A stretch of DNA of 64,000 nucleotides, from the IMG/VR virus record IMGVR_UViG_3300037294_000266, positions 124,001 to 188,000 of that record; one strand, given 5' to 3'. Shown one piece after another: positions 1-64,000 of the stretch. Within the stretch, counting starts at the first letter, position 1, and every line of letters begins with the position of its first letter. The notes beneath the pieces are model-generated. The model was given only the letters and a program-made list of their open reading frames with translations. It did not search any database and was not told where the DNA came from. Both the position numbers and the translations under genes were made by a program.

Positions 1-140
1 CTGCCTTTGTAGCTGCATGGTTTTTCAGGAACGTGGATCTTCGATGACGCTGTTACCTCTCGCACGTTCGTGCCAGAACAATCCGCGCATTTGTGAGAAG
101 CCTTCAAATCCAACGAAGCCTGACCGTCTGTGATCAACAT
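1..140 (-). CDS. Partial hypothetical protein with a CxxC motif (runs off the left edge)
   Basis: Manual translation from ATG at 140: MLITDGQASLDLKASHKCADCSGTNVREV..., open to position 1. It lies downstream of two promoter motifs; no clear RBS. Confidence 0.45.
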   Translation of the reverse strand, partial: MLITDGQASLDLKASHKCADCSGTNVREVTASSKIHVPEKPCSYKG

Positions 141-168
141 GTCTTTTGTTAGAATAACTGTGGTCATT

Positions 169-211
169 ACAATGTAGTCCGTTTGGATTGTTTAATGTAC
201 CTTATAATGTA
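169..211 (-). promoter_or_regulatory. Tandem putative early (virion RNAP) promoter cores TACATTAT / TACATTGT
   Basis: Same motif as found upstream of chimallin, PhuZ and nvRNAP genes; cores at 204-211 and 169-176. Confidence 0.6.
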
Positions 212-231
212 GTTCCATGCAAAAGTGGAAT

Positions 232-258
232 AAAGAGGGGGCCGAAGCCCCCTTTCTA
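232..258 (-). terminator. Rho-independent terminator
   Basis: GGGGGC-TTCG-GCCCCC hairpin on the minus strand followed by a T-rich tract, at the stop of the 256..678 ORF. Confidence 0.7.
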
Positions 259-678
259 TTTCTTACCGCCAGTGGCCCCATCCATTAAGTTCTGAACAGC
301 GGTGTCTTCCTTGGTCGATACAGTATCGCATCGTTTAAGGACGGCATCTGCTCGATCTCGCGGCAACTTGAGGAACTCGCTAAACGACATGCCTGTGAAT
401 TTAAGTACGTTGGCAACCAAGTACCGTTCAAGGTAGACGTCATACGCGTCGACAGCTACAACATCTTCAGGGTCATGCATGGCAACAGAAGCAAAGTTAG
501 ATTCACCAAACTTACTGTTGCTATAGATCCCGAAGTAATCGTCGTAACATTCTATCGCAACGATCTGGGCAGGAATACTGGTCAGTAATGCATCAGACTC
601 GGCCAGTACAGTGTCAAGGATCGAAGGTTCATCAGACTCAAGTTGTCTGGTGCCGAAAGGGCGGTCACTGACATGCAT
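256..678 (-). CDS. Conserved jumbo phage protein, possible baseplate hub/tail assembly chaperone
   Basis: Start moved to MHVSD (678) to avoid overlapping the upstream gene. The C-terminal GMSFSEFLKLPRDRAD helix resembles tail/baseplate assembly chaperones. Confidence 0.5.
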   Translation of the reverse strand: MHVSDRPFGTRQLESDEPSILDTVLAESDALLTSIPAQIVAIECYDDYFGIYSNSKFGESNFASVAMHDPEDVVAVDAYDVYLERYLVANVLKFTGMSFSEFLKLPRDRADAVLKRCDTVSTKEDTAVQNLMDGATGGKK

Positions 679-692
679 GCCAATCGGCAAGT

Positions 693-2279
693 TTACACGG
701 CCGCGCCTTCGACTAGGCTGATCTTCAGCACGGCTAGGGTGAAAAAAACGTAGCCTATGTCGATCGGGATGAGGTGAGGATGCGACTGGTCTTCCGGCTC
801 CTGCTGGCATGACGGACAGGCAGACTTTGGCAGACCAACGTAGCTTACCGTTGTCTTACGCACCCATTCAATGATACGCTTCGTCAACGCCAGAGAGATC
901 TCTGGGTCTTCAGTCAACATATCGAGCATCCGATCTTTGTTCTGAAGGTCTTCGATGATACGCGGCTGACTGTCAGGATCGGTGGTGTGTTCAAACTGCT
1001 TGATCCAGTGACTATGTTGCCGCAGACCGCTGATAGCACCAGAACGCATGATGTGACGGACACGTTCCATGTCGGACAGGCGGGCGCCGAAGGCATTGCT
1101 GGTAGCCTTAGAGATACCGTCTACCCACATGTGACCTGCATCGATCTGATCTGCCAATGATGGAACGGCCAATACAGCTACCAGTCCACGCCCAAGATCA
1201 ACACGTTCTTCAAAGAACGTAAAGTCAGCTTGATATTCTGCCAGTTGCAGCGCTGTCTTCTTGTCCTTACGGTTCGCCATCATGCGCGCTTGTTTCTCAG
1301 TGATCTTGTCCCGGTCGGTGAAGCCCATCCGAGCAAAGTTGAGAAGCAATTCGTCCATGTGCTCGCACTTGTCCGTGTTGGCAACGCATGGCTGACGGAA
1401 GGGGTAACCGTCAGGATACATCGCAGTAACCAGACCCAGGCACATCTGTTGGTAATCACGGTTACGGATCACGCCAAGCAGTTCTTCAACAGCATCGCTG
1501 GTCTCGAGCTTATACGTAGTCGAGATAACGTGTTCCAATACGAACCGCATGTAGAGTTCGACCGTGTACACTTCGACGTTCGAGAAGACCATGCCATTAG
1601 TCGAGCGACCAAGATTCATCTTCTCAAGGCGAGCGCGTTGATCGAAGTCCAGGAGTTCTTGTACCGTCGGTGCTTTGACCGAGATCCAGATGCCTGTGTT
1701 CCAGAGAGGGACTTGGATAACAGTGCCTTGACCAAACGTGGCGCGGATGGCCATGATTGGGTCGGACATCGTTTCTACTTTAAAACGCCCGATGCCGAGG
1801 CGGCTGGTATCATGCTGAACTGCCTGATGCCAGTTGCCTGTTTTATCGATGTCGTCGAAATAGACGTCTTGCCAGATCTGAGTCAGGCTGCGGGACAGTG
1901 AGACCAAACGTCTGTCGCTGTTGGACAGTTTCTCGATAGCGGAGTCGTCGAGATCGACCAGGCCGCGTGCTTGCAGAATGGATTCGAGTTCGTCGATGTC
2001 CATTTTCAAAGCGGCGATGTACGGCACGTTGGGATTGAGCTTCTGGCGCTTGGTGACAGGGTTGTCAACCGTTACGCTCATATTAGGCACAGCGTTGAAG
2101 CTGAAGCCGTCTGACTCATCACTGCCGATGCTGGTGGCAGGTTCCATAACTGACGCAGCCACTGTTGCAGCTTCGGAGGTGGCTTGTTCGAACGCAGCGG
2201 CTACAGGAACATCGACATTCGAGATTAAACCGTCGTCCGGAGAACCTTCTGCTTCGTCCAGGGTATTTTCGTCACTCAT
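693..2279 (-). CDS. Conserved phiKZ-like protein, putative baseplate hub-related (T4 gp26-like) with Cys motifs
   Basis: 528 aa with acidic N-terminal extension, C-x6-C-x-H and CPSC motifs, RBS, and operon context. Function is tentative. Confidence 0.5.
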   Translation of the reverse strand: MSDENTLDEAEGSPDDGLISNVDVPVAAAFEQATSEAATVAASVMEPATSIGSDESDGFSFNAVPNMSVTVDNPVTKRQKLNPNVPYIAALKMDIDELESILQARGLVDLDDSAIEKLSNSDRRLVSLSRSLTQIWQDVYFDDIDKTGNWHQAVQHDTSRLGIGRFKVETMSDPIMAIRATFGQGTVIQVPLWNTGIWISVKAPTVQELLDFDQRARLEKMNLGRSTNGMVFSNVEVYTVELYMRFVLEHVISTTYKLETSDAVEELLGVIRNRDYQQMCLGLVTAMYPDGYPFRQPCVANTDKCEHMDELLLNFARMGFTDRDKITEKQARMMANRKDKKTALQLAEYQADFTFFEERVDLGRGLVAVLAVPSLADQIDAGHMWVDGISKATSNAFGARLSDMERVRHIMRSGAISGLRQHSHWIKQFEHTTDPDSQPRIIEDLQNKDRMLDMLTEDPEISLALTKRIIEWVRKTTVSYVGLPKSACPSCQQEPEDQSHPHLIPIDIGYVFFTLAVLKISLVEGAAV

Positions 2280-2671
2280 GATACGACCTTGTCTTGAGGG
2301 TTAAAAGCGTCTTCCTTAATCAGGTTAATCAGCTCGAGACTATGGGGAGTCAGGGTAGCAGTCACTTGATCAATGAAGGTGAAGTAATCACCGCCGGCCT
2401 GTAACATGACCGGATGATGTGGGTTAGCAAGCACACCACTGGTAATCGTAGTGCGGTGTTTCTCCTTGATATCGATGAGCTTTGTATTGAACTCTTCGAC
2501 GTCACGTTTGATGAACCTGATTAATTCGGCAGCGCGAGATGACAGCGCCGAGGAGTTCCATTGGTGACCCGCAGCGTCACGAGCGGCAGTTGCAAAACCG
2601 TAAAGCAGCTTAAGCGCTTCTTGGTGAACGTTATCTAGCCCCTGTTTAGGAGTCGGTTTGACATCTCGCAT
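2276..2671 (-). CDS. Hypothetical helical protein
   Basis: 131 aa; 4-nt stop/start overlap with the downstream gene. Confidence 0.75.
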   Translation of the reverse strand: MRDVKPTPKQGLDNVHQEALKLLYGFATAARDAAGHQWNSSALSSRAAELIRFIKRDVEEFNTKLIDIKEKHRTTITSGVLANPHHPVMLQAGGDYFTFIDQVTATLTPHSLELINLIKEDAFNPQDKVVS

Positions 2672-2767
2672 CTCGGTTAAGCCCCTTACTTTATAAAATG
2701 GTCAGCCCAATTATTTGTACTTCACTCATAATAGGCTACATAAACTTTTTTTATTAAGGAACGTACC

Positions 2768-3598
2768 ATGTTCGAAGAACTCTCCAATATCCTTAGAGAC
2801 CGCGTTAGCCCCGAGGTCGGATCAGGGGTAGCTGAACTGGTCTCGGCACTTGAAAAACATAATGCAGTCATGTACAAAGACCGCATCAATAACTTAGCCA
2901 TGGATGCTAACAATCGCGAAAGCATCACTCTTGCAGATGAAGCCATCTCTATTGTCTACAGTCAGGCAAATGCTCTTCTCCAACAGATGCATTTAGAGCT
3001 GGATGTAGAAGCCATACAGATGTCCCGATTGGCGCTAATTCTCGATGCCTTGTTGTTTGACAAAAGCGATGACGACGACGAGATCAGTCGTATCATTGAA
3101 GAGGGTGAGGACTCGGTCGATGTCTTCTGTGAGATCCTTGCAGTGAAACTCAACCTGCAGCCAGAGCATCTAATGGACATCGTAATTGGTGTGCCTGAAG
3201 AATGCATCGCGGCCATCGAAGAAAAGATCACTAAGAACCTCAGTCATTCTGACGAAGCAGTCGATGGCGTTGAGGCTATTGCCAGACTTCTCAATCGTCA
3301 TCAGGACCTCGTAGGTGCAAGTACCATCGGGATGGAGTCGTATTCTGACAGTAATGCCGTTGTCGGTATCGATCCAATGGTTGTCATTGAACGTCGTAAA
3401 GATGAGCTGCTCAAGCTAAGTCCTGAAGACCTTGCTGATCAACTTATCTCTATCGCTATCCTGGCTGACGTTTCTCTCGACACGCTTCAAGCCGAAGTGA
3501 TGCTGTATGTTGAGATGATCATCCACGATCCATTCGCTGTTCAGAAAGCTTATAAGCGTACCGTTAGCCGAATGGCTGGGTTGAGGAATGTGTCATGA
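2768..3598 (+). CDS. Conserved hypothetical, probably virion-associated, all-alpha acidic protein (phiKZ gp79 position)
   Basis: 276 aa, AAGGA RBS, ATGA overlap with the virion RNAP subunit gene. Confidence 0.7.
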   Translation: MFEELSNILRDRVSPEVGSGVAELVSALEKHNAVMYKDRINNLAMDANNRESITLADEAISIVYSQANALLQQMHLELDVEAIQMSRLALILDALLFDKSDDDDEISRIIEEGEDSVDVFCEILAVKLNLQPEHLMDIVIGVPEECIAAIEEKITKNLSHSDEAVDGVEAIARLLNRHQDLVGASTIGMESYSDSNAVVGIDPMVVIERRKDELLKLSPEDLADQLISIAILADVSLDTLQAEVMLYVEMIIHDPFAVQKAYKRTVSRMAGLRNVS

Positions 3599-4944
3599 AG
3601 AAACTTGAATTCTACGTCGAGGCACTTAAGGCCAAAGCATATCATCGCAAAGACTGGGTGATCAGTGCATTTGCCGTGGTGCGTGAAGCGCCTCGCAAGG
3701 ACATGACAGGTGTAGTCCTCTCTATTGAAAATGAGGTTCCTGCCGCTGGACCTGGATTGTACAGTATTCGATACAACCGTGAATCGACTGAGGTGTATGT
3801 TTCATCTTTGGAAGGGGATGTATGGGTCAGTATCGATGACACAACGCCAATGACCCCTCTGTTCTACGCCTCTGACGAACTTCTTGTCACGTCTGATGTA
3901 ATCCCAAATTGTTCTGAGAACGTCAAATCTACATACGGCGATCTTCTCTTCAATTGGATGGTTCTTGTCGAACCCTTCGGTGCCCGAATTGCTTATCAGA
4001 CAGGTCCTGTCTCGATTTCTAAGATCGAGCGGATGATTGCTAAGAAATTGGTTGACGATCCATCGGTGGCTGGCCGTGTTCCGGCGGACGACGAGATACC
4101 TGTTGGCATGTACATGCGCTTTGGGCGCTGCATGGGTGCTCTGGCAGGGTTTGTTCAAGTGTTTGTACCGACACTGACGCCTAAGTCACTAACGACTGAC
4201 CCGGCCATCAGAGCGCGTCGTACAGAGCTCTTGGCAGAAAGCGCAGACCGCCTTCAGGATCCCGTTGTGGTATCAAAGATCCAGAACGAACTCATCCTCA
4301 TGGATAAGGAATGGATTAAAGACGATCCGTCCGAAGGGTTCTTGTTGTCCAACAAGACGTTTGCCACCGCCCGTAAGCGGATGTTCATCATCCACGGTCC
4401 TGAAGCCGGGTTTAATGAAGGCGGTAACGCTGATCTGGTTGTAAACAGTCTTAATGAAGGTTGGGACCTTGATAAGATCGTTCCAATGTTCAACTCGACT
4501 CGTGCGGGTTCGTTCTATCGTGGGGCATTGACCGCATTGGGTGGTGAGGCTGTGAAGTTCTTTATGCGGGTGTTCCAGAACGTTAACATCAGTGAAGATG
4601 ACTGCGGCAGTACTCTCGGCGTGTTCCGCACCATTGAGAAAGGTCAGGCAGAATACTACACTGGGCTGTGGGAGTTAACCAAAACAGGTCTGGCTGTGGT
4701 AACTGAAGAACGTGCTAAGGCAATGGAAGGTAAAACCATCCTGACCCGGTCGCCTTTGTTCTGTAAAACCGGTGAGACAGACTTCTGTGCTAAGTGTGTG
4801 GGTGAGGCACTTGCGGCCATCCCCAATGCCATCAGTTCAGAGAACACGTCGGTAGCGTCGAACTTCATGAGTATCATGATGGCTTCTGCTCACGCCAAAG
4901 AACTGAACACCGCACAGCTTAACTTCGAAGAAGCATTTACCTAA
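3595..4944 (+). CDS. Virion RNA polymerase beta' C-terminal subunit (phiKZ gp80-like)
   Basis: beta' motifs EDDCGS and RSPLFCK...FCAKCVG (Zn site), plus a bridge-helix-like region TALGGEAVKFFMR. Confidence 0.88.
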   Translation: MKKLEFYVEALKAKAYHRKDWVISAFAVVREAPRKDMTGVVLSIENEVPAAGPGLYSIRYNRESTEVYVSSLEGDVWVSIDDTTPMTPLFYASDELLVTSDVIPNCSENVKSTYGDLLFNWMVLVEPFGARIAYQTGPVSISKIERMIAKKLVDDPSVAGRVPADDEIPVGMYMRFGRCMGALAGFVQVFVPTLTPKSLTTDPAIRARRTELLAESADRLQDPVVVSKIQNELILMDKEWIKDDPSEGFLLSNKTFATARKRMFIIHGPEAGFNEGGNADLVVNSLNEGWDLDKIVPMFNSTRAGSFYRGALTALGGEAVKFFMRVFQNVNISEDDCGSTLGVFRTIEKGQAEYYTGLWELTKTGLAVVTEERAKAMEGKTILTRSPLFCKTGETDFCAKCVGEALAAIPNAISSENTSVASNFMSIMMASAHAKELNTAQLNFEEAFT

Positions 4945-4956
4945 TCAAGGTGCGCC

Positions 4957-7785
4957 ATGAGCGACAAACAACACGACAATTATCCAGAAGCATGGTCACA
5001 GTCAGACATTGACTTCTTCGTCGCCACTGGCAAAGAACCTTCGAAAACATCGAACGGTCTCTGGACAGGTGACCTTGTCCGTGAACAGAAAGAACTTGCC
5101 GACTGGAGCATGGCAGAACTATTTGCTCTGGTCAGCGGTGAGTTATTCACTAAGAAGGTCATTGGCGACGATACCTTCTACAAAGTCGTTCGAGGCAAAG
5201 CGCTTCTCGAAGACTCAGACGCTATTCGTTGGGGTGAAGAAGACCTCATGGAGTGGCTCCTTCATGAAAAGACACCTGCACGTAGTCCTGGCGGTTTCTA
5301 TTTGAATGACCCTGAGCGTTGGACTAAGGACGGTGATCACTGGCAGACGCCTGAACTGATTGACCTCGGTCTGGGTTACTTCGGTGAGTTAGAACGCAGT
5401 AATCAGTACATCCTCGATGAGATCAGTGATCGGTTCGAACTGCCGTTTGGCATTACGTTCGATGCGTTCAAACTCTACGTCGAGAAGAATGTCCGGCCTG
5501 AAGTAACTAAGGGCGGTGTTCTCATTGATGACCGTCGTCGTGCCGGTAAGCTCCTGAGTGCTTGGACAGACGATGAAGTGGAAGCATGGGCACGTGGTGA
5601 GATTGAAAGTGATCTCAAGGGTCTTCTAGAGCGTGGCATCGAGCAATTCGGTGGCGAGTGGTACTGGGATCGCGATGCCCTTAAGTTCTGGGTTGAGACG
5701 GGCGATATGCCTGCTTTCGTACACGACTATCAAAGTTATTCTGATGAGCAGTTGAATCTTCTCATCACTAAGGAAGATGACAGCGGTGCTAAGGAAGAAT
5801 GGATTAAGCGTCAGCCTGAACCAGAAGCTGTCGAGGAAGAACAGTCCGTTGAACTGGACGAGGCTGTTATCGAAGAGCCGTTCCAAGATGAAGAACCTGT
5901 TGTTGAAGTTCCGGTGGAAGAGGAAGACGAAGTCAGTCCTGTCGAAGAGCCAGAAGTGGTCGTCGACGTCCGAGATACCAACTGGGTTGAGCTGGTTAGA
6001 GAAGACACTCCTCTTCACCTGGCGATGGTAGGTGAGACTTCTGTAGATGTCATTGAAGACCTCGACCGTCGGAAGCTTCTAAGTGCCAGTCGTTGGACAC
6101 CTGAAGAACTGGCTGGTTGGGTTCGTGGATTAATCCCCATGGGCAACAACACCAGCGTCAGTACTCTGATGACAGCCATCAGAGGCCACTGTGGAGCGTT
6201 TGTCACTAACTGGACAGATGGTGCGGTTAAAGCATTCATTCTCTCTCAGGAGCTTCCTAAGGGCTTTAACGAAGGCATGTTGGCTGAAGACATCGTCCGG
6301 GATAAGAAACACCCTGGAAGTTGGACTGATGACGAGTTAGTAGCCTGGGCACGTGGTGAGATCATCACTACGTCAGACCCTAAGCAAGTGCTGTTCAGCA
6401 TGCGTGTTCGAATGAAGGTTCCTGATCGACTGACTTCAGAGCAGGCGATGACATACGTCGCTACTGGGAAATTACCTGTGGATGCAATCCCTGCAATTGA
6501 AGCCGGCAAGCCCGTTTCAGAACGGCAGCTATTGGCCTGGTTGAAAGGTGACTTGAAGTTATCTGCCGGTTTCGACACCAAGCCTTTATTTGATCTTGTA
6601 CGGTCGATGTTTAGGATTGATGTTCATTGGACAGATGACTGCATCATTGGTTGTTACCGTAACGGCACTGTTCCAGCGGTATTGGAAGGTGGTGTCTTGG
6701 TCAACGACCGTCTTCGTAATCTTGACAGCCCAGGTAACTGGTCGTGGAAAGAACTTCGTTGCTTGGCAAAAGGCGAGATCCATGCTAACTTCGAAATCGA
6801 AGATGCAATCGACCGCGTTCGTCGTTTGATCGAGATTCAATTTGGCATTGGTGCAGCACACTGGGGCGTTACTGAAGTACTTGGCTTCTTAATGACAGAG
6901 ACCAAACCAAAGTCATTAAGCGACGGGGTCATGGTCAACGATCCTACTCGTCAGGCTAAGGATCTTTCTAACTGGCGCGATGCTGAACTGAAAGCTTGGT
7001 TACGTGCTGAGATCGAACTTCCGGTTAAATATACAGAAGATGACGCATGGTCTGAGGTTTATAGCCGGTTTAAAGTACCGTTGTTCTGGTATCGTGAAGA
7101 TGCTAAGACGTTTGTTCTTACAGGGACTGAAGTTAAATCCCTGCCGTCTGGTATCTGGGTACGCGACATCAACCGAGATGCTCGACCTGCACGTCACTGG
7201 ACTCGCCGTGAAATCAAGGCATGGGCCCGTGGACAAATCGTACCGGGCATTAAAGCGTCTGAAAAAGAACTGGCTCAGCAGGCAGTTAAACTGTTCGGGC
7301 TTTCGATTTACCTTGATCTTGATGGTATCAAGAGTCGGGTAAGTTCCATCACTGAGGAATCAATCACCATGACAATTGCGTTTGTACTCCAAGATCTCGA
7401 TGCCTATGAAAAGGGTCGGAAAGAAGCAGGCGACAATGCCACCGTTGCTGCGCCATTCCAATCCATGTTGGATCGTTGCATCAACCGCGTCATCAAGCTG
7501 GAAGGTGAAGACTTCAACCAAGGCTGGACTGAGCTGTTGAAGTTCTACCATAAGAACCAAAATGGCTGCTGTTCGTTGAAGCAGGCTTACACAGGCGTTG
7601 GCCAGATGGCCATCACTCCTAAGTCGCTTCGTCAGTTCCAGAACATGACGACTATTCTCGTCCGGACGTGCGATCCTTCTAAAGCAGCAGCCGCTGCCAA
7701 GTTGATCGATTGGACAGTGGCTTTGAAAGAAGTGACTAACGAGAAGTCGCGGCAACAACTGCTTGCTTATTACGGCATTCAGTAA
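4957..7785 (+). CDS. Large Trp-rich tandem repeat protein with acidic linker and C-terminal helical domain
   Basis: 942 aa; about 9 copies of D-x-x-R-x(6-8)-W-x-x-x-E-L-x-x-W-x-x-G-E-I; E/V/P-rich linker at about aa 280-340. Confidence 0.85.
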   Translation: MSDKQHDNYPEAWSQSDIDFFVATGKEPSKTSNGLWTGDLVREQKELADWSMAELFALVSGELFTKKVIGDDTFYKVVRGKALLEDSDAIRWGEEDLMEWLLHEKTPARSPGGFYLNDPERWTKDGDHWQTPELIDLGLGYFGELERSNQYILDEISDRFELPFGITFDAFKLYVEKNVRPEVTKGGVLIDDRRRAGKLLSAWTDDEVEAWARGEIESDLKGLLERGIEQFGGEWYWDRDALKFWVETGDMPAFVHDYQSYSDEQLNLLITKEDDSGAKEEWIKRQPEPEAVEEEQSVELDEAVIEEPFQDEEPVVEVPVEEEDEVSPVEEPEVVVDVRDTNWVELVREDTPLHLAMVGETSVDVIEDLDRRKLLSASRWTPEELAGWVRGLIPMGNNTSVSTLMTAIRGHCGAFVTNWTDGAVKAFILSQELPKGFNEGMLAEDIVRDKKHPGSWTDDELVAWARGEIITTSDPKQVLFSMRVRMKVPDRLTSEQAMTYVATGKLPVDAIPAIEAGKPVSERQLLAWLKGDLKLSAGFDTKPLFDLVRSMFRIDVHWTDDCIIGCYRNGTVPAVLEGGVLVNDRLRNLDSPGNWSWKELRCLAKGEIHANFEIEDAIDRVRRLIEIQFGIGAAHWGVTEVLGFLMTETKPKSLSDGVMVNDPTRQAKDLSNWRDAELKAWLRAEIELPVKYTEDDAWSEVYSRFKVPLFWYREDAKTFVLTGTEVKSLPSGIWVRDINRDARPARHWTRREIKAWARGQIVPGIKASEKELAQQAVKLFGLSIYLDLDGIKSRVSSITEESITMTIAFVLQDLDAYEKGRKEAGDNATVAAPFQSMLDRCINRVIKLEGEDFNQGWTELLKFYHKNQNGCCSLKQAYTGVGQMAITPKSLRQFQNMTTILVRTCDPSKAAAAAKLIDWTVALKEVTNEKSRQQLLAYYGIQ

Positions 7786-7787
7786 CA

Positions 7788-7828
7788 AAGAAAAAAAGAT
7801 AGAGTAGGGGCTTCGGCCCCTACTCTAT
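7788..7828. terminator. Bidirectional terminator
   Basis: ATAGAGTAGGGGC-TTCG-GCCCCTACTCTAT with an upstream A-tract, between convergent genes. Confidence 0.85.
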
Positions 7829-7861
7829 TCTGTCAGTCAATAAATATAACCGAGACCTTGG

Positions 7862-8101
7862 CTACGTTATATAAAAGAAATCCGAGGCAGTGGCTTCAGC
7901 CATTACCTTGGTGAAGCGCATCCGATTTCTTAGACCGTACTCAATATACTCAATCTTAATGTGGTCGTCTCCATCCTTTAGGATAGCCACAATCGCTCTA
8001 CCAGCTAAACGCGCTACGATCTTCTTAGCATGGTTATACTCCATGCCATAATCGAGGACGACTCGGAAGTTCGCGTTTATGTTGTTATAAAGTATATTCA
8101 T
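7862..8101 (-). CDS. Hypothetical protein
   Basis: 79 aa, GGGAG RBS. Confidence 0.65.
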   Translation of the reverse strand: MNILYNNINANFRVVLDYGMEYNHAKKIVARLAGRAIVAILKDGDDHIKIEYIEYGLRNRMRFTKVMAEATASDFFYIT

Positions 8102-8131
8102 ACGAACTCCCGTCCTTGGTTAATTGAGTGA

Positions 8132-8725
8132 TTACATGTTCATGATGGTGTCACGTTGCTGTTCTAACTGCTCGCCAAACACAGCCGAATACATCTCTGG
8201 ATACCGCGCATAACCGCTATGGCCAAACTTCTCTTTAAGGTGTTTGACCGACTCTTCCATACTCTGGTCGTCGGACATCTGAGGAAAGTGCTTCTTACGA
8301 TAAAGAATGGCTCTCGACAACATCTGACCTACATCACCCGGCAATTCACGATCTGCTGAGTTGATAAGCGCACTGAACCGTGATTTGAAATCGCCACGGA
8401 AAGATGCCCGGTGTTGATAACACGCCCAGGCCACTGCGTTCTGTTCGCTTGGATTGAGATTATCGATGATCAACGGATGATCAGTGCCTTGAATAAAATG
8501 AAGTGCCAATTCATGGTGATTAACGCGACTCCATGCAAACAGATCATGGAAGTAAGCAGAAAACATGATAAGTTTAGGATCAAACTCATTATTCAAATGT
8601 TCATTGATAACCATGCCACATTTGAATACGTTTTCAAAGTGTATTTGACGATGGGCTAAATCATTGCATTCCCACTTATCTTCAAATGCTGTAATGATCT
8701 GGTTGCGCAATACATTGATGTCCAT
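8132..8725 (-). CDS. HD-domain phosphohydrolase
   Basis: H...H (AHRQIHF), AYFHDL, later HH and H residues, and terminal D (SADRE); 197 aa. Confidence 0.85.
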   Translation of the reverse strand: MDINVLRNQIITAFEDKWECNDLAHRQIHFENVFKCGMVINEHLNNEFDPKLIMFSAYFHDLFAWSRVNHHELALHFIQGTDHPLIIDNLNPSEQNAVAWACYQHRASFRGDFKSRFSALINSADRELPGDVGQMLSRAILYRKKHFPQMSDDQSMEESVKHLKEKFGHSGYARYPEMYSAVFGEQLEQQRDTIMNM

Positions 8726-8754
8726 TATAATTCCTTGGTTATGGTTTACTCGTC

Positions 8755-8777
8755 ATTACAATGTACTGCCATGATAA
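8755..8777 (-). promoter_or_regulatory. Putative early promoter, 23-bp exact repeat of 45666-45688
   Basis: TTATCATGGCAGTACATTGTAAT on the minus strand, 30 nt upstream of the HD gene. Confidence 0.7.
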
Positions 8778-8786
8778 ACTCCAATC

Positions 8787-8818
8787 AAAAAAAGAACGGG
8801 GGCCGAAGCCCCTGTTCT
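8787..8818 (-). terminator. Rho-independent terminator
   Basis: GC-rich stem with a TTCG loop on the minus strand followed by a T7 tract. Confidence 0.75.
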
Positions 8819-8900
8819 ATTCCGTCATACCGTTATTTACGGTAAGGACATCGGTCGCAGACATTGTAACGTCCGCAGCAGCTTTGGTTAACAGGAATCA

Positions 8901-9878
8901 TTATTCAACATCCCGATTTAGTTTCAACTTGTGGTGGTTTTCCAAAAGATCCGTTACCACGGAGTCTAATGACTTAATGATATCGCGTACCAACAATGGA
9001 TTACGATGCCAGTTGTATGCCGACGTGAATTTACCGTCTTCATGTACTTTGCTCACCGAGCAGAGTTTAAGGACACGTATTCCAGAATGGTGTCCCCAGT
9101 CCTGAACGGTGTCAAGACGCAAGCGATAGCCATTATCCATAATGACGTCGGCATAAGAATCGTAATTGTCGCCGTAATCATGGCCAGACAGTAGTTTGAT
9201 CAGTTCGTGGACAGGGTGGTCTTCGAGGACTTCTTTCTTGTTTTCGACAGTGCCGAAGAAATGATTCATGATCATGTATTTTTCATCAAACGGTTCGAGA
9301 TGCTCGTCTCCGACCATGGCATGATAGATACGGTTGAACACATTTTCTTCGACCCAAGTCTTGTCGATGAACATCTCGTACGGTTCTTCGAACATCTTAC
9401 ATTGCAGCAAACATTTAGACGACATGATGTTTTCGATGTCGATCGTGATGTCGCTGTCTACAAACGAGATACGGGCTCGTTTAGAATGAGAATCGAATGT
9501 AAGGCCCGCGTTTGGAAGACCGAGCTGAATGGAATTGACAGCAGACGGACGATTAGCCACCATGTAATCGCAGATGTCATTTAAAGGAATCATCGTGAGA
9601 GTAGGTGAGCCGTCTAACTGGTGGCTGATAATTCCTTCTGGGATGCGGAGTTGACGACCTGTAACCATTTCATAGACCTTAGCCCCCAATGTCTTGCCGT
9701 ACAGTATCTCATCACGAGACAGCGCCACTACCATGCGAATTATATTATCCACATTACAGGCAATGTTGGTCATGTATGGAGACATTGCTGGATATGCGTT
9801 TATGGCATTGCGGTCTGAAATAGCACAGAACAGTGTCTTGCATTGTTCGAGGAGTTCTTTTTCATTTGAAGGGGTCAT
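8901..9878 (-). CDS. Hypothetical protein
   Basis: 325 aa, AAGGA RBS, no recognisable motif. Confidence 0.8.
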   Translation of the reverse strand: MTPSNEKELLEQCKTLFCAISDRNAINAYPAMSPYMTNIACNVDNIIRMVVALSRDEILYGKTLGAKVYEMVTGRQLRIPEGIISHQLDGSPTLTMIPLNDICDYMVANRPSAVNSIQLGLPNAGLTFDSHSKRARISFVDSDITIDIENIMSSKCLLQCKMFEEPYEMFIDKTWVEENVFNRIYHAMVGDEHLEPFDEKYMIMNHFFGTVENKKEVLEDHPVHELIKLLSGHDYGDNYDSYADVIMDNGYRLRLDTVQDWGHHSGIRVLKLCSVSKVHEDGKFTSAYNWHRNPLLVRDIIKSLDSVVTDLLENHHKLKLNRDVE

Positions 9879-9888
9879 GGTACGTTCC

Positions 9889-10380
9889 TTAACGGCGGTT
9901 GAAGTGGTCGAGAGGGGTAATAAAAGAGATGCCGTACGGCGACAGTTTCTCAGACTTTGGGAGGATTTCCCCCAGACGTTTTACAGTTGCCTGATGACTG
10001 TGATCCATCAGTCGTTGGATGATTTGTTTATTGACCTTCGGCGCGGTCTCCTCAAGTGCTTTACGCACTACTGCTTGTGATTCAAGCAGTTCCGAATAAG
10101 CCTTACGCCACTCGAGTTCATCCATGGTGTCTTTACAACAGCACGTATATCCGTGAGTATTGAAGCTGACAGAATCTTGGATTGGCAACGCTCTATTTCC
10201 ACAGTAGGCACATACTGGGATGCCAGTGACATGCATCACTATAGCTGTAGGGCGTAAATCCTCGTGCATGGAGTCCCAATGCGTCATGCGGGATGTGCCG
10301 TTATCACCATGACCTGTTCCAACAAACCCTGTGTTATAAAACCGAAGGGCGCGTTTATCAGCGTGTTCGTGAATTGGCAT
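9889..10380 (-). CDS. Hypothetical protein with putative Zn finger
   Basis: CAYC...CCC motif followed by a helical segment; AGGAG RBS. Confidence 0.75.
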   Translation of the reverse strand: MPIHEHADKRALRFYNTGFVGTGHGDNGTSRMTHWDSMHEDLRPTAIVMHVTGIPVCAYCGNRALPIQDSVSFNTHGYTCCCKDTMDELEWRKAYSELLESQAVVRKALEETAPKVNKQIIQRLMDHSHQATVKRLGEILPKSEKLSPYGISFITPLDHFNRR

Positions 10381-10397
10381 TTGTAGCTCCTAGCGAA

Positions 10398-10422
10398 TAA
10401 AGGGAGGGCCGGAGCCCTCCCT
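10398..10422 (-). terminator. Rho-independent terminator
   Basis: AGGGAGGGC-loop-GCCCTCCCT followed by TTTATT on the minus strand, right after the helicase stop. Confidence 0.7.
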
Positions 10423-10425
10423 GTG

Positions 10426-12585
10426 TCAAGGTATTTCTAAAGCGTAGCGTGACACCACTTCGTTATGAGACAGTACCTTCCGATGAAAGAAGTCTTTCTT
10501 ATTACGGTGGTATTTACAATGCTGCTCGATCTCAAGACACATGAAGTAAATGAATTCAGGTGAGACATCAGGGAAATCAATGAGCGGGCGGGTTCGACCC
10601 AATACCTGTTCATTAGACTGACGTGAGTCTACTGCGGTGGTCATGAATGAACAACGCAGGTTCTTCAAGTCGATTGCTGTACCACCAGAACCAAGCGTGG
10701 TTACACCGATGTCACATTCCAACAAGTCCTCGTAGGGATCGTTCTCAGACCCTGCATAGCGAACAACGTTGAACTCCGGATACATCTTCTTAAGGCGCTC
10801 GACCATCAACGTACACAGGTCAACCCGTGAGAAGAACACTAAAGCTTTCTGCCCTTCTTCCCTCACTGAGACGTAACGGTTGTAGATCGCATCATCGATG
10901 ATTTTAAGGTAGCTCTTAAGCAACCCTTTATGTCGCATGATGGATTCTTCAAACGTCGTGTGAGAGTAACCCTGCGCGCCCATGAACTTAAGACGTATGT
11001 CCTGGTCCATGTGGTACATCATTGCTGTCACGTCAATGTAAACGTGATACCCGCCACCGTCATGTCGCTGGTTAATCGGATAGCCGATGTCGTACACACG
11101 GTTCTTGAAAGCATCTGAACTTGTCATGGTAGCAGACAGGCCCAGTGATTTAGGGACGTGGGTATACAGATCGATCCTGTAGTTGTTATGGAACTCTTGG
11201 TGAAGTTCGTCAGTCACGCGAAAGCCGACATTGAGCTTTGGATAGAAATCGATAGGCTTGATTGGATAGAGCTTACTCAGGCCGTTAGATTCTTCGTAGT
11301 TCTTAATGTAGTCACGCATCGTAGCCGAGGTGATGATGATGACCTGAGCTTTCAGATCACCGTCTAACGCCATCTGCTGCAACGCAATCATGTCCTTCGC
11401 ACCACGGACAACAAAGAAGTCGCCGCGCTTGAATTTGAAGGTCTTCTCGAGGTCATCCTTCCAGCGACTGACATAGCCGCCTTTGAAGTGAATGACTGTC
11501 CTGACCTTCATCTGGTTCATGCAGTACTGTGCCACGTACGTGTTGTGAGTGACAATGAAGTCTTTCACAACAAACAACTTCGACGGATGTGCCACCGCTA
11601 TACATACCGCTTCACCAGGCACTGGCAGGGGGATGATAGACTTGATTGCGAGCAATCCGGACTTAGGCCTGAGTTCGATCGACACTGACACTCGATCGTC
11701 ACCCATATCTCGCAAGGTAGCCAAGCCGCCAATTGAACGTACTGCAAATACCACTCGCTTAGCTGTCGCACCGTCGAGTACATATACGCCATCTGCTGCA
11801 CGGCCAAGGCATCTGACAATGCCTACAAATCGTTCACGGAGCCCAGCACGTTCAGGTTCAATCAATGGCACGCTGACAGCCGTCTTACGGATCAGCATGT
11901 TCATGACTGTTTCAGTGGTTACTGTCCGCCAGCCTGAGAACGAATTAACGTGCCAAAGGTGCTCGAGGTCTGCATCGACGAAACGACCGTCTTCGAACGT
12001 TACGCGGTAAAGCTTCTTAGGGCCTTGTGGGTAGACACCTGTGACTTCGGTGGACGTGCCGTCTTTAGACACGACAAGATCGCCTACCTTTAACTGTCCC
12101 ATTAGTTTCCAGCCACCAGGAACACGGACAGGCGTCTTAGCGCAGAGTGCTTTACCACCACCTGTCTGCAACGTTACCATTTTAATAATGGGATCCCACT
12201 TTGGGTTCTCAGTATCAAGTACGTATTCGATGATCCCTATCTGCTTCTCACGAGGCGGGAACATGTGACGGACATCGAACTCAACCTTAGGGATGTCCGC
12301 AATGGTCACTCCATGGTGCACAATGGGGACTAGGTGTTCGACGTAGCCATTCATCCTAAAGAGATGACGTTTTAATTCCTCGAGTTGGTTCCTATGGAAA
12401 CTGAATTCCTTTCGGTCGCGTGTTGCTGCTGCGTATGTGCGCAGACCCTTTGGTATGAATCGTTTACCTTTCTTCTCGAAGCCCATCTCGATAAGTGGTT
12501 TGCAAAACGAAAGCATTGCCTGTAGGTCGCGTTCATTCAACACATCTCTAACTTTGATGGTGTGGCTATAAACGTCAATTTTCAT
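10426..12585 (-). CDS. SF2 (UvsW/DEAD-like) helicase, intein-containing (phiKZ gp75-like)
   Basis: Q-motif PREKQ, Walker A TGGGK/T split by an intein, DELH, GLSAT, and QVLGRTR motif VI. Confidence 0.92.
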   Translation of the reverse strand: MKIDVYSHTIKVRDVLNERDLQAMLSFCKPLIEMGFEKKGKRFIPKGLRTYAAATRDRKEFSFHRNQLEELKRHLFRMNGYVEHLVPIVHHGVTIADIPKVEFDVRHMFPPREKQIGIIEYVLDTENPKWDPIIKMVTLQTGGGKALCAKTPVRVPGGWKLMGQLKVGDLVVSKDGTSTEVTGVYPQGPKKLYRVTFEDGRFVDADLEHLWHVNSFSGWRTVTTETVMNMLIRKTAVSVPLIEPERAGLRERFVGIVRCLGRAADGVYVLDGATAKRVVFAVRSIGGLATLRDMGDDRVSVSIELRPKSGLLAIKSIIPLPVPGEAVCIAVAHPSKLFVVKDFIVTHNTYVAQYCMNQMKVRTVIHFKGGYVSRWKDDLEKTFKFKRGDFFVVRGAKDMIALQQMALDGDLKAQVIIITSATMRDYIKNYEESNGLSKLYPIKPIDFYPKLNVGFRVTDELHQEFHNNYRIDLYTHVPKSLGLSATMTSSDAFKNRVYDIGYPINQRHDGGGYHVYIDVTAMMYHMDQDIRLKFMGAQGYSHTTFEESIMRHKGLLKSYLKIIDDAIYNRYVSVREEGQKALVFFSRVDLCTLMVERLKKMYPEFNVVRYAGSENDPYEDLLECDIGVTTLGSGGTAIDLKNLRCSFMTTAVDSRQSNEQVLGRTRPLIDFPDVSPEFIYFMCLEIEQHCKYHRNKKDFFHRKVLSHNEVVSRYALEIP
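11542..12150 (-). mobile_element. Class 3 mini-intein (203 aa) in the helicase P-loop
   Basis: Starts with Ala (ALCAKTPV...GQLKVGDLV); block B EHLW, block F CIAV, block G VTHN followed by Thr+1. Confidence 0.9.
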
Positions 12586-12704
12586 GTTGTGATCCTAACC
12601 TAACGACATATGTCTCGTTACATATCAATCCACTGATAAATGATTAAAAACAAGATCCTTGACTGTCCGATACCGTCCAATAAGGTTCTATAACATCCAA
12701 AAGA

Positions 12705-12740
12705 AATAAAAGTGATAAAGGAGGGCCGAAGCCCTCCCTT
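12705..12740 (-). terminator. Rho-independent terminator
   Basis: GAGGGC-TTCG-GCCCTC on the minus strand plus a T-rich tract after the beta'-C stop. Confidence 0.7.
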
Positions 12741-12744
12741 ATGT

Positions 12745-14808
12745 TTACATATTGATAACTTCAGGGAATACAAACGGATCTAGGAGACCTGGTGGACGAT
12801 CTTTGATCAGGTAGCTATCCGGATCTTCAATCATGTCAGGCTGCCGCTCGTAAGCCAATTCCTGACCAAGTGAACGGTACTGCATCAGCGTGCGGTGCTC
12901 TTCAAACTTAGCTGGCCGATCATACGGCGGCAAGCGATAGTCATCGGGATCATCTGCTGGACGCATCAGCGTCAGAAGGATTACTTCCAGGTGCTTGATG
13001 TTCACGAACAACTGTGAGTTAACCAAGTCAGCGAAGTCCAGCAGTGCTGCCACTGGATCTGTGTAGCTGGTCAGCATTCGACCATTGAACCCGTTACGCT
13101 CAGACTTCTTAGCTGGAGAGCGAATAAACGCTTCTACCGCTGCCATGAAGTCGAGGGTGCTGGCATGCCGGCGGGGCAAGGAGAAGGCTGGTGCTGCAAA
13201 GTCCCAATTACTCAGGTCGATACAGAAGTTACCATTCTCATCAACAGTGTAGCCATTTTCCTGGATGTAGTACACCATCACCCGAGACAAGGAGCCGTGA
13301 CGTGCACCCTGACTAACAGGAATGTACACTTCAACTTTCTCACCACGGAGGTTGGTTACCTTCAACTGCACTTCACGGAACGAAGTGAAGCGGTGGATGT
13401 TAAGACGTTCTACGATAGTGTCCTTGGTGAGACCGCCTAAGTTAGCACCGTTCTCCAATGTCTTATCCCCAATAGCAGGGAGGATCATCATAGGGGACAT
13501 CTTCTGCATGCGAGGATTGAACTTCAACAGCGAACTCTCACGAGCCGACTGAGGAATCTCTTCACCCAACAATGCTTCATCAACTACATCGCCATCTGGA
13601 TCGGATGACGCTACCTGGATGTACGGTGAATATTCTTCGTCGATGATGATCTCTTCGGTTTCAGAACTACCGTCCAAGTGCTTTACCGACAGTGTACGTT
13701 GAGAACCTTCACGACACAGTTCGGTAGACGATACATGACCCAGCGACGTGCCACGCGGTACTGCCCAAGCCAGTTCGCCAAAGCAAACGTGACAGACAGC
13801 GCCATCGCCCCGATACTTACAGAACATCGGAGAGCGCATGCGGATCGTCTGACCTTTCAGGTGGTGATCATTCTCACGCACCGGTGTCAGCTTGTTGTCT
13901 TCGTCCAGGTAGATCGAACCTTCAATGTAACGGAGGTTGGATGAGTTGACCGGGAAGTCAACGTACGTGTCACTGCCGCAATCGTCCCAGACAAGCTTGT
14001 CAACCACTGTAGCCGAGAGCTGCATCTTACGGTTGAAGTACTCGACGATACGCAGAGGCTTCTTGGTAAACAACAATGCTTTCTTGGCAGAGCAGGATTC
14101 GATCATGATGTCATGAAGCGACGTCAGGCCTTCAAAGAACCCTGTTGTGATTGGCTTACGGAAGATCACCTGGTCAGCATCGGTCAGGTAACCACGGCAA
14201 ATCAGGATCTGCAAGAACTGGCCCATCTTGATCTGCTTGGAACGCAGACCACGACAGATAGGATTGTTCAGGAGAGCCGGATCTTTCATCAGGATCGTTG
14301 AGGCACGGTCGTAGGCCCGACTGATAGACAGCTGGTTAGGCTGAATGTCAGTGCGTACTTCCTTAATGGCCGGGTATAGATAAAGCTCGAGCAAGTGGAA
14401 CGCGTTGATCGATACGTGCCATTCTTCCAGGAAGATACTCAGGATGTTGTAGATCTCGTTAGAGACGTTCTTCACCTCTGACCAGACCTGTTCACGATCA
14501 TAACAAAGATCGTGATTAACATTGGCATTTGGATCGAAGTACACGTAGTGCAAGTCGCGCACGATGTTGGACAGGATCTTAGGTACCGTGTCAGCACTCG
14601 GGAAGTCGTTGCCCATGTGGTGACATATATTCAACGGCAGTCGTGGGAACTTCCGATGCAGTTCCCAACAGAACCAACTGAGCATTGTGCGACGGGATGT
14701 TGTTTCAATGATCCCGTCGTCAAACTCAATTCGTAGCCGTTCATCTATGAGTGGCCATTCGCCTGGAACGTCCAGGTTCATGAATTCACGTGCTTTGATT
14801 TGACGCAT
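12745..14808 (-). CDS. Non-virion RNA polymerase beta' C-terminal subunit (phiKZ gp74-like)
   Basis: ILICRGYL, DDCGS, RSPMFC...VCHVCFG Zn site, SQRTLSVKH trigger-loop-like motif, IKHLEVIL. Confidence 0.9.
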   Translation of the reverse strand: MRQIKAREFMNLDVPGEWPLIDERLRIEFDDGIIETTSRRTMLSWFCWELHRKFPRLPLNICHHMGNDFPSADTVPKILSNIVRDLHYVYFDPNANVNHDLCYDREQVWSEVKNVSNEIYNILSIFLEEWHVSINAFHLLELYLYPAIKEVRTDIQPNQLSISRAYDRASTILMKDPALLNNPICRGLRSKQIKMGQFLQILICRGYLTDADQVIFRKPITTGFFEGLTSLHDIMIESCSAKKALLFTKKPLRIVEYFNRKMQLSATVVDKLVWDDCGSDTYVDFPVNSSNLRYIEGSIYLDEDNKLTPVRENDHHLKGQTIRMRSPMFCKYRGDGAVCHVCFGELAWAVPRGTSLGHVSSTELCREGSQRTLSVKHLDGSSETEEIIIDEEYSPYIQVASSDPDGDVVDEALLGEEIPQSARESSLLKFNPRMQKMSPMMILPAIGDKTLENGANLGGLTKDTIVERLNIHRFTSFREVQLKVTNLRGEKVEVYIPVSQGARHGSLSRVMVYYIQENGYTVDENGNFCIDLSNWDFAAPAFSLPRRHASTLDFMAAVEAFIRSPAKKSERNGFNGRMLTSYTDPVAALLDFADLVNSQLFVNIKHLEVILLTLMRPADDPDDYRLPPYDRPAKFEEHRTLMQYRSLGQELAYERQPDMIEDPDSYLIKDRPPGLLDPFVFPEVINM

Positions 14809-14848
14809 TACGCTGGTCCCCCTTAAAGCCTTCCTTGGCGATTAGTCG

Positions 14849-15097
14849 CTAGAACCGATTAGGCGAAGCTTCAACTGACTTGATCCAAACACCATTTGAA
14901 TCATGAATATGGTAAGTACGACCACATGCCTCAGTAGGACTGCCGGGGATGTTCTCGATCAGACCATCGATAGCATCTTCTGCCGCACTAACGGTTGGAT
15001 GATTGGACGATTTATCGAATGGCGGTTCGCCTTGATATTCGCACGACACCTTGTAAGTTAACGATGGGTCTTGAGTCATGGTGGCCACCTTAATCAT
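14849..15097 (-). CDS. Small hypothetical protein between two nvRNAP genes
   Basis: 82 aa; overlaps the beta-C stop by 8 nt. Confidence 0.6.
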   Translation of the reverse strand: MIKVATMTQDPSLTYKVSCEYQGEPPFDKSSNHPTVSAAEDAIDGLIENIPGSPTEACGRTYHIHDSNGVWIKSVEASPNRF

Positions 15098-17300
15098 TGG
15101 TTAACTGCTTACCGGAACACTCGAACATGTTACGCATGTACGCCAACGGACGGTGTCCACCAACCGGCACTACGTTAACGTCAATCAAGACATCGATGTT
15201 CGTAGGTGTCGGGTGAGTGAGCATGTTACGCAGGGCGTGACTGTGCGCGATCGGGTTGTTACTGGCATCTTTCTGTGCGGCGATAGCTTCACCACCACAT
15301 GCAGCAGCCTGAGCACGGAACTCGGCTTCACCGACACGACTGGACGAGATACGGCCAGGTGAGTTAAACTTATCGGCGTTACTGAGACGAGCGGTTGTAC
15401 CGAACACGTTGCACTTTGCAGAGGAGGCTGCCATCCAGGCATCTTCTGCTGTCTTTTCCAAGTTAATGTAGTATGACGGTGCAATCAACATCGGCTCACG
15501 GGAGACTTTCATCTTTCCGTCACGCCCACGGAACCGTACCGGCGTAATGAACGGCGGCCAACGATCACGGATTGCTTCGATCACATCAGGCATGTGCACC
15601 GGGTTGTTGGTCGGCATGTACAGATCCAGACCATGGTAATGATCTAGCAATGCAGCCGAAACCGAAGTGTACATGTATTCTGGATTGCTACGGCGATAAT
15701 CTGGATCCAGTTCATCGGCGTATTGGATGGGCGTCACTACCTTGTAGAACTCGAGGAGCTCATTGTAAGCAGCTTCTACCAGATCGACGTTGCCGGCAGC
15801 GTAAACCGCATCTTCTACCTGATCTTCGGTCAGTTGAAGGTTACGGTCAAACCCAAATGTTTCTTGGAGACGCTTTGCCAAGTCACGTCCTGCCGCGCCA
15901 ATCATCATTTCAATTGGAGAAGCTGGAGTCACTCGGTTCCAACGCGAGTTAGGGTCTACAACGATATCTGCCACCACGCCATTCTCATCGACTGGCATGT
16001 CATCGTCGTCAACCACTTCGACCACAACGGACTTATCGCCGTGGATGTCAGTGATCTTATAGCCTTTGTTCGGGATGGACAGGTACTTGAACGTGATCTC
16101 TACACGCCATGCATCGAGCTTGACGCCACGATAGACTTTCTCTACCTTCTGGTTATCGTCAGCTGAACGTGACATGCCGCCGTCTGGCTTGGCATAGTCA
16201 GCACCCAATCGACCAATGGCTTCATATACCAGACGCCCAAACTCAGGCTCCAGACGAAGTTCCATACGCAGATCAGCACATGACTTACGCAAGCGCTTCC
16301 AGACATCGAAGATCTTGCGATAGAACTCAGTGTCAGCGTTGTAATACTTAAACAGCTGGTCATCCATGCCGACGGGTAATGGCGGGATGTTGATAGAGGT
16401 ATTGCGCTCTACCTTGATGTCCACTACTTCTGCATCGATATGCTGAACGAAACGCTTGCGGTCAAAGATATAGTCTGGCTGTTGTAACGCCTCGACTGTC
16501 ATGTTTGCCACAGCACTGATCGGATCGTACCGGCGCAACGCTACCAGCAAGCCAGTCGAATTGACTTTCTCACCGATGTCGGGGAAGATCTTATAGACGT
16601 TGGGGTCTGAAGATTGGTTGATCGGATAGAACTCACGCCCGAATTCGAAGACACGCTTCTCAAATCCTGTGGGGGCAAGCTTCTCCAGATAACCACGACG
16701 TGCCTTAACACCGTCTTCAGTACCTGCTACGTCAGACGCCATCAGTACGTTGGTCTCACGACCGTACATATAGTTGCCGTACTCGTCAATTGCAGGAGAT
16801 TGTGTGAGCTTAGTGCCCTTAGCTACAAAGGCATCTTTACGCAATTGCTCTACAACATCACGATTACGCTTGTACTCAGTACCGAAGTGCTGGTGCGCGA
16901 TGTGATAGTCAGACAACATGACCACACCGATCTCATTGGTGCGGTAGTTCTCGTAAATGATCGCTGTCTGTGGCGAGTGACGAATCCGGTTCATACCGGC
17001 CGTACCACCAAAACGCGGAATCACGTCAAGGATCTTGACGTCATCGTCGAATTCAATAGAGAAGGTTGCTTCACCAAAGGCACGTTCCATACCGCCCATG
17101 ATTTTCTTACGGGTTGGCTCTTTGATGACAACCATCTGAGCAAGGTTACCGGTAAACATAGCTGCTCGAGAAGCAGAGATGTGCCGGATAAATGGATTGA
17201 GGCCATAGAGAGACATCAGCTCAGGGTGCAGTTCCACGTGATTAGCAAGTGGCTTATACTTCTGAGCAATTTGTTCTGCAGCCGTTAGTTTCTCGGACAT
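15090..17300 (-). CDS. Non-virion RNA polymerase beta C-terminal subunit (phiKZ gp71-73-like), intron-free
   Basis: SRAAMFTGNLAQMV, EDG, KITDIHGDKSVV, YYINLEK, RVGEAE beta motifs. Confidence 0.9.
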   Translation of the reverse strand: MSEKLTAAEQIAQKYKPLANHVELHPELMSLYGLNPFIRHISASRAAMFTGNLAQMVVIKEPTRKKIMGGMERAFGEATFSIEFDDDVKILDVIPRFGGTAGMNRIRHSPQTAIIYENYRTNEIGVVMLSDYHIAHQHFGTEYKRNRDVVEQLRKDAFVAKGTKLTQSPAIDEYGNYMYGRETNVLMASDVAGTEDGVKARRGYLEKLAPTGFEKRVFEFGREFYPINQSSDPNVYKIFPDIGEKVNSTGLLVALRRYDPISAVANMTVEALQQPDYIFDRKRFVQHIDAEVVDIKVERNTSINIPPLPVGMDDQLFKYYNADTEFYRKIFDVWKRLRKSCADLRMELRLEPEFGRLVYEAIGRLGADYAKPDGGMSRSADDNQKVEKVYRGVKLDAWRVEITFKYLSIPNKGYKITDIHGDKSVVVEVVDDDDMPVDENGVVADIVVDPNSRWNRVTPASPIEMMIGAAGRDLAKRLQETFGFDRNLQLTEDQVEDAVYAAGNVDLVEAAYNELLEFYKVVTPIQYADELDPDYRRSNPEYMYTSVSAALLDHYHGLDLYMPTNNPVHMPDVIEAIRDRWPPFITPVRFRGRDGKMKVSREPMLIAPSYYINLEKTAEDAWMAASSAKCNVFGTTARLSNADKFNSPGRISSSRVGEAEFRAQAAACGGEAIAAQKDASNNPIAHSHALRNMLTHPTPTNIDVLIDVNVVPVGGHRPLAYMRNMFECSGKQLTND

Positions 17301-17346
17301 CGATTACTCCCATTACGAAAGGTTAGCGCAAGCTTTCCACTTCTTT

Positions 17347-17354
17347 ATAATGTA
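17347..17354 (-). promoter_or_regulatory. Putative early promoter core TACATTAT
   Basis: 47 nt upstream of the beta-C start; an upstream T-tract is conserved. Confidence 0.65.
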
Positions 17355-17386
17355 TCTCTGAAGAAAATTCAAACGAGGATTGTGCA

Positions 17387-17725
17387 ATGAGCGCGCTTTT
17401 AACATCAACCATGGTGGCTAGCGGTAATGTGATGTACCATTCCGCAGAGTTTCTGAGCTTTGTCCATAGTCACGAAACGTATTTGAAGAATGCGTGCATC
17501 TCCACTCCTCTTGACCCAGGCATCGTCCATAAGTTCGAATTCAACTTCATGTCCCTTCTGGTGGAATTGGGATATCCGGTGGAAGACCTGATCATTTTCA
17601 TGGTGGTCAATGACTTCAACTGCATCACCGATATGACGGCGGACTTTAAAGAGATCCGTATTCCTGACCTTGCAGTCGTCGAGAACCTAAAGACCCTTTA
17701 CCGTCAGACTCCCGGCAGAATCTAA
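17387..17725 (+). CDS. Conserved small phiKZ-like protein, possible LysM/tail-X-like baseplate protein
   Basis: 112 aa, GAGGA RBS; C-terminal VNDF...D...IRIPD pattern resembles tail X/LysM-like domains. Confidence 0.5.
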   Translation: MSALLTSTMVASGNVMYHSAEFLSFVHSHETYLKNACISTPLDPGIVHKFEFNFMSLLVELGYPVEDLIIFMVVNDFNCITDMTADFKEIRIPDLAVVENLKTLYRQTPGRI

Positions 17726-17726
17726 C

Positions 17727-17759
17727 AAAGAAAGAGGAGAGGGGTTTCCCCTCTCCTCT
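17727..17759. terminator. Bidirectional terminator
   Basis: AGAGGAGAGGGG-TTT-CCCCTCTCCTCT between convergent genes. Confidence 0.8.
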
Positions 17760-17776
17760 ATGCCGCTTTACTGCAC

Positions 17777-19114
17777 TTAGAACGAAGTACGCCCGTGGCC
17801 AGAACCGAACGGACGACTGTCGCGGCCACGGCCGCCACGATCATCACGACGGAAATCACGCTCGCTGAAACGAGAACTGCGCTCTTCACGATCGCGATCA
17901 CGACCTAGTCCGAGATCGAACCGAGGCCCGCTATCACGTTCACTGAAGCGGCCGCCACGCCCACCACGGTCATCGCGATCACGCCCACGACCAAAACGAC
18001 TGTCACGATCTTCATCGCGATCACGCCCACGGGAGTTACCGAGGAAATCGTCAAGGGACTTACCTTCACGACGAGGAGCATCGCCACGCACTGTTGTTAC
18101 AGGCGCTTTGGCGTCATCGTCCCACGGCAGATCGATCTTTTCTTCACGGGCGTTACGAGTAGCTGCTTGCTCACGTACCGGCGGCGCAATGCGCGTTGCC
18201 AGTTTATCAGCCACACGCTCACGTTCTTTCTTGGTGCTGACGATGATCTCGCCTTCGTTGCCTTCCTGAGGCGGTACCTTCTTGCGCAGGTCACCTAGAT
18301 CGTCCATTGCTTCATACCAGCTCAGGTCGATCTGTAGTTCTTCGTAGAAGTCGTTACCCAGAAGCTTCTTGTGCTTCTTGGCCACGCCATTCAAACGAGT
18401 CGCTACATTGTAGAAACCAGACATCAACGCATGGAAGTACGGAGCTGTCAGGTTCTTACTGCCGAAGTCGTACGACGCACGTTCTTCATCATTGCCCAGA
18501 ATTACTTCGAACAATGCAATCAGATTGGCACGAGCTTTCTTCGATGGGTATTTGACGCCCAGGAGATCTTTATCATTTTCCAGCAGGGCGTCCATGACAG
18601 GGAAGCTGAACTTCACTGCACGACGAACGCCTTCGCCTTCTTCCGCTTTACGCAGACTTACCGAGACCAAACGCTTTTCAGGTTCAGCCCCGATCTTCAT
18701 GAGAACCTTCTTCAGGAAATCATAAGTCTTCTCGTCCATCTCACGCATAGCCTTGAGATATTCGGAGGAGCTGGCATCCAGTCGCTTGTGCTCGCTGTCT
18801 GTGGCAGCAACACGGCCCAATTCGGACAGCAGTGCCACAGCGTTGTAGGTCAGTTTGAACATGATCGTATCGCGCAAGGCTTTGATCATGTCGCTCTGGC
18901 CACGAGTGATGTTCTCGCTCAGCGGATGATACACGATGGTGCTATCGGAGCTTTCACGCAAGTGCTCCGATGTAGGCAGCACAACACGCTTCTTGCCAAT
19001 CATGAAAGGCTGGAGATTATCCTCACTGATTACGCGAGACAGATGACCGCTACCCGTCTCATCAATGATGCCTACCGAGTTGAGGACTCGGATGTTGAAC
19101 TCTTTAAGATCCAT
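17777..19114 (-). CDS. Conserved nucleus-block protein (phiKZ gp70 position) with an RG/RD-rich disordered tail
   Basis: 445 aa; synteny between PicA and nvRNAP beta-C; the last ~90 aa are R/G/D/S/F low complexity. Confidence 0.75.
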   Translation of the reverse strand: MDLKEFNIRVLNSVGIIDETGSGHLSRVISEDNLQPFMIGKKRVVLPTSEHLRESSDSTIVYHPLSENITRGQSDMIKALRDTIMFKLTYNAVALLSELGRVAATDSEHKRLDASSSEYLKAMREMDEKTYDFLKKVLMKIGAEPEKRLVSVSLRKAEEGEGVRRAVKFSFPVMDALLENDKDLLGVKYPSKKARANLIALFEVILGNDEERASYDFGSKNLTAPYFHALMSGFYNVATRLNGVAKKHKKLLGNDFYEELQIDLSWYEAMDDLGDLRKKVPPQEGNEGEIIVSTKKERERVADKLATRIAPPVREQAATRNAREEKIDLPWDDDAKAPVTTVRGDAPRREGKSLDDFLGNSRGRDRDEDRDSRFGRGRDRDDRGGRGGRFSERDSGPRFDLGLGRDRDREERSSRFSERDFRRDDRGGRGRDSRPFGSGHGRTSF

Positions 19115-19126
19115 GGATCTCTCCTA

Positions 19127-20626
19127 TTAAAAGTTATAACCAGTCATGGGTTTACCACGAACATCGACGATGCTGTCGTTGAACTCGTTCTTGGAAGAAC
19201 CAAACTCACCAACGATTTTTGCAATGGTCTCACCCATCGCCGTAACGTCGTCATTGTTGTTAGCAATGATTGGTGACACAAGTGAATCACAGAACACCGG
19301 GAAGACGAAGTCCGCTGGGTCTTCATCATCCAACTGCATGTCGATGTGAATGTCCACACCCAAGTCTGCCTTGATACGAAGATCATAACGGCAATCTTCC
19401 CATGGCAACATTTCGATGAACAGTTCTGTCTGAAGGCGTTGCTCCAGTGCAGACAATGCGCGTTCGTCGACTTTGTTACCAAGAAGCGGCAGGACGTTGG
19501 ACACCAGGATGATCGGCTGACCACCCAATGAGGTGTTGTTGGCTTCGAACTGGATGAACCCGATCTGGTGGAACGCCATGTAGCTAGGCAGGCCACGAGC
19601 CAGGATGTTTGCAGCGATGGTCGAGTTATCGCGACCACCCCAGCTCGAAGTGGAACGGAGATCGCGCTGAACATCTTGATCAAGGAAGTAGACCTTGACG
19701 TCATCCCAATGGAAATCAGGATTCAGCGCGGCCAGCTCACCGTAGGTGATGAACCCTTGTTCCAGGATGTTGGTTTCACGCGACAGTTCAGCAAGCGGAC
19801 GCCATGATACCAAGTTCTTTTCAGGGACTTGACGACGGGCATCGGTAATCACCTTGTTGGTGTCAATGTCCATGGCGTTGTAGTTTTCACCGTACTGCTC
19901 ACCATCGGTGGCTGTAGCCAGAGCGTTGATAGAGCGGTTCAGGTAACGGGTAGACGAGTCATTCCAACGAGTGGACATGCGCAGTTGCCGATCGGCGAAA
20001 CCGAAGCGACCGTCGATGAAGTTCTCGGTCGTGGCTTTACGTTCAAACGAACGCTGCATGACAGAAGAACCGCTCGAACGGAAGATGTCGCTAGGACGCA
20101 TGGTGACGGTGCCAGGCGCAGCACGTTCACGGGAGAAGTCCGGCATGGTCTGTGGAATGATCACGTGGTTGGAACTGCAGACACGAGTCTTCCAACCACC
20201 ACCGCCACGAACACCTGTGTTGTCGTACAACTGCTCGACTTCGGTAACCGAGTTAAAGTACAGAGCCATTTCGGATGGGAACTTAATCCCACGGAGGCCG
20301 TTATGGACTTCTGCGTTATCGGTATAGCCGGAGATTTCGAGCGTGGTGAAGACTGTGTTGGAACGACGGACTTCCACAGTCATGATAAACATGTAACGCT
20401 TCTCGTCCCAACCGTTGGCAATGATTGCTTTGCCACGCGATTCGGCTACAGGACGAATGATCCGCCCGGCAGTACCTGCCAGCGATGCTGGTGTCAGGTC
20501 AGTGCCTTGGTTGGTATCGTGACACAACTGATGAATAAGGTCGTCAGTTGCATCAGCACCGAATGGACGGAGTTGCATATCGCGATACGCAGGACGTTCA
20601 CGGAAAACGATATTGATGATCTTCAT
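19127..20626 (-). CDS. picA: Putative phage-nucleus protein import factor PicA/Imp1 (phiKZ gp69-like)
   Basis: 499 aa, directly downstream of and ATGA-coupled to the sigma-like subunit, the conserved PicA position. Assignment rests mainly on synteny and size. Confidence 0.68.
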   Translation of the reverse strand: MKIINIVFRERPAYRDMQLRPFGADATDDLIHQLCHDTNQGTDLTPASLAGTAGRIIRPVAESRGKAIIANGWDEKRYMFIMTVEVRRSNTVFTTLEISGYTDNAEVHNGLRGIKFPSEMALYFNSVTEVEQLYDNTGVRGGGGWKTRVCSSNHVIIPQTMPDFSRERAAPGTVTMRPSDIFRSSGSSVMQRSFERKATTENFIDGRFGFADRQLRMSTRWNDSSTRYLNRSINALATATDGEQYGENYNAMDIDTNKVITDARRQVPEKNLVSWRPLAELSRETNILEQGFITYGELAALNPDFHWDDVKVYFLDQDVQRDLRSTSSWGGRDNSTIAANILARGLPSYMAFHQIGFIQFEANNTSLGGQPIILVSNVLPLLGNKVDERALSALEQRLQTELFIEMLPWEDCRYDLRIKADLGVDIHIDMQLDDEDPADFVFPVFCDSLVSPIIANNNDDVTAMGETIAKIVGEFGSSKNEFNDSIVDVRGKPMTGYNF

Positions 20627-22176
20627 TGCTTACTCCCCTGGGTGTTATTAACGTGGATGACCATGTCAGCCAGTTGTCGCTTGATATCGCCTGAGATATA
20701 GAAGTGCCCCATCTGCGGAAGCATTGGGATCCGTTCTACCAAATCACGCGGTGCATGTGGTTTCCAAGCACGGCCCGACATCCAATCAACCACTTGGTCG
20801 ATGGCAGTGACCGCAACGTTATTACGCTTACCCGGTTCGGAGCGCTTGGTTTCTTGACGATAATAGGGGTACTGAGCATCCAGTACTTCCAACTGTTGTT
20901 TTGTGATTTTGTTACGAGGTTCACTTGGCATGAACACATCACCATCATCACTCACGTACTCTTCTGCAGAGATCAGGACTGCAAGTTCATGGAACCCCCA
21001 GTGATCCAGCACGGCTTGTGCAATACCCATGAGACGGAAACCAGTCCGCTTCAAGAGGATCTCACGCGCCTCAGGAGAGATTGAACGAATCACCCAGTAA
21101 ATGATAGCCTTCTGGAAAGGTTCGATCGGACGCAATTCACGGCGAGAGCAGATGCTAATGCATTGTTGCACACGAGCCATCGGCACTTCACACAGTGTGC
21201 GCTTAAGGATGTTCTCAACACCCTCGCTGTACACTTCAATAACCTGCCGGTCACCTTCAGTGATCTCAGTTGTTTGCGCCATGTCATCCCAGACAGAGGA
21301 GTTATCCTCATCGCCTTTATCTAGGTTGCGATGACGCTTTGCTTGAACGACGCCTGTCACACTCTGGAAACGTCCGTCCATCCGTAGATGGGTAAACGTT
21401 ACGTAGTTAAACAAGCTGCGTGCAAGACTGTCTCGCTCAGACGTAGTAGACAACGGTCCGATTGAGATCTTACGTACCAGTGCCATTGCCATCAATAGCC
21501 GTGGTACTTCTTCAGAAGACAGTCCTGCCATGACCATGGTCATGGTGGTTTCTTTCTCCACCGATGCTTCAATGTACTCGTTCATGCGGATGTAAGGCGG
21601 CCATTCGCCAAGGCCTGCGAGTTCGATCAACTTGACCGCTTCGGATTCCTTGTACGCATTGCCATTGACACCAGTTACAGTCTGGACGTAAACCCCCCAT
21701 ACCGGAACCACGAAACGCAGACCCAGAGCCAAGGCCACCATGTCGATGTAATCCGAACGGATGTACGTACGCTCACGGTAGTTACGGCCACGGTCGCTGT
21801 ACTCTTCGAACTTCTCGCTGACATCAGCTGGGATGAGCAGGCGTGCATGTGCTACGTAGTTGCTCAGGACTTCGTAGGTAACGATTTGATAGATATCCTT
21901 AACCACCTGTTCAATTTCTGCACGTACGAAGTACGAAGAACGGAGGTCGTCGGTAGACAAGTAGTCGCGGACACGCTTATAGATTTCCCAGAGCTTGTTC
22001 TGACTGTCTTTAGGCAGCGTAGCGAGGAATTCATTAGTCTCTTTGAACAGCTCGTCACGATTGATGATAGCCGCCGAATGGTAGCTACCGGCAGAAAGGA
22101 TGATGGTCTCACCGAGATGCTCGACGCTGATCGCGGTGATACCTTTTCCTGACTTATCATGAACGTTTATTTGCAT
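20623..22176 (-). CDS. nvRNAP promoter-specificity (sigma-like) subunit (phiKZ gp68-like)
   Basis: 517 aa, largely helical, first gene of the block after an early promoter; size and position match. Confidence 0.75.
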   Translation of the reverse strand: MQINVHDKSGKGITAISVEHLGETIILSAGSYHSAAIINRDELFKETNEFLATLPKDSQNKLWEIYKRVRDYLSTDDLRSSYFVRAEIEQVVKDIYQIVTYEVLSNYVAHARLLIPADVSEKFEEYSDRGRNYRERTYIRSDYIDMVALALGLRFVVPVWGVYVQTVTGVNGNAYKESEAVKLIELAGLGEWPPYIRMNEYIEASVEKETTMTMVMAGLSSEEVPRLLMAMALVRKISIGPLSTTSERDSLARSLFNYVTFTHLRMDGRFQSVTGVVQAKRHRNLDKGDEDNSSVWDDMAQTTEITEGDRQVIEVYSEGVENILKRTLCEVPMARVQQCISICSRRELRPIEPFQKAIIYWVIRSISPEAREILLKRTGFRLMGIAQAVLDHWGFHELAVLISAEEYVSDDGDVFMPSEPRNKITKQQLEVLDAQYPYYRQETKRSEPGKRNNVAVTAIDQVVDWMSGRAWKPHAPRDLVERIPMLPQMGHFYISGDIKRQLADMVIHVNNTQGSKQ

Positions 22177-22212
22177 CGCAGGTTATCCTTGATGGTTACT
22201 GGATTCAATGAG

Positions 22213-22220
22213 ATAATGTA
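22213..22220 (-). promoter_or_regulatory. Putative early promoter core TACATTAT
   Basis: 37 nt upstream of the sigma-like gene. Confidence 0.65.
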
Positions 22221-22317
22221 TTGTCTTAAATCGTTTCAGTAAAAATACGGCAAGAGGGGATAAGGACGACACAGAGCCCTAACGGACTCTGTGTCGATTC
22301 ATCACAGGGATGATTGG

Positions 22318-23106
22318 CTATAAAGGTACGTCGTCGTCGAAGTTGAAATTGTCGCCTTGGGAGGTCTGTGCACTTTGAGCGCCCTGGTTACTTTTCCAGT
22401 TGTTATTGCCGCCACCGCCGGAGTTGTTATTGCCACCCCAGTTGTTATTGCCGCCACCACCTTGCTGTTGCTGACCGCCACCGCGATTGCCCCAGTTGTT
22501 ATTGCCGCCTTGTTGCTGACCGCCACCGGAGTTACGATCCATCCAAGCAGGACGCTTGTAATGACGCTCGATGACTTTGCCCATGTACTCACGCATTACA
22601 TCGACCCAAGCCAGTGCGTAGAGGCGTGAAGCCACTGCAACACCCATGGCACCATTACCATCACGGAAATTGTGATAGGTGGTGTCGAGGAATGGGAATT
22701 CGATCAACGGACGGTTCTTACCTGCACTGATGCAGATCGAGACGACGCCTTCGTTGTTCTTTTCGATCTTGATGCTGCTCATGATCGATGGATTCGGGTC
22801 GCGCTTCTTATCTACGAAGCGGTGGCCTTTGTTGTCCATCATGATGATGCACGCTTCTTTGCTGGTTGCCACAGCTTCTACAGCACGCATGACTGCGAAG
22901 AAGGCATGATTGCTCAGCGCCGCTTCGATCTTGCCATGGTTTTTGTCGTTCGGGACTTTAGTCTTGACGACAAGACGGGGATTGTTTTCGTAGTAGGCTG
23001 GGCGCAGGGTAGGCTCGCCTTCCATACCGTCTTCTTTTTTGCCTTTAAGGGCCAGGGCCGGATCGTCGAGGATAGTTTCCGGTTTGGCGTTCTGGTCGTC
23101 ACTCAT
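22318..23106 (-). CDS. chmC: Putative nucleus-associated RNA-binding protein ChmC (phiKZ gp67 position)
   Basis: 262 aa; beta-rich N-domain plus a G/N/Q/W low-complexity tail; immediately upstream of the sigma-like gene. Confidence 0.68.
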   Translation of the reverse strand: MSDDQNAKPETILDDPALALKGKKEDGMEGEPTLRPAYYENNPRLVVKTKVPNDKNHGKIEAALSNHAFFAVMRAVEAVATSKEACIIMMDNKGHRFVDKKRDPNPSIMSSIKIEKNNEGVVSICISAGKNRPLIEFPFLDTTYHNFRDGNGAMGVAVASRLYALAWVDVMREYMGKVIERHYKRPAWMDRNSGGGQQQGGNNNWGNRGGGQQQQGGGGNNNWGGNNNSGGGGNNNWKSNQGAQSAQTSQGDNFNFDDDVPL

Positions 23107-23180
23107 TAAAGTGTCTCCGAAATAGCATTGATAAGTTTCCCAAACTATAGAGTCTGGTCTTTATTTTTTACCCTAGACAA

Positions 23181-24050
23181 TCAATTTTTCGAGTACAGGT
23201 TACGGATCAGTTTCTCCAGCTCTGGCTCACCGGCCTTCTGGATACAACTGATAATGTAGTCCTTTGTCGTTAACGTATTCCAACGGTTCTTAGTCGCTAT
23301 ATCGAGAAGAACTCTACGATACTTGATTGGGAAACCGGTGAACAAGTTACCGCCATCACCGAAGAACTGTATGGTCATCTGATCGAATGGGATGTTCGTC
23401 AGTTCCTTACCGCCCGTCAACTTGCTGTGCCACATTGCCTGGGACTTAACCGCGCCAGTGTGAGACTCTAGTAGTGTGAGTGCTGAAAAACTATACCGCT
23501 GGAGGAGATCAACCGCGTAGCTAGTGAGCATCAGGACTTTACGAGGATCTGGCTTCAGTTCCGTGTCAGTCTCGATGATTCTAATCTGCGGTTGTTGTTG
23601 CAACAACGTCTTCAATTCGAAAACAGTGTTCTCTTCACGCAATGCTGCCATTCTCTGTCGATCTGTATTAGCATTCTTCAGAATACCGAACGGATAACGC
23701 TTCGGAATGTCCCGGTAGTTGCAAAGATATACCTGGGTTTTAACTCGACCATTTGTCGCTGAAGCAATCGCTTGCTCAACAATGGTGATCTCGTTGATCA
23801 GGGTCGCTGCCATGTCTTCAGGGAACACTGATGGCAAATCGTCAGGCGCTATCGCGCCCACCAGATTACGAACCATGGTACGGAGGTTGATGTATACAAC
23901 GTCAACCCTGTTGATGATGGGCGATTGATCATGGTTATCTTCGAGGATGCCAAACGCACCCTCTAGAGCCAAACTGGTACCAATAGAAACGGGTATCTGC
24001 CCTGTATCTCTGGCAGATACCACTTCCAACGCCCGAGGATCAGTAATCAT
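23181..24050 (-). CDS. Conserved jumbo phage protein, possible PIN/5'-3' exonuclease-like fold
   Basis: 289 aa; VVYINLRTMVRN, DTE, and FFGD segments recall FEN/T4 RNase H. Function is tentative. Confidence 0.5.
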   Translation of the reverse strand: MITDPRALEVVSARDTGQIPVSIGTSLALEGAFGILEDNHDQSPIINRVDVVYINLRTMVRNLVGAIAPDDLPSVFPEDMAATLINEITIVEQAIASATNGRVKTQVYLCNYRDIPKRYPFGILKNANTDRQRMAALREENTVFELKTLLQQQPQIRIIETDTELKPDPRKVLMLTSYAVDLLQRYSFSALTLLESHTGAVKSQAMWHSKLTGGKELTNIPFDQMTIQFFGDGGNLFTGFPIKYRRVLLDIATKNRWNTLTTKDYIISCIQKAGEPELEKLIRNLYSKN

Positions 24051-24058
24051 ACGACCTC

Positions 24059-25216
24059 CTAGGCAGCGGTGTCCTTATACTTATCAAGCACAGCAAGTAC
24101 ATTCAATACCGATGGGTCTGAATCATCTCGGCCCTGCTTCTTCATCCGATCCAACACAAGGTGTGAGATGTTAGTCGGCGTGATACTGATAGGCTTTATG
24201 GTGCGCTGCTTATCTTGAACAAGCGATTGTTTCTCCTGCTCTTTCAATTCGTCCATGTGAGTGACGATACGGAATTGAGGGAAACGGTTACGTAGGTCTT
24301 TGATACCGTGCTGTACGGCACCGCCTCGAGCGATCATGAGCCTGAAATTGGAATTGTCAGGTTCGTTCTCATACTCGACCATCATTTCGATGGTTTCGTC
24401 AACAGACAGCGTACGACAGTCAAGGGTCTTATAAATCCGAGCGCCCGTGTTCTCAACAAACCAGTGGCGATTGCCTTTAGACGAGATAATAGCGCGGTAA
24501 TGGCCCTTAGCTGACTCTTCGCCCATGGAGAGTCTATCGAAAGACCCTTGGGCTAAAATCTTTCCGCCCTTCTCAGTGCGGATGTGAACATGCCCGATCC
24601 CGATGTAATGATTAACGATCGACATGTATTTATTACTGTCATGGTTCTTCACCGACTCGATTGGGAGCTGGTAATCAAACGAACCATGCATACAGCCTAC
24701 GTCTACGCTCTCAAGGCCGTGGATGGCCATCAGTTCGTTGACTTGCTTCCAAGTGACACTGGCGTCAGCATTCCACTCATCGGGCACATACAGTACACTG
24801 AGGCCGCCGTGCTTCTCAATGATCTCGATACTTAACGTATCTACATATTTAAGATCAGCAGGAGTACCCAGTGAATTGTTGACGTTGACGAATTGCTTTG
24901 ATTGGCGCCAGTCGTGGCTAGGCGTGCCTTCAAGGACACGCACCATGATGTTCCATTTGACGCAGGTTCGAAGAAGATCGGTAATCCAATCCTGTATTGC
25001 GTCTACCTCTACTTGAGGTAAGTTCATCAGGCGGTCAAATACATCACCGGCTAAGAACAAGATATCCAATTTACCCGTTTCAGCATTATCTGGGAAGGCT
25101 TTACGCAAATTCCCGATGATGTGGTAGGTGTCGGTGCGAGGATGCGCCAAGTGGATATCTGAGATGAACGCAATGCAGACATCACATTGGTTCCACGTCT
25201 TCTTGATCAAGCTCAT
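24059..25216 (-). CDS. sbcD: SbcD/Mre11-like metallophosphoesterase nuclease
   Basis: SDIH, AGDVFD, GTPSHD, MHG and GHVH motifs; start moved to MSLIKK (AAGGA RBS). Confidence 0.88.
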   Translation of the reverse strand: MSLIKKTWNQCDVCIAFISDIHLAHPRTDTYHIIGNLRKAFPDNAETGKLDILFLAGDVFDRLMNLPQVEVDAIQDWITDLLRTCVKWNIMVRVLEGTPSHDWRQSKQFVNVNNSLGTPADLKYVDTLSIEIIEKHGGLSVLYVPDEWNADASVTWKQVNELMAIHGLESVDVGCMHGSFDYQLPIESVKNHDSNKYMSIVNHYIGIGHVHIRTEKGGKILAQGSFDRLSMGEESAKGHYRAIISSKGNRHWFVENTGARIYKTLDCRTLSVDETIEMMVEYENEPDNSNFRLMIARGGAVQHGIKDLRNRFPQFRIVTHMDELKEQEKQSLVQDKQRTIKPISITPTNISHLVLDRMKKQGRDDSDPSVLNVLAVLDKYKDTAA

Positions 25217-25775
25217 CGAAACTATTTCCTTGTATGCCAACAGCGCTCTCTGTTTTAGTCAAACCCAGAGCTCGTTCTACTTCAGAGGCATTCTCACCAA
25301 AGAGACGCTCGAGTGGAATGTTGTACCGGCGATAGATCTGTGCCCACATCAGCGAATAGACCATTGAGATAGCATCGTTCGGTGAGTAGTTAAGATGCAT
25401 GAGACGCTGGACAAACGAATCGATGACTGCTGCCGGATGGTTAGTACTGATCTCGGCTTCAAACTGTGCTGAGAGTTCACCTACATCACTGGCCGGAGTG
25501 GCAGTCATGGTACGAATAATCATCGGAGTTGGTGAGATGAGTGGCGGGATGGTGTAAAGGACTTTATTCTGGTCCTTATCACTTACCACATCAATCATCC
25601 GAAGCGGACTGCCTGCTGCTGCTACATAGATCTCGACAGGACGCTGCTTGGGGTTCTCAGGATCAGGGATCAAATGAGGAAGCAGGTGCTTGACGACTTC
25701 ACTTTCCCGTAGACGAGCATTGGAATTCTTATCCATCTCTTCCAGGGCTTCGAAATCCGAATCTGTAAGGGCCAT
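25182..25775 (-). CDS. Conserved hypothetical protein
   Basis: 197 aa, GGAGG RBS, in the core block. Confidence 0.75.
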   Translation of the reverse strand: MALTDSDFEALEEMDKNSNARLRESEVVKHLLPHLIPDPENPKQRPVEIYVAAAGSPLRMIDVVSDKDQNKVLYTIPPLISPTPMIIRTMTATPASDVGELSAQFEAEISTNHPAAVIDSFVQRLMHLNYSPNDAISMVYSLMWAQIYRRYNIPLERLFGENASEVERALGLTKTESAVGIQGNSFDELDQEDVEPM

Positions 25776-25822
25776 AATAGCCTCCTAAACAGGGTGGGGG
25801 TGCCACCCTGCTATGTAGTTGA

Positions 25823-26584
25823 TCAGTGAGTGGTCGCAGGAACGTCTACGCTCTTCACCACAGCCTGTGCTTCAGCAGCAATGGCCTCACGGTAGTCTTC
25901 AAGCGCAACGTCTTCGGTGATGAAGTAGAAGCGGCCTTGTTCAGCACCGTGGGACAGCAGCAGGTTACCGAAGGTGGTAACGAGTTGCTCACTACGCATT
26001 TGCTCAGGCAGACCTTCGCCGGTAACCCAAACGCCTTCCTTATCCAGCATTTCGATGTGGGCAAAGCCCTCTTCGGTCAGCTTGGCACGGATCACACAAC
26101 CGGGGATCATGGTGTCAACCACAACCAACTTAGGGGCACGGTTACGCGAGGACTTGGCTTTGTGCGCAATGGCATTGGCCGCCGCAATGAAGAAGCGCTG
26201 TGCCAGGGAATCGATCATGACCTCGTCTTTAAAGACCGCTTCGACGTGGGTGGCAGTCAGTTCGACAATGGTACGGTGCATGTGTTGGACTGCTTGGTTG
26301 TTGGCGACCAGCGCGGTCTCTAACGTGCTAATGCGGGCTTCCATCAGAGCAATGCGCCGCTCGGCCAGCAGTGCGGCTGATTCTGCACATTCTTCCAATG
26401 TAGGAATAGCCACGACAGCGTCAATCGTTTCAAGCATGACGGAACCTTGAACCACGTGCTTTACAACGTCGCCTACCAGCAATTTATCTGCTGTAGTGAG
26501 GCTACCATCTTCCAGTTCAAAAGCCGTGTCAGCTTCTACCAGTTTTACAGCGCCGTTGAGAGTGATGTTGAATTGCTTTGACAT
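25823..26584 (-). CDS. Hypothetical protein with Hint-like N-terminus and coiled coil
   Basis: 253 aa, GGAG RBS; heptad region at about aa 62-110. Confidence 0.75.
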   Translation of the reverse strand: MSKQFNITLNGAVKLVEADTAFELEDGSLTTADKLLVGDVVKHVVQGSVMLETIDAVVAIPTLEECAESAALLAERRIALMEARISTLETALVANNQAVQHMHRTIVELTATHVEAVFKDEVMIDSLAQRFFIAAANAIAHKAKSSRNRAPKLVVVDTMIPGCVIRAKLTEEGFAHIEMLDKEGVWVTGEGLPEQMRSEQLVTTFGNLLLSHGAEQGRFYFITEDVALEDYREAIAAEAQAVVKSVDVPATTH

Positions 26585-26599
26585 GTTGCACTCCAGTTG

Positions 26600-27016
26600 T
26601 TAAGAATCTGCCAAAAAGATTGGCTTTCCGTTGTTTTGCAGATCAATGATACTGCGTATTTTCGAATCGCTCGCTGCTACAACGTGAGCGACATCTATAC
26701 TTCGGTTACCGTCTCGTAGGATAGCAGTGATTCGTAAATCAATACTCGATCCGTTCACATCCGACTTAACCGTAAGGTCCACTTGGTCAAACTGACGTTC
26801 CAAGTAAGCACCTAGGACACGCTGGATCTCCGTTGGGAGGTCTACAGTGTTGTTACCAAGACGAGAGATGATCTCCCCCAGGCTGGCAATAGATCCTCGA
26901 TACATGTCTGACTGAGAGCGTTGAGAGATGTAGAAGTTAGACATGGCCTCATCGGCCTTTATCGTCATGTCAGTGGCAAAGCCAGCACTTCCCAATACAG
27001 GGATTACACGCGCCAT
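26600..27016 (-). CDS. Conserved small protein, possible gp25-like baseplate wedge fold
   Basis: Start at MARVIPV (CAGGAG RBS); helix followed by beta-strands typical of gp25-like domains. Confidence 0.55.
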   Translation of the reverse strand: MARVIPVLGSAGFATDMTIKADEAMSNFYISQRSQSDMYRGSIASLGEIISRLGNNTVDLPTEIQRVLGAYLERQFDQVDLTVKSDVNGSSIDLRITAILRDGNRSIDVAHVVAASDSKIRSIIDLQNNGKPIFLADS

Positions 27017-27083
27017 AAGGTTCTCCTGAGGACAAAAAGAAAGGGACACTCGTGAGGGTAAGTTGTTCACATACCATCCGCTA

Positions 27084-27114
27084 CAAAAAGAAAAGAGGGT
27101 GGCGAACCACCCTC
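27084..27114 (-). terminator. Rho-independent terminator
   Basis: GAGGGTGG-TTCG-CCACCCTC on the minus strand followed by TTTTCTTTTT. Confidence 0.75.
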
Positions 27115-27121
27115 AATCTTC

Positions 27122-27745
27122 TTACAGTGAACCATTCTCTTTATCGCTAGGATCATCCTGCCCAAGATCCAAGATAGACGAGAAGTTCGCCCACATGGAG
27201 TCACGGATGGTGGTCTGTCGTCCAAAGGTCAGTTCGGTACGGCCGTCGTCGTCTAACAGATGAAGGTACTGGGTCGCTACCGCGTTGCCCTCATCGTCAA
27301 AGTCAAACAGACCGTGAGTTACTTGCTGGTAATCAGGGTCGTCTTCGCCAAACTTCCCAGGGAAGCGTGACTTGTGAGAACCGCGATAACCGTTGATCAT
27401 GTCTTTCTCGAACAGTCGCTTGGCTCGAGGGTTAGCCATGATCCAGCGTTGTTGCTCTGGTCCGGCCTGTTGGAAGTCGCCGATGTTGCACATCGGACGA
27501 ATTTCGTCATGGTCGAACAGGTGAGTGATGCGGCGTTTCAGTGCATCAATCTTTCGCTCGATCTTATCGAAGTTAAATGAGTTGAAACGACCCATTGCTC
27601 GGTCGTACATCTCACTACCCACCATTCCATAGGAACGTGCGGTATTCTCTAACCGACTACGGATAGCTGCACGGTCTTCAGACCGGGGGAGACCATAGTG
27701 CATGGCTCCAAATTCCGTGTCGTCAGCGTAGATAGCTATCGCCAT
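27122..27745 (-). CDS. Conserved Chimalliviridae core hypothetical protein
   Basis: 207 aa, AAGGAG RBS, directly after nvRNAP beta'-N. Confidence 0.75.
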   Translation of the reverse strand: MAIAIYADDTEFGAMHYGLPRSEDRAAIRSRLENTARSYGMVGSEMYDRAMGRFNSFNFDKIERKIDALKRRITHLFDHDEIRPMCNIGDFQQAGPEQQRWIMANPRAKRLFEKDMINGYRGSHKSRFPGKFGEDDPDYQQVTHGLFDFDDEGNAVATQYLHLLDDDGRTELTFGRQTTIRDSMWANFSSILDLGQDDPSDKENGSL

Positions 27746-27755
27746 AACTCACTCC

Positions 27756-29219
27756 TTATACAGATAGTTGATCACCCTCGATGATCCAGTTGGTGATAGA
27801 TGCGATCAACGGCGCCGGCAGCGTCGTATTACGCGAGACCGAGAACGGTTTGTTCAGGTCCATTACACCAGTGACCGGGTCATGACGGCTCATGATCTTC
27901 GCGTTCTTGTTGTCCAGCGGCAGTTCGCCCCAGAGCGCGTCACCATCGAAGTCAGCGTTTTTGTCGATCAGGTTCAACGGCGACATCGAGATGGTGTTGT
28001 CAGTTGGATCAAACTTGATGCTGTCGATCTGGTTGTACCCTACCGAACCACGGGTCAGGGTTGGGTTACGACCAAATATGGTTGGGATGGTTCCGTTGGG
28101 TGACTCTGCCAACAGTTCCTTGAACAGCCTATCCAGCTCCGGGTGCCAGCGTAGCGTGTTCTCGTAAATCATCGCCTGCATCTCATTGGGCGTGTAGCCC
28201 TGAGGGAGCAGTTTGTTCTGCAGATGCACTTTGAACAACAGTACGCTCAACGACCAAGGCATCTCGATCGCGTCCTGACGGTGAGGCTTCTGTCGGGATG
28301 TGATAACTCCACGAAACCCCCAATACGGACGAGTACCGTAAATCAACTTACGTGCCACGCCGGGCTTACGGAAGATGATGTCTGCCTCGAAAGTCTTGTA
28401 GTAACTATCAAAGCTGAGTAGCGCACTTACAACGCGAGCTTCTTTAAGCGGTTGTGCCAATGGCAACTGGCTGTCAGAGGCTTCACGATTATCAACCCCG
28501 ATCAGGATGTGCGCTGCGTTAACAGCGTCAACCATCTTAGGGTCGGCAGTGATGCGGTTGTTTGCACTTTCCTTAATGAAGCTAAGGCGAGTAGGGAACG
28601 GGAGGTATTGCGAGAACGTTCTGTCAAGGTTCTCCTGCAAGAAACGCAAGATCTTCTTACGGCGTCGTGCAGATGCCGATGGGCCGACTAGCCCAGCCTT
28701 GAATAAACCGGTGATAATTGATTCGTAGTTAAGGACGAAGTTGTTATAACCGCGTGTTATCTCCAGACGCTCCAACTTACGCAGCTTATCAGGCGGCAGG
28801 TTGTTGGGAGCAATGTACCGAGGGTTACACAGATGCTCGAGGATACTGAAGTTGGAGTGGGTTAGGTTCTTCGAAAGAATCCGCCACACTGTCAGGTTGA
28901 TGAATGATTCGATCCCAGCCGGTACACGTAGCCACAGGAGAGACTCCATTGGCTTTTCAGTGATCGGTGTGACCAACGACAGACACTCTTTACAACGAAT
29001 GCCGTAGTTATCCATACTCGTGATTTCACCGCAATCGCAGCTTGCACTGCTACTCAGCGAATCCCCATCGAGACTGGCATAAATCAGGTTGTTGAGCTTC
29101 GCACGATCGGCCTCAAGGTCGATGTTGAAGTCATTCATCATGATTGCCGGGTGTTGCAGCCGATGAAACTTCTCATCGTAACCAATCACTCGAAGGTAGA
29201 CGCCCTTACGATTCTTCAT
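27756..29219 (-). CDS. Non-virion RNA polymerase beta' N-terminal catalytic subunit (phiKZ gp55-like), intron-free
   Basis: Zn site CDC...CKEC, GRNPTL, catalytic NADFDGD; start moved to MKNRKG (AAGG RBS). Confidence 0.93.
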   Translation of the reverse strand: MKNRKGVYLRVIGYDEKFHRLQHPAIMMNDFNIDLEADRAKLNNLIYASLDGDSLSSSASCDCGEITSMDNYGIRCKECLSLVTPITEKPMESLLWLRVPAGIESFINLTVWRILSKNLTHSNFSILEHLCNPRYIAPNNLPPDKLRKLERLEITRGYNNFVLNYESIITGLFKAGLVGPSASARRRKKILRFLQENLDRTFSQYLPFPTRLSFIKESANNRITADPKMVDAVNAAHILIGVDNREASDSQLPLAQPLKEARVVSALLSFDSYYKTFEADIIFRKPGVARKLIYGTRPYWGFRGVITSRQKPHRQDAIEMPWSLSVLLFKVHLQNKLLPQGYTPNEMQAMIYENTLRWHPELDRLFKELLAESPNGTIPTIFGRNPTLTRGSVGYNQIDSIKFDPTDNTISMSPLNLIDKNADFDGDALWGELPLDNKNAKIMSRHDPVTGVMDLNKPFSVSRNTTLPAPLIASITNWIIEGDQLSV

Positions 29220-29249
29220 TCGCTGACCTTCTCTTATTGACACCGTTTG

Positions 29250-29294
29250 AAAAATAAAAGGCATAGCAAGGGGGAGCACATGCTCCCCCTGCTA
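29250..29294 (-). terminator. Terminator after chimallin
   Basis: AGGGGGAGC-loop-GCTCCCCCT stem followed by TTTTTATTTT on the minus strand. Confidence 0.75.
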
Positions 29295-29307
29295 CTAACA
29301 GCTTGGC

Positions 29308-31218
29308 TTAGAATCCAGGGCCGTGACCGAAGCCATTGCCCACGCCACCGCGCTGGTTACGCGAACCATCACCCATAGTGCGACGACCAGAGGTCATGCC
29401 ATGAGTCAGATCGCCACCAACGAAACCACGTACCTGGCTGTTACCACGAACGCGACGAGCGCCGAAGTTGTAGTGAGCCTGACGCTGATCGATGTTGATC
29501 TTGCAATCAACGATCGCTGCGGCGATAGCTTCCACGAACTTCGGATCGATGTACGCCAGTTCAACGTAACGAGCGAAGTGAACGCCGGACGCAGTCAGAG
29601 CCTGGGTCAGCTGGTCATACTGCTCGGATACGCGGATCTCAACATCGAGATCAGTACGACCAACGATGTCTTGGTAACGCATGGCCGACTCACCTTCGTC
29701 AGAAGGATTGGTAGCCATCCAGCGCAGCAGGTCCCAGTCGCGCAGGTCGCGCACTTTGCCGTTCTCGTCGATCCAGGTACCGGTCAGGTAACGAGCACCC
29801 GAGGCAACCAGAGGAGTTTCCACGCCCAGTTCGCGAGCACGACGAGTGAAGTTGCCGTTGGTCAGACGATCGCAGTATGCGTACAGACGGCGTACAGCCG
29901 AACCGTCAGCGCTGGTATCGTTAGCGGCATCGGACAGCAGGCTGGTCAGCCAGCTATTGTCGCCACCTTCTTCCAGCTCGATCGCCCATGCCAACTTGTC
30001 GTCAACGAGGGAGAAGAAGTACTGACCCCACTTGTTCACATCCAGGCTCGAACGGCCGTCGAATACCACTGGCGAATTATCTTCGTCAGGGCCGAGGATG
30101 TTCAGCAGACCGGTGTCCTTGAAATCGGTCTCGCCACGGGCAAGATCGTTTGGCAGGAAGGTCTGTGCCCACGCCTGGTCTTTGGTTACAACGGAAGCAG
30201 CACCCAGGGCCAGAAGCAGCAGCTCAGGAGTGATGGCGTTGTTGGCCGAGTCCATGCGGTTGATGATGAAGGTCGGGGTGTAATGAGGCTCACCACGACG
30301 GCCAGCAGGTTTCCAGCGCTCTTCTTGAGCTGGCGGAGTGTAGACCAGTTCAACGTAACCGCCGATCGAAGACAGGCCGATTGGCAGCGACTGCTCGCCT
30401 TTGCGGATGATGCCGGCTACCGAGATCGACAGATCAGAGCGACGCGGCAGGCCATCAGCGGTGTAGCTTTCACGACCGGACATGTCGACGTTGATTTCCA
30501 ACGAAGATTGCTTGCTCAGCCAATCCAGGTTGAAGTAGACGTCGTTGTTGAACGCATCGTTGTTGGTGGAGGTCAGAGCCACCTGGCTGTAGAACACAAC
30601 CGAGCGCACTTCAGTGGATTCAGGATCGTTGAAGTCAACACCCTTATCCACGATACGCCAGCCGGCGCGAACGATTTCGATGCTGCGGCGCGTGGCTTCG
30701 AACTTCTTCTTGACGATATCGTCGATCAAGGCCAGGTAGGACTCGGTCACGTAGTCAGAAGGAACGACTGGCAGCGGGTAGGTGCGGCCGGAGATTTCGA
30801 CGTTGCGAACGGCAACTTCGTCGAGCAGCGATTGGCCGAGGGCCAGGGAGTGGACCAGAACCTTAACACCGTTGTTGGTTTCGATTGGCAGAGCCAGGAT
30901 AACCGACGACAGGGAAACGTTATGTTCAGTGGCTTCCAGACCCATGATCTCGATCTTGCTGAGATCGATGTTCGAAGAACCGGCGACGTTACGCTCTGGA
31001 TCGAACCAGAACTTTACGGCTTTGATAGCAGATACCAGGACTTCGCCGCTGGTACGGCGGGACATCGGAGCGCCCAGGAGGCGGTTGATATCGAGCAGAC
31101 CGGCCTGATAACCTTGGCTTTCGCGAGCAGGGCGTTCAGTGCGGGTTTGAGCTTGTGCTTGATCGCGACGTTCTTGGCCGAGACCGTCGTTGTTGGTGCT
31201 TTCGTCATTGACTGCCAT
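29308..31218 (-). CDS. chmA: Chimallin, phage nuclear shell protein
   Basis: 636 aa upstream of nvRNAP beta'-N. Motifs DGLPRRSD, TPELLLLAL, AWAQTFLP, DTGLL, GTWID..RDLRDWD and KFVEAI match the chimallin sequence I recall. Strongly biased codon usage. Confidence 0.92.
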   Translation of the reverse strand: MAVNDESTNNDGLGQERRDQAQAQTRTERPARESQGYQAGLLDINRLLGAPMSRRTSGEVLVSAIKAVKFWFDPERNVAGSSNIDLSKIEIMGLEATEHNVSLSSVILALPIETNNGVKVLVHSLALGQSLLDEVAVRNVEISGRTYPLPVVPSDYVTESYLALIDDIVKKKFEATRRSIEIVRAGWRIVDKGVDFNDPESTEVRSVVFYSQVALTSTNNDAFNNDVYFNLDWLSKQSSLEINVDMSGRESYTADGLPRRSDLSISVAGIIRKGEQSLPIGLSSIGGYVELVYTPPAQEERWKPAGRRGEPHYTPTFIINRMDSANNAITPELLLLALGAASVVTKDQAWAQTFLPNDLARGETDFKDTGLLNILGPDEDNSPVVFDGRSSLDVNKWGQYFFSLVDDKLAWAIELEEGGDNSWLTSLLSDAANDTSADGSAVRRLYAYCDRLTNGNFTRRARELGVETPLVASGARYLTGTWIDENGKVRDLRDWDLLRWMATNPSDEGESAMRYQDIVGRTDLDVEIRVSEQYDQLTQALTASGVHFARYVELAYIDPKFVEAIAAAIVDCKINIDQRQAHYNFGARRVRGNSQVRGFVGGDLTHGMTSGRRTMGDGSRNQRGGVGNGFGHGPGF

Positions 31219-31294
31219 TTGGACAGACTCCTTGGTATTTAAAAGTGTTACTAGGACCTAGTGAACACGAAGCTGTACTCCGGTATTCAACTTG

Positions 31295-31302
31295 ATAATG
31301 TA
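31295..31302 (-). promoter_or_regulatory. Putative early promoter core TACATTAT for chimallin
   Basis: 77 nt upstream of the chmA start; a 5' UTR hairpin lies at 31245-31268. Confidence 0.7.
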
Positions 31303-31548
31303 TCACCATGAGAAAGTTGAGTGGAATTTGCATTCCAGGTCTCATTATGATTAAGCCCCAGCGTTTTAATTTACAGCTTGCCCACGATGGAAAAGGAAAT
31401 ACCTTCCCGTTGAGACAGGCCATAACCTGCCAGGAATTGTTCTCCTATACAATAGGGGGTAATGTGTTATTTTTTACTAGATGTAAATGCCTTCATTATA
31501 AGGATGGACTGTATCCTTTGAGACTTCTTAGTCATTGGAACCCATCCC

Positions 31549-32655
31549 ATGTATACTCTATTCAATACACCACCTCGACAGCGTCAGACCAACATCGCTA
31601 CTTACGGTCTTGACTATGTTAAGCGTGAGTTGATGAGCACTCAAGTAGAACGCTATCGGCAGTACAGGGCTTTAAACCCAGGCTTCTTAAAGAACGACCA
31701 TATCCTCCCTAGATTACTTGGAATGATCGACATTCCTTTTGACGGAGACCTACCTGACTATTACCTGCGTGTATCTGGCATTGTCAACCGCCTAGCCGGT
31801 CAGATGGGAATGGTAACAGCCGCTCACCATGGCCGTGTTCGGGATAAGAGCTATTTCTACGGTGCGGGCGTCAATGAAATCATCATCGCTGTATCTAACG
31901 ATGACATCACACCTGCCGACATCTGGTTTAACTGGAAGAATCTAAGTCCCATTCGAGTACTATCCCATCCTATCATGGGGTGTGGGGTCATTGAACTCAA
32001 TGGCGCTAACACGTTCAAGGGTATGAAGCCAGGCTCTACAGCTGTCATCGAGATCGACATTCCTTTACTGGCATGTCAGTATCATCTTTGGAGAATGGCA
32101 GTCAGTACAATGGCACCTGAGGGGACGTCATTACCAATGGCGCACTTCCTCACTCAAGTAATCATTCCTAACATGTTAGGTAGTCATCTTGACATTGCTG
32201 TCATGAACACCATTCATTTCCTTATCGGATCTGACGATTACTTGAAAGTTGACAGCGACATGCCGTTCTACACGGCCGACTATTATCCTAAATTGGAAGC
32301 CGGTCTGAAAGAACTGGTTGGGCGATTCAGTCGTGAGACCTACGTCTATAAAGAAATCCTTGAGAACATTCCGGTGTTTAACAAGGATACACTGATGCAG
32401 GTCATCACCATGCCTGACATTGCCTTTACCAACCAAGCGATCTGGGCGTTGACCATTGCGCGTTTGCCGGTGATTGCAATGCTACTTAAGTTTGACAGAC
32501 TGAGCAACAACCGTAAGAACGATTCTGATAAGAACCGTATCCGACGGAGTCTGTTAGAAGCTGAAAGTGGCAAGTACCTTGTCAACCAGATACCTTCTAA
32601 CGTGTCTGCTTCGATCATGGCGTATATTGACACCAACATCAGACCGTACTTGTAA
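31549..32655 (+). CDS. Conserved phiKZ-like core protein (gp52 position)
   Basis: 368 aa, divergent from chmA as in related phages. Confidence 0.75.
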   Translation: MYTLFNTPPRQRQTNIATYGLDYVKRELMSTQVERYRQYRALNPGFLKNDHILPRLLGMIDIPFDGDLPDYYLRVSGIVNRLAGQMGMVTAAHHGRVRDKSYFYGAGVNEIIIAVSNDDITPADIWFNWKNLSPIRVLSHPIMGCGVIELNGANTFKGMKPGSTAVIEIDIPLLACQYHLWRMAVSTMAPEGTSLPMAHFLTQVIIPNMLGSHLDIAVMNTIHFLIGSDDYLKVDSDMPFYTADYYPKLEAGLKELVGRFSRETYVYKEILENIPVFNKDTLMQVITMPDIAFTNQAIWALTIARLPVIAMLLKFDRLSNNRKNDSDKNRIRRSLLEAESGKYLVNQIPSNVSASIMAYIDTNIRPYL

Positions 32656-32657
32656 GT

Positions 32658-32695
32658 CGACATAGAGAGGAGCCGTGAGGCTCCTCTCTATGTCG
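32658..32695. terminator. Bidirectional terminator
   Basis: 17-bp perfect stem with GTGA loop between convergent genes. Confidence 0.85.
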
Positions 32696-32699
32696 GCAG

Positions 32700-33011
32700 T
32701 CAATAACAGCCAGGTGGTAGATTGACCTCGTACGTGGCTTCTGCTTGGCGCTCCAGCGTCATCTGACCGTTAGGATCGATGTCTGCCAATTGCTTCGACA
32801 GCGCTTGGTACAGCTCCTTCAGAGTACACTCAGCAGGGAGTGAGAACTCATGAAGAACATCTCGGTAATGAACCTTGAGAGGCACTGTCATGAAGCGCCT
32901 GTTATCAAGCACAGCGGTTATGCTACCATCAGAACACACTAAACCTGTGGAGTCTAAGATTCCAACTGAATTTATAATGCTCAATGGCAATTTTCCATCT
33001 TCCTCAGACAT
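32700..33011 (-). CDS. Hypothetical protein
   Basis: 103 aa, AAGGAGG RBS. Confidence 0.7.
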   Translation of the reverse strand: MSEEDGKLPLSIINSVGILDSTGLVCSDGSITAVLDNRRFMTVPLKVHYRDVLHEFSLPAECTLKELYQALSKQLADIDPNGQMTLERQAEATYEVNLPPGCY

Positions 33012-33021
33012 GACGGCCTCC

Positions 33022-35307
33022 TTAATCCCAGTTAGCTTCTTCGCTGTCTTCGTCGATCATGTCATCGATTTCTTCATCGACTTGAATGAGCGAGTTAAAG
33101 TCCATAGCACCTGGTTGCAGATTCAGTTCACCTGGTGGCTCGTAGATATCACTTACCAACCGAACATACTTACTGTCAACTTGGAAGATACCTAGTGATT
33201 CAAGAATCATGTAAAACGATTCAAGGATCTCATAGGTCAGACGGCGAATGTTAATCATCGGCATTACTTCTTTAGGCATACCGATGCCTGACAGGATGGA
33301 CAGTGGAAGATATAGCGTCTTGATCATATCTCGACCAGACTTCTCCATGTAGTCCTTAAGGCGTTCTGCAAACTCAGGGTTCACCTTGGCCGATTCTGTC
33401 AGCCACATCTGCATGTCGGTCTTGTTATTGATCGACAGCGGCACCTTAATTACACTGAATGGCGGCGATTCCACATGGCCGTACGTCGGAGCAAAGACAG
33501 TCTCCCAGAAGTGATAATGACGATAGTTCGTCTTCTCACGATAAGGATCCTCTTTATTCATGTTCGGGTAGGCTTCCTGAATCTGTGCAGACTTCAGGTA
33601 TTTATGCTCACCTTTGGCAATCGACGTATAGATGTCTTGTTCGTGAATCCATGCCTTACGGTACAGTTCTTCAAGAGAGAACTGTTCATTACGGTCAGCA
33701 CGGTACATGACTTCTTTCATCATGGCCTTGGCCGACTTAATGATCGCCACAGGAACTGTAGACGACCGTAGAGCCACGCCTTTGATTTCCATGTCGTATT
33801 CACTGAACACGTTGCCTTCACGGCAGCTCATGAAAGCAAAGTAGTGTTTTGCACGACTGGTAAGCGTGAATACCGGAAACGCATATTCATTCTTCATGGT
33901 CAGGCGGTGTAGGTCTTCTTGAATCACACCCATGTTAGCTGACAGTTTAGCCAGCACGTGGATGATACATTGACAAGCGATATAAGTAGTGGTGTACCAG
34001 ATACCATCGCCTTCACGAGTCCGGTTCTGGTCGTGAGTGTACCACTCGACCCAGTCCTGCGTGGTAAAGATCGTAGAGTCGGTGTCAGACGCCAACACCA
34101 CACGGCGCAGTATGCCCTTGATATTCGCCACAGACGGACACAACTGACTAGGTGTCAGGAATGTACGGATGAACTCAAAGTGTTCCTGCATGACGCTCTG
34201 GATACGTACAGCAGTACGAGCGATCTTTACAAGGACATCGGTTTGACCTTTCTCAAGCATGGACTCGAAGTTCTCACCGCGAGCAATGTCTGCGTTTAGA
34301 TAGGTTGCCAAGATCTTGGTGTCTTCGTCAACCGCCTTCCCTTTAAGGAACGCAAACGGATCGTCGAACTGAGTGTCGTCAGTCGAAGGGTCGTACTTAA
34401 CGACCTTGTCCATAAACCCACGTACATACGCATCATTAAAACGAGCAATGTGGTAGAGATCGCCGGTATACACGACAATCGCTCGTTCCAACGGGGTCAT
34501 GTTTGTAATGAACTCAATGATCTGGGAGAACTTGGCTTCGTTTCTCCAGTACAGATCAGTAGACCGACGGATGCACTCGGTGGTCTGCTCAACAGTTGGA
34601 TAAACAAGGTTGCAGGATTCCATTGCATTCTCAAATGCAACGTGACACTGTCCTGTTACCAAAGCGGACATGTTCGCCACAGTGATCGTCGGTGAAGCAT
34701 AATGACGACTGCCTGCCAAAAGACGTTCGTTACTCGCATTACCATAGCCAGTAGCAGAACGGCACATTGAGGTCAGGCTGGAGTGACCTGATTTAACGAA
34801 TAGAATATTACCGGCAAAACCGTGCATGCCTGACAGCGAGTTGATCGCAATCTTCTTAGCATTCTGTTCAGCATCCTTGATCTTCTCAAGGACCTCATCG
34901 CCAGCAACCTTAGCAAAGAACATTTCATTCTTAGCTTTCTTACGGCCTGCAATGCCCGATTCCACAAACTTAGCGGACGGTGACTTCAACACCTTGGGGT
35001 TTTCGTAGCAGACCATGGAAGGCGACAGGATGCGGTTTGTATCTGTAACCGTACCAATATAATCCAGTAGGGACATCTCGTCACGTACGCGATTACCGGG
35101 GCTGTCCTGACGCAGTATGAACATGTTAGGGTCGGTAAGTGGGAACGCGCCAGTGCGAGACAGAGTCTTATTAAGGTACGCTCGTACGTTTTGCTCAGTC
35201 TGGGCTGTCATGCGCCGAAGGAAGTAGGCATTTTGCTCGTAGTAACCCTGCACTAGGTTAAGGTCACGAACATATTGGTCTTTAGGAAGTACGAATGGAT
35301 TTTCCAT
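33022..35307 (-). CDS. Family B DNA polymerase, catalytic (palm/fingers/thumb) part of a split enzyme (phiKZ gp50-like)
   Basis: KKIAINSLSG (motif B), SDTDS (motif C), KHYF, IKGVALRSS; no N-terminal exonuclease motifs seen. Confidence 0.9.
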   Translation of the reverse strand: MENPFVLPKDQYVRDLNLVQGYYEQNAYFLRRMTAQTEQNVRAYLNKTLSRTGAFPLTDPNMFILRQDSPGNRVRDEMSLLDYIGTVTDTNRILSPSMVCYENPKVLKSPSAKFVESGIAGRKKAKNEMFFAKVAGDEVLEKIKDAEQNAKKIAINSLSGMHGFAGNILFVKSGHSSLTSMCRSATGYGNASNERLLAGSRHYASPTITVANMSALVTGQCHVAFENAMESCNLVYPTVEQTTECIRRSTDLYWRNEAKFSQIIEFITNMTPLERAIVVYTGDLYHIARFNDAYVRGFMDKVVKYDPSTDDTQFDDPFAFLKGKAVDEDTKILATYLNADIARGENFESMLEKGQTDVLVKIARTAVRIQSVMQEHFEFIRTFLTPSQLCPSVANIKGILRRVVLASDTDSTIFTTQDWVEWYTHDQNRTREGDGIWYTTTYIACQCIIHVLAKLSANMGVIQEDLHRLTMKNEYAFPVFTLTSRAKHYFAFMSCREGNVFSEYDMEIKGVALRSSTVPVAIIKSAKAMMKEVMYRADRNEQFSLEELYRKAWIHEQDIYTSIAKGEHKYLKSAQIQEAYPNMNKEDPYREKTNYRHYHFWETVFAPTYGHVESPPFSVIKVPLSINNKTDMQMWLTESAKVNPEFAERLKDYMEKSGRDMIKTLYLPLSILSGIGMPKEVMPMINIRRLTYEILESFYMILESLGIFQVDSKYVRLVSDIYEPPGELNLQPGAMDFNSLIQVDEEIDDMIDEDSEEANWD

Positions 35308-35328
35308 CAGAGAGACCTTTTATAACGA

Positions 35329-35368
35329 CAAAAGAAAAAAGAAGTGGGAGCTCATAGTAGAGCTCCCA
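35329..35368 (-). terminator. Rho-independent terminator
   Basis: TGGGAGCTC stem plus a long T tract on the minus strand. Confidence 0.7.
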
Positions 35369-35383
35369 TTCGTTTTTATTGAA

Positions 35384-35890
35384 TCAATCATCGTAACAAC
35401 GGACGAACGTATAGATCATTGTGTCGTCTTCTCTGATCGGTGTGACCGATTCCAACATGATCCCGTCGTCGTGTCTCATGATCTGGGCCAGGTAAGCAAT
35501 TGCTGCCGGATGGTTACCATTGCAATGTATCTCGATAAGTTCTTCAAGAATATCTGAAGCGACTGCATCTGAGAACTCTGCGTAGATTTCATCCTGAATG
35601 AATTCTGTCTGACTAGTATCGCCGTACGACTCTTGAACCATCGTCGACACGATCGTAGTTAGATCGCAGATAGAAAACATTCTTGCTTGGGAGACATCGT
35701 CCAGGCCATGCTGCGTGACTATCTTATCAAGACGGTCTAACAGGTCACCAAAAGACACCATAAGAGCGTCGTCAAATGGGAGAAGGACATGATTGCTTTC
35801 TCCTCCCACAAAGCGCTGAGGTACCAGACTGCCCTTAGCTCGGTACTTCGGTCGATCCAATAGTTTCGATAATGAAGTTCGAGATCCCAT
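35384..35890 (-). CDS. Small alpha/beta array protein (start uncertain)
   Basis: Core from HVLLPFDD to DDTMIYTFV fits the array pattern; the true start may be nearer 35800. Confidence 0.6.
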   Translation of the reverse strand: MGSRTSLSKLLDRPKYRAKGSLVPQRFVGGESNHVLLPFDDALMVSFGDLLDRLDKIVTQHGLDDVSQARMFSICDLTTIVSTMVQESYGDTSQTEFIQDEIYAEFSDAVASDILEELIEIHCNGNHPAAIAYLAQIMRHDDGIMLESVTPIREDDTMIYTFVRCYDD

Positions 35891-36251
35891 TTTGAAGGAG
35901 CGCCTGTCTGACAAGCTGTTCAGTAGATTCACTGACATCGCTAACGGTTACAAAGAGCCGACGGCTGGTGATGACTTCGATAGACTCGTCGTCAATCCAA
36001 GGCACCCCAAGGATTTCTGTCTCACCATTGCCGTAACGGATTTTAACGTAACTGTACGCCCCAGCCGACTGCGGCAGTGACTGGATGTAGTTACGCACTT
36101 GGACGTGCTTGGAGCGAACGTCTGCTAAAACAGCCGCTGTTTCCAAGTCTAGGATGGCCACCACGGTCGCGTTCTCACGACCAGCCCCCAGAACACCAGG
36201 AGCCAGTGTGTTGAAACGCACGGTGCTGCCGTTGTAATCCGCAATACTCAT
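35835..36251 (-). CDS. Conserved phiKZ-like beta-rich (SH3-like) core protein
   Basis: 138 aa, GAGGA RBS, YSYVKIR...ILGVPWI motif, gp49 position upstream of the DNA polymerase. Confidence 0.7.
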   Translation of the reverse strand: MSIADYNGSTVRFNTLAPGVLGAGRENATVVAILDLETAAVLADVRSKHVQVRNYIQSLPQSAGAYSYVKIRYGNGETEILGVPWIDDESIEVITSRRLFVTVSDVSESTEQLVRQALLQNGISNFIIETIGSTEVPS

Positions 36252-36254
36252 GTC

Positions 36255-36554
36255 TTAATGTTCCTCGAAGATTAGGATGTAAGTGCCTTCGGTATCGATA
36301 ACTTCAATGTCGATCCAGCGCTTTTCTTGGACATTGGATAGAAATCGATCAGTCCTCAGCAAAACGAGCCAATCGTTATCGTAGTACTGGTCATTGTTAA
36401 GAACGTGGTAGAACGCATGCATGATCATATCACGCAGGTGTCTTCTCATCATTCGTGGCAAGTCAGTCTCTTCGAAAGGAACGTCGGGATCGAAAGCAAA
36501 GTAGACCTCAGGCAACAGTTCAGCAATCACTTGTGAAGTATTGATGACGATCAT
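36255..36554 (-). CDS. Small alpha/beta array protein
   Basis: 99 aa, GAGGA RBS; MIVINTS...EGTYILIF. Confidence 0.75.
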   Translation of the reverse strand: MIVINTSQVIAELLPEVYFAFDPDVPFEETDLPRMMRRHLRDMIMHAFYHVLNNDQYYDNDWLVLLRTDRFLSNVQEKRWIDIEVIDTEGTYILIFEEH

Positions 36555-36563
36555 GGGTTCCTC

Positions 36564-36926
36564 TTAACGCACCAAAACCATGATGTGGCCATCATCTGGA
36601 TTGCAGGCAGCATGTACTACGCCGCGCCTGTCTAGATGAGGTGTCATTTGATCAAGTGTGCAGTAAAGGTTTATCATAGCATTTCTCAATGCCACTTGGT
36701 TGTCCTCAGCTTCGTCTTGCTCTTCTTGGGCCGAGGTCGGATAGATCGGGTACATACGTTGGACATAGCTATCTACGAAAACTTCTCCACGGCGACACCA
36801 GTCAGCGTACATCATGAAGAGCTCGTCTACATGATAGTGGTGATCCATGACGCGACTGAGGTCATCCACGAACTGTTTGTACGCAACGACACCGTCCAGA
36901 AGGATGGTGGTTTCATTCATTGGCAA
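36564..36926 (-). CDS. Small alpha/beta array protein
   Basis: About 120 aa; TILLDG...DDGHIMVLV; start may be 36920. Confidence 0.75.
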   Translation of the reverse strand: MPMNETTILLDGVVAYKQFVDDLSRVMDHHYHVDELFMMYADWCRRGEVFVDSYVQRMYPIYPTSAQEEQDEAEDNQVALRNAMINLYCTLDQMTPHLDRRGVVHAACNPDDGHIMVLVR

Positions 36927-37245
36927 TTCTCACAACGATCGAGCCATCGACAGGGTCGAACACCAGTAAGTCCGTGATCAATTGATCTTCCGTGGAATAA
37001 ATACTGAGTTGTCTGGCGATGCCCGTGAATATAGGTACGACCGATTCGAATGCTTCTTCAACCTGCATCATTAGTCGGTCGCGTGACACACCTATATTAC
37101 TCTCTTGCTGTGTCCAGTACGAAAGTACCGCACCGTATTCGTAAGAAAGTCTATTCCACACGACTCCTCTCAAGACGTACGATATTACTGCCCTTAATAA
37201 GACGGGGGGTGTTTCTAACAGCGGCTTTGGGTCGAGCGAAAGCAT
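36913..37245 (-). CDS. Small alpha/beta array protein
   Basis: Probable start MLSLDPK; ends DGSIVVRI; overlaps the upstream gene by about 95 nt. Confidence 0.6.
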   Translation of the reverse strand: MLSLDPKPLLETPPVLLRAVISYVLRGVVWNRLSYEYGAVLSYWTQQESNIGVSRDRLMMQVEEAFESVVPIFTGIARQLSIYSTEDQLITDLLVFDPVDGSIVVRIANE

Positions 37246-37606
37246 CAGTGTTAGCGGGAGTAATCCGTTTCGATCTTGGTTCTTTAGGGGCAACCTCAAT
37301 GATGGCGGAATTATCAAGCTCATCGACCTTAATGAGTCTGAACTCTCCGATCTGTTCAGCGATACCGCTGGTTTCTTGATTGAGCTGTTCGATAAGGCCT
37401 CCCATGAGGCCAGTGATGGTCTGCGCCTCAGCATCAGGAAATCTCCCGTTAATCAATGGACTCTGTACAAACCGATCAAACTGATGTGCCACGGCCGCCT
37501 CGGCCAGATAAGCAAAAAGTTCTTCTAAGTTCATCCCCGTAGCTGCTAGTACGATTGCCACGTTCGAGAGGAACGTTCCACTCGCTTCCATATTTACTAT
37601 CACCAT
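37151..37606 (-). CDS. Small alpha/beta array protein (alternative starts 37726, 37591)
   Basis: MVIVNMEA...DNSAIIEV plus a basic tail. Confidence 0.65.
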   Translation of the reverse strand: MVIVNMEASGTFLSNVAIVLAATGMNLEELFAYLAEAAVAHQFDRFVQSPLINGRFPDAEAQTITGLMGGLIEQLNQETSGIAEQIGEFRLIKVDELDNSAIIEVAPKEPRSKRITPANTDAFARPKAAVRNTPRLIKGSNIVRLERSRVE

Positions 37607-37985
37607 CGTCCCTGGACGCTCCGATAAAGACGCTGTCGTCTGACCTGAAGTACGTGACAATAAGGAGCCTGTAGTGGCGTTGCCTAATATAGTCCGAACG
37701 TGATGTCGGTCCATTACTTGTTTCATAAAGCGTCCTCAGATCCTCGATCATCTGGTAATAGTTGGAGTAGAAGTCTTCCAACCACCACATTAATTCATCA
37801 GTAAGTTCTGGATAATTCTCCGAGAGATCTTCCAAGAAGTACGATTCGTCAAATACAAAGTATGCCAACGCGGCATAAAGAAGGGCGGAGGCGCCAATAC
37901 GATCAGCCAGTCCGTCGCCGAGCATATTGAACGCCGTCTCATAGACAAGATTCAAAGTTATTGAGAGTGTCGAATCGGATGACAC
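37476..37985 (-). CDS. Small alpha/beta array protein
   Basis: GTG start with GGAGG RBS; SITLNL...RLLIVTY; the tail overlaps the next gene. Confidence 0.65.
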   Translation of the reverse strand: MSSDSTLSITLNLVYETAFNMLGDGLADRIGASALLYAALAYFVFDESYFLEDLSENYPELTDELMWWLEDFYSNYYQMIEDLRTLYETSNGPTSRSDYIRQRHYRLLIVTYFRSDDSVFIGASRDDGDSKYGSEWNVPLERGNRTSSYGDELRRTFCLSGRGGRGTSV

Positions 37986-38283
37986 GACGTACCTCCACTA
38001 GCAGTGTGCCATCTACGTATTCAGACGCAAGGCATGAAAATCCAGGATATGCCAACAGTCTGCCAAACCCTTTTGATAATTCGGTATTGATGCGTTCAAT
38101 GTCAGGAGACTCATTGTCTCTGAAACGCCGTCCTGCGCGAGTAAACCTAACGTCAATACCATTGATGCCACAATTCACCATGTCTACCAATGACAACACA
38201 ATCCCGAAGCCTGTTAACCCTCGATGAAGTTCTTCGAACTGATCGTGTTCCATTGGAGAGATGATTATAGCGTATCTTACCAT
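37939..38283 (-). CDS. Small alpha/beta array protein
   Basis: Probable start MVRYAIII; ends DGTLLVEV. Confidence 0.65.
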   Translation of the reverse strand: MVRYAIIISPMEHDQFEELHRGLTGFGIVLSLVDMVNCGINGIDVRFTRAGRRFRDNESPDIERINTELSKGFGRLLAYPGFSCLASEYVDGTLLVEVRRVIRFDTLNNFESCL

Positions 38284-38326
38284 GTTTTCAGATACAGGCA
38301 CCGTCACTCGGGTAACTGTGTACTGA

Positions 38327-38767
38327 CTACATGCTAGAGCTAACTTCGTCGAATGCACGGCGTAGTCGCTCTGGATAGTAATCTCCTTGCTCAATCGCAT
38401 GGTGATATACCTCCATCAACACCTCAGCTGGATTCTGGGGTGGTCTGATCGTCTGTTTCACCACAACGGTGTTTTCAGCTGGCCAGTGTTCCAGAGTAAC
38501 AAGATGCTGAACAGGATCTGCATTCGATTCGATTAACCGAATGAACAGACGGGCGAATAACTCGGCGGTATCGTACTCATCAAACGTGTAATGAGGAGAA
38601 CCTATGATAGCATCGACAATGCCATCAGAGCCGGAGTGGTTATAGTGATCAACCATTCTTCCGACCATTGCTGCAGGGATATTGACGAAGCAGGAACCTA
38701 ACACTTCCGCAATGGAGGTTTCGATAACCTCCTCCAGACTGAGCACTGACACCAGTAATGGTACCAT
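38327..38767 (-). CDS. Small alpha/beta array protein
   Basis: Start MVPLLVSV with AAGGA RBS; ENTVVVK followed by a helical tail. Confidence 0.7.
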   Translation of the reverse strand: MVPLLVSVLSLEEVIETSIAEVLGSCFVNIPAAMVGRMVDHYNHSGSDGIVDAIIGSPHYTFDEYDTAELFARLFIRLIESNADPVQHLVTLEHWPAENTVVVKQTIRPPQNPAEVLMEVYHHAIEQGDYYPERLRRAFDEVSSSM

Positions 38768-38777
38768 GACACATTCC

Positions 38778-39392
38778 TTATTGGCGGTTGATAGTCTCGA
38801 TGAAGATTCGTTTGATCTCATCGCGCACAGCAGGACTGGACGACGAGTTGAATATTTCAGCAACGACTTCAGTGATATGTGATTCCACATCGTCAAGATC
38901 TGCAAGCTCACGTACTTTACGCAGTGGTTGGAGCTTACGGACCCGACCTAGAAGTTCTTTGTATCGAGCAAGGACAATGTCTTCGCCCAATTCGATAACC
39001 AGTTCTTCAGTGAGTTTGTCATGATAGATCTCGACTTTCTTGGAGCCGACGATTTCCATCAGTGGCACGGTCATCACGTCACAGATGACAACCATGTCAA
39101 GAAACATTTCATCAAGCTCTGTGCAGAGCTCATCGATCAGCGTACTGCCTTCACTGGTGACTTCGTCTTTATAACCAATGGCTATCAGGAAATCAGCCAT
39201 TGGATCAGGTTTCTTACGAAGGTAACGCAGGTTAACTCGGATGTAGCCTGAGACAAACTGGGCTACCGCCTCGACGATCATTTCAGTCCGCTTGGCAGAT
39301 TCTTTAGGCAGGTTATGGCCCGGCGGGAATTCGTGCGAAACATCTCGTACGTAACTCACAACTTCAGCAATGGGAAGGATTAACTTCTGCAC
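38778..39392 (-). CDS. Alpha/beta array protein with C-terminal helical extension
   Basis: GTG start with GGGAG RBS; QKLILPI...EELVIEL. Confidence 0.7.
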   Translation of the reverse strand: MQKLILPIAEVVSYVRDVSHEFPPGHNLPKESAKRTEMIVEAVAQFVSGYIRVNLRYLRKKPDPMADFLIAIGYKDEVTSEGSTLIDELCTELDEMFLDMVVICDVMTVPLMEIVGSKKVEIYHDKLTEELVIELGEDIVLARYKELLGRVRKLQPLRKVRELADLDDVESHITEVVAEIFNSSSSPAVRDEIKRIFIETINRQ

Positions 39393-39739
39393 ATGTGACT
39401 CCCTAGGCAATATTTTCTTTTGATGATGACCAGATCTTCTCTAGTCAGTGCTATCTCCACCACATACTCAGCTAGATGCTCTAAGATGTGTGGAGTCAGT
39501 CTATCAGCTATGCTTAACGAATACCGTTCCAAAAGCCCCTGGATTAACTTATACTGCTTAGTTAATGAAGGACATTTAGGAAAAGCACTTACCACGGTGA
39601 GACCCGCTTTTTCGACTAGCTCTCGTTCAATCACAAACTGCCATGCAAGAAGAGATAAAACATTTCCCTCATCGATGGCACTGGTCATGTAAGAAAGATC
39701 GAATATGAGCGCCTCAGGGCCCTTTAAATCGATATTCAT
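39380..39739 (-). CDS. Small alpha/beta array protein, first of the operon
   Basis: 119 aa; ALIFDL...EDLVIIK; GGGGG RBS. Confidence 0.65.
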   Translation of the reverse strand: MNIDLKGPEALIFDLSYMTSAIDEGNVLSLLAWQFVIERELVEKAGLTVVSAFPKCPSLTKQYKLIQGLLERYSLSIADRLTPHILEHLAEYVVEIALTREDLVIIKRKYCLGSHMCRS

Positions 39740-39794
39740 AGCTCCCCCCTACAGGATAGTAGCGAGATGCTTTTTATAACTAGCATAGATTAGT

Positions 39795-39833
39795 AAAAAA
39801 TAAGCACAGGAGACGGGACATCCCGTCTCCTGT
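39795..39833 (-). terminator. Rho-independent terminator
   Basis: 13-bp stem ACAGGAGACGGGA followed by a T tract on the minus strand. Confidence 0.75.
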
Positions 39834-39842
39834 ATTTGGGTG

Positions 39843-40049
39843 TTAACTGAAGCTGGCATTCATGCCACTTGGGTCTGGTTTATTCAATGCCGGACCATGG
39901 TAATCGAAGTTATAACGCTCTTCTGGGAATTGGTGGTGCCACTCACCATTTTTACAACGATGGCAGGTATAACCAACAGAAGTCTGCGGGGTGGCGTGGA
40001 TATTATCAACGTTGCCGCAAGACTCGCATTCAAAGACATCAGTACTCAT
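39843..40049 (-). CDS. Small zinc-ribbon protein
   Basis: 68 aa; CESC...CHRC then GEWH; ATGA coupled to the upstream gene. Confidence 0.75.
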   Translation of the reverse strand: MSTDVFECESCGNVDNIHATPQTSVGYTCHRCKNGEWHHQFPEERYNFDYHGPALNKPDPSGMNASFS

Positions 40050-40654
40050 TTCTGTCTCCTAAAACGAGGCAATTCAAATAACGGTTTAACACGCCCTTCG
40101 GTACCGTTCATGCGGGTGTGCATGATTTTTAGAGGTTGCCAGGCTTCGGCAACTTCTTCTTCAGTTTTACCTTCGACCATTGTCCACGGATACACATGTT
40201 CGGTACCGTCCGCTGCTCTCACACGCACTTCGCCAACTTTATGATTGCGTATGAAGACAATCTGATCGATATCGACAAGTAGTATCTCGTCGATAGGTAT
40301 GGTTGGCATGAGGCCATTAGATAACACACGCCGTCCGAAGCTCATGTAATGGACAGTATCACGACCAATGCTCCGATGGATCTTACGAATCCGTTTTCCT
40401 TGTTGGATCCGGCCTTTATCGCGCCATGTGTCTTTGAGGCGTTTCCCAGCATAACCGATATTCAAATCGGCTTCAATGAGTTTTCCGTCGAATGCTTCTA
40501 AATGGTTAATGCCGGCACGCTTCGCATAGTCCATAAGTTTGTACAGATGGTTCATGCGAGCAGGTGTTCCACGATGTGGGTAGTTGTCGGACTGGCGCTG
40601 CATGTTACGCCATGCCTGTAGACGATATCGCTCTACGTTCTCACCATAGGTCAT
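40046..40654 (-). CDS. Hypothetical basic protein
   Basis: 202 aa, in operon. Confidence 0.75.
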   Translation of the reverse strand: MTYGENVERYRLQAWRNMQRQSDNYPHRGTPARMNHLYKLMDYAKRAGINHLEAFDGKLIEADLNIGYAGKRLKDTWRDKGRIQQGKRIRKIHRSIGRDTVHYMSFGRRVLSNGLMPTIPIDEILLVDIDQIVFIRNHKVGEVRVRAADGTEHVYPWTMVEGKTEEEVAEAWQPLKIMHTRMNGTEGRVKPLFELPRFRRQK

Positions 40655-40657
40655 TAT

Positions 40658-40912
40658 CTAAGCTCCGTAATTCGCTGAAATAAGCACGCGGTGCTGGCCT
40701 GATTGAACAGGTTGGTCTGGATGTACGTCATGGTACTCGTAGATGCCGACTACACGGTTATCTTCGGTGACGTATGCATAGTCACAGCCAGGAAGCTGGC
40801 GGTTGGCATTGCACGCATCCAGGGCTTCAATGGTTGTCGGGTAGGGCGGACTGGTCTGCACCAGTCGCTTATCCGAATACTCCGCTACTTGAGGATCAGG
40901 TTGGTTACTCAT
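40658..40912 (-). CDS. Hypothetical protein
   Basis: Start moved to MSNQPD (GAGG RBS), overlapping the upstream stop. Confidence 0.6.
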   Translation of the reverse strand: MSNQPDPQVAEYSDKRLVQTSPPYPTTIEALDACNANRQLPGCDYAYVTEDNRVVGIYEYHDVHPDQPVQSGQHRVLISANYGA

Positions 40913-41123
40913 CACTACCTCGCGTATTCGTCTTGATGCGGATGACCACCTCTGACGAACTAATCTTGTTGCCTGTACTGGAGGTAGAGGTAACTTCAAT
41001 CACCGAGTCTGGATGGTCTTCAGAAAGGCGGTTGATAGCATTGGCTATATCTCGTGAAACCCCCCATGCAAACCCATTTGCCTCAAGTGTTTTCTCGACA
41101 CGGGTTTTCATATCGTCAGACAT
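40905..41123 (-). CDS. Hypothetical protein
   Basis: 72 aa, overlap-coupled on both sides. Confidence 0.65.
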   Translation of the reverse strand: MSDDMKTRVEKTLEANGFAWGVSRDIANAINRLSEDHPDSVIEVTSTSSTGNKISSSEVVIRIKTNTRGSDE

Positions 41124-41577
41124 CTAAGTCATCCCCTTTAACCGACAGCGTGGAAAGGAACTTGAGCAGATCGCTTTCAGTGTCCATTGACTCGCTCATG
41201 TCTGCTTGAAACAGACGGAGCTTGTGAGTCCCTAGCGCCGAGAGAAGGTGATCGTAACGAGCACCTTTCTCAATCAAGGACATGTCGTGAACAGTGGGTC
41301 GCATCGGCAGTTGAGTGGTTGTCAGAGTCTGAGCGTCATCTACCGTAAAGGTGACGCCGTTCTCATCGATGAAACCCACTTGATGATAATGTTGACCGAA
41401 TGTTGTATCGATCCGATACAGTGCAGCAGCACACCAACTATCTTCCAACTGATTGACCAGGTCTTGGAACGGGTCAATCAAAGCACCGCGGGTTGGAAAT
41501 GCCGAGTCTGTAAGCATCTCGCCCATTTCTGACAATTCGGCCGGATTAAGAGCCAGTTTCAGCAAAGTAGTTTTCAT
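41116..41577 (-). CDS. Hypothetical protein
   Basis: 153 aa, GGAGG RBS. Confidence 0.7.
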   Translation of the reverse strand: MKTTLLKLALNPAELSEMGEMLTDSAFPTRGALIDPFQDLVNQLEDSWCAAALYRIDTTFGQHYHQVGFIDENGVTFTVDDAQTLTTTQLPMRPTVHDMSLIEKGARYDHLLSALGTHKLRLFQADMSESMDTESDLLKFLSTLSVKGDDLDV

Positions 41578-41580
41578 AGA

Positions 41581-42279
41581 TTAATCCTCCATGTTCATGG
41601 TGGTTGGTAGATCGCCTTCGGTCTTATCGAAGGCGATAAGCTGCTGACCCAATACACGGGCTTGCTCAAGAGTATTGGTCGGGCGGAAGGTTACTTCCAG
41701 AGCAGTCCAGCTGACGTAGCTGTCTTGGAATTCTTTGTCTTCATGGACGCCGTATTCCAACTGATGGCTGTTCAATTGAATTGCATAATCGCAATCTTCA
41801 CTGTAGCCAACGATTGACTGTTCGGTTTCAGGATTGTAGATGCGCCATACGCCACAACGTGGCGGCTTCACTTCAAACCCATCGGCATGGACTTCCTTTA
41901 GCCACTCTGGCTCAGGGAAGTTAGCATTGAAGCCGTAATGCGGGCAGCCTTCTTGAAAGACTGTGATTTCAGTGGCTTCTGGCCAGTAAGTCTTGATGTC
42001 CGAAAGACTCTCGACATACGCCATCAGTACGTTGGCATCGGCCGACATACGGACTACCCAATACGGATGGTAGATGGGCCATGCAATCGGGCGGCTGTCA
42101 TGTACGTAAGCGCCATCAGTGGCGTGGCGTGGAGGTAGTGGCGACAAGAAACCTACACGGAGAAGCGGAAGACTGCCATAGACAGGTTTCCATGCAAACG
42201 CTTGTTGAGAGTGAGCCTTGGTGATGAACTCGTACATTGGCTTACCGTCAACACCGAGAATGACTTCTTTATTTTGCAT
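41581..42279 (-). CDS. Hypothetical protein with a conserved phage W/P-rich domain
   Basis: RPIAWPIYHPYW...YWPEA...FPEPEW motif. Confidence 0.75.
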   Translation of the reverse strand: MQNKEVILGVDGKPMYEFITKAHSQQAFAWKPVYGSLPLLRVGFLSPLPPRHATDGAYVHDSRPIAWPIYHPYWVVRMSADANVLMAYVESLSDIKTYWPEATEITVFQEGCPHYGFNANFPEPEWLKEVHADGFEVKPPRCGVWRIYNPETEQSIVGYSEDCDYAIQLNSHQLEYGVHEDKEFQDSYVSWTALEVTFRPTNTLEQARVLGQQLIAFDKTEGDLPTTMNMED

Positions 42280-42290
42280 GATGTGCTCCG

Positions 42291-42776
42291 TTATGGCTGG
42301 GTGAGAAGTTGTACAAAGGAAGGAACTGGTCCATTAGGCGCATGTTCTTCGAGGTTAGAATCTAGAACGGTGACCATTCCTGTCTCAGGATCGAGGAGGC
42401 AGTCAATCACAGCCTGGCCATGAGGGACTGTCAGTTCTACGATGAGTGCCCGAGTACATGTGGTGTTGACCGTAGAGCATTCATCGCCATGTAGGGATGA
42501 TGTAGCTACCTTAAGGTTGATGTCGTAATACTGATTGACTACCTTGTAATGATAGCGGTTAGCCTTAGCCTGCTCGACTGTTACGTAGAACTCGTCGCCT
42601 TTTTGTAGACGAGTGCGTTGCATTGTCAGTGTATAGCCGCCTTCAATAAGACGGCCAAGGCCTTTACGCAAAGCAGTGTTTGATTCTGCTTCGGTGTTGA
42701 AATTGTCCGGAATGCAGAAAGCAACAAAGTCTTGAAGTTCTGCTGCGGTGATGACGCCAGTGGCTTTGGTAGACAT
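42291..42776 (-). CDS. Hypothetical protein
   Basis: Start MSTKAT with AGGG RBS. Confidence 0.7.
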   Translation of the reverse strand: MSTKATGVITAAELQDFVAFCIPDNFNTEAESNTALRKGLGRLIEGGYTLTMQRTRLQKGDEFYVTVEQAKANRYHYKVVNQYYDINLKVATSSLHGDECSTVNTTCTRALIVELTVPHGQAVIDCLLDPETGMVTVLDSNLEEHAPNGPVPSFVQLLTQP

Positions 42777-42837
42777 GTTTGTTTCCCTAGGTATCGGCAT
42801 AAAGACTGTGGGAGTTACCCCACAGCCCTAGCCACAA

Positions 42838-43821
42838 TTACAGGAACAAGCCGGTGTCGCTTGCTTGCTCATTACCGTCCAAGAACGTGAAAGATTCAGC
42901 GCGGGTAGTGCGCTGCATTTCCATTTCTTTCTTCAGGCCATTCAGCTCACGGATTACTTCGCCGAACGAGATGTTCTCGATACCGAAGAAGTAACTGGTG
43001 GTTGCTTGAACGATCTGCGGCATGAAGCCATCGCAGCTGTACGGAACGAAGACGCTTGGTTGCAGATCATCTTGGTTACGCTTGAGATAAGCGGCTGAGA
43101 TTGGCTCTTTAACGATGTCGTCGAAATCTTCGATCGTGCCGGCCATATGCAGGCGTGCCAGGCACGGTGCAACGTCGGTCGTCTTGCTGAATTCCAGGAA
43201 GCTGGTGATGTCTGCAGTGTCGAGACCGTGGTTACGGCGTGAGCAGAGGACAGACATGGAACGAATGATCAGATGCGCTTCGACGTCGATCTTGGAGCGC
43301 GGGATGTTCGGCTTGTTCATGCCGAAGTGAATGACCACTGGTTTGTTGGTAGCACGGCTGATGCCATCGAGAGTCTTCATGGTGCCGATGGTATTCTCGG
43401 CAGTCTTGATGCTCTCATGCGAACCCGTCACAACACCAATAGTGCTGTGGCCGTCGGCCAGCAGTTGCTTCAGGATCAGTGGACCGGCTACAGAACCCGT
43501 ACCGCCCGAGGCAGTGAAGACCACGATGTTCAAGTCACCTGGGGTGAACTTGCGCAGGATGTCCGGGATAGCCTTGGCAATCACTTTGTCGTTAGCGCTG
43601 CGGATCTTGCCCGAACCATCAAGGTCTTTGAACAACCAGCAGTTGTCCACCAGACGATCGTCAAGGTTCGAATCAGAAGTGTCGATGAAAGCGACTTGGA
43701 TGTCCGCTACGTCGGCACTGTGCCCATCGGTCAGATACTCCTTACCGATGTTGATACCACCACCGCCGCACGCAAAAATTCTCACTTTGCCAGCAGGACG
43801 ATTGGAGAGACCATTACTCAT
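42838..43821 (-). CDS. phuZ: Phage tubulin PhuZ
   Basis: ACGGGGINIG, DTS, tubulin signature SGGTGS, acidic-hydrophobic C-tail SDTGLFL; start MSNGLS with GAGG RBS (327 aa). Confidence 0.95.
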   Translation of the reverse strand: MSNGLSNRPAGKVRIFACGGGGINIGKEYLTDGHSADVADIQVAFIDTSDSNLDDRLVDNCWLFKDLDGSGKIRSANDKVIAKAIPDILRKFTPGDLNIVVFTASGGTGSVAGPLILKQLLADGHSTIGVVTGSHESIKTAENTIGTMKTLDGISRATNKPVVIHFGMNKPNIPRSKIDVEAHLIIRSMSVLCSRRNHGLDTADITSFLEFSKTTDVAPCLARLHMAGTIEDFDDIVKEPISAAYLKRNQDDLQPSVFVPYSCDGFMPQIVQATTSYFFGIENISFGEVIRELNGLKKEMEMQRTTRAESFTFLDGNEQASDTGLFL

Positions 43822-43883
43822 TGGGTATTCCTCTTTACTTGGAGTGGGTGTTGATTTACGATGCGGTATACTCATCCACATGT

Positions 43884-43891
43884 ATAATGTA
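43884..43891 (-). promoter_or_regulatory. Putative early promoter core TACATTAT for phuZ
   Basis: 63 nt upstream of the phuZ start. Confidence 0.7.
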
Positions 43892-44117
43892 TCCTTACAG
43901 AATCTTCGGATAAGTAGCGTCTCTTTGAAGAACTTACCGTTTGCGGCAGTGTACATAAGAAACGCGCGATTATAAAGATGAGACCCATCATGTGTACCTT
44001 TATCACTTATAATTCAGTGCCTGCTCCAGCGACATGCCGCACTCGTTTAATCGCTTCCATAACTTCCTGTAAGGAATGTTGTACTGGAGCCCCTAATTTC
44101 ATAAGAGGTATCTTTAT

Positions 44118-44945
44118 ATGGACATCGTGACCATCGCTTTGGATCGAGTCAAATTCGAAATTCCGCAAGAGGTGTTGAGATACACTTTCTCGCCAACACG
44201 TTACGACCCATCTCGCAATGGTCTCGTTCGTGATTACAGTACGGGTGCCAGCAACGATACTGTCATTCGTCGCAAAGTTGTAGAAGGCCGTGTGCTGGTT
44301 GACATGGATCTTTGTTCTGGGGTGGAGATCTTCATTCCACTGATGGGTAATATCGAAATTGAACGGATTGACAACTGGACGTATGTCTACCGTATCTCTA
44401 AGGAACTGACTCAGGGTCGAAGTATCACAGAAGTCTACGGGCTTGCTTACGGCATGGGTAATCAGATGGGTGCTGTTGGAGCTACTTCCACTGACCGGTC
44501 TGACGTACTTGAATCGACCGCTGCGTTGATGGCGTCAAATCAATCGTGGACTCAGGTGCAGACTGCTCACGTTTCCCTGGTGGCTGACAACACTGTCATG
44601 GTTACCAACATGGCACGTGTGCCAGGGATTTCGTATCTTCGGTGCCTGGTGAGTCATGACCCTAACCTGAACAACATCCCTAAGGCGTACACTGACAAGT
44701 TTACTGAATTGGTGATTCTGGCCGTTAAGGCTTACATCTACAACTCAGCAATCATTCAGTTAGACGAAGGCGCTATTCGTGGCGGTGCTTCATTAGGCCG
44801 TATTCGCGAGATCGTTGATAGTTACGCTGACTCTAACACCATGTACAAAGAGTACTTACGTGACCAATGGCGTAAAGCAGGTCTGATGGCAAACAAAGAC
44901 CAACATCGCCGGTTCATGCGCTATACGGTGGGGAGTCGTCGCTGA
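44118..44945 (+). CDS. Conserved phiKZ-like virion structural protein (possible neck/head-tail connector)
   Basis: 275 aa, AGAGG RBS, late (+) strand. The C-terminal ILAVKAYIYN...G..IG..REIVDSY pattern is typical of the family. Confidence 0.6.
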   Translation: MDIVTIALDRVKFEIPQEVLRYTFSPTRYDPSRNGLVRDYSTGASNDTVIRRKVVEGRVLVDMDLCSGVEIFIPLMGNIEIERIDNWTYVYRISKELTQGRSITEVYGLAYGMGNQMGAVGATSTDRSDVLESTAALMASNQSWTQVQTAHVSLVADNTVMVTNMARVPGISYLRCLVSHDPNLNNIPKAYTDKFTELVILAVKAYIYNSAIIQLDEGAIRGGASLGRIREIVDSYADSNTMYKEYLRDQWRKAGLMANKDQHRRFMRYTVGSRR

Positions 44946-44995
44946 CTCATTGCACTCGTTCAGAGTATGAGTCAATTACGTATTTCTTTACAGTA

Positions 44996-45035
44996 ACAAA
45001 TAAAAAAAGAAAGGAGAGGGGCGTCAGCCCCTCTC
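44996..45035. terminator. Bidirectional terminator
   Basis: GAGAGGGGC-GTCA-GCCCCTCTC with an A-tract, between convergent genes. Confidence 0.8.
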
Positions 45036-45043
45036 TTATTCCG

Positions 45044-45373
45044 TCAGCTAAAATCTTCTACCGGTCTGACGTAATCCATCAGTAGGTAAAAGAGGCAGAA
45101 CCCAATTACAGTAAGACTGCTAGCAACCACGTAAACGTAATGGTTACAAGAAATCATCCAGGCGTAAATCCCGATGTTACTTGTCCAAAATACCAGAGTG
45201 ATGTAATTAAACGACCCTGCTGCTATTTTGGCGCTGGCAAGTACCAGATCGATGAACTTATAAACACAGTACTGGTCCCCAAAGATGAGGCGGTTGGTCG
45301 CTATGGAGGCTATGACCCCAGCCATAAATAGCGTACTGGCCGTGATATCAAAAAAGGCAGCTACATCGTTCAT
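45044..45373 (-). CDS. Small multi-pass membrane protein
   Basis: 109 aa with 3-4 hydrophobic segments. Confidence 0.65.
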   Translation of the reverse strand: MNDVAAFFDITASTLFMAGVIASIATNRLIFGDQYCVYKFIDLVLASAKIAAGSFNYITLVFWTSNIGIYAWMISCNHYVYVVASSLTVIGFCLFYLLMDYVRPVEDFS

Positions 45374-45417
45374 GAGTCAATCAATCCCTGAATTTAGGTT
45401 ATGGGTTCTGCTGAAGC

Positions 45418-45618
45418 TTATGCTTCGGAGCTTTTGGTATCGGAAGTGCCGGCAATGTTATCAGCTGCCGATTTAACGACATCAGTCACAGCACCACCGA
45501 CTTCACCGACTGCTTCGCCAGCAGCCACGATCTTGTCAATGGCCATCTTCTTTTTACGCTCTTCAGCGTAATGAGTAATGACTGCACCGATGATGATACC
45601 GAGGAAGAAACGTTTCAT
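45418..45618 (-). CDS. Small N-terminally anchored membrane protein (YtxH-like layout)
   Basis: MKRFFLGIIIGAVIT followed by a charged/Ala-rich tail; AAGGA RBS. Confidence 0.75.
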   Translation of the reverse strand: MKRFFLGIIIGAVITHYAEERKKKMAIDKIVAAGEAVGEVGGAVTDVVKSAADNIAGTSDTKSSEA

Positions 45619-45665
45619 GGCAATATCCTTAATGGGAGGGTAACGGAGATGGTTGTTATCTCACT

Positions 45666-45688
45666 ATTACAATGTACTGCCATGATAA
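45666..45688 (-). promoter_or_regulatory. Putative early promoter, exact copy of 8755-8777
   Basis: 23-bp identity; preceded on the minus strand by the hairpin at 45715-45732. Confidence 0.7.
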
Positions 45689-45738
45689 TTTCGAATAAGA
45701 TCACGTGGCATAAAGGCAGACCAGAGTCTGCCAGTACG

Positions 45739-46224
45739 TTAGTCTTCAAGCCACGATTCGTCATCGAAGTATTTCTTCTGCAATGCGTACCACAGCAGCA
45801 GGTGGTTATCCTCATCGCGGACTGCATTGCGAAGTATCGCATCACTCATGACATCGAGACCTGCCAGCGATGCTGCCAACGTACGGACATAGTCCGCTGT
45901 CTCTTCTTCTTTGCAGATGTCCAAATATCCGTCAAGGATAGGTGCCACTTGACGATAGAGTTCTTCGATAACAAGACGACGATCGCGCGGGATGTCTTCC
46001 AGTACGAATACTTCAAGTTGCGCCACCAAGATCGTATCGACGCCGAATAGTTCTTCCAGCTTACTATACGTCTCTGGGTATGCAGCGCGTGCAAACTCCC
46101 CTTGGCGTTGTGCCAGGAAATGCATAGGTCGGTAGAGGTAGGACAGTTCTAACCATGGGTAGTCAACATGGCAGCGCTTTATTGCCTTGGCTACACTGAT
46201 GACGGCTTGATTTACAGTGGACAT
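45739..46224 (-). CDS. Hypothetical protein, possible outlying member of the alpha/beta array family
   Basis: 161 aa, GGGAG RBS; QAVISV...DEDNHLLLWY. Confidence 0.7.
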   Translation of the reverse strand: MSTVNQAVISVAKAIKRCHVDYPWLELSYLYRPMHFLAQRQGEFARAAYPETYSKLEELFGVDTILVAQLEVFVLEDIPRDRRLVIEELYRQVAPILDGYLDICKEEETADYVRTLAASLAGLDVMSDAILRNAVRDEDNHLLLWYALQKKYFDDESWLED

Positions 46225-46239
46225 GTATTTCTCCCAGCA

Positions 46240-46560
46240 TCAACCCGCTTCCGGATGATACCCTCGTTTCATGGATTGAAAGATGAAGAATGCAATCTGG
46301 AATGCCCAGACGCAAAGCGCTGCTGAGGCCAATGGGAAAGCAGCTCCGATGAAAAACAGTATCGCCAAGGCGGCTGCTAATTCCACAGCATAGTGCTGGC
46401 TGCAGCTGTAGACAATATCGTAATAGACATTGCCTAACTCAGAGCCAGTTACTCCTTCATCATATCCCTTTTTCACAAGGTTGATAATGTAAGGCACTGT
46501 GATGAAAGCTACAATGAGCCAAACCAACAACCCTTCAACGATATTCATGATCGTTTGCAT
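46240..46560 (-). CDS. Small three-TM membrane protein
   Basis: 106 aa, GAGGA RBS, three hydrophobic helices. Confidence 0.75.
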   Translation of the reverse strand: MQTIMNIVEGLLVWLIVAFITVPYIINLVKKGYDEGVTGSELGNVYYDIVYSCSQHYAVELAAALAILFFIGAAFPLASAALCVWAFQIAFFIFQSMKRGYHPEAG

Positions 46561-46951
46561 GCATGTCCTCCTCGTCTAATAGACCCAACGCTTCAGCCAG
46601 TTCTTTAACCCGGCCTTCATGACTCACTCGTACTTTACCGTTTTCCACAGTCAGCACAGGAATCCCTTCAATGGCATTTTCCGGCAAGCCCTTATAGTAA
46701 AACAACGTAGCTGGCATGACGCCTAGATGAATAGGATCTTCTTTAATAATCCCGTTAACCGACGTCTCCATCGAAGCCGTGGCTGAGGACGTAGGAATGA
46801 TCGTGACGCTACGACCAGAGTTGTAGATCTGAGCAGCAGCGTTATTGACGTTCTCATCCCAGTCATGGACCAGCAAGCCGACATCAGGCGCCTTATCAGG
46901 GGTGATAGGATTAAGAGCTTCTTCCAGCGAAACAAACGGACTTACATTCAT
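46535..46951 (-). CDS. Hypothetical acidic protein
   Basis: 138 aa. Confidence 0.7.
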   Translation of the reverse strand: MNVSPFVSLEEALNPITPDKAPDVGLLVHDWDENVNNAAAQIYNSGRSVTIIPTSSATASMETSVNGIIKEDPIHLGVMPATLFYYKGLPENAIEGIPVLTVENGKVRVSHEGRVKELAEALGLLDEEDMHANDHEYR

Positions 46952-46955
46952 GACA

Positions 46956-47639
46956 TCACCATTTAAACGAAGCTGGGGTTACAGTGATAGGTTCTCGGAC
47001 ATCAGAACCTATCACTACGACATTTCTAGATTCAACTTTGATCTCGCCTGATTTAGGGTAGATCATCAAGTGAGGAACATTGGAAGCATATCGATGTTTG
47101 CTCGTTTCCCAATCGCTTCTCTTCCGGGCCGCTTTATAAAGCTGTTCGGTCTTACCTTTATTCAAAGAGATTTGTTTCAGTAACAATTCTTTACTGGCGC
47201 CGATCTCACCCCACTCCAACATTTTCGAGTCAATGAGTTCAAACCACATGGCCAAAAGTTTTGGATCGTCACTTACCCAATTATGTTCTTTACTAAATTG
47301 ATCATAGAGAGCTGTCTTTCTAACGCTCTCTACCACGTGAAATAATACATCTCTGTCAAGGACATCTGTATTGACTACATGTTCTATAAGACGATTGCTT
47401 TTAAACCATGCGTGATGATCATCACCAAACAAAGACGCTACCGTCTTAGATGGAATTGGATCGAAGAAGAAGGAGATGTGTTGGTCGTAGGGCGGGTCGG
47501 TAATGTCTGGTATCTTAACGGGTCGTCGATTACCGGAGGCAGCATATTTGGTTAATAGACTACGTCTGATTTCTGGAGAGTAATGGTAAATGAGCACGAT
47601 GCCTATCTCCTCGTTGCCTATAGAGTTACAGTGAATCAA
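46956..47639 (-). CDS. Conserved phage hypothetical protein (YHYS...HISFFFDPIP), AT-rich
   Basis: 227 aa from a TTG start (uncertain); ends YASNVPHLMIYP. Confidence 0.7.
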   Translation of the reverse strand: MIHCNSIGNEEIGIVLIYHYSPEIRRSLLTKYAASGNRRPVKIPDITDPPYDQHISFFFDPIPSKTVASLFGDDHHAWFKSNRLIEHVVNTDVLDRDVLFHVVESVRKTALYDQFSKEHNWVSDDPKLLAMWFELIDSKMLEWGEIGASKELLLKQISLNKGKTEQLYKAARKRSDWETSKHRYASNVPHLMIYPKSGEIKVESRNVVVIGSDVREPITVTPASFKW

Positions 47640-47962
47640 AATAAAAAACGTCAGCTTAGTGCTGACTGTTAAACTACTGTAGTAATAAATTACATGGTAG
47701 ACATATCACGTGTACCGTCTTCTAAAAACCTATATAGAGAGGCTTCGCCTCTCAGAAGAGCTCGTGCTACGCCTGTCCTACAGACAGTCTCCACACACAG
47801 ACATTACCCTTCCTACTCCTACCCCCAGATTAATTCCTCACTACGTTCGTCATTAATCTTACCCCCTTCCTCTTCCTTCCCGAGAAAACAGATAAGACTC
47901 GCATACAATACCAAAACGGACAAAAAAAGAAAGAGGAGAGAGCATTACCTCCCTCCATTTCT

Positions 47963-48376
47963 TCAATGGTACGTAGACAGCATGAGTACTTCAGTTTTAC
48001 GAAATACAGCAATGAGTTTCTCAGGATCAAGACCACGAGCAATTGGACAATGCAGCATCTGACCAGATGCCCGATCGACAATCTCTCCCATCAGAGACCC
48101 TTGGTGTACTGAGATGAAGTAACTCAGATTGGCTTCACTGAGGGTTTGGTGAATATCAGCCCTGTGGACTGAGATAGTGCGTACTAGGTCGTCCAGATCA
48201 GCTATCGGTAACGCGGGATCAAGACCACACACCAACTGCGTAAGGTCCCAGACAGCATCGCGGCAACGGTCTCCAAATACAGACTGTTCCTCTTCAGTCT
48301 TCCCACCTTCAGTAAGGACGAGTTCATTTACATTCTGGATGATGTTATTGATGTTCATCCGTTTCATTTCATTCAT
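47963..48376 (-). CDS. Hypothetical protein
   Basis: 137 aa, AGGA RBS, followed by a terminator-like hairpin at about 47922-47958. Confidence 0.65.
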   Translation of the reverse strand: MNEMKRMNINNIIQNVNELVLTEGGKTEEEQSVFGDRCRDAVWDLTQLVCGLDPALPIADLDDLVRTISVHRADIHQTLSEANLSYFISVHQGSLMGEIVDRASGQMLHCPIARGLDPEKLIAVFRKTEVLMLSTYH

Positions 48377-48476
48377 CGGTACTGTCCTACAAAAAAAAGA
48401 TCCATCACCGGCTGGTCATTAAATGACAAGGGGGTGTCAACGACCAGCTTAGGGGTCGGTGATGGATCAAAGGTTA

Positions 48477-49073
48477 TTACACGTCAAAGGTGATGTAAAA
48501 GGTAGGAGTCATGCCGCCAACAGGAAAATGTAATTCCTCTTTCGGCTTAGGGAGGTCAAGCATCCCAGACACACCGTTTACAAAATCGATAGAACGTTGA
48601 TTACGGCTGGCGAACATCGGCTTATGTTCACGCACACCACGATTCATCTTGGAAGCATTGAGGCCGATGGAAACCTTGCCTTCGCATTTGTCGTATGCAG
48701 CTACGACACCGATTTCTTCCAAGGTATCAAAGACTGTAAATAGTTCGCCAGCGGCATGTGCTTTACGAATCTCTTCGACGATCAATGGGTATGCAGGATG
48801 TTCGTACATCTTGGCCCGGAACTCGCACTGAAGAGTACATTCTTCAGTATCACTGGCCAGCGTGCGAACACGACTGGTGAGAGTACCCACGACAGGCTTA
48901 GACGGAGTGATCGGATTCGACGCTACTGTCACTACACGGCAAGCCAGTATGCTGTTGTCTTCATTCATCACGCGTTCCAATTCCTTGTCGTCAATGTCCA
49001 CTTGAAAGAGGTCGGCTACGTTGGTTGCAAGAGTAGCAAAAATCGGATGTGCTTTGAGGTGGTTCATGGTCAA
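48477..49073 (-). CDS. Hypothetical protein
   Basis: 198 aa, AAGGA RBS, promoter-like TACATGAT at 49112-49119. Confidence 0.75.
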   Translation of the reverse strand: MTMNHLKAHPIFATLATNVADLFQVDIDDKELERVMNEDNSILACRVVTVASNPITPSKPVVGTLTSRVRTLASDTEECTLQCEFRAKMYEHPAYPLIVEEIRKAHAAGELFTVFDTLEEIGVVAAYDKCEGKVSIGLNASKMNRGVREHKPMFASRNQRSIDFVNGVSGMLDLPKPKEELHFPVGGMTPTFYITFDV

Positions 49074-49202
49074 TTCCTTACGCCATTGGTTATGTTGTTT
49101 TACTCACCCTTATCATGTATCGTTGTAATTTATTCGATTTAACTAAAACTGAAGCCGTATCGCTATGATACTTGGCCTACTGTCTTCAACAGGATATACG
49201 TT

Positions 49203-50462
49203 ATGTCAGCCAACCAACCGACTGTAAAGTCTCTGTTTGATGAGGCCTGCAAGCACGTCGTGCTCGACCGTACCTTCATTCGGCGACTCCAAACATACCG
49301 TCAGAATTTCGCTAACAAGAATGACGAACACGTCGCTTTCTTTGGCGGTAACTTGATGGGAGTTCAAGATGTACGTTTTACAAAGACTGATCGATTGGAA
49401 TGGTTCGCTAACATTCTCGATATCGATGACGTGTCGTTACAAGAAGATCTTTACACCCTCAGCACCCTTGTCCCCGATCCAGCGAAGATCCGGTTCGTAT
49501 CTACCGATGTGATGAACCTGTCATGTCTGTGGATTGTCCACGCTATCCATGCATCGAAACTCAGCGCTGCCGATAAACACCAGGGCATCATTGATACGTT
49601 GCTTATTCTCGAATATAAGTTCATCACTTCTATTCTGGCGTACTGGTTTCCACACCGAGCTGATGAAGCTGTGGCGGTGGCGACCTATGCTCGTCTGCCT
49701 AAGAAATACAAGCTGAAGGAGTTGGGTAGTTGGGGAGCTTTGCTAAACTATCGTGCAGAAGCCACGATCGCCAACGATTCACCTCATGTCAAGAACAAGA
49801 CCGTAGAGCGGTTTGACGACGACTTAAACATCGTCTACATGGTCAATGACATACAAGGTCGGATCAAAGGCTACCTGAAGAACATCCGCGACGTATTTGA
49901 AATAGTGCGCCGTGATCCCAGTGCATTGATTCGCAGTACATCCAACACCACGTTGAATATCGATGGTGAAGTGGTCGTCAAGAACCGTAAGAACGTGTAT
50001 TCCACGTATCGTCGGTACCTTGAAGAAGTTATGTCAGACCGCAATAGCTTCATCATTCCAGAGCTGGCTGAGATTGTGGCAGGCGTGATGCCTAAGCTTC
50101 CATACCACAACATGCAGCAGTGTCTTGAATACATCACAAAGAACTCTTCCAAATTGAAGGGCGACCCTAATGTACTCAAGCTGGCCGACTTGACGCTAGA
50201 GCATCTGTTTGACTTCATCGCATCTAACCGAAACACAATCTCCACACGTGACATTGCAGGTCTGTTGAATAAGCTTTGTAATCTCTACAAAGCGTCTCGT
50301 GCCAACAACGACCTGTTGTTAGGAATGCGTGATGTGGGCGAGAAGGTGGTTCGTAAAGCGGTGAAGACTAAGAACGCTAACCTGGTCTCATCAATCCGGA
50401 CGGGTGTTGTTTTGTACATTGTAGCTCGTACCATCACAATGAACTACTATCGGAAGAGCTGA
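49203..50462 (+). CDS. Conserved phiKZ-like virion structural protein
   Basis: 419 aa, CAGGA RBS, upstream TATG late-promoter motif; FFGGNLMGV conserved-looking motif. Confidence 0.7.
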   Translation: MSANQPTVKSLFDEACKHVVLDRTFIRRLQTYRQNFANKNDEHVAFFGGNLMGVQDVRFTKTDRLEWFANILDIDDVSLQEDLYTLSTLVPDPAKIRFVSTDVMNLSCLWIVHAIHASKLSAADKHQGIIDTLLILEYKFITSILAYWFPHRADEAVAVATYARLPKKYKLKELGSWGALLNYRAEATIANDSPHVKNKTVERFDDDLNIVYMVNDIQGRIKGYLKNIRDVFEIVRRDPSALIRSTSNTTLNIDGEVVVKNRKNVYSTYRRYLEEVMSDRNSFIIPELAEIVAGVMPKLPYHNMQQCLEYITKNSSKLKGDPNVLKLADLTLEHLFDFIASNRNTISTRDIAGLLNKLCNLYKASRANNDLLLGMRDVGEKVVRKAVKTKNANLVSSIRTGVVLYIVARTITMNYYRKS

Positions 50463-50463
50463 T

Positions 50464-51333
50464 ATGGTCACTGTTGAAACTTATTTGCGTCAGCAGTACG
50501 CCAATGAATATTCAGAGCCGTCAATGGAGTCTGGCCTGGAAGAGATGTTTGGGAAGTTCATGATGCCCAGTCTCTTCTCAGCAGCTCCTCTTTCATCCGG
50601 TCCATGGAACGATCCGTCTAAGGTCAATAAGCTTACAGTAGAATTTCTTAAACGTGCTCGGTACAAGGAGGTTGATGTATCGTTCCAGACACCGGTCGGT
50701 TCGTGGCTTTGGCAAGCCGGACAACCCCTGTCGTTCGAGGAAGTAATTGTCTCGCTGAATGCCGAACTGCTCACCTACGTGAATCTCATGAATACGGCAT
50801 GGCCAATCATTCGTGAGTATACTCGCTGGGCAGTGCATGTAACGAACTCTATTGAGACTGCCAATCTAGATGAACAAATGACTCGCCGTCCTAAAACAGT
50901 GGCTGAGGTGTTTGCTAATTTAGAGATAGGTTTCATTGGAATGGAAGGGCGTCGTCCACTGACCGTCTCTGTGCCCTTTAAAGACGATGTTCTGACCACC
51001 CTCAGGATACAGCAACGTCCAGACCATAAAGCTTACAACTACATGATTCAACTTGACGCAGATAAGGCCATTAAGTTGTTTGATCTGATCAATCAATTTG
51101 ATCGGCTTGCTTCGGGGATAGATGACAAGTTCATTTACTTCTCCAGAACAATCGAGCGCCTTAAATCGTTCCGAGAACTGGCACGTACTGACGAACCAGA
51201 TCATCCGATCTATAAGTTCCTTGACCGTGAGATGATGGGTGTGTTTAACCATGATCTACATTGCGCTATGTTCAATCGAGCAACATCAATTAGCAATCAT
51301 CTTCGGATGCAGATTTACTGTAGCGCAGACTGA
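50464..51333 (+). CDS. Hypothetical (possibly virion) protein
   Basis: 289 aa, coupled to the upstream gene. An SMESGLE motif near the N-terminus resembles prohead-protease sites. Confidence 0.7.
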   Translation: MVTVETYLRQQYANEYSEPSMESGLEEMFGKFMMPSLFSAAPLSSGPWNDPSKVNKLTVEFLKRARYKEVDVSFQTPVGSWLWQAGQPLSFEEVIVSLNAELLTYVNLMNTAWPIIREYTRWAVHVTNSIETANLDEQMTRRPKTVAEVFANLEIGFIGMEGRRPLTVSVPFKDDVLTTLRIQQRPDHKAYNYMIQLDADKAIKLFDLINQFDRLASGIDDKFIYFSRTIERLKSFRELARTDEPDHPIYKFLDREMMGVFNHDLHCAMFNRATSISNHLRMQIYCSAD

Positions 51334-51336
51334 CGA

Positions 51337-51368
51337 CATACAGGCCGGGCATTAGCCCGGCCTGTATG
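51337..51368. terminator. Bidirectional hairpin between convergent genes
   Basis: 14-bp perfect stem CATACAGGCCGGGC with ATTA loop. Confidence 0.75.
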
Positions 51369-51373
51369 CTGAC

Positions 51374-53629
51374 TTACCGCATGACAACAGCTCCAGCCAT
51401 CTCCGAACGACGTGCATATCGAATTGAACCAAGATCAAGAGGTTTGTCGATGTTCATTGCACGACCAGGTCCGAATGAACGGTTGTTAATGGTCTTCAAC
51501 TCCCGACTGTTTTCTTTGATCTGATCCATGCTGGCAATGCCATCCATATTGAACTCATCGGTGATCTGAGACACTAACAGATCAAGACGATGCTGCATCT
51601 TAATCCGCTCGTACACCCCACGCTCACTTTTAAGTTTCTCACCCAGTTGAGTGATCTCATCACGAAGTGCCTGTTGCTTATCGTACTTACGTTGCTCATC
51701 CCAAGACAACTTGTGCTCGGCCTCATAGACACGACGTTTCACTTCACTGAGTGTAATGCCATAGTGCTCAAGGTTACGAGCGTATGTCAGGAACCAGTGA
51801 CATAGCAACCAGCTGATTACATGGTCATCGTGACCAGACTGATCGTGATCAATACGACCATTACGTTCTACCAAGCGAGAGATCTCTCCCTGCAACTTAG
51901 AATCTCGTACCAGACTGCCTGTCTTCTTAGCAGCTTCTTGCAATACTGGACCGTAGATGATGTCCCGAAGATCTTTGTTTGTCGGGAACCCGAAGTACTT
52001 GCGGTACGACCGGTAATTATCGCGACAGCCAATGAACTCGTTATACCGCTTACGATCAGAAGAGGATTCGTCACTCACATCCACCAGCGTAGCGTAGATA
52101 CGTCGTGCAGGATCGACCTTGTAGTTTGGCAGTGTCAACAACAATGTATCCAAGATCCCAATCCATGTAGACTTGGCTTCTGGGACAATGGTCATCTTCG
52201 GATACTTGACAATCACCTTACCCAACCACATGGCAAACGCCGTTAGGTTAGAATCGTTAATAGTCCAACACCCAACAACTTCCAACGTACTGTTGTCCAA
52301 GATCACACCTGTGATGTTATCTCGACCTACCGCGTTAGACGTATCGACACCCATGACCATTTCACGGTTGGGGATGCCTGCATCCACTTCAGCCTTAGGA
52401 ATGTACCATCGGATGGAGTAATGTTCGTCCTTGTCGATCTCAAGATACGACGGTTTCATGATACTGCCGTGGATCTTACGCAACGTGTCCTTTGACAACG
52501 GGTTGCGGGCGTTACCTGACGTCCACTCATTCAAGAAGTCGCGTCTTACCTCATCACCTGTCTGACGAGATTCAGCAATCTTCTTCCTGAGCCACGCATC
52601 ACTGAAACCAAGCTGTTGGTGGTTGAACGTACCGTTGATCAAGATAGCTTCTTTGTTACGACATTGTTTCTTCACGACCTCGTACAATTCTTTCTGATCG
52701 TGACAATCGTAGAAGGCATCATTCCACTCGGCACCACCTGTCATCAGGTCGTATGCATACGCTCCTTCAGTGGTATCCAATTCACCAGCGGTGGTAGTAA
52801 AGATGTTACCGTACGGCAGGCCGTTGAGCTCTGCTTCCTCACGAGCAGCACCACCACCCGCAAGCATTACACCCAACGAAATGTGTACGTTCTTAAGGAA
52901 TGCTATTTCATCCGTGTGACTGTGAGGTGTGGTCAGACCACGACCTAAGTTACGCGCTGCCTCTTCATCCTTCTGAGGAATGTACACCACCATGCGGTTA
53001 CCCTGAGACATGTTGGTGAATTCTTTCTGGTTGTCTGTATCTTTCTTGACAGTGTTAACCAGATACTTCGGCAGAAGGTTACGAAGTTTCTTGAGACGTG
53101 CAATGTGTTCTTTAAACAAGTCACCCTTGGTGAACAAGTTAGAACGGGAGTTACGTGCACCAAATACCTGGTACCATACTGAGATACCGTCAGAATTCAA
53201 GGACTTACCTGTCTGACGAATCTGTACAAGAAAATAGTCGATGTGGTTAAGGAAACACCACCACAAAGAAATGTTACCTCGGTTAGCATTGAGCTTAACC
53301 GGATTGTCACCAGCCGCAGGTGGCACCCTCATGACTTCTCGGATGAAGTACCATGGATTGAACGTACACTCGATCTTGACCTTAAGCTTCATTGCATCAC
53401 TGAGCAACGGGTCGTGAGGATTCACCCCCTGAAGATCAGGCTGCATCAAGGTCAACATGAACTTGTGATTTTCAATGCCCATGGTCTCGAGCAAGCCGGC
53501 AAATTCCAAGAATGATTTGTTGGGAGTCTTAAGATCCCAAATGGCAGTTGGGTATCGCTCCCAATCGCGTTTGAACAATACCGTTTCCATGGATGTCTCC
53601 TGGATATAATGAGACCTTGCCGACAGCAC
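51374..53629 (-). CDS. terL: Terminase large subunit
   Basis: Walker A RQTGKS, Walker B TDEIAF, motif III TTT, nuclease GVDTS and HDDHVISW. Confidence 0.93.
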   Translation of the reverse strand: MLSARSHYIQETSMETVLFKRDWERYPTAIWDLKTPNKSFLEFAGLLETMGIENHKFMLTLMQPDLQGVNPHDPLLSDAMKLKVKIECTFNPWYFIREVMRVPPAAGDNPVKLNANRGNISLWWCFLNHIDYFLVQIRQTGKSLNSDGISVWYQVFGARNSRSNLFTKGDLFKEHIARLKKLRNLLPKYLVNTVKKDTDNQKEFTNMSQGNRMVVYIPQKDEEAARNLGRGLTTPHSHTDEIAFLKNVHISLGVMLAGGGAAREEAELNGLPYGNIFTTTAGELDTTEGAYAYDLMTGGAEWNDAFYDCHDQKELYEVVKKQCRNKEAILINGTFNHQQLGFSDAWLRKKIAESRQTGDEVRRDFLNEWTSGNARNPLSKDTLRKIHGSIMKPSYLEIDKDEHYSIRWYIPKAEVDAGIPNREMVMGVDTSNAVGRDNITGVILDNSTLEVVGCWTINDSNLTAFAMWLGKVIVKYPKMTIVPEAKSTWIGILDTLLLTLPNYKVDPARRIYATLVDVSDESSSDRKRYNEFIGCRDNYRSYRKYFGFPTNKDLRDIIYGPVLQEAAKKTGSLVRDSKLQGEISRLVERNGRIDHDQSGHDDHVISWLLCHWFLTYARNLEHYGITLSEVKRRVYEAEHKLSWDEQRKYDKQQALRDEITQLGEKLKSERGVYERIKMQHRLDLLVSQITDEFNMDGIASMDQIKENSRELKTINNRSFGPGRAMNIDKPLDLGSIRYARRSEMAGAVVMR

Positions 53630-53668
53630 ACTGGACTGCCAGGTTTCCCCAGCAGTCCAGTGCGTCTA

Positions 53669-55345
53669 TCAGTTACTCTGTTCGACAGCCAGGCCAGTAA
53701 CCCCGAGTTGGAGTTGTGAGTTGGCTGTTTCGCGAAGCCACCGGATGTAGATGGTTTCGCCTTCAGCAGCGTCATTCAAGATCGGGAATTCCTGATCCCA
53801 TGCTGCTACACTGAACTGGTACTCGCGAGTCTTTGTGTGAATCACGAAGTGAGTCGGTTCAGGTGCTGACACTTCAGTAGTGTCATCGAACAGATGATTG
53901 AGAGGGTAGTACAGCTTGTTCAGCCAATCGCCGATGTCAAGCGCACCGACCTTCAGGTCGAGGTAAGAAAGGTTGACGTTGACAAAGCGGTTCTTAGCAG
54001 CTTTACCGGCACCGAAGAATTTCGCTTGGGCTGGATCGCATTTAACTTGCCACTTGTCGCCTGGTTCGGTGCCGGCCTTCGACACCACGATTTCAACAGA
54101 CTGAACATGCTTGTAGTTTGGCAGGATCGTGTCCACATTACTCAGCTCAACACCAAACTTCAGGCGCTGCAAAGTAGTGAAGTCTTGACCGTCGAACGGC
54201 ACTTCATTGTCTGGGATTTCCACAACACTGCGTGGTACGCGATAATACACGTCACGGTCAATATTGAAAAGCCAGAAATCCAGATCGTAACGCCCTGCTG
54301 GAGAGTTCCAGGTAGGGAAGGCGTATAGACGCACACTATAAGCACCATCAGCCGCAACAGCACGAATAGTGAATGGCGCAGCAATTGCGCCATTTTCAGT
54401 CACACCATGTACCAGCGAGTATTCGTCTTCACTCAGGCGATAAGCCAAGGTCAGGTCTTTCGGATATGCTTGGATGGTCGGTGAGTACCAGATAAGTCCA
54501 TGGAGACTCATCTTACCCGTACCGTCCAAGATCACTGGGATTTCCATCTCTTCACCAGTGTTGTACCGAACGACGCCAGTCATTACCGCTGTTTTAAGGT
54601 CGATATTGATTGGCACAACCAACTGACTTGGATCGGCTTCTGACAAATACGGGCTGCGTAGACCGATAGACACCACTTGCTTCAACCCTGCGGCCGTACG
54701 GCGCACCAGGGCGGTGTTCTGCACCAACATCGATGCATGGCTCAGCATGTGACCGTCTGCGCTGTACAGGACGACTGTGACAACCTCGCCGTCATGCATG
54801 CGCCGGTTGGTATTGCCAGCAGCCGGTGCCCAGATGGCCCAGTTGTTGATGTCGTCATGACCTACGTGTTCGAGACCAATGTTCTCGCCTACAAATTCGC
54901 CAGACGGGGTGTAACTTGCGCTGACCAAGGTACCGTTAGCTGTAAGATCAGTGCCAAGGAAAACCTTGTAGTAATCTGCATCACTGCGATACAAATGTAA
55001 CCGCCCGTCGATCTGCATCGAGTAAGGCATTTGGCGGGTGTCAACATAGACACGCCAAGTTTCACGTTGATCGGCAGTACCTACGCCTAACAACGAATCC
55101 ACGATCACGTTATTCTGAGTGATGTTAGGAAGTTGCCAAGGAATGTACGTGCACCGGCCAGTGGTGATGTCGATCGTAGTGACCAGATACCAACCAGAAA
55201 TCAGATCAATGATCAGATCATTTACATTGGGACAATAAAGCCCTGTGCCTGGCAGACCTGTAAAGATCTGGTTCATGAACCAGATCCGTTGTTCCGCTTC
55301 AAGGTCGACTATACCGACCTGAGGAATGTCTTGAACAGTACTCAT
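53669..55345 (-). CDS. Virion structural protein (phiKZ gp26 position, baseplate-associated)
   Basis: 558 aa, beta-rich, synteny with terminase and sheath. Confidence 0.7.
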   Translation of the reverse strand: MSTVQDIPQVGIVDLEAEQRIWFMNQIFTGLPGTGLYCPNVNDLIIDLISGWYLVTTIDITTGRCTYIPWQLPNITQNNVIVDSLLGVGTADQRETWRVYVDTRQMPYSMQIDGRLHLYRSDADYYKVFLGTDLTANGTLVSASYTPSGEFVGENIGLEHVGHDDINNWAIWAPAAGNTNRRMHDGEVVTVVLYSADGHMLSHASMLVQNTALVRRTAAGLKQVVSIGLRSPYLSEADPSQLVVPINIDLKTAVMTGVVRYNTGEEMEIPVILDGTGKMSLHGLIWYSPTIQAYPKDLTLAYRLSEDEYSLVHGVTENGAIAAPFTIRAVAADGAYSVRLYAFPTWNSPAGRYDLDFWLFNIDRDVYYRVPRSVVEIPDNEVPFDGQDFTTLQRLKFGVELSNVDTILPNYKHVQSVEIVVSKAGTEPGDKWQVKCDPAQAKFFGAGKAAKNRFVNVNLSYLDLKVGALDIGDWLNKLYYPLNHLFDDTTEVSAPEPTHFVIHTKTREYQFSVAAWDQEFPILNDAAEGETIYIRWLRETANSQLQLGVTGLAVEQSN

Positions 55346-55386
55346 CTATTCATCACGGGGGATGTACCCCCGTGCTCCCGAGTCAG

Positions 55387-57954
55387 TTAAATGGGCAGGT
55401 GATGGATCGTGACAGAGTTCGTGATGTCGATAGCATCATCAAGCATCACACGAATCGCCCGCGCCACAAAGTTGTATTGGTAGATCGGCAACTCTGTAGT
55501 TACGTTGTGTTCATGTGCACTGATTGATACATAGCGCTCATCAAACCCTTTCATGGTCGGTTCATACTTAAGCAACCAGACATACGGCTCACACCATTGA
55601 CGCACTTGTACGTCGGTGTAGGCCTGCATGAGAGGCTCGGAGTCGATGTAACCTGACTGGAGATCGTGGATGATCTTCCCGACAAATGGACTATAAAGCT
55701 TATGTCGATATGGAATGAGGTTTACCTCAGGAGGATCTACCTCATCAATCCGTGTCGTCATGTAGTCTTCGATTTCCAAGTCAGTCGCTTCAGCCAATGC
55801 CCTGAGATCGAACGCTGCGGCGTAGGTCAACCCGCGCAATGGGATTAACGGTTCGGTGACCTGATAAGGGGCGCCGTTACGTACAGAATCCAGACGAACA
55901 GTAGGACGATCTTCAGCCCAGTTCAATTCGTCCGAAGAGAACAGTCGCCCATCTGCAATCACTCGAATGACTTTATCATCACGAAGATTCCAGCGGTTGT
56001 TTCGACTGAGCAATCCGTCCTCAACAAAACCAAACTCGCTTTCCTTGACCCTCGACATGTCAGCATTACAGAACCCTGTGGATCGGACAGTGATGACATC
56101 ACCGCCTTCGCCAAAGTTACGGTACTGTTTGTTAACAATGAAGAACTCACGATCTTCCATGAACCAATCCAAACCTTCAATGATCGGATGGCCATTGAGC
56201 CAGAACTCTAAGAGCCCTGATGGTATTTCAACCAGTCCGTTATACAAGATCCCGTCGATGCGAATCTCTTTAACGTTTAGATGGAAACGCAACAGCCCGT
56301 CTTGATAGTTCAAATGGAGGTTGTAGGTCAGGAACGTATCATCCATCTTGATGGCGGTATAGAACTCGCTCGGATTGACTTTCCAGACCATTTCACCTGA
56401 CAGCAAGTCGTAGTAAGTACCGTTATCAGTGACATCGATCCAATCGCCATTCGGCACGCCGTTAACAATCGGACACACGTAACAGCGATATGCAATGCCT
56501 ACAGGAGGTTTGTAGTTAGCCGCATACTTCGTCGACTGTACTTCAGACCCACGACCTACGATGCCTTCAATGTAGCGACAATCTACCGAACGTGGTACGT
56601 ACCATTGAACGTTCTGATTAGGGTACCAGTTTAACAGTACGCCATTGCCATCGTATTCATAAACAGTACTTTCGCCACGCAACGCAAATGGCAATTCGAC
56701 CCAGGCTTTCGGAGTCGGTACTTTCTGAGGAGTGTCGGCCACAATCTTGGTGATCGTGTTATAACCGTAAGCTTCCTCGACCATTTGACGAGTGACTGTT
56801 CCAGCATGTGCCCGCATGATACCAGGATACATTGATTTCTCAAGTTCCTCAACCCGCCACACGCTTACGACTGCATCGGTACCGATGATTGCATTCAACC
56901 AGTCTTCTTCGCCAAGGCGATAAAGTTCTTGGATGTGATGCGCTTCACTCATCAGAGTCTTGTCCATACCAGACCGACGGATTACCAACTGAAGGGTCAG
57001 TTGATTAGCCACAGCCCAGTTAGGGTTCATTGCAACGAAGCGTGAGACGTACACTGCTGGAATGGAATAGTCGCGATGAGTGACATGACGGACAGCGTCT
57101 TCCTGATTCTTGTGGAAGAATACACCTTTGTGAATGAACGGTGTGCGCTTGTACATCAGAAACAAATCGATGTCGTCTCGATACCGGATCAGATCACTGC
57201 CATCTCTAGCAGGATGGATCAGGTACTTCTGCTTACTGTCCAGTTCGGATAAAAAGACGGGAAGGTCTTCAACTTGGAATTCCTCCACACGCTCCACAGA
57301 CGCGTCACGTACCATCTCAACATAGTCGCCTTTAACTACAGTAGCTGTGTTGAGATCATTGACCCGCCAGCCGTTTACAAAGGTGAATACATAGCCGGGT
57401 TTGGCCTGCCATGTACGTAACTTGTTAGTAAGCTGGTTGATGCCAGAAGCATTCGCAGGAACGACGTAGTGATACTCGATACCGTCAGTAGGGTCTTCCA
57501 TGTCCAGACGATTGAAGTACTCGTTACTGTAGAACCTTACGTAGATATCGTCAGTACCGAAATTACCAATCGTTGGCAAATGTTCCAAAGCGATAGCCAG
57601 GTTGCCGTCATCCGTATAAAGGAAGTAGGCCAAGCGCCGCGGATACATCAATCCCTTGTCACTGTAAATATCGATGAGCACATTGTTCTTAACCATCTCA
57701 ACACTCGAACTGACCCACGTGTTACGTGGAAGATCCAGATTCAAATTACTGAGAGCGATGTTCGAGAATGTGAATACGTGATACCGTGGACCTTGCGTCG
57801 GGAGAGTGACGTTCTTCCACAGCACATCGATTGAACCACGAGCCCCGATCTTAGGGCTAATGCGCGCTGGACGTAAGACGTGTTGACGGTCTTGTTCTGG
57901 AGCGCACCACACACTCTTATAAGCGTGTCTGATCAAGAAATCATCGGAGGTCAT
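55387..57954 (-). CDS. Virion structural protein (phiKZ gp27 position)
   Basis: 855 aa; N-terminal WCAPEQDRQ motif; synteny. Confidence 0.7.
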   Translation of the reverse strand: MTSDDFLIRHAYKSVWCAPEQDRQHVLRPARISPKIGARGSIDVLWKNVTLPTQGPRYHVFTFSNIALSNLNLDLPRNTWVSSSVEMVKNNVLIDIYSDKGLMYPRRLAYFLYTDDGNLAIALEHLPTIGNFGTDDIYVRFYSNEYFNRLDMEDPTDGIEYHYVVPANASGINQLTNKLRTWQAKPGYVFTFVNGWRVNDLNTATVVKGDYVEMVRDASVERVEEFQVEDLPVFLSELDSKQKYLIHPARDGSDLIRYRDDIDLFLMYKRTPFIHKGVFFHKNQEDAVRHVTHRDYSIPAVYVSRFVAMNPNWAVANQLTLQLVIRRSGMDKTLMSEAHHIQELYRLGEEDWLNAIIGTDAVVSVWRVEELEKSMYPGIMRAHAGTVTRQMVEEAYGYNTITKIVADTPQKVPTPKAWVELPFALRGESTVYEYDGNGVLLNWYPNQNVQWYVPRSVDCRYIEGIVGRGSEVQSTKYAANYKPPVGIAYRCYVCPIVNGVPNGDWIDVTDNGTYYDLLSGEMVWKVNPSEFYTAIKMDDTFLTYNLHLNYQDGLLRFHLNVKEIRIDGILYNGLVEIPSGLLEFWLNGHPIIEGLDWFMEDREFFIVNKQYRNFGEGGDVITVRSTGFCNADMSRVKESEFGFVEDGLLSRNNRWNLRDDKVIRVIADGRLFSSDELNWAEDRPTVRLDSVRNGAPYQVTEPLIPLRGLTYAAAFDLRALAEATDLEIEDYMTTRIDEVDPPEVNLIPYRHKLYSPFVGKIIHDLQSGYIDSEPLMQAYTDVQVRQWCEPYVWLLKYEPTMKGFDERYVSISAHEHNVTTELPIYQYNFVARAIRVMLDDAIDITNSVTIHHLPI

Positions 57955-57966
57955 GTGTTCACCTGT

Positions 57967-58905
57967 TTATTGACGGTCTTTGCCCCGTGCTTGACCGGCC
58001 AGTGCTTCCATCGAACGGGAGAACTCTTGACCGATGCGGCCAGTAGCGAGTTTCTCAACCAAACGACCGAGATACGTCTTACGCCAAACCTTGGCGTTAG
58101 CGGCGGCTTCAACCAAGGCCAGGAAGGCTGGTGGATATTCTAGAGCAACAGCGGATATTTCTTGAGCACCGTAACCGAACCACGAAGTGTTCAGAGCGCG
58201 TACAATGAAGCCCACGTTGATCTGACTGACACGAGAGTTGTTGGAGAAATGGGCATGAATAGCAGCCACATAATCTTCCAGCAGGTTCATGTACGGCATC
58301 TCATTAACGATGCCTTGGATCAGTGGAACCGGTGACCGAGTCCAACGACTGATCATCTTCACAACCTTTTCTTTACCCTGTACAGAGATGATTTCATCTG
58401 CTGCGTGAAACTGGTGCAGGTAGAAAGTGGCAGTAATGATTTGAAGCTCGCGGCTAACATCGAGATCAATACCGATTTTGTTGCCAATGGCATGACTCAC
58501 CCAGGAGATGTAAGTCTGGGCCGCCAGATCACCGACACGAGTAAAGTCACCTCGTACAGATGGATCATTTACCCAGAGGGCTGTTAGCTCACCAATGCGG
58601 ATAAAGAAATCTGCCTGCAATTGGTTGTTAACGACAAACCCTACATCCGAGCGATTTTCACGACGCATGAACGACCGACCATCCATAAAGACAGCCTTCG
58701 AATCACTGAGCTTTCTGTCAGCGTATTCTTGAGCTGTAATAGGGAGTGTGAATGCCGGAACATTTTCATTCATAGGTGTGACCACAATCACACTTGCACC
58801 TTCTGCAAGCAGACCACCGGAGGCTTTGGCAATCGCCAATTCACTCAATGTGGTGGCCAACTTATGCTGACGCAGCACGGTGGAATTCCAAGGACTGTTG
58901 ATCAT
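57967..58905 (-). CDS. Virion structural protein (phiKZ gp28 position)
   Basis: 312 aa, GAGGA RBS, synteny. Confidence 0.7.
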   Translation of the reverse strand: MINSPWNSTVLRQHKLATTLSELAIAKASGGLLAEGASVIVVTPMNENVPAFTLPITAQEYADRKLSDSKAVFMDGRSFMRRENRSDVGFVVNNQLQADFFIRIGELTALWVNDPSVRGDFTRVGDLAAQTYISWVSHAIGNKIGIDLDVSRELQIITATFYLHQFHAADEIISVQGKEKVVKMISRWTRSPVPLIQGIVNEMPYMNLLEDYVAAIHAHFSNNSRVSQINVGFIVRALNTSWFGYGAQEISAVALEYPPAFLALVEAAANAKVWRKTYLGRLVEKLATGRIGQEFSRSMEALAGQARGKDRQ

Positions 58906-59069
58906 TGCTGGTTCCTCTTCGGTTGAAGCCAGTAAAAAAATACAAATTAGTATGTGGTGGTGGTATCGAACACATTCGAGTACCGTATCCTACGTGTTAT
59001 TGTAGGCAAGGGCCATACCATTCGTAACTTCACGCGCGAAGTTGATTTTATTCCCATGGGAGACGTATA

Positions 59070-61145
59070 ATGTCGTCTGTATCGATGGCTTCATCTTTGC
59101 CGCGCACGGAAGTGCTCGGCTTCAAGGATGTGAGCGGTCAAGGCCAGCCGCTGGAGATCGTAGACCTTCCGATCTTTCTGCCCTGGTCTCCGCTGTTCAC
59201 AGCCTGGGGTCCTTCTGACGCTGCCAATGTGGTAAGCGGCAATGGCTTCAGCACTATCTATGGCGCCGAGACTTTCAGTGCCGGTTCCATCTTCATGAGC
59301 CACCAAGCAGCCATGCTGCAAAAGGTTCTTCAGACAGGTGCTCTGTCCCTCGTTCGCCGGATGAAACCGGAAGATGCTGCTACAGCAACTATCCGTATCT
59401 GGATCGACCTGGTACCAGAAACCCTGAAAGAATACGAGCGTAATCCAGACGGTACTTTCAAGCGCACTAACGGTGCTCTTGTTGAAGTGGATGGCGATGG
59501 TGTTCCTGGCTTCCGTTATCGCTTCCTCGTTGACGAGCCTGGCGAAGAGGGCCTGCGCCAAGGCAGTCCTCAAACTGGCGGCCTGACTAACGAAGAGGGC
59601 GAACCCTCTACCATGTATCCGCTGATCGATATCGACGCCCGTTTCTTTGGTGCGAAAGGTTCGAATTTCGGCATTCGTCTGTCGGCTCCGAATACCAACT
59701 CTACCACTCCGGCTAACGCTGAGCTGGTGGAAGATCAGAATGCATTCATGTATCGCCTGGCGATCTTGGAACGTGTCAATGCGAACAGCACTGGCCAAGT
59801 TCTGATGAACCTGAATGGCAACCCGTTTGTTGAGTTTGCGCTCAAGCAGAATGTTGTCGATTCGAAAACGAATATCAACTACGGCCACGACAAGCGCGTC
59901 TTGTCTGCTTTCGAAGACAACGATCCTGACGTCTTCTCTGGCTACGGTCCGTTGAAATCGTTCCACGTTTACAGCAATCACCTCAAGACAGTTCTCGAGA
60001 TGTTCTACGAAGCTGAAGCGGGTTACGGTTTGCTGCCAAGCACTGGCGAAACTACTGATGCTGCCATGTACGCCAACCTGGTGAACATGATCGGTTGTTC
60101 CGACATCAACGGCGTCCCTTACTACGCGCTTCAACTGGAAGGTCCTACCTCCGGCGGTGTGTTGTTTGGCGACAGCGCTACTCACTGGCTGATCGGTGGT
60201 AAAGACGGCGACGTGTCGCCTGAAGCCTACGACGAAGCCGTGGCTAACGAACTGAACACGTTTGGTGAAGGCGAGATCGCTTACTCTGACCGTGCCAGCT
60301 ATCCGATGTCTGCGTTCATCGATACCGGTTTCACGCTGCAAACCAAGTTGCTCATGGCAAACATCATGGCTGTACGTCCTGATGCATGGGTACTGGCATC
60401 CACTCAGGATGTCATGGAGCCGCTGAACACCTTGGAAGAAGATTCCAACATCGGTGCTTCGTTGCGTAATGCTCTGGCCCTGGTTCCAGAATCCGAGTTC
60501 TACAACACCGGCGCTTGCCGTGCTGTCGTTATGAAGCATGCAGGTCGCTACCTGGACTCCGAGTACACTGGCATCCTGCCGTTCACTGTTGACTTCGCTG
60601 CAAAGATCGCCACCTACATGGGTAGCGCTCGTATGGTCAACGGCTATGCTCCGGATAACGGCTACTACCGTGTTGTGTCTCGCTTCGTCGAGCATAATGC
60701 CAAGTTCCGTCACATCAAGCCACGCAACACCGATTGGCAAGCAGGTATCTCTTCTGCTGAGCCGTTCGATCACCGTGGTCAGGTGTTCTTCCCAGGCATC
60801 CAGACTGTTTACCACGACAATACCTCGGTGTTGAATTCGTTCTTCCCGATGGCTATCTGCTGCCACCTGAACCGTCTGGGCGAATTGGCCTGGCGCATGT
60901 TCACTGGCGACAGTCGTCGTACAGCCGGTGAATACACCACGTTGGTTGACCGTTTCTTGGAAGACCAGATCAAAGACCGTTACGATGGTCGTGCCGACAT
61001 CACCCCGCGTTCCTACTACACCCCGGCTGACACTCAGCGTGGGTACAGCTGGCACACGGATATCGAAGGTCTGTTCGATGGCATGAAGACAGTCGGTGTA
61101 CTGACTGTTGTTGCCGGTCGTCGGGCTGGGCAGGAGACTGAATAA
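59070..61145 (+). CDS. Contractile tail sheath protein
   Basis: 691 aa followed by a tube-sized gene; GGKDG, DTGF, and C-terminal RYDGR...YYTPAD...GYSW sheath-like region; strong codon bias. Confidence 0.88.
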   Translation: MSSVSMASSLPRTEVLGFKDVSGQGQPLEIVDLPIFLPWSPLFTAWGPSDAANVVSGNGFSTIYGAETFSAGSIFMSHQAAMLQKVLQTGALSLVRRMKPEDAATATIRIWIDLVPETLKEYERNPDGTFKRTNGALVEVDGDGVPGFRYRFLVDEPGEEGLRQGSPQTGGLTNEEGEPSTMYPLIDIDARFFGAKGSNFGIRLSAPNTNSTTPANAELVEDQNAFMYRLAILERVNANSTGQVLMNLNGNPFVEFALKQNVVDSKTNINYGHDKRVLSAFEDNDPDVFSGYGPLKSFHVYSNHLKTVLEMFYEAEAGYGLLPSTGETTDAAMYANLVNMIGCSDINGVPYYALQLEGPTSGGVLFGDSATHWLIGGKDGDVSPEAYDEAVANELNTFGEGEIAYSDRASYPMSAFIDTGFTLQTKLLMANIMAVRPDAWVLASTQDVMEPLNTLEEDSNIGASLRNALALVPESEFYNTGACRAVVMKHAGRYLDSEYTGILPFTVDFAAKIATYMGSARMVNGYAPDNGYYRVVSRFVEHNAKFRHIKPRNTDWQAGISSAEPFDHRGQVFFPGIQTVYHDNTSVLNSFFPMAICCHLNRLGELAWRMFTGDSRRTAGEYTTLVDRFLEDQIKDRYDGRADITPRSYYTPADTQRGYSWHTDIEGLFDGMKTVGVLTVVAGRRAGQETE

Positions 61146-62011
61146 TGGGCGTCCGTCATCGCGATACGCTCCTGGGCAATGGCCTGGGTTACGGTGAGTT
61201 TAACAACTCACCCATGGTGAACCTGGCGATCGGTGGGCAGAACGCCTACCAGTCTGACCTGCGTTACTTCCATGCGAACACTGACTACGTCCGCCGTAAC
61301 CTGATCATCAAGGTTCTGCAAGCTCCTCGTGGCTTCCAGTATCTAGATAATCCGGACAGCTACTACAAAGCCCTTAAAGGCATTGTAGAGATGCACGCAC
61401 AGACTTGGGACGGCTTCAACCGTACCTTGACCGTGAACAGCGTCGAAGCGCCGGTGTCGGGTGCTGGTGAGATGCAGCAAACACCAAGCAACGTGACGCG
61501 TCAGCGTTCCGATCCTTCCATGACCATCCGTGAGAAGTACGGTCGTCCAGTTCAACGGTTCTTCGAATCGTGGATTACCGAGCTGATCATGGATCCGGAC
61601 TCGAAGGTGCCTGGCATCTCCACTCGCATCAACGGGCCAACTGACCTGCTGCCGGATATGTATTCGATGAGCATCATTGCTTACGAACCAGATCCTTCGT
61701 TCAGCAAAGTCAATGCCGCCTGGCTGATGACCAACATGTATCCGACCACAGCCGGTGATTTCACCGGTCGTCGTGATAAGACCGCTGATGGCGAAGAGCT
61801 CATGCTGACCATTCCGTTTACCGGTATGCAGCAAGTGGGTATCGCAGTCGACCGTTTCGCCCAGCAACTGCTGGATGCGATGCCTAAGACGGGTACTTCT
61901 CCAAACCTGAAACCGGCCTTCATGAGCGCTGTGGAACAGGACGTGCTGAAAGCACAGGTTGGTTTCACAGAGCAGGTAGCGGAGTTCAACCGCACATTCA
62001 TCAAGCTGTAA
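61145..62011 (+). CDS. Tail tube protein
   Basis: 288 aa, TAATG coupling to the sheath; AWLMTNMYP..G motif typical of tube proteins. Confidence 0.85.
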   Translation: MGVRHRDTLLGNGLGYGEFNNSPMVNLAIGGQNAYQSDLRYFHANTDYVRRNLIIKVLQAPRGFQYLDNPDSYYKALKGIVEMHAQTWDGFNRTLTVNSVEAPVSGAGEMQQTPSNVTRQRSDPSMTIREKYGRPVQRFFESWITELIMDPDSKVPGISTRINGPTDLLPDMYSMSIIAYEPDPSFSKVNAAWLMTNMYPTTAGDFTGRRDKTADGEELMLTIPFTGMQQVGIAVDRFAQQLLDAMPKTGTSPNLKPAFMSAVEQDVLKAQVGFTEQVAEFNRTFIKL

Positions 62012-62019
62012 GGCTTGGC

Positions 62020-62070
62020 GAAAAAGAAAAAAAGAACGGATGGAGAGGGAGCCGAAAGGCTCCCTCTTTA
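62020..62070. terminator. Bidirectional terminator
   Basis: AGAGGGAGCC-GAAA-GGCTCCCTCT with an A-tract and TTT. Confidence 0.8.
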
Positions 62071-62079
62071 TGCCGCCGG

Positions 62080-63129
62080 TTACGAAACGTACGTCAGAAC
62101 AAACGGACGTAGATGTTTGGCATCTACCATGAAGGCAGTGCCATCTTCAGTGCGAGTCAAGTGCGACCCAATGGTTACCAGCCCACGCCCTGCACGAGTA
62201 GAGTCTGCCTTCTTGACGATGAACTTCTTCTCTACCGCATCAAAATCACTGATGCGATAAAGCTCTTTCTCACCTTCGACTTCAACGTACTGATGGAACT
62301 GAGGAATCCATGACAACCGCGCTGTATCAGCAACCTGCGGCTTTTCCTGGAACCCAGTGAGCATGGTGACGAAGAACATCGCCGTCACTGTACTGGTCTT
62401 GAACTCAGGTACCGTCATTACAGGAGATGCCCGACCTGTGTTCTCACACACGCGGTAGTAGTGGCAGTTGGAGTCATGACGAAGGAACGTAATGAGCTGC
62501 TCGCCATTGACTTCTGAAATCGCCACATCGACCGAATCGCCAGGGAAGCGCATGCCCTGCTTATCAATGATCGAATAGGCTGCTTTGATCCAACGGCCTT
62601 CCATCAGATGCTGAAGGTATTCGAATGAAGCAACGTCGTCGAACGTAACGCGATAAGTATCGCCACGATCACCATCAAGGTTAACCTGATGGCGAGCAGG
62701 GCGTTGCATCGCGTTGCCATGTTTAACAGCGGCAGTCGGAACGGTGGCCGGATCGTCACCGAATGCCTTAAGGACATCTTCAGCGACGTTACTTGCAGCA
62801 GGTACCCACTTGAAGCTGAACACCGCATAGATAGGACCTGCAAGCGAAGGATAGGCCATCACGGTCCCACAAGCCACCACAATCATCCAATGCTCGACTT
62901 TCCCGTCGGCTACGGTAGTGAGGACCAGTTTGCGATGTTTATTGCCCGACTCCAGTGTGACAATATTGACCTCAGAGTCTTTCGTTAAATTAACAGCGGC
63001 AGCGGTCGTCTGACAACGCACATAGCCGTATTCTTCACACTGCTTGAAAAATGCGTCGAACGAGTTATTGCTAACGAACTTACCGTCGTTAAGTTGTTTG
63101 AAAGTGCCTTTACCAGTAGAAGCTGTCAT
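62080..63129 (-). CDS. Hypothetical multi-domain protein
   Basis: 349 aa, GAGG RBS, own promoter-like motif at 63173-63180. Confidence 0.8.
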   Translation of the reverse strand: MTASTGKGTFKQLNDGKFVSNNSFDAFFKQCEEYGYVRCQTTAAAVNLTKDSEVNIVTLESGNKHRKLVLTTVADGKVEHWMIVVACGTVMAYPSLAGPIYAVFSFKWVPAASNVAEDVLKAFGDDPATVPTAAVKHGNAMQRPARHQVNLDGDRGDTYRVTFDDVASFEYLQHLMEGRWIKAAYSIIDKQGMRFPGDSVDVAISEVNGEQLITFLRHDSNCHYYRVCENTGRASPVMTVPEFKTSTVTAMFFVTMLTGFQEKPQVADTARLSWIPQFHQYVEVEGEKELYRISDFDAVEKKFIVKKADSTRAGRGLVTIGSHLTRTEDGTAFMVDAKHLRPFVLTYVS

Positions 63130-63231
63130 GTTGGTGTTCCTCTCAGGTGGTTAGGGTTGTATATTCAACTCTATCATGTATCCGTAAAACAAATTCGAAT
63201 CGACATAAAGGCCGGCATCGGCCGACCCTAG

Positions 63232-63618
63232 TCAATGAACCTGAGTATGCACTGGATAGTCAAAGACCACCCATCCCTTCGCAGTACGTACCGCCCAGTC
63301 ATTACTCGACCATGTTCTCTTCACATCTCTGCCGTACGGCGTAGCGTGTTTTAGAGGAGGTTGGAGGTTGTTGCGATTCTTGACGAGGTCCAGGATAAAC
63401 GAGCCTGTCCTGATAACGATCCTGATATCTAGAATCGCCTCATTGCTGTCCATGGCGCGTATATCTAAATATCCCTCACTACCATGGCCGTGAATACCGT
63501 TGTCGTCTTCTACAGCCCTTAGAAGAGCTTCCAGGGCTGTATGATTGAAGGCTGACTCGATGGAATCACGCTCACCATCATAAGGAGTGATATACGCACT
63601 CTTTATCTGAACTGTCAT
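63232..63618 (-). CDS. Hypothetical protein
   Basis: 128 aa, ATGA overlap with the upstream gene. Confidence 0.7.
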   Translation of the reverse strand: MTVQIKSAYITPYDGERDSIESAFNHTALEALLRAVEDDNGIHGHGSEGYLDIRAMDSNEAILDIRIVIRTGSFILDLVKNRNNLQPPLKHATPYGRDVKRTWSSNDWAVRTAKGWVVFDYPVHTQVH

Positions 63619-64000
63619 GTGTCTTTACTGCCATCGATGACCTTGAAACGTGCTCGCCGTATTTTCTTTTCTTCTGCTGCTATAGCGGTACGGTTAGCAA
63701 GTTCAGCATGCAGTGTTTCACCGACTGTAATAAACGACAGCGCAGAAAGAACGCTACACAGGTCTTCCACCGGATAGAAAACAAAGGCTTCGCCATTATC
63801 AACCATCTGAACATCACCGGCTGCATCCTCCCCCAAGGAATAATCAGGCATGACATTGAATCGATTCTCATCGAGACCGACATCAATGATCATTACATCG
63901 ACAACGCCTTCGTAATCTAGAAACACGATCCGAAGCCGGTAGTCGTAAATATCCCAAGGTGAATTAAAGAACGTGATGTCGATAGAGTCGTTATCAGGAT
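63615..64000 (-). CDS. Partial hypothetical protein (5' end beyond the window)
   Basis: The frame of the 63615..63926 ORF stays open to the window edge (PDNDSIDITFFNSPWDIYDYRLRIVFLD...). Confidence 0.65.
   Translation of the reverse strand, partial: PDNDSIDITFFNSPWDIYDYRLRIVFLDYEGVVDVMIIDVGLDENRFNVMPDYSLGEDAAGDVQMVDNGEAFVFYPVEDLCSVLSALSFITVGETLHAELANRTAIAAEEKKIRRARFKVIDGSKDT

What the first reader, a model, noticed from the sequence alone, without database searches (positions are those of the whole stretch)
4957..7785. 942-aa protein built from about nine Trp-rich ~75-aa repeats, co-transcribed with a virion RNAP subunit
Repeat cores are visible directly: DLVREQKELADWSMAELFALVSGEL, DPERWTKDGDHWQTPEL, DRRRAGKLLSAWTDDEVEAWARGEI, DLDRRKLLSASRWTPEELAGWVRGLI, DIVRDKKHPGSWTDDELVAWARGEI, a shortened SERQLLAWLKGDL, DRLRNLDSPGNWSWKELRCLAKGEI, DPTRQAKDLSNWRDAELKAWLRAEI and DINRDARPARHWTRREIKAWARGQI. 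Each is followed by a second W-x-x-D-x-x-x-x-F/Y...G-x-x-P helix. Three N-terminal units are separated from six others by a very acidic E/V/P linker containing A-V-E and S-V-E triplets, which resemble the S/A/G-x-E sites cut by phiKZ-type prohead proteases. A ~140-aa helical domain closes the protein. I do not recognise this repeat family. It may be a packaged and ejected scaffold or binding solenoid acting early in infection (inference).
Basis: partly seen in the sequence, partly recalled or inferred. Interest (0 to 1): 0.65.

Follow-up and report, generated by a model that had tools for sequence, protein, structure and literature searches.

The report
Jumbo-phage capsid decorator with repeat arm
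The 942-residue protein is real and truly built of nine Trp-rich repeats, but its conserved C-terminal domain matches a protein that cryo-EM places on the outside of a related nucleus-forming jumbo phage's capsid, so it is most likely a surface decoration with a long repeat arm, not a packaged and ejected internal protein.

Summary
Observation confirmed. Window 4957-7785 (+) is one 942-aa ORF with nine ~77-aa units (one shortened), arranged 3 + acidic linker + 6, followed by a 144-aa helical domain. It starts 12 nt after a phiKZ gp80-type virion RNA polymerase subunit gene.

Interpretation mostly not supported. The genome is a 266.6-kb Chimalliviridae phage from a salt-lake metagenome. The protein is the positional and sequence ortholog of phiKZ gp81 (phrog_18270). 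Its C-terminal domain is homologous to Goslar gp77 (E 1.5e-13), which sits at the same syntenic position. Cryo-EM (PDB 11fg; 2026 preprint) shows gp77 on the outer capsid surface between two major capsid protein subunits.

The repeat occurs almost only in this family: 112 of 128 representatives among 1.84 billion proteins also carry the C-domain. Copy number runs from 0 to about 17, with a mode of 2. Confident models (pLDDT 91) match no solved fold.

S/A/G-x-E sites in the linker are neither enriched nor conserved.

Best reading (about 0.6): a conserved C-terminal capsid anchor carries a roughly 800-residue acidic repeat arm that projects from the head. What the arm binds is unknown. This is a new variant of a recently described kind, built from an undescribed repeat domain.

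The parts
2768..3598 (+). phiKZ gp79 homolog (276 aa), first gene of the conserved gp79-gp80-gp81 block
   Evidence: phrog_5038, E 2.7e-18. phiKZ gp79 hits the same phrog at E 7e-91. The same gene order is found in DT01, phiKZ, 201phi2-1, RVTF4, Goslar, L011 and L012.
3595..4944 (+). Virion RNA polymerase beta' subunit, phiKZ gp80 homolog (449 aa)
   Evidence: phrog_2962, E 2.4e-132. tblastn finds 307 phage records including PHIKZ080 (29% identity, E 7e-50).
4947..4952 (+). Shine-Dalgarno-like AAGGTG, 4 nt before the ATG, inside a 12-nt intergenic gap
   Evidence: Read directly from the sequence. No terminator-like site lies between the genes.
4957..7785 (+). 942-aa gp81/gp77-family protein (P0001)
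   Evidence: phrog_18270, E 1.7e-54 in 6 stretches, plus phrog_18957. There are 43 full-length homologs.
5023..5703 (+). Distal block: repeat units 1-3 (residues 23-249), net charge about -18
   Evidence: Unit HMM hits. Mean pairwise identity among orthologs is 0.61, 0.65 and 0.45. Charge.
5704..6012 (+). Linker (residues 250-352): a short conserved helical-looking stretch followed by a hypervariable E/V/P/D-rich acidic spacer, net charge -30
   Evidence: composition; length varies 85-146 aa among orthologs. (identity 0.30, 47% gaps).
6013..7350 (+). Proximal block: repeat units 4-9 (residues 353-798). Unit 6 is shortened and unit 9 is basic (pI 10.3).
   Evidence: AF2 models of 352-648 (pLDDT 90.8, pTM 0.57) and 645-942 (pLDDT 91.1, pTM 0.85).
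7351..7782 (+). C-terminal helical domain (residues 799-942), the putative capsid anchor, homologous to the Goslar gp77 capsid decorator
   Evidence: The A1 profile against PDB matches 11fg_A at E 2.6e-5 and 36za_7 at E 1e-5. hhalign gives 81% probability. A broad 123-sequence HMM matches Goslar gp77 at E 1.5e-13 over residues 76-207 of 212. This is the most conserved region among orthologs, 0.69.
7799..7828 (.). 13-bp GC-rich hairpin between convergent genes, a likely terminator
   Evidence: The T-run is on the - strand side and an A-run lies upstream on the + strand.

Best explanation
The gene encodes the ortholog, in this Chimalliviridae phage, of the phiKZ gp81 / Goslar gp77 protein.

Proposed mechanism:
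- The C-terminal 144-residue helical domain is the anchor. By homology with Goslar gp77, it docks on the outer face of the T=27-type capsid between two neighbouring major capsid protein subunits. This step is inferred from homology; the location is shown only for Goslar.
- The N-terminal ~800 residues have no counterpart in Goslar gp77. They form an arm that projects away from the shell.
- The arm has six well-folded ~77-residue units next to the anchor, then a ~100-residue acidic Pro/Glu/Val spacer that probably acts as a flexible, self-repelling tether, then a conserved distal block of three acidic units.
- Each unit is a small, mostly helical module: a helix, a G-x-x-P turn, a short hairpin T-x-x-G-x-x-V-x-D-x-x-R, then W-x3-E-L-x-A-W-x-x-G-x-I and two further helices. 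The conserved Trp residues are probably core residues (inferred).

With at least 60 copies per head in Goslar, such arms would give a 'hairy' capsid. What the arm binds is unknown. The good conservation of the distal units suggests a specific ligand, such as a host envelope or matrix polymer, or an assembly partner inside the infected cell.
For: 1. Family membership. phrog_18270, E 1.7e-54. phiKZ gp81 hits the same phrog at E 1.5e-227 and shares both the repeats and the C-domain with P0001.

2. C-domain homology to Goslar gp77. PDB 11fg/11mk/11ml at E 2.6e-5 with the orthologs' profile. E 1.5e-13 with a 123-sequence family profile, covering 132 of 212 residues. BFVD Foldseek hits to about 20 short C-domain-only Chimalliviridae proteins at probability 1.00, rmsd 2-4 A over about 150 columns.

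3. Conserved synteny. The gene lies directly downstream of the gp79 and gp80 homologs in the window, DT01, phiKZ, 201phi2-1, RVTF4, Goslar (gp79-gp78-gp77) and two metagenomic contigs carrying 7- and 16-17-unit forms.

4. Location of gp77. [quoted passage not shown] One clear copy per asymmetric unit is seen, with at least two weaker ones, and it is also present on empty capsids.

5. Constant anchor, variable outward part. The C-domain is the most conserved region (0.69) and has a fixed length of 143-147 aa in all 44 homologs. The N-terminal part carries 0 units (Goslar, Seoulvirus-type 166-aa protein), 1-3 (phiKZ-like, the mode), 6-7, 9, 10-12 or 15-17 units.

6. The repeat travels with the anchor. 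112 of 128 repeat-bearing representatives carry the C-domain at their C-terminus.

7. The gene is single-copy in the genome.
Against: - The capsid location is shown only for Goslar gp77, which shares about 21% identity in the C-domain and has no repeats.
- Neither high-resolution phiKZ structure text that I searched mentions gp81, and the 2026 atlas names gp35 and gp244 as the exterior capsid proteins. The 2024 capsid paper did not turn up in a phiKZ + gp81 search and was not opened. So the 2-repeat homolog is either absent from the shell, at low occupancy, or too flexible to be seen.
- The GenBank note for 201phi2-1 gp140 does not list mass-spectrometric detection.
- phiKZ orf81 took no disruptive transposon insertions. 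That is unusual for a pure decoration protein, although a polar effect on orf82 is possible.
- The conserved adjacency to a virion RNAP subunit could instead reflect a functional link with that enzyme.
- No direct evidence exists for this phage or for DT01.
Confidence: 0.6

Rival explanations
1. The protein is packed inside the head, cut in the acidic linker by the phiKZ-type prohead protease, and ejected with the DNA to act early in infection as a scaffold or binding solenoid.
For: - The gene lies in one block with two head-associated genes (the phiKZ gp79 and gp80 records say 'structural head protein').
- AVE and SVE triplets exist in the linker.
- Chimalliviridae inject many proteins.
Against: - The homologous domain of Goslar gp77 lies on the outside of the shell and is also on portal-less empty capsids that lack the internal vertex complex.
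- [SAG]xE count is 4 against 2.4 expected (P = 0.19). Orthologs have 0-6, with none in P0005, P0024 and P0028.
- There is no PF12699 domain.
- phiKZ gp81 is not marked as a head protein in the record and is not among the injected proteins named in the papers read.
Confidence: 0.1
2. The protein is an assembly or trafficking factor and not a permanent surface ornament. It would bind procapsids through the C-domain and use the repeat arm to contact another phage structure: the nuclear shell or its docking site, PhuZ filaments, virion RNAP complexes to be loaded, or neighbouring particles in 'bouquets'.
For: - phiKZ orf81 has 0 disruptive insertions in 1422 bp, where the genome averages one per 42 bp. 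That suggests a fitness-conferring role.
- The position next to the gp80 RNAP subunit gene is invariant across very distant Chimalliviridae.
- No gp81 was assigned in the phiKZ virion atlas as far as I could search.
- gp77 is present on empty capsids, so binding precedes or is independent of packaging.
Against: - gp77 remains on mature Goslar virions.
- The phiKZ record calls gp81 a structural protein.
- The TnSeq signal may be polar on orf82; the authors document such cases.
- Copy number of the repeat varies from 0 to 17, which is easier to reconcile with an adaptive outward-facing part than with a fixed intracellular partner.
Confidence: 0.2
3. The repeat core is a SAP/HeH-type helix-extension-helix motif, and the array binds nucleic acid, either phage DNA or RNA.
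For: Three weak, independent pointers:
- Pfam Ish1 (HeH-type by my recollection of the Pfam clan, not checked here) in 4 of 57 units, best E 0.015.
- The best PDB sequence hit of the unit profile is the Ku70 SAP domain, E 0.15.
Against: - None of the three is significant on its own.
- Eight of nine units are acidic (pI 4.5-6.1), and the whole protein has net charge -53. That disfavours nucleic-acid binding.
- The whole protein gave no Pfam hit at E <= 0.1.
Confidence: 0.07

Closest known systems
Goslar gp77 'capsid decorator' (PDB 11fg, 11mk, 11ml; Basu et al. 2026 preprint, 10.64898/2026.04.21.720040)
   Same: Homologous C-terminal ~130-residue helical domain (E 1.5e-13). Same gene position, directly after the gp79 and gp80 (vRNAP) homologs. 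Both are from Chimalliviridae.
   Different: gp77 is 212 aa and has no repeat unit. P0001 has about 800 extra N-terminal residues: nine units plus an acidic linker. Identity in the shared domain is only about 21%. Capsid binding is shown for gp77 only.
phiKZ gp81 / 201phi2-1 gp140 (phrog_18270, 'virion structural protein')
   Same: Same family, same synteny, same repeat type and same C-domain.
   Different: These proteins are 467-473 aa with two recognisable units after a ~110-residue N-terminal region. P0001 has nine units and an acidic spacer. No function or virion location has been published for gp81 in the texts searched.
T4 Hoc and similar outward-projecting decoration proteins (from general knowledge: a capsid-binding domain plus a string of Ig-like domains)
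   Same: The proposed logic is the same: a small conserved capsid-binding domain at the C-terminus carries a string of repeated modules that point away from the shell. The number of modules varies between phages.
   Different: The modules here are helical, Trp-rich and of an unmatched fold, not Ig-like beta sandwiches. There is no sequence or fold relation. Dispensability is unknown, and the phiKZ homolog may be fitness-conferring.
phiKZ inner-body / ejected proteins (PF12699: gp93, gp95, gp97 and others)
   Same: Virion-associated proteins of the same phage family that are encoded near head genes.
   Different: P0001 has no PF12699 match. It has no conserved protease sites. Its homologous anchor domain sits outside the shell.

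Membership tests
Chimalliviridae gp81/gp77 family (phrog_18270 / 18957 / 7825) | C-terminal ~140-residue helical domain | tested here: met
   phrog_18270 E 1.7e-54 and phrog_18957 E 4.9e-7. The family C-domain HMM matches phiKZ gp81 at 7e-29, Goslar gp77 at 1.5e-13 and the Seoulvirus 166-aa protein at 4e-8.
Chimalliviridae gp81/gp77 family | Gene directly downstream of the gp79 and gp80 (virion RNAP beta') homologs, on the same strand | tested here: met
   Window 2768-3598, 3595-4944 and 4957-7785. The same order is found in seven other genomes or contigs.
Chimalliviridae gp81/gp77 family | Host genome is a nucleus-forming (chimallin-encoding) jumbo phage | tested here: met
   Chimallin homolog at window 29308-31218 (phrog_4795, E 3.5e-67). 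Both RNAP sets, terminase and sheath are present. The genome is 266,646 bp.
Capsid decoration protein (as Goslar gp77) | Bound to the outer capsid surface between MCP subunits in the virion | not testable with these tools
   Known only for Goslar. The co-folding attempt with this phage's MCP gave no verdict.
phiKZ-type inner-body / ejected proteins | PF12699 domain | tested here: not met
   No Pfam family at E <= 0.1.
phiKZ-type inner-body / ejected proteins | Conserved S/A/G-x-E prohead-protease sites | tested here: not met
   4 sites observed against 2.4 expected in the linker (P = 0.19). Orthologs have 0-6 sites and none is positionally conserved. Cleavage itself cannot be tested here.
Known solenoid repeats (TPR, HEAT/ARM, Sel1, PPR, ankyrin) | Profile or fold match of the unit | tested here: not met
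   [not shown]
SAP/HeH/LEM helix-extension-helix motif | Two short helices joined by an extended Gly-containing loop, with a profile match | tested here: inconclusive
   [not shown]

The most novel reading that the evidence does not exclude
The ~77-residue Trp-rich unit is a new protein fold used only by nucleus-forming jumbo phages to build capsid fibres of tunable length (0 to about 17 units). In this clade, at least 60 acidic arms of about 800 residues per head, each with a spring-like Pro/Glu/Val spacer and a conserved three-unit tip, would form a functional coat. That coat could bind a host surface or matrix ligand, or organise capsids inside the cell through docking at the phage nucleus or in bouquets. 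Either role would explain why the phiKZ homolog tolerates no insertions.
Probability: 0.3. Interest if true: 0.72.

Novelty: new variant of a known kind. Interest (0 to 1): 0.55.

Why it matters
Capsid surfaces of nucleus-forming jumbo phages are only now being resolved. The gp77 decorator was described in 2026, and its phiKZ counterpart gp81 has no assigned place or role.

This work links three things: an uncharacterised 'virion structural protein' family (phrog_18270), the solved decorator, and an undescribed repeat domain whose copy number ranges from 0 to about 17 on a constant anchor. That gives a concrete, testable model of variable capsid fibres in Chimalliviridae.

It also points to a cultivable test system. 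Pseudomonas phage pPa_SNUABM_DT01 carries a nine-unit ortholog.

If the arm binds host or matrix polymers, it would bear on the adsorption and host range of therapeutic jumbo phages. If it acts in assembly, it would bear on how capsids are handled around the phage nucleus. The repeat also deserves a domain-family entry.

Tried and rejected
- **Pfam and NCBIfam.** Nothing usable. The only NCBIfam row is 15.8 bits against a cut-off of 410.
- **megablast against the phage collection.** No match.
- **Self-BLAST of the protein.** It showed no off-diagonal hits because the units are only about 18-33% identical. The HMM approach was needed.
- **Fold searches of both models.** Foldseek against PDB, VIA-align wide and ESM Atlas gave only generic helical or sub-threshold rows.
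- **The protein-atlas search by features.** No usable hit, and the Atlas holds no model.
- **Complex prediction.** The mature-length MCP (L010, residues 142-722) was co-folded with residues 790-942. The result was no verdict (score 0.00, folded without alignments). It is neither support nor evidence against binding. The natural site lies between two MCP subunits, and two copies exceeded the size limit.
- **Triplet block duplication (3, 6, 9, 12).** Unit-against-unit scores show no block pattern. Unit 8 is simply closest to the consensus.
- **Paralogs in the genome.** None found for either the unit or the C-domain.
- **RNA evidence for co-transcription.** No RNA run holds the DNA.
- **Literature.** I found no statement on phiKZ gp81 function or location and no proteome for DT01.
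Full report
**1. Observation**

The + strand carries one open frame from ATG 4957 to TAA 7785, giving 942 aa.

It recovered the three units I had left out, at independent E-values of 1e-10, 4e-5 and 3e-6. This gives nine units at residues 23-101, 102-176, 175-249, 353-430, 428-504, 523-563 (shortened), 567-647, 646-723 and 720-798.

A 57-unit family profile was run against all 1956 six-frame ORFs of the phage genome. It hits only this ORF (E 2e-176; next best 0.008), so the repeat is not a compositional artefact.

The consensus unit reads G-x-x-P-x-x-T-x-x-G-x-x-V-x-D-x-x-R-x7-W-x3-E-L-x-A-W-x-x-G-x-I ... F-x5-W.

The protein has 33 Trp (3.5%), nearly all at least 90% conserved in 33 orthologs.

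Residues 250-352 form the linker. It begins with a short conserved stretch. The rest is a hypervariable Glu/Val/Asp/Pro-rich segment. The linker as a whole has net charge -30.

Residues 799-942 are helical.

The upstream gene (3595-4944) is a phiKZ gp80-type virion RNA polymerase subunit. It ends 12 nt before the ATG, with AAGGTG in between and no terminator-like site. A 13-bp hairpin follows the ORF.

Co-transcription is therefore likely but could not be tested. Only DNA runs from a salt-lake metagenome, and a relative in sediment metagenomes, hold the sequence.

**2. What genome this is**

The window is part of a 266,646-bp IMG/VR virus record.

The window encodes a chimallin homolog, further multisubunit RNA polymerase subunit genes, a large terminase and a tail sheath. 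It is therefore a nucleus-forming jumbo phage (Chimalliviridae).

The nearest isolate is Pseudomonas phage pPa_SNUABM_DT01. Its 966-aa 'hypothetical protein' QTH80367.1 is the ortholog, at 48% identity with the same nine units.

**3. Family**

P0001 matches phrog_18270 ('virion structural protein') in six stretches (E 1.7e-54). Its C-terminus matches phrog_18957.

phiKZ gp81 (473 aa) is a core member of phrog_18270 (E 1.5e-227). It has two recognisable units and the same C-domain, and it occupies the same position after gp79 and gp80.

A word-based search found 43 full-length relatives:
- The 3 + linker + 6 + C-domain plan is kept in about 33 of them.
- A group of 1167-1270 aa has 10-12 units.
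- Two proteins of about 850 aa have 6-7 units.

I then searched the unit profile against 1.84 billion representative proteins. It found 133 proteins at E <= 0.001. Of the 128 not already in hand, 112 carry the C-domain at their C-terminus. The rest are mostly fragments or doubtful hits.

The repeat is therefore essentially private to this family. Unit number runs from 1 to 15-17, and two is the commonest.

Two metagenomic contigs, encoding a 16-17-unit and a 7-unit form, show the same gp79-gp80 neighbours.

The gene is single-copy in this genome.

**4. The decisive link**

A profile of the last 298 residues was searched against the sequences of solved structures. It gave two hits with one and the same aligned sequence: 11fg_A 'Capsid Decorator gp77' (212 aa, E 2.6e-5) and 36za_7 (147 aa, E 1e-5).

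The second chain is labelled 'baseplate spoke gp220'. It carries the gp77 sequence and occurs 60 times in the entry, so I take the label for a slip.

The 11fg_A sequence matches the translation of Goslar_00077 over the aligned stretch (residues 119-207). That gene lies directly after Goslar_00078 (gp80 homolog, 32% identical to the window's) and Goslar_00079.

With a broader family profile of 123 C-domains, the match to Goslar gp77 rises to E 1.5e-13 over residues 76-207. The 166-aa protein that follows the gp80 homolog in Seoulvirus (SPN3US-like) phages also matches, at E 4e-8.

Foldseek against predicted viral structures returns the same set of Chimalliviridae proteins. Many are only 150-290 aa long and align over the C-domain at rmsd 2-4 A.

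[quoted passage not shown] One clear copy per asymmetric unit is seen, with at least two weaker ones. It is also present on empty, portal-less capsids that lack the internal vertex complex.

**5. Structure**

Two AlphaFold2 models were made from ortholog alignments:
- Residues 645-942: pLDDT 91.1, pTM 0.85.
- Residues 352-648: pLDDT 90.8, pTM 0.57.

Each unit is a small, mainly helical module with a short hairpin.

The lower pTM of the four-unit piece, set against its high pLDDT, suggests well-folded units whose mutual orientation is less certain. That would fit an elongated or jointed arm. This reading is an inference, since I had no access to the coordinates.

No solved or Atlas structure matches:
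- Foldseek best E 0.64 and 0.9.
- ESM Atlas TM <= 0.27.

The Goslar entries are newer than the fold libraries, so no direct superposition was possible.

**6. Linker and protease idea**

The linker has four [SAG]-x-E sites, against 2.4 expected from its own composition (P = 0.19). Orthologs have 0 to 6 at non-conserved positions, and three orthologs have none.

The linker's length (85-146 aa), sequence (30% identity, 47% gaps) and Pro/Glu/Val content fit a disordered, self-repelling spacer better than a processing site.

The longer 10-12-unit relatives show weak repeat-like sequence in the corresponding region.

**7. Conservation and charge**

Among orthologs the C-domain is the most conserved part (0.69). 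Next come unit 2 (0.65), units 8 and 9 (0.63) and unit 1 (0.61).

This is a constrained anchor, a constrained tip and a free spacer. It is what one expects of an anchored arm with a functional end.

All units are acidic to neutral (pI 4.5-6.1) except unit 9 next to the anchor (pI 10.3). The whole protein has net charge -53. The salt-lake origin may add to the acidity, but linkers are acidic throughout the orthologs.

**8. Best explanation and rivals**

I take the protein to be a capsid decoration protein with a long repeat arm (confidence about 0.6).

Shown here:
- Family membership.
- Homology of the C-domain to gp77.
- Conserved synteny.
- Restriction of the repeat to this family.
- Variable copy number.

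Inferred:
- That the C-domain of this phage binds its own capsid.
- That the arm points outward.
- Any ligand.

Evidence against:
- gp81 is not mentioned in the phiKZ virion atlas, which names gp35 and gp244 as the exterior capsid proteins. A phiKZ + gp81 search did not return the 2024 phiKZ capsid paper.
- phiKZ orf81 took no disruptive transposon insertion in 1422 bp (Table S2 of 10.1101/2025.11.23.690004). That hints at more than ornament, or at a polar effect on orf82.

This second point feeds the second-best reading, at about 0.2. There the protein is a capsid-bound assembly or trafficking adaptor, for example for docking at the phage nucleus or for loading the virion RNAP whose gene it always follows.

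A nucleic-acid-binding SAP/HeH-type array gets about 0.07. It rests on three weak pointers, and the acidity of the units argues against it.

**9. Comparison and novelty**

The kind, an outer capsid decorator of Chimalliviridae, was described in 2026. This protein is a strongly elaborated variant of it, built from a repeat domain that has no Pfam entry and no structural match.

It works like Hoc-type decorators in having an anchor plus a string of modules. It is unrelated to them in sequence and fold.

It is not a member of the PF12699 inner-body group.

**10. Limits**

- There is no expression, virion or binding data for this phage.
- The co-folding test gave no verdict.
- The 36za label question and the HeH lead remain open.

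Noticed in passing
window 10426-12585 (-): The 719-aa UvsW-like helicase carries a ~203-residue insertion (about residues 146-348) right after the Walker A 'TGGGK'. The 517-aa DT01 ortholog lacks it and is 73-83% identical on both flanks. The insert ends in ...VTHN followed by Thr and begins with Ala. It gives a weak Hom_end_hint hit and PHROG hits to the same stretch of unrelated proteins. It is probably a mini-intein in the P-loop.
   Followed up: partly
PDB chain 36za_7 (not in the window): The chain is named 'Inner-peripheral baseplate spoke gp220'. Its aligned sequence is identical to that of Goslar gp77 (11fg_A), and it occurs 60 times in the entry, which is the count expected for the capsid decorator. 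The name is probably a label slip in the entry or in the table.
   Followed up: partly
window 29308-31218 (-): A chimallin (phage nuclear shell protein) homolog, phrog_4795 at E 3.5e-67. This places the genome in Chimalliviridae. A 639-aa ORF on the opposite strand (29323-31242) is almost certainly a shadow frame.
   Followed up: partly
window 3595-7785 (source): A salt-lake metagenome run holds 99% of the sampled words of this stretch and is probably the source sample. Four runs of one sediment metagenome study hold 27%, indicating a relative. The nearest isolate infects Pseudomonas aeruginosa and came from sewage water, so this clade spans very different habitats.
   Followed up: no
[not shown]
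   Followed up: partly
phiKZ orf81 (L004:8413-9834): In the phiKZ transposon screen (10.1101/2025.11.23.690004, Table S2), PHIKZ081 and PHIKZ079 have 0 disruptive insertions and PHIKZ080 has 3. The raw table lists 12 low-read insertions in orf81. The phiKZ homolog therefore looks fitness-conferring, unless the effect is polar on orf82.
   Followed up: partly
L011:5001-9233 and protein P0046: Metagenomic relatives of 1410 and 1439 aa carry 15-17 units on the same C-domain. These are the longest arrays found. The 1410-aa one also follows gp79 and gp80 homologs.
   Followed up: partly

What the first reader, a model, noticed from the sequence alone, without database searches (positions are those of the whole stretch)
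35384..39739. Tandem array of about ten highly diverged small alpha/beta paralogs between DNA polymerase and PhuZ
Ten consecutive 100-205 aa acidic ORFs show no obvious pairwise identity, yet share one architecture. Each has an N-terminal hydrophobic strand ending in D/N/P/S (ALIFDL, KLILPI, LVSVLSL, AIIISP, ITLNL, VIVNM, LSLDP, ILLDG, IVINT, VLLPF), then a helical middle, then a C-terminal hairpin acidic-turn-hydrophobic strand (EDLVII, EELVIEL, ENTVVV, DGTLLVEV, RLLIVTY, DNSAIIEV, DGSIVVRI, DDGHIMVL, EGTYILIF, DDTMIYTF). The ORF at 45739-46224 shows the same pattern. This suggests serial duplication of one fold with fast-evolving surfaces, i.e. an adaptor repertoire. The array occupies the position just upstream of the gp49/gp50-like genes, where, as I recall, phiKZ genes affecting cargo-specific nuclear import (gp47/gp48) map. 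The hypothesis is a family of cargo-specificity adaptors for PicA-dependent import, or of host-protein binders.
Basis: partly seen in the sequence, partly recalled or inferred. Interest (0 to 1): 0.72.

Follow-up and report, generated by a model that had tools for sequence, protein, structure and literature searches.

The report
Jumbo-phage operon holding import factor Imp4
The ten small acidic genes are real and form one conserved operon of nucleus-forming jumbo phages; its last small gene is a diverged counterpart of the phiKZ nuclear-import factor Imp4, but the ten genes are not shown to be copies of one ancestor.

Summary
The window is part of a 266.6-kb phiKZ-like (chimallivirus) genome. 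Bases 39739 to 35384 (minus strand) hold eleven tightly packed genes, not ten, bracketed by two strong intrinsic terminators. The eleventh (35835-36251) is an SH3DP domain protein, the phiKZ gp49 homologue.

All eleven have one-to-one syntenic orthologues in about 20 related phages at 24-70% identity, against 73-78% for the polymerase. No similarity between the ten was found by BLASTP, profile-profile comparison or iterated HMM searches.

AlphaFold2 models of the first and last small genes, g1 and g9, are confident. Both show the predicted layout: an N-terminal strand, four or five helices and a C-terminal hairpin. Neither matches PDB, AlphaFold DB or (g9 only) ESM Atlas. Both match only chimallivirus proteins, several of which map by length to the same arrays in other phages.

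- g9 is the orthologue of phiKZ gp48 (Imp4), judged by position, fold and an iterated profile chain.
- g2 plus g3 look like a split phiKZ gp43.
- g8 sits at the Imp2 position, but homology was not detected.

The adaptor idea is plausible by orthology for g9 and untested for the rest. Common descent is unproven.

The parts
39805..39834 (-). Intrinsic terminator between the zinc-ribbon gene (39843-40049) and g1. It marks the upstream boundary of the operon.
   Evidence: 13-bp stem with 8 GC pairs and a T-run. 12 terminator-like sites were found against 3.8 expected.
39380..39739 (-). g1, 119 aa, pI 5.9. Chimallivirus-only alpha/beta protein (strand, helices, hairpin).
   Evidence: Orthologues in 19 loci at 42-58% identity. 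AF2 pLDDT 82.5. BFVD hits: RP12 ORF013, Eowyn gene 74 and Noxifer gene 35, mapped by length. hhalign to family f22 gives 70%. No PDB or AFDB match.
38778..39392 (-). g2, 204 aa (GTG start). Resembles the N-terminal part of phiKZ gp43.
   Evidence: SD GGGAG lies upstream of the GTG. Orthologues at 24-39% identity. hhalign to the gp43 family gives 67% over 175 columns, matching gp43 positions 49-232.
38327..38767 (-). g3, 146 aa. Resembles the C-terminal part of phiKZ gp43 and carries the conserved GDYYPERLRRA motif.
   Evidence: Orthologues at 32-48% identity. hhalign gives 96.6% to family f45 and 24% to gp43 positions 288-335.
37939..38400 (-). g4, 153 aa. Overlaps the end of g3 by 74 nt. Has a conserved 40-aa N-terminal extension before the strand.
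   Evidence: SD GGAGG. Frame-2 codon bias begins at about 38400. The N-terminus is conserved in orthologues.
37476..37985 (-). g5, 169 aa (GTG start). The last 30 aa or so are unconserved read-through overlapping g6.
   Evidence: hhalign to family f17 gives 69%.
37151..37606 (-). g6, 151 aa. Its start lies 131 nt inside g5.
   Evidence: The N-terminus VIVNMEASG/VIITLETSG is conserved. Codon bias switches frame near 37600.
36913..37245 (-). g7, about 110 aa. The start is uncertain; GTG 37161 would give 82 aa.
   Evidence: Orthologues at 30-65% identity.
36564..36920 (-). g8, 118 aa. Second-to-last small gene, at the position of phiKZ gp47 (Imp2).
   Evidence: Orthologues at 47-58% identity. The profile reaches second-to-last genes of two other clades, f13 and f63. 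No similarity to the Imp2 family f14.
36255..36554 (-). g9, 99 aa. Orthologue of phiKZ gp48 (Imp4), with an invariant DPDxP loop after helix 1.
   Evidence: AF2 pLDDT 89.9. BFVD: Ea35-70 gene 215 TM 0.62 and 201phi2-1 gp80 TM 0.51. Positional enrichment p 5.7e-7 and the profile chain to PhiPA3, gp80 and gp48. Synteny in L093.
35835..36251 (-). g10, 138 aa. SH3DP domain protein, homologue of phiKZ gp49.
   Evidence: Pfam PF20287 E 1e-23 and phrog_3235 E 4e-28. BLASTP to gp49 E 8e-11. Found in 63 loci.
35384..35890 (-). g11, 168 aa. Has a basic N-terminal tail followed by the same strand, helices, hairpin pattern. Lies between SH3DP and the polymerase and overlaps g10 by 56 nt.
   Evidence: The MASRxSRS N-terminus is conserved in 14 orthologues. 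No family match. RP12 ORF004, at the same position and mapped by length (148 aa), is a weak BFVD hit of g1 at TM 0.42.
35345..35368 (-). Intrinsic terminator between g11 and the DNA polymerase gene. It marks the downstream boundary of the operon.
   Evidence: 9-bp stem with 6 GC pairs and a T-run.
19127..20626 (-). PicA/Imp1 homologue, the proposed partner. It is not part of the array.
   Evidence: BLASTP to phiKZ gp69: 24% identity over 524 aa, E 1e-33.

Best explanation
Bases 39739 to 35384 (minus strand) are one terminator-bounded operon of eleven genes. It is the counterpart of the phiKZ block running from the unannotated ORF upstream of gp43 through gp49.

Shown:
- The genes are real and each is a single-copy orthologue.
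- The array is colinear across Chimalliviridae.
- g10 is SH3DP (phiKZ gp49).
- g9 belongs to the family of the gene that always sits directly upstream of SH3DP. That family includes 201phi2-1 gp80, the PhiPA3 gene and phiKZ gp48 (Imp4).
- g1 and g9 adopt a strand, helices, hairpin fold seen only in chimallivirus proteins.

Likely but weaker:
- g2 and g3 together correspond to phiKZ gp43.

Inferred:
- Like Imp4 (needed for import of host TopA) and Imp2 (needed for import of the recombinase Nlp1) in phiKZ, the small acidic proteins act as cargo-specific escorts. They would bind individual DNA-metabolism proteins and present them to PicA/Imp1 at the nuclear shell.
- Co-transcription with SH3DP next to the polymerase gene fits a role in supplying the replication compartment.
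- The array is an old, fixed set of fast-evolving genes rather than a recently expanding repertoire. Whether all members descend from one domain remains open.
For: - Gene reality and orthology.
- Operon boundaries. The same terminator layout is annotated in Goslar.
- Colinear arrays in distant clades, with profile links only between families that never co-occur: g1~f22 70%, g2~gp43 67%, g3~f45 96.6%, g5~f17 69%, g8~f13 81.5%.
- g9 to Imp4, structure: Foldseek TM 0.62 to Ea35-70 gene 215 and 0.51 to 201phi2-1 gp80.
- g9 to Imp4, sequence: 4 of the top 5 sub-threshold profile hits are last-position ORFs, p 5.7e-7. Restricted-search E-values are 1e-3 to 6e-3. Iterations stay position-specific and reach PhiPA3 (3.5e-13) and gp80 (3.6e-3). 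A phiKZ-clade profile hits gp48 at 1.2e-5. gp48 against gp80 gives E 1e-3.
- Fold specificity: no PDB, AFDB or ESM Atlas match for g9 and no PDB or AFDB match for g1, against chimallivirus-only BFVD hits.
- Function of Imp2 and Imp4: bioRxiv 10.1101/2024.03.27.586873 and 10.64898/2026.09.21.753271. No transposon insertions in orf47 or orf48: PMC12676376.
Against: - No experiment or prediction here links any of these proteins to PicA. The complex prediction gave no answer.
- Only two of eleven phiKZ-block genes have a published import phenotype.
- g8 shows no detectable homology to Imp2.
- The first step of the g9-Imp4 chain rests on weak E-values (1e-3 to 6e-3 in a search restricted to 59 ORFs) plus position. 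phiKZ gp48 itself is never hit directly by the g9-seeded profile (E 0.09 to 4 in the 59-ORF restricted search; E about 1 to 7 against all ORFs).
- Mapping of BFVD hits to genes is by protein length only.
- Co-transcription with SH3DP and adjacency to the polymerase fit a replication role equally well.
Confidence: 0.55

Rival explanations
1. All ten small genes are paralogues made by serial tandem duplication of one strand, helices, hairpin domain. Their surfaces have diverged beyond sequence recognition, giving a repertoire of adaptors.
For: - g1 and g9 have the same order of secondary-structure elements.
- They share BFVD neighbours: Goslar A0A482GG96, Eowyn gene 74 and PhiEaH1 W8CZW2.
- Both folds are absent from PDB and AFDB.
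- Tandem paralogues are detectable in relatives: two Imp4-like genes in L059 and L062 (E 7e-13 and 9e-10) and Noxifer genes 37 and 38 (E 1e-8).
- Noxifer gene 38 is a structural neighbour of g9 at TM 0.49.
Against: - No profile-profile signal exists between any two array families. The best is 8%, and the final Imp4-family profile gives E > 0.2 on every other array gene.
- Cross-class TM is only 0.26-0.48.
- DT01 orthologues of the other eight genes do not appear in the top 50 BFVD hits of g1 or g9.
- Eight members were never folded.
- Copy number is stable across the family.
- The sequence pattern is not distinctive against other small ORFs.
Confidence: 0.35
2. The proteins are accessory factors of the phage replisome or of nuclear DNA metabolism. 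They are co-expressed with SH3DP and the divergent polymerase, and the import phenotypes of Imp2 and Imp4 are indirect, for example cargo retained by binding inside the nucleus.
For: - The operon includes SH3DP, a domain defined by its association with phage DNA polymerases, and ends 76 nt upstream of the polymerase gene.
- The synteny array-SH3DP-divDNApol holds even in distant contigs.
- Imp2 itself is nuclear, and its cargo Nlp1 is a recombinase.
Against: - Imp2 and Imp4 were found in selections that score import. Escape mutants failed to import the EcoRI fusion.
- No DNA-binding or enzymatic domain was detected in any member.
Confidence: 0.25
3. The genes encode subunits of one hetero-oligomeric assembly. 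The edge strands of the small three-stranded sheets pair between subunits, which is why the set is inherited as a fixed, translationally coupled block.
For: - The gene set is fixed and colinear.
- Packing is tight, with overlaps of 8-131 nt that would couple translation.
- g2 and g3 appear fused into one protein (gp43) in the phiKZ and Noxifer lineages. Such fusion is often seen for interacting partners.
Against: - No complex prediction among array members was run.
- In phiKZ, Imp2 and Imp4 have different, cargo-specific phenotypes.
Confidence: 0.15
4. They are unrelated small acidic host-takeover or anti-defence proteins, for example DNA mimics or binders of host proteins. They merely share a common small alpha/beta appearance.
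For: - They are acidic, fast-evolving and without known domains.
- The sequence pattern is not statistically distinctive.
Against: - Accessory host-interaction genes are usually patchy. These are single-copy and colinear across phages of Pseudomonas, Erwinia, Klebsiella, Ralstonia and others.
- orf47 and orf48 tolerate no transposon insertions in phiKZ.
Confidence: 0.08

Closest known systems
phiKZ Imp4 (gp48/orf48), a cargo-specific nuclear import factor required for import of host TopA (Kokontis et al.; bioRxiv 10.1101/2024.03.27.586873)
   Same: g9 occupies the same slot, directly upstream of SH3DP (gp49) and the DNA polymerase. It has the same layout: an N-terminal strand, a [D/Y]PDxP-type loop and a C-terminal hairpin. 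It matches the Imp4 orthologue 201phi2-1 gp80 at TM 0.51 and is joined to the family by an iterated, position-specific profile chain.
   Different: It is 99 aa against 127 aa. There is no direct BLAST or HMM hit between g9 and gp48. No functional data exist. The published account describes Imp4 as conserved only in Pseudomonas phiKZ-like phages, whereas here the family appears at the same locus in many chimallivirus clades.
phiKZ Imp2 (gp47/orf47), required for import of Nlp1 and itself imported through Imp1
   Same: g8 is the second-to-last small gene before SH3DP, as gp47 is in phiKZ and gp79 in 201phi2-1. It has the same general sequence pattern.
   Different: It is 118 aa against 178 aa. 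hhalign probability is 0.2%, and the iterated g8 profile reaches families f13 and f63 but never the Imp2 family. Membership is not supported.
phiKZ gp43 (357 aa, function unknown) and its homologues such as Noxifer gp36
   Same: g2 aligns to the N-terminal two thirds and g3 to the C-terminal motif RGDYLP...R. The lengths sum to 350 aa, and the position after the first array gene is the same.
   Different: It is split into two genes here and in several other clades. The profile probabilities are moderate (67% and 24%).
Pseudomonas phage pPa_SNUABM_DT01 (MW735835), genes PA10_00134 to PA10_00142
   Same: This is the closest cultured relative, with polymerase 75% identical. Every array gene has an orthologue there in the same order.
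   Different: Array identities are only 32-63%. The deposited annotation omits the g5 and g7 orthologues.
SH3DP (Pfam PF20287) with divDNApol (PF20286), the polymerase-associated pair of jumbo phages
   Same: g10 is a full-length SH3DP, and the polymerase follows.
   Different: This lineage has an extra gene (g11) between SH3DP and the polymerase. phiKZ and L093 lack it.

Membership tests
Imp4 (phiKZ gp48) family, tested for g9 | Gene lies directly upstream of the SH3DP (gp49) gene and the DNA polymerase gene. | tested here: met
   g9 ends 3 nt before g10 (SH3DP). phiKZ gp48-gp49-gp50 and 201phi2-1 gp80-gp81-gp83 have the same order. A distant g9 homologue, P0021, has the same context.
Imp4 (phiKZ gp48) family, tested for g9 | Detectable sequence homology to gp48 or its accepted orthologues. 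| tested here: met
   Met only through a chain. g9 profile to L056, L083, L005 and Ea35-70 gene 215: E 1e-3 to 6e-3 in a 59-ORF search, positional enrichment p 5.7e-7. Then to L061, L077 and L067, then to PhiPA3 (3.5e-13) and gp80 (3.6e-3). A phiKZ-clade profile hits gp48 at 1.2e-5. gp48 against gp80 gives 1e-3. Direct g9 against gp48 gives no hit.
Imp4 (phiKZ gp48) family, tested for g9 | Same fold as an Imp4 orthologue. | tested here: met
   Foldseek g9 model against BFVD B3FK55 (128 aa, mapped by length to 201phi2-1 gp80): TM 0.51, probability 0.51. Against Ea35-70 W6ARH3 (mapped by length to gene 215): TM 0.62, probability 1.00. The value is borderline, and the BFVD models are predictions.
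Imp4 (phiKZ gp48) family, tested for g9 | Required for nuclear import of a specific cargo (TopA in phiKZ). | not testable with these tools
   Needs genetics or microscopy in an infected host.
Imp2 (phiKZ gp47) family, tested for g8 | Second-to-last small gene before SH3DP. | tested here: met
Imp2 (phiKZ gp47) family, tested for g8 | Sequence or profile homology to gp47 and its homologues (family f14, 18 members). | tested here: not met
   hhalign probability 0.2%. Two iterations of the g8 profile recruit f13 and f63 but no f14 member. tblastn of gp47 finds no hit in this clade.
   BLASTP all-against-all. hhalign on orthologue alignments gives at most 8%. The 62-family all-against-all gives no co-occurring pair above 47% and none involving window families above 17% (f5, the g3 family, against f39).
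   Met for g1 and g9. A Chou-Fasman profile was too inaccurate to use (Q3 0.52-0.55).
   No direct model-to-model tool was available. Indirectly, g9 against g1-type proteins gives TM 0.39-0.48, and g1 against PhiEaH1 W8D0F1 (a g9 neighbour at TM 0.51, position unchecked) gives 0.26.
   Seen in relatives only: L059 and L062 (two Imp4-like genes) and Noxifer genes 37 and 38. No duplicate pair is detectable in the window.
SH3DP (PF20287), tested for g10 | Full-length match above the Pfam gathering score, next to a divergent family-B polymerase. | tested here: met
   83.6 bits against a cut-off of 25, positions 3-121 of 122. The polymerase is at 33022-35307.
PicA/Imp1 (phiKZ gp69), tested for 19127-20626 | Full-length homology to gp69. 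| tested here: met
   BLASTP E 1e-33, 24% identity over 524 aa.
phiKZ gp43 family, tested for g2 plus g3 | Profile similarity covering the N-part (g2) and the C-part (g3) of gp43. | tested here: inconclusive
   g2: 67% probability over 175 columns. g3: 24% over 48 columns, including the GDY(Y/L)P motif. The length sum and position agree.

The most novel reading that the evidence does not exclude
The whole array is one ancient protein superfamily. In this reading, the first array gene, both halves of gp43, Imp2, Imp4 and the rest all descend from a single strand, helices, hairpin domain that exists only in nucleus-forming phages. Each member would be a dedicated escort delivering one replication, recombination or topology protein to PicA/Imp1. 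That would make a viral analogue of a family of nuclear-import adaptors, fixed in gene order since the origin of Chimalliviridae.
Probability: 0.2. Interest if true: 0.8.

Novelty: new member of a known kind. Interest (0 to 1): 0.58.

Why it matters
How the protein shell of the phage nucleus chooses its cargo is an open question. Imp2 and Imp4 have been treated as lineage-specific extras of Pseudomonas phiKZ-like phages. The analysis here points to three things.

- Imp4 is a fast-evolving but family-wide gene held at one fixed locus.
- It belongs to a terminator-bounded operon that is colinear across Chimalliviridae.
- At least two of the operon's products have a fold found nowhere outside these phages.

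This gives a defined list of about ten candidates per phage for cargo-specific import factors. It also gives a cultured relative (DT01, on Pseudomonas aeruginosa) in which they can be tested. If the candidates hold up, import selectivity would be a conserved, modular property of the family rather than a phiKZ peculiarity.

Tried and rejected
- Pfam and PHROGs scans of all array genes found nothing except SH3DP.
- Megablast of the region against GenBank phages found no match.
- ESM-Atlas look-alike search for g3 gave scores of 0.80 or less, at chance level, and no model.
- The word-indexed protein search for g9 found only six close relatives.
- A Chou-Fasman secondary-structure profile on the orthologue alignments reached Q3 of 0.52-0.55 against the two AF2 models. 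It was too poor to judge the other eight genes and was discarded.
- Beta-propensity statistics against 136 other small ORFs of the genome were not significant.
- Complex prediction of PicA with g9 gave 'no answer', because PicA folded at pLDDT 26 without an alignment. This is not evidence either way.
- Iterated profile searches seeded with g1, g4, g5, g6 and g7 found no significant distant hits.
- The core-genome paper (PMC10299810) and its supplements did not mention the phiKZ gene names or accessions I searched. The Nature version of the Imp paper is not held.
- The first all-against-all hhalign runs timed out and were re-run in batches.
- The idea that long ORF overlaps were artefacts of wrong starts was rejected for g3/g4 and g10/g11, where both overlapping peptides are conserved.

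Full report
**Source and context.** The window is bases 124001-188000 of a 266,646-bp IMG/VR virus record rated complete. It encodes these hallmarks:
- a PhuZ tubulin (42838-43956, minus strand);
- a divergent family-B DNA polymerase (33022-35307, minus strand);
- a PicA/Imp1 homologue (19127-20626; E 1e-33 against phiKZ gp69).

It is therefore a nucleus-forming jumbo phage (chimallivirus). The closest cultured relative is Pseudomonas phage pPa_SNUABM_DT01, with polymerase 75% identical. The array region itself has no megablast match in GenBank phages.

**Checking the observation: gene calls.** The mechanical ORF list overlaps heavily. I re-called the genes using Shine-Dalgarno context, a codon-bias profile trained on 117 long ORFs of the same genome, and orthologue alignments. 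The result is eleven minus-strand genes:

| Gene | Coordinates | Length | Note |
|---|---|---|---|
| g1 | 39380-39739 | 119 aa | |
| g2 | 38778-39392 | 204 aa | GTG start |
| g3 | 38327-38767 | 146 aa | |
| g4 | 37939-38400 | 153 aa | |
| g5 | 37476-37985 | 169 aa | GTG start |
| g6 | 37151-37606 | 151 aa | |
| g7 | 36913-37245 | about 110 aa | start uncertain |
| g8 | 36564-36920 | 118 aa | |
| g9 | 36255-36554 | 99 aa | |
| g10 | 35835-36251 | 138 aa | SH3DP |
| g11 | 35384-35890 | 168 aa | |

- All are acidic, pI 4.4-5.9.
- Neighbouring genes overlap by 8-131 nt. For g3/g4 and g10/g11 both overlapping peptides are conserved, so the overlaps are real.
- Two strong intrinsic terminators on the minus strand, at 39834-39805 and 35368-35345, bracket exactly g1 to g11. 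The block is most simply one operon. Goslar's deposited annotation shows the same terminator placement.

**Is the shared pattern more than chance?** On sequence alone, no. Beta-propensity scores for an N-terminal strand and a C-terminal hairpin do not separate the array genes from 136 other 90-215-aa ORFs of this genome (p about 0.1). Only net acidity does (p 0.023).

**The genes are real and old.**
- A pattern search seeded with the polymerase fetched 80 chimallivirus loci carrying up to 10 kb upstream.
- Every array gene has a syntenic one-to-one orthologue in about 20 loci of the same clade, at 24-65% identity. The comparison values are 73-78% for the polymerase, 51-79% for PhuZ and 57-70% for SH3DP.
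- I clustered the upstream ORFs of 79 loci into 82 families and compared 62 of them all-against-all with hhalign.
- Every link above 65% probability joins families that never occur in the same locus and sit at similar distances from SH3DP. These are cross-clade orthologues: g1~f22 (70%), g2~phiKZ gp43 family (67%, 175 columns), g3~f45 (96.6%), g5~f17 (69%) and g8~f13 (81.5%).
- The arrays are colinear across clades. phiKZ has six genes between gp43 and gp49, and this phage has six between g3 and g10.
- g3 also aligns to the C-terminal GDY(Y/L)P motif of gp43. Together with the length sum (204 + 146 against 357 aa), this suggests that g2 and g3 are a split form of gp43.

**Structures.**
- Only two prediction jobs were allowed, so I folded the last and the first small gene.
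- g9: pLDDT 89.9, pTM 0.84, elements E2-6, H8-21, H34-47, H60-66, H70-74, E79-85, E91-97.
- g1: pLDDT 82.5, pTM 0.74, elements E10-14, five helices with one short extra strand, E92-98, E102-110.

**Structural neighbours in BFVD.**
- After the DT01 orthologue (TM 0.93 for g9, 0.84 for g1), most of the named hits are small proteins of nucleus-forming jumbo phages.
- By protein length, these hits map into the PhuZ-polymerase arrays of their genomes:
  - Ea35-70 W6ARH3 is gene 215, directly upstream of SH3DP.
  - 201phi2-1 B3FK55 is gp80, between the gp47 homologue and the gp49 homologue.
  - The two Eowyn hits are genes 74 and 76.
  - The three Noxifer hits are genes 35, 36 and 38.
  - The two RP12 hits are ORF013, the first gene after PhuZ, and ORF004, between SH3DP and the polymerase like g11.
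- The two queries share several targets, but cross-class scores are modest. g9 against g1-type proteins gives TM 0.39-0.48. g1 against PhiEaH1 W8D0F1, a g9 neighbour at TM 0.51 whose genomic position I did not check, gives about 0.26.
- I could not superpose my two models directly.
- Taken together, the folds have the same topology and are both chimallivirus-only, but a common fold is not demonstrated.

**g9 is an Imp4 orthologue.**
- phiKZ orf47 and orf48 are Imp2 and Imp4, cargo-specific import factors for Nlp1 and for host TopA. They are still described as cargo-specific adaptors in 2026, and they lack transposon insertions.
- The ORFs directly upstream of SH3DP in many clades share three features: an N-terminal strand, a [D/Y/F]PDx[P/E] loop (invariant DPDxP in the g9 family) and a C-terminal hairpin with a D/N-x-x-G turn.
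- A full HMMER search of 1.84 billion representatives with the g9 alignment found 20 clusters.
- The enlarged profile was searched against 3123 ORFs of the distant loci. It placed last-position ORFs at 4 of its top 5 and 11 of its top 39 sub-threshold hits (hypergeometric p 5.7e-7 and 4.6e-11).
- In an a priori search of the 59 last-position ORFs, four clades scored E 1e-3 to 6e-3.
- Iterating kept every significant hit at the last position, or at its tandem duplicate. The iterations reached PhiPA3 (3.5e-13) and 201phi2-1 gp80 (3.6e-3 before inclusion).
- A profile of the phiKZ-like clade hits phiKZ gp48 at 1.2e-5. gp48 against gp80 gives E 1e-3.
- A distant g9 homologue, P0021, lies after eight or nine small genes and directly before SH3DP and divDNApol.
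- The final profile does not recognise any other array gene of the window (E > 0.2).
- The same procedure for g8 reached second-to-last genes of two other clades but never the Imp2 family. Seeds from g1, g4, g5, g6 and g7 found nothing.

**Duplication.** No paralogue pair is detectable in the window. In other chimalliviruses, tandem paralogues exist in this array:
- L059 and L062 each carry two adjacent Imp4-like genes (E 7e-13 and 9e-10).
- Noxifer-like phages carry genes 37 and 38 (E 1e-8 to 1e-13).

Duplication does operate at this locus, so a common origin for more members is possible.

**Mechanism.** Three things are shown: a conserved operon, Imp4 orthology for g9, and SH3DP identity for g10. 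The rest is inferred. The small acidic proteins would act like Imp2 and Imp4, as escorts that bind individual DNA-metabolism proteins and present them to PicA/Imp1. The single complex prediction I could run (PicA plus g9) returned 'no answer', because PicA folded at pLDDT 26 without an alignment. Three rivals are not excluded: replisome accessory factors, subunits of one complex, and host-protein binders.

**Verdict.** The claims of 'serial duplication of one fold' and 'adaptor repertoire' remain unproven for eight of the ten genes. The finding is a new member of a known kind. It adds the point that Imp4 and its operon are family-wide rather than specific to Pseudomonas phages.

Noticed in passing
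window 39843-40049 (-): A 68-aa protein with two CxxC pairs (a zinc-ribbon look; only weak Pfam hints). It is conserved upstream of the array in 36 loci, including distant clades, and is followed by the strongest terminator in the region.
   Followed up: partly
window 37476-38400 and 35835-35890 (-): Unusually long gene overlaps that are conserved: g3/g4 74 nt, g4/g5 47 nt, g5/g6 131 nt, g6/g7 95 nt and g10/g11 56 nt. For g3/g4 and g10/g11 both reading frames are conserved at the protein level, so the sequence is dual-coding.
   Followed up: partly
L007 (DT01, MW735835) 8327-8797 and 9115-9396: The deposited DT01 annotation has no CDS for the orthologues of g5 and g7. The stretches appear as unannotated gaps or are covered by an over-long neighbouring call.
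   Followed up: partly
L008 (phiKZ NC_004629) 7858-8328, which is record 35857-36327 (+): An ORF that is unannotated in the RefSeq record lies between gp42 and gp43. It belongs to a 17-member family that includes the annotated Noxifer gene 35, which is a structural neighbour of g1. It would be the phiKZ counterpart of g1.
   Followed up: partly
L059 8111-9020 and L062 8113-9028; L086 (Noxifer) 6733-7604: Tandem paralogue pairs occur inside the array of other chimalliviruses: two Imp4-like genes in L059 and L062, and Noxifer genes 37 and 38.
   Followed up: yes
window 44118-44942 (+): A 275-aa protein on the opposite strand just beyond PhuZ is a full-length DUF7484 (PF24302, E 1e-83; phrog_3179). 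The same divergent gene sits beside PhuZ in DT01, Ea35-70, Eowyn, Goslar and RP12.
   Followed up: no
window 35384-35890 (-) against L008, L093: g11, the gene between SH3DP and the polymerase, is present in this clade. RP12 has a gene at that position, but phiKZ and the L093 clade do not, so the slot is lineage-variable. g11 carries a conserved basic N-terminal tail (MASRxSRS...), unlike the other members.
   Followed up: partly
window 42838-43956 (-): The mechanical PhuZ ORF is 372 aa, but homology to other PhuZ proteins starts at about residue 25-36. The real start is probably an internal ATG.
   Followed up: no
window 40658-40999 (-): A 113-aa ORF matches phrog_6898 (E 8e-22) over residues 39-108 only. 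It is found in a subset of related loci. Its mechanical start overlaps the next gene, so the real protein is probably about 75 aa.
   Followed up: no
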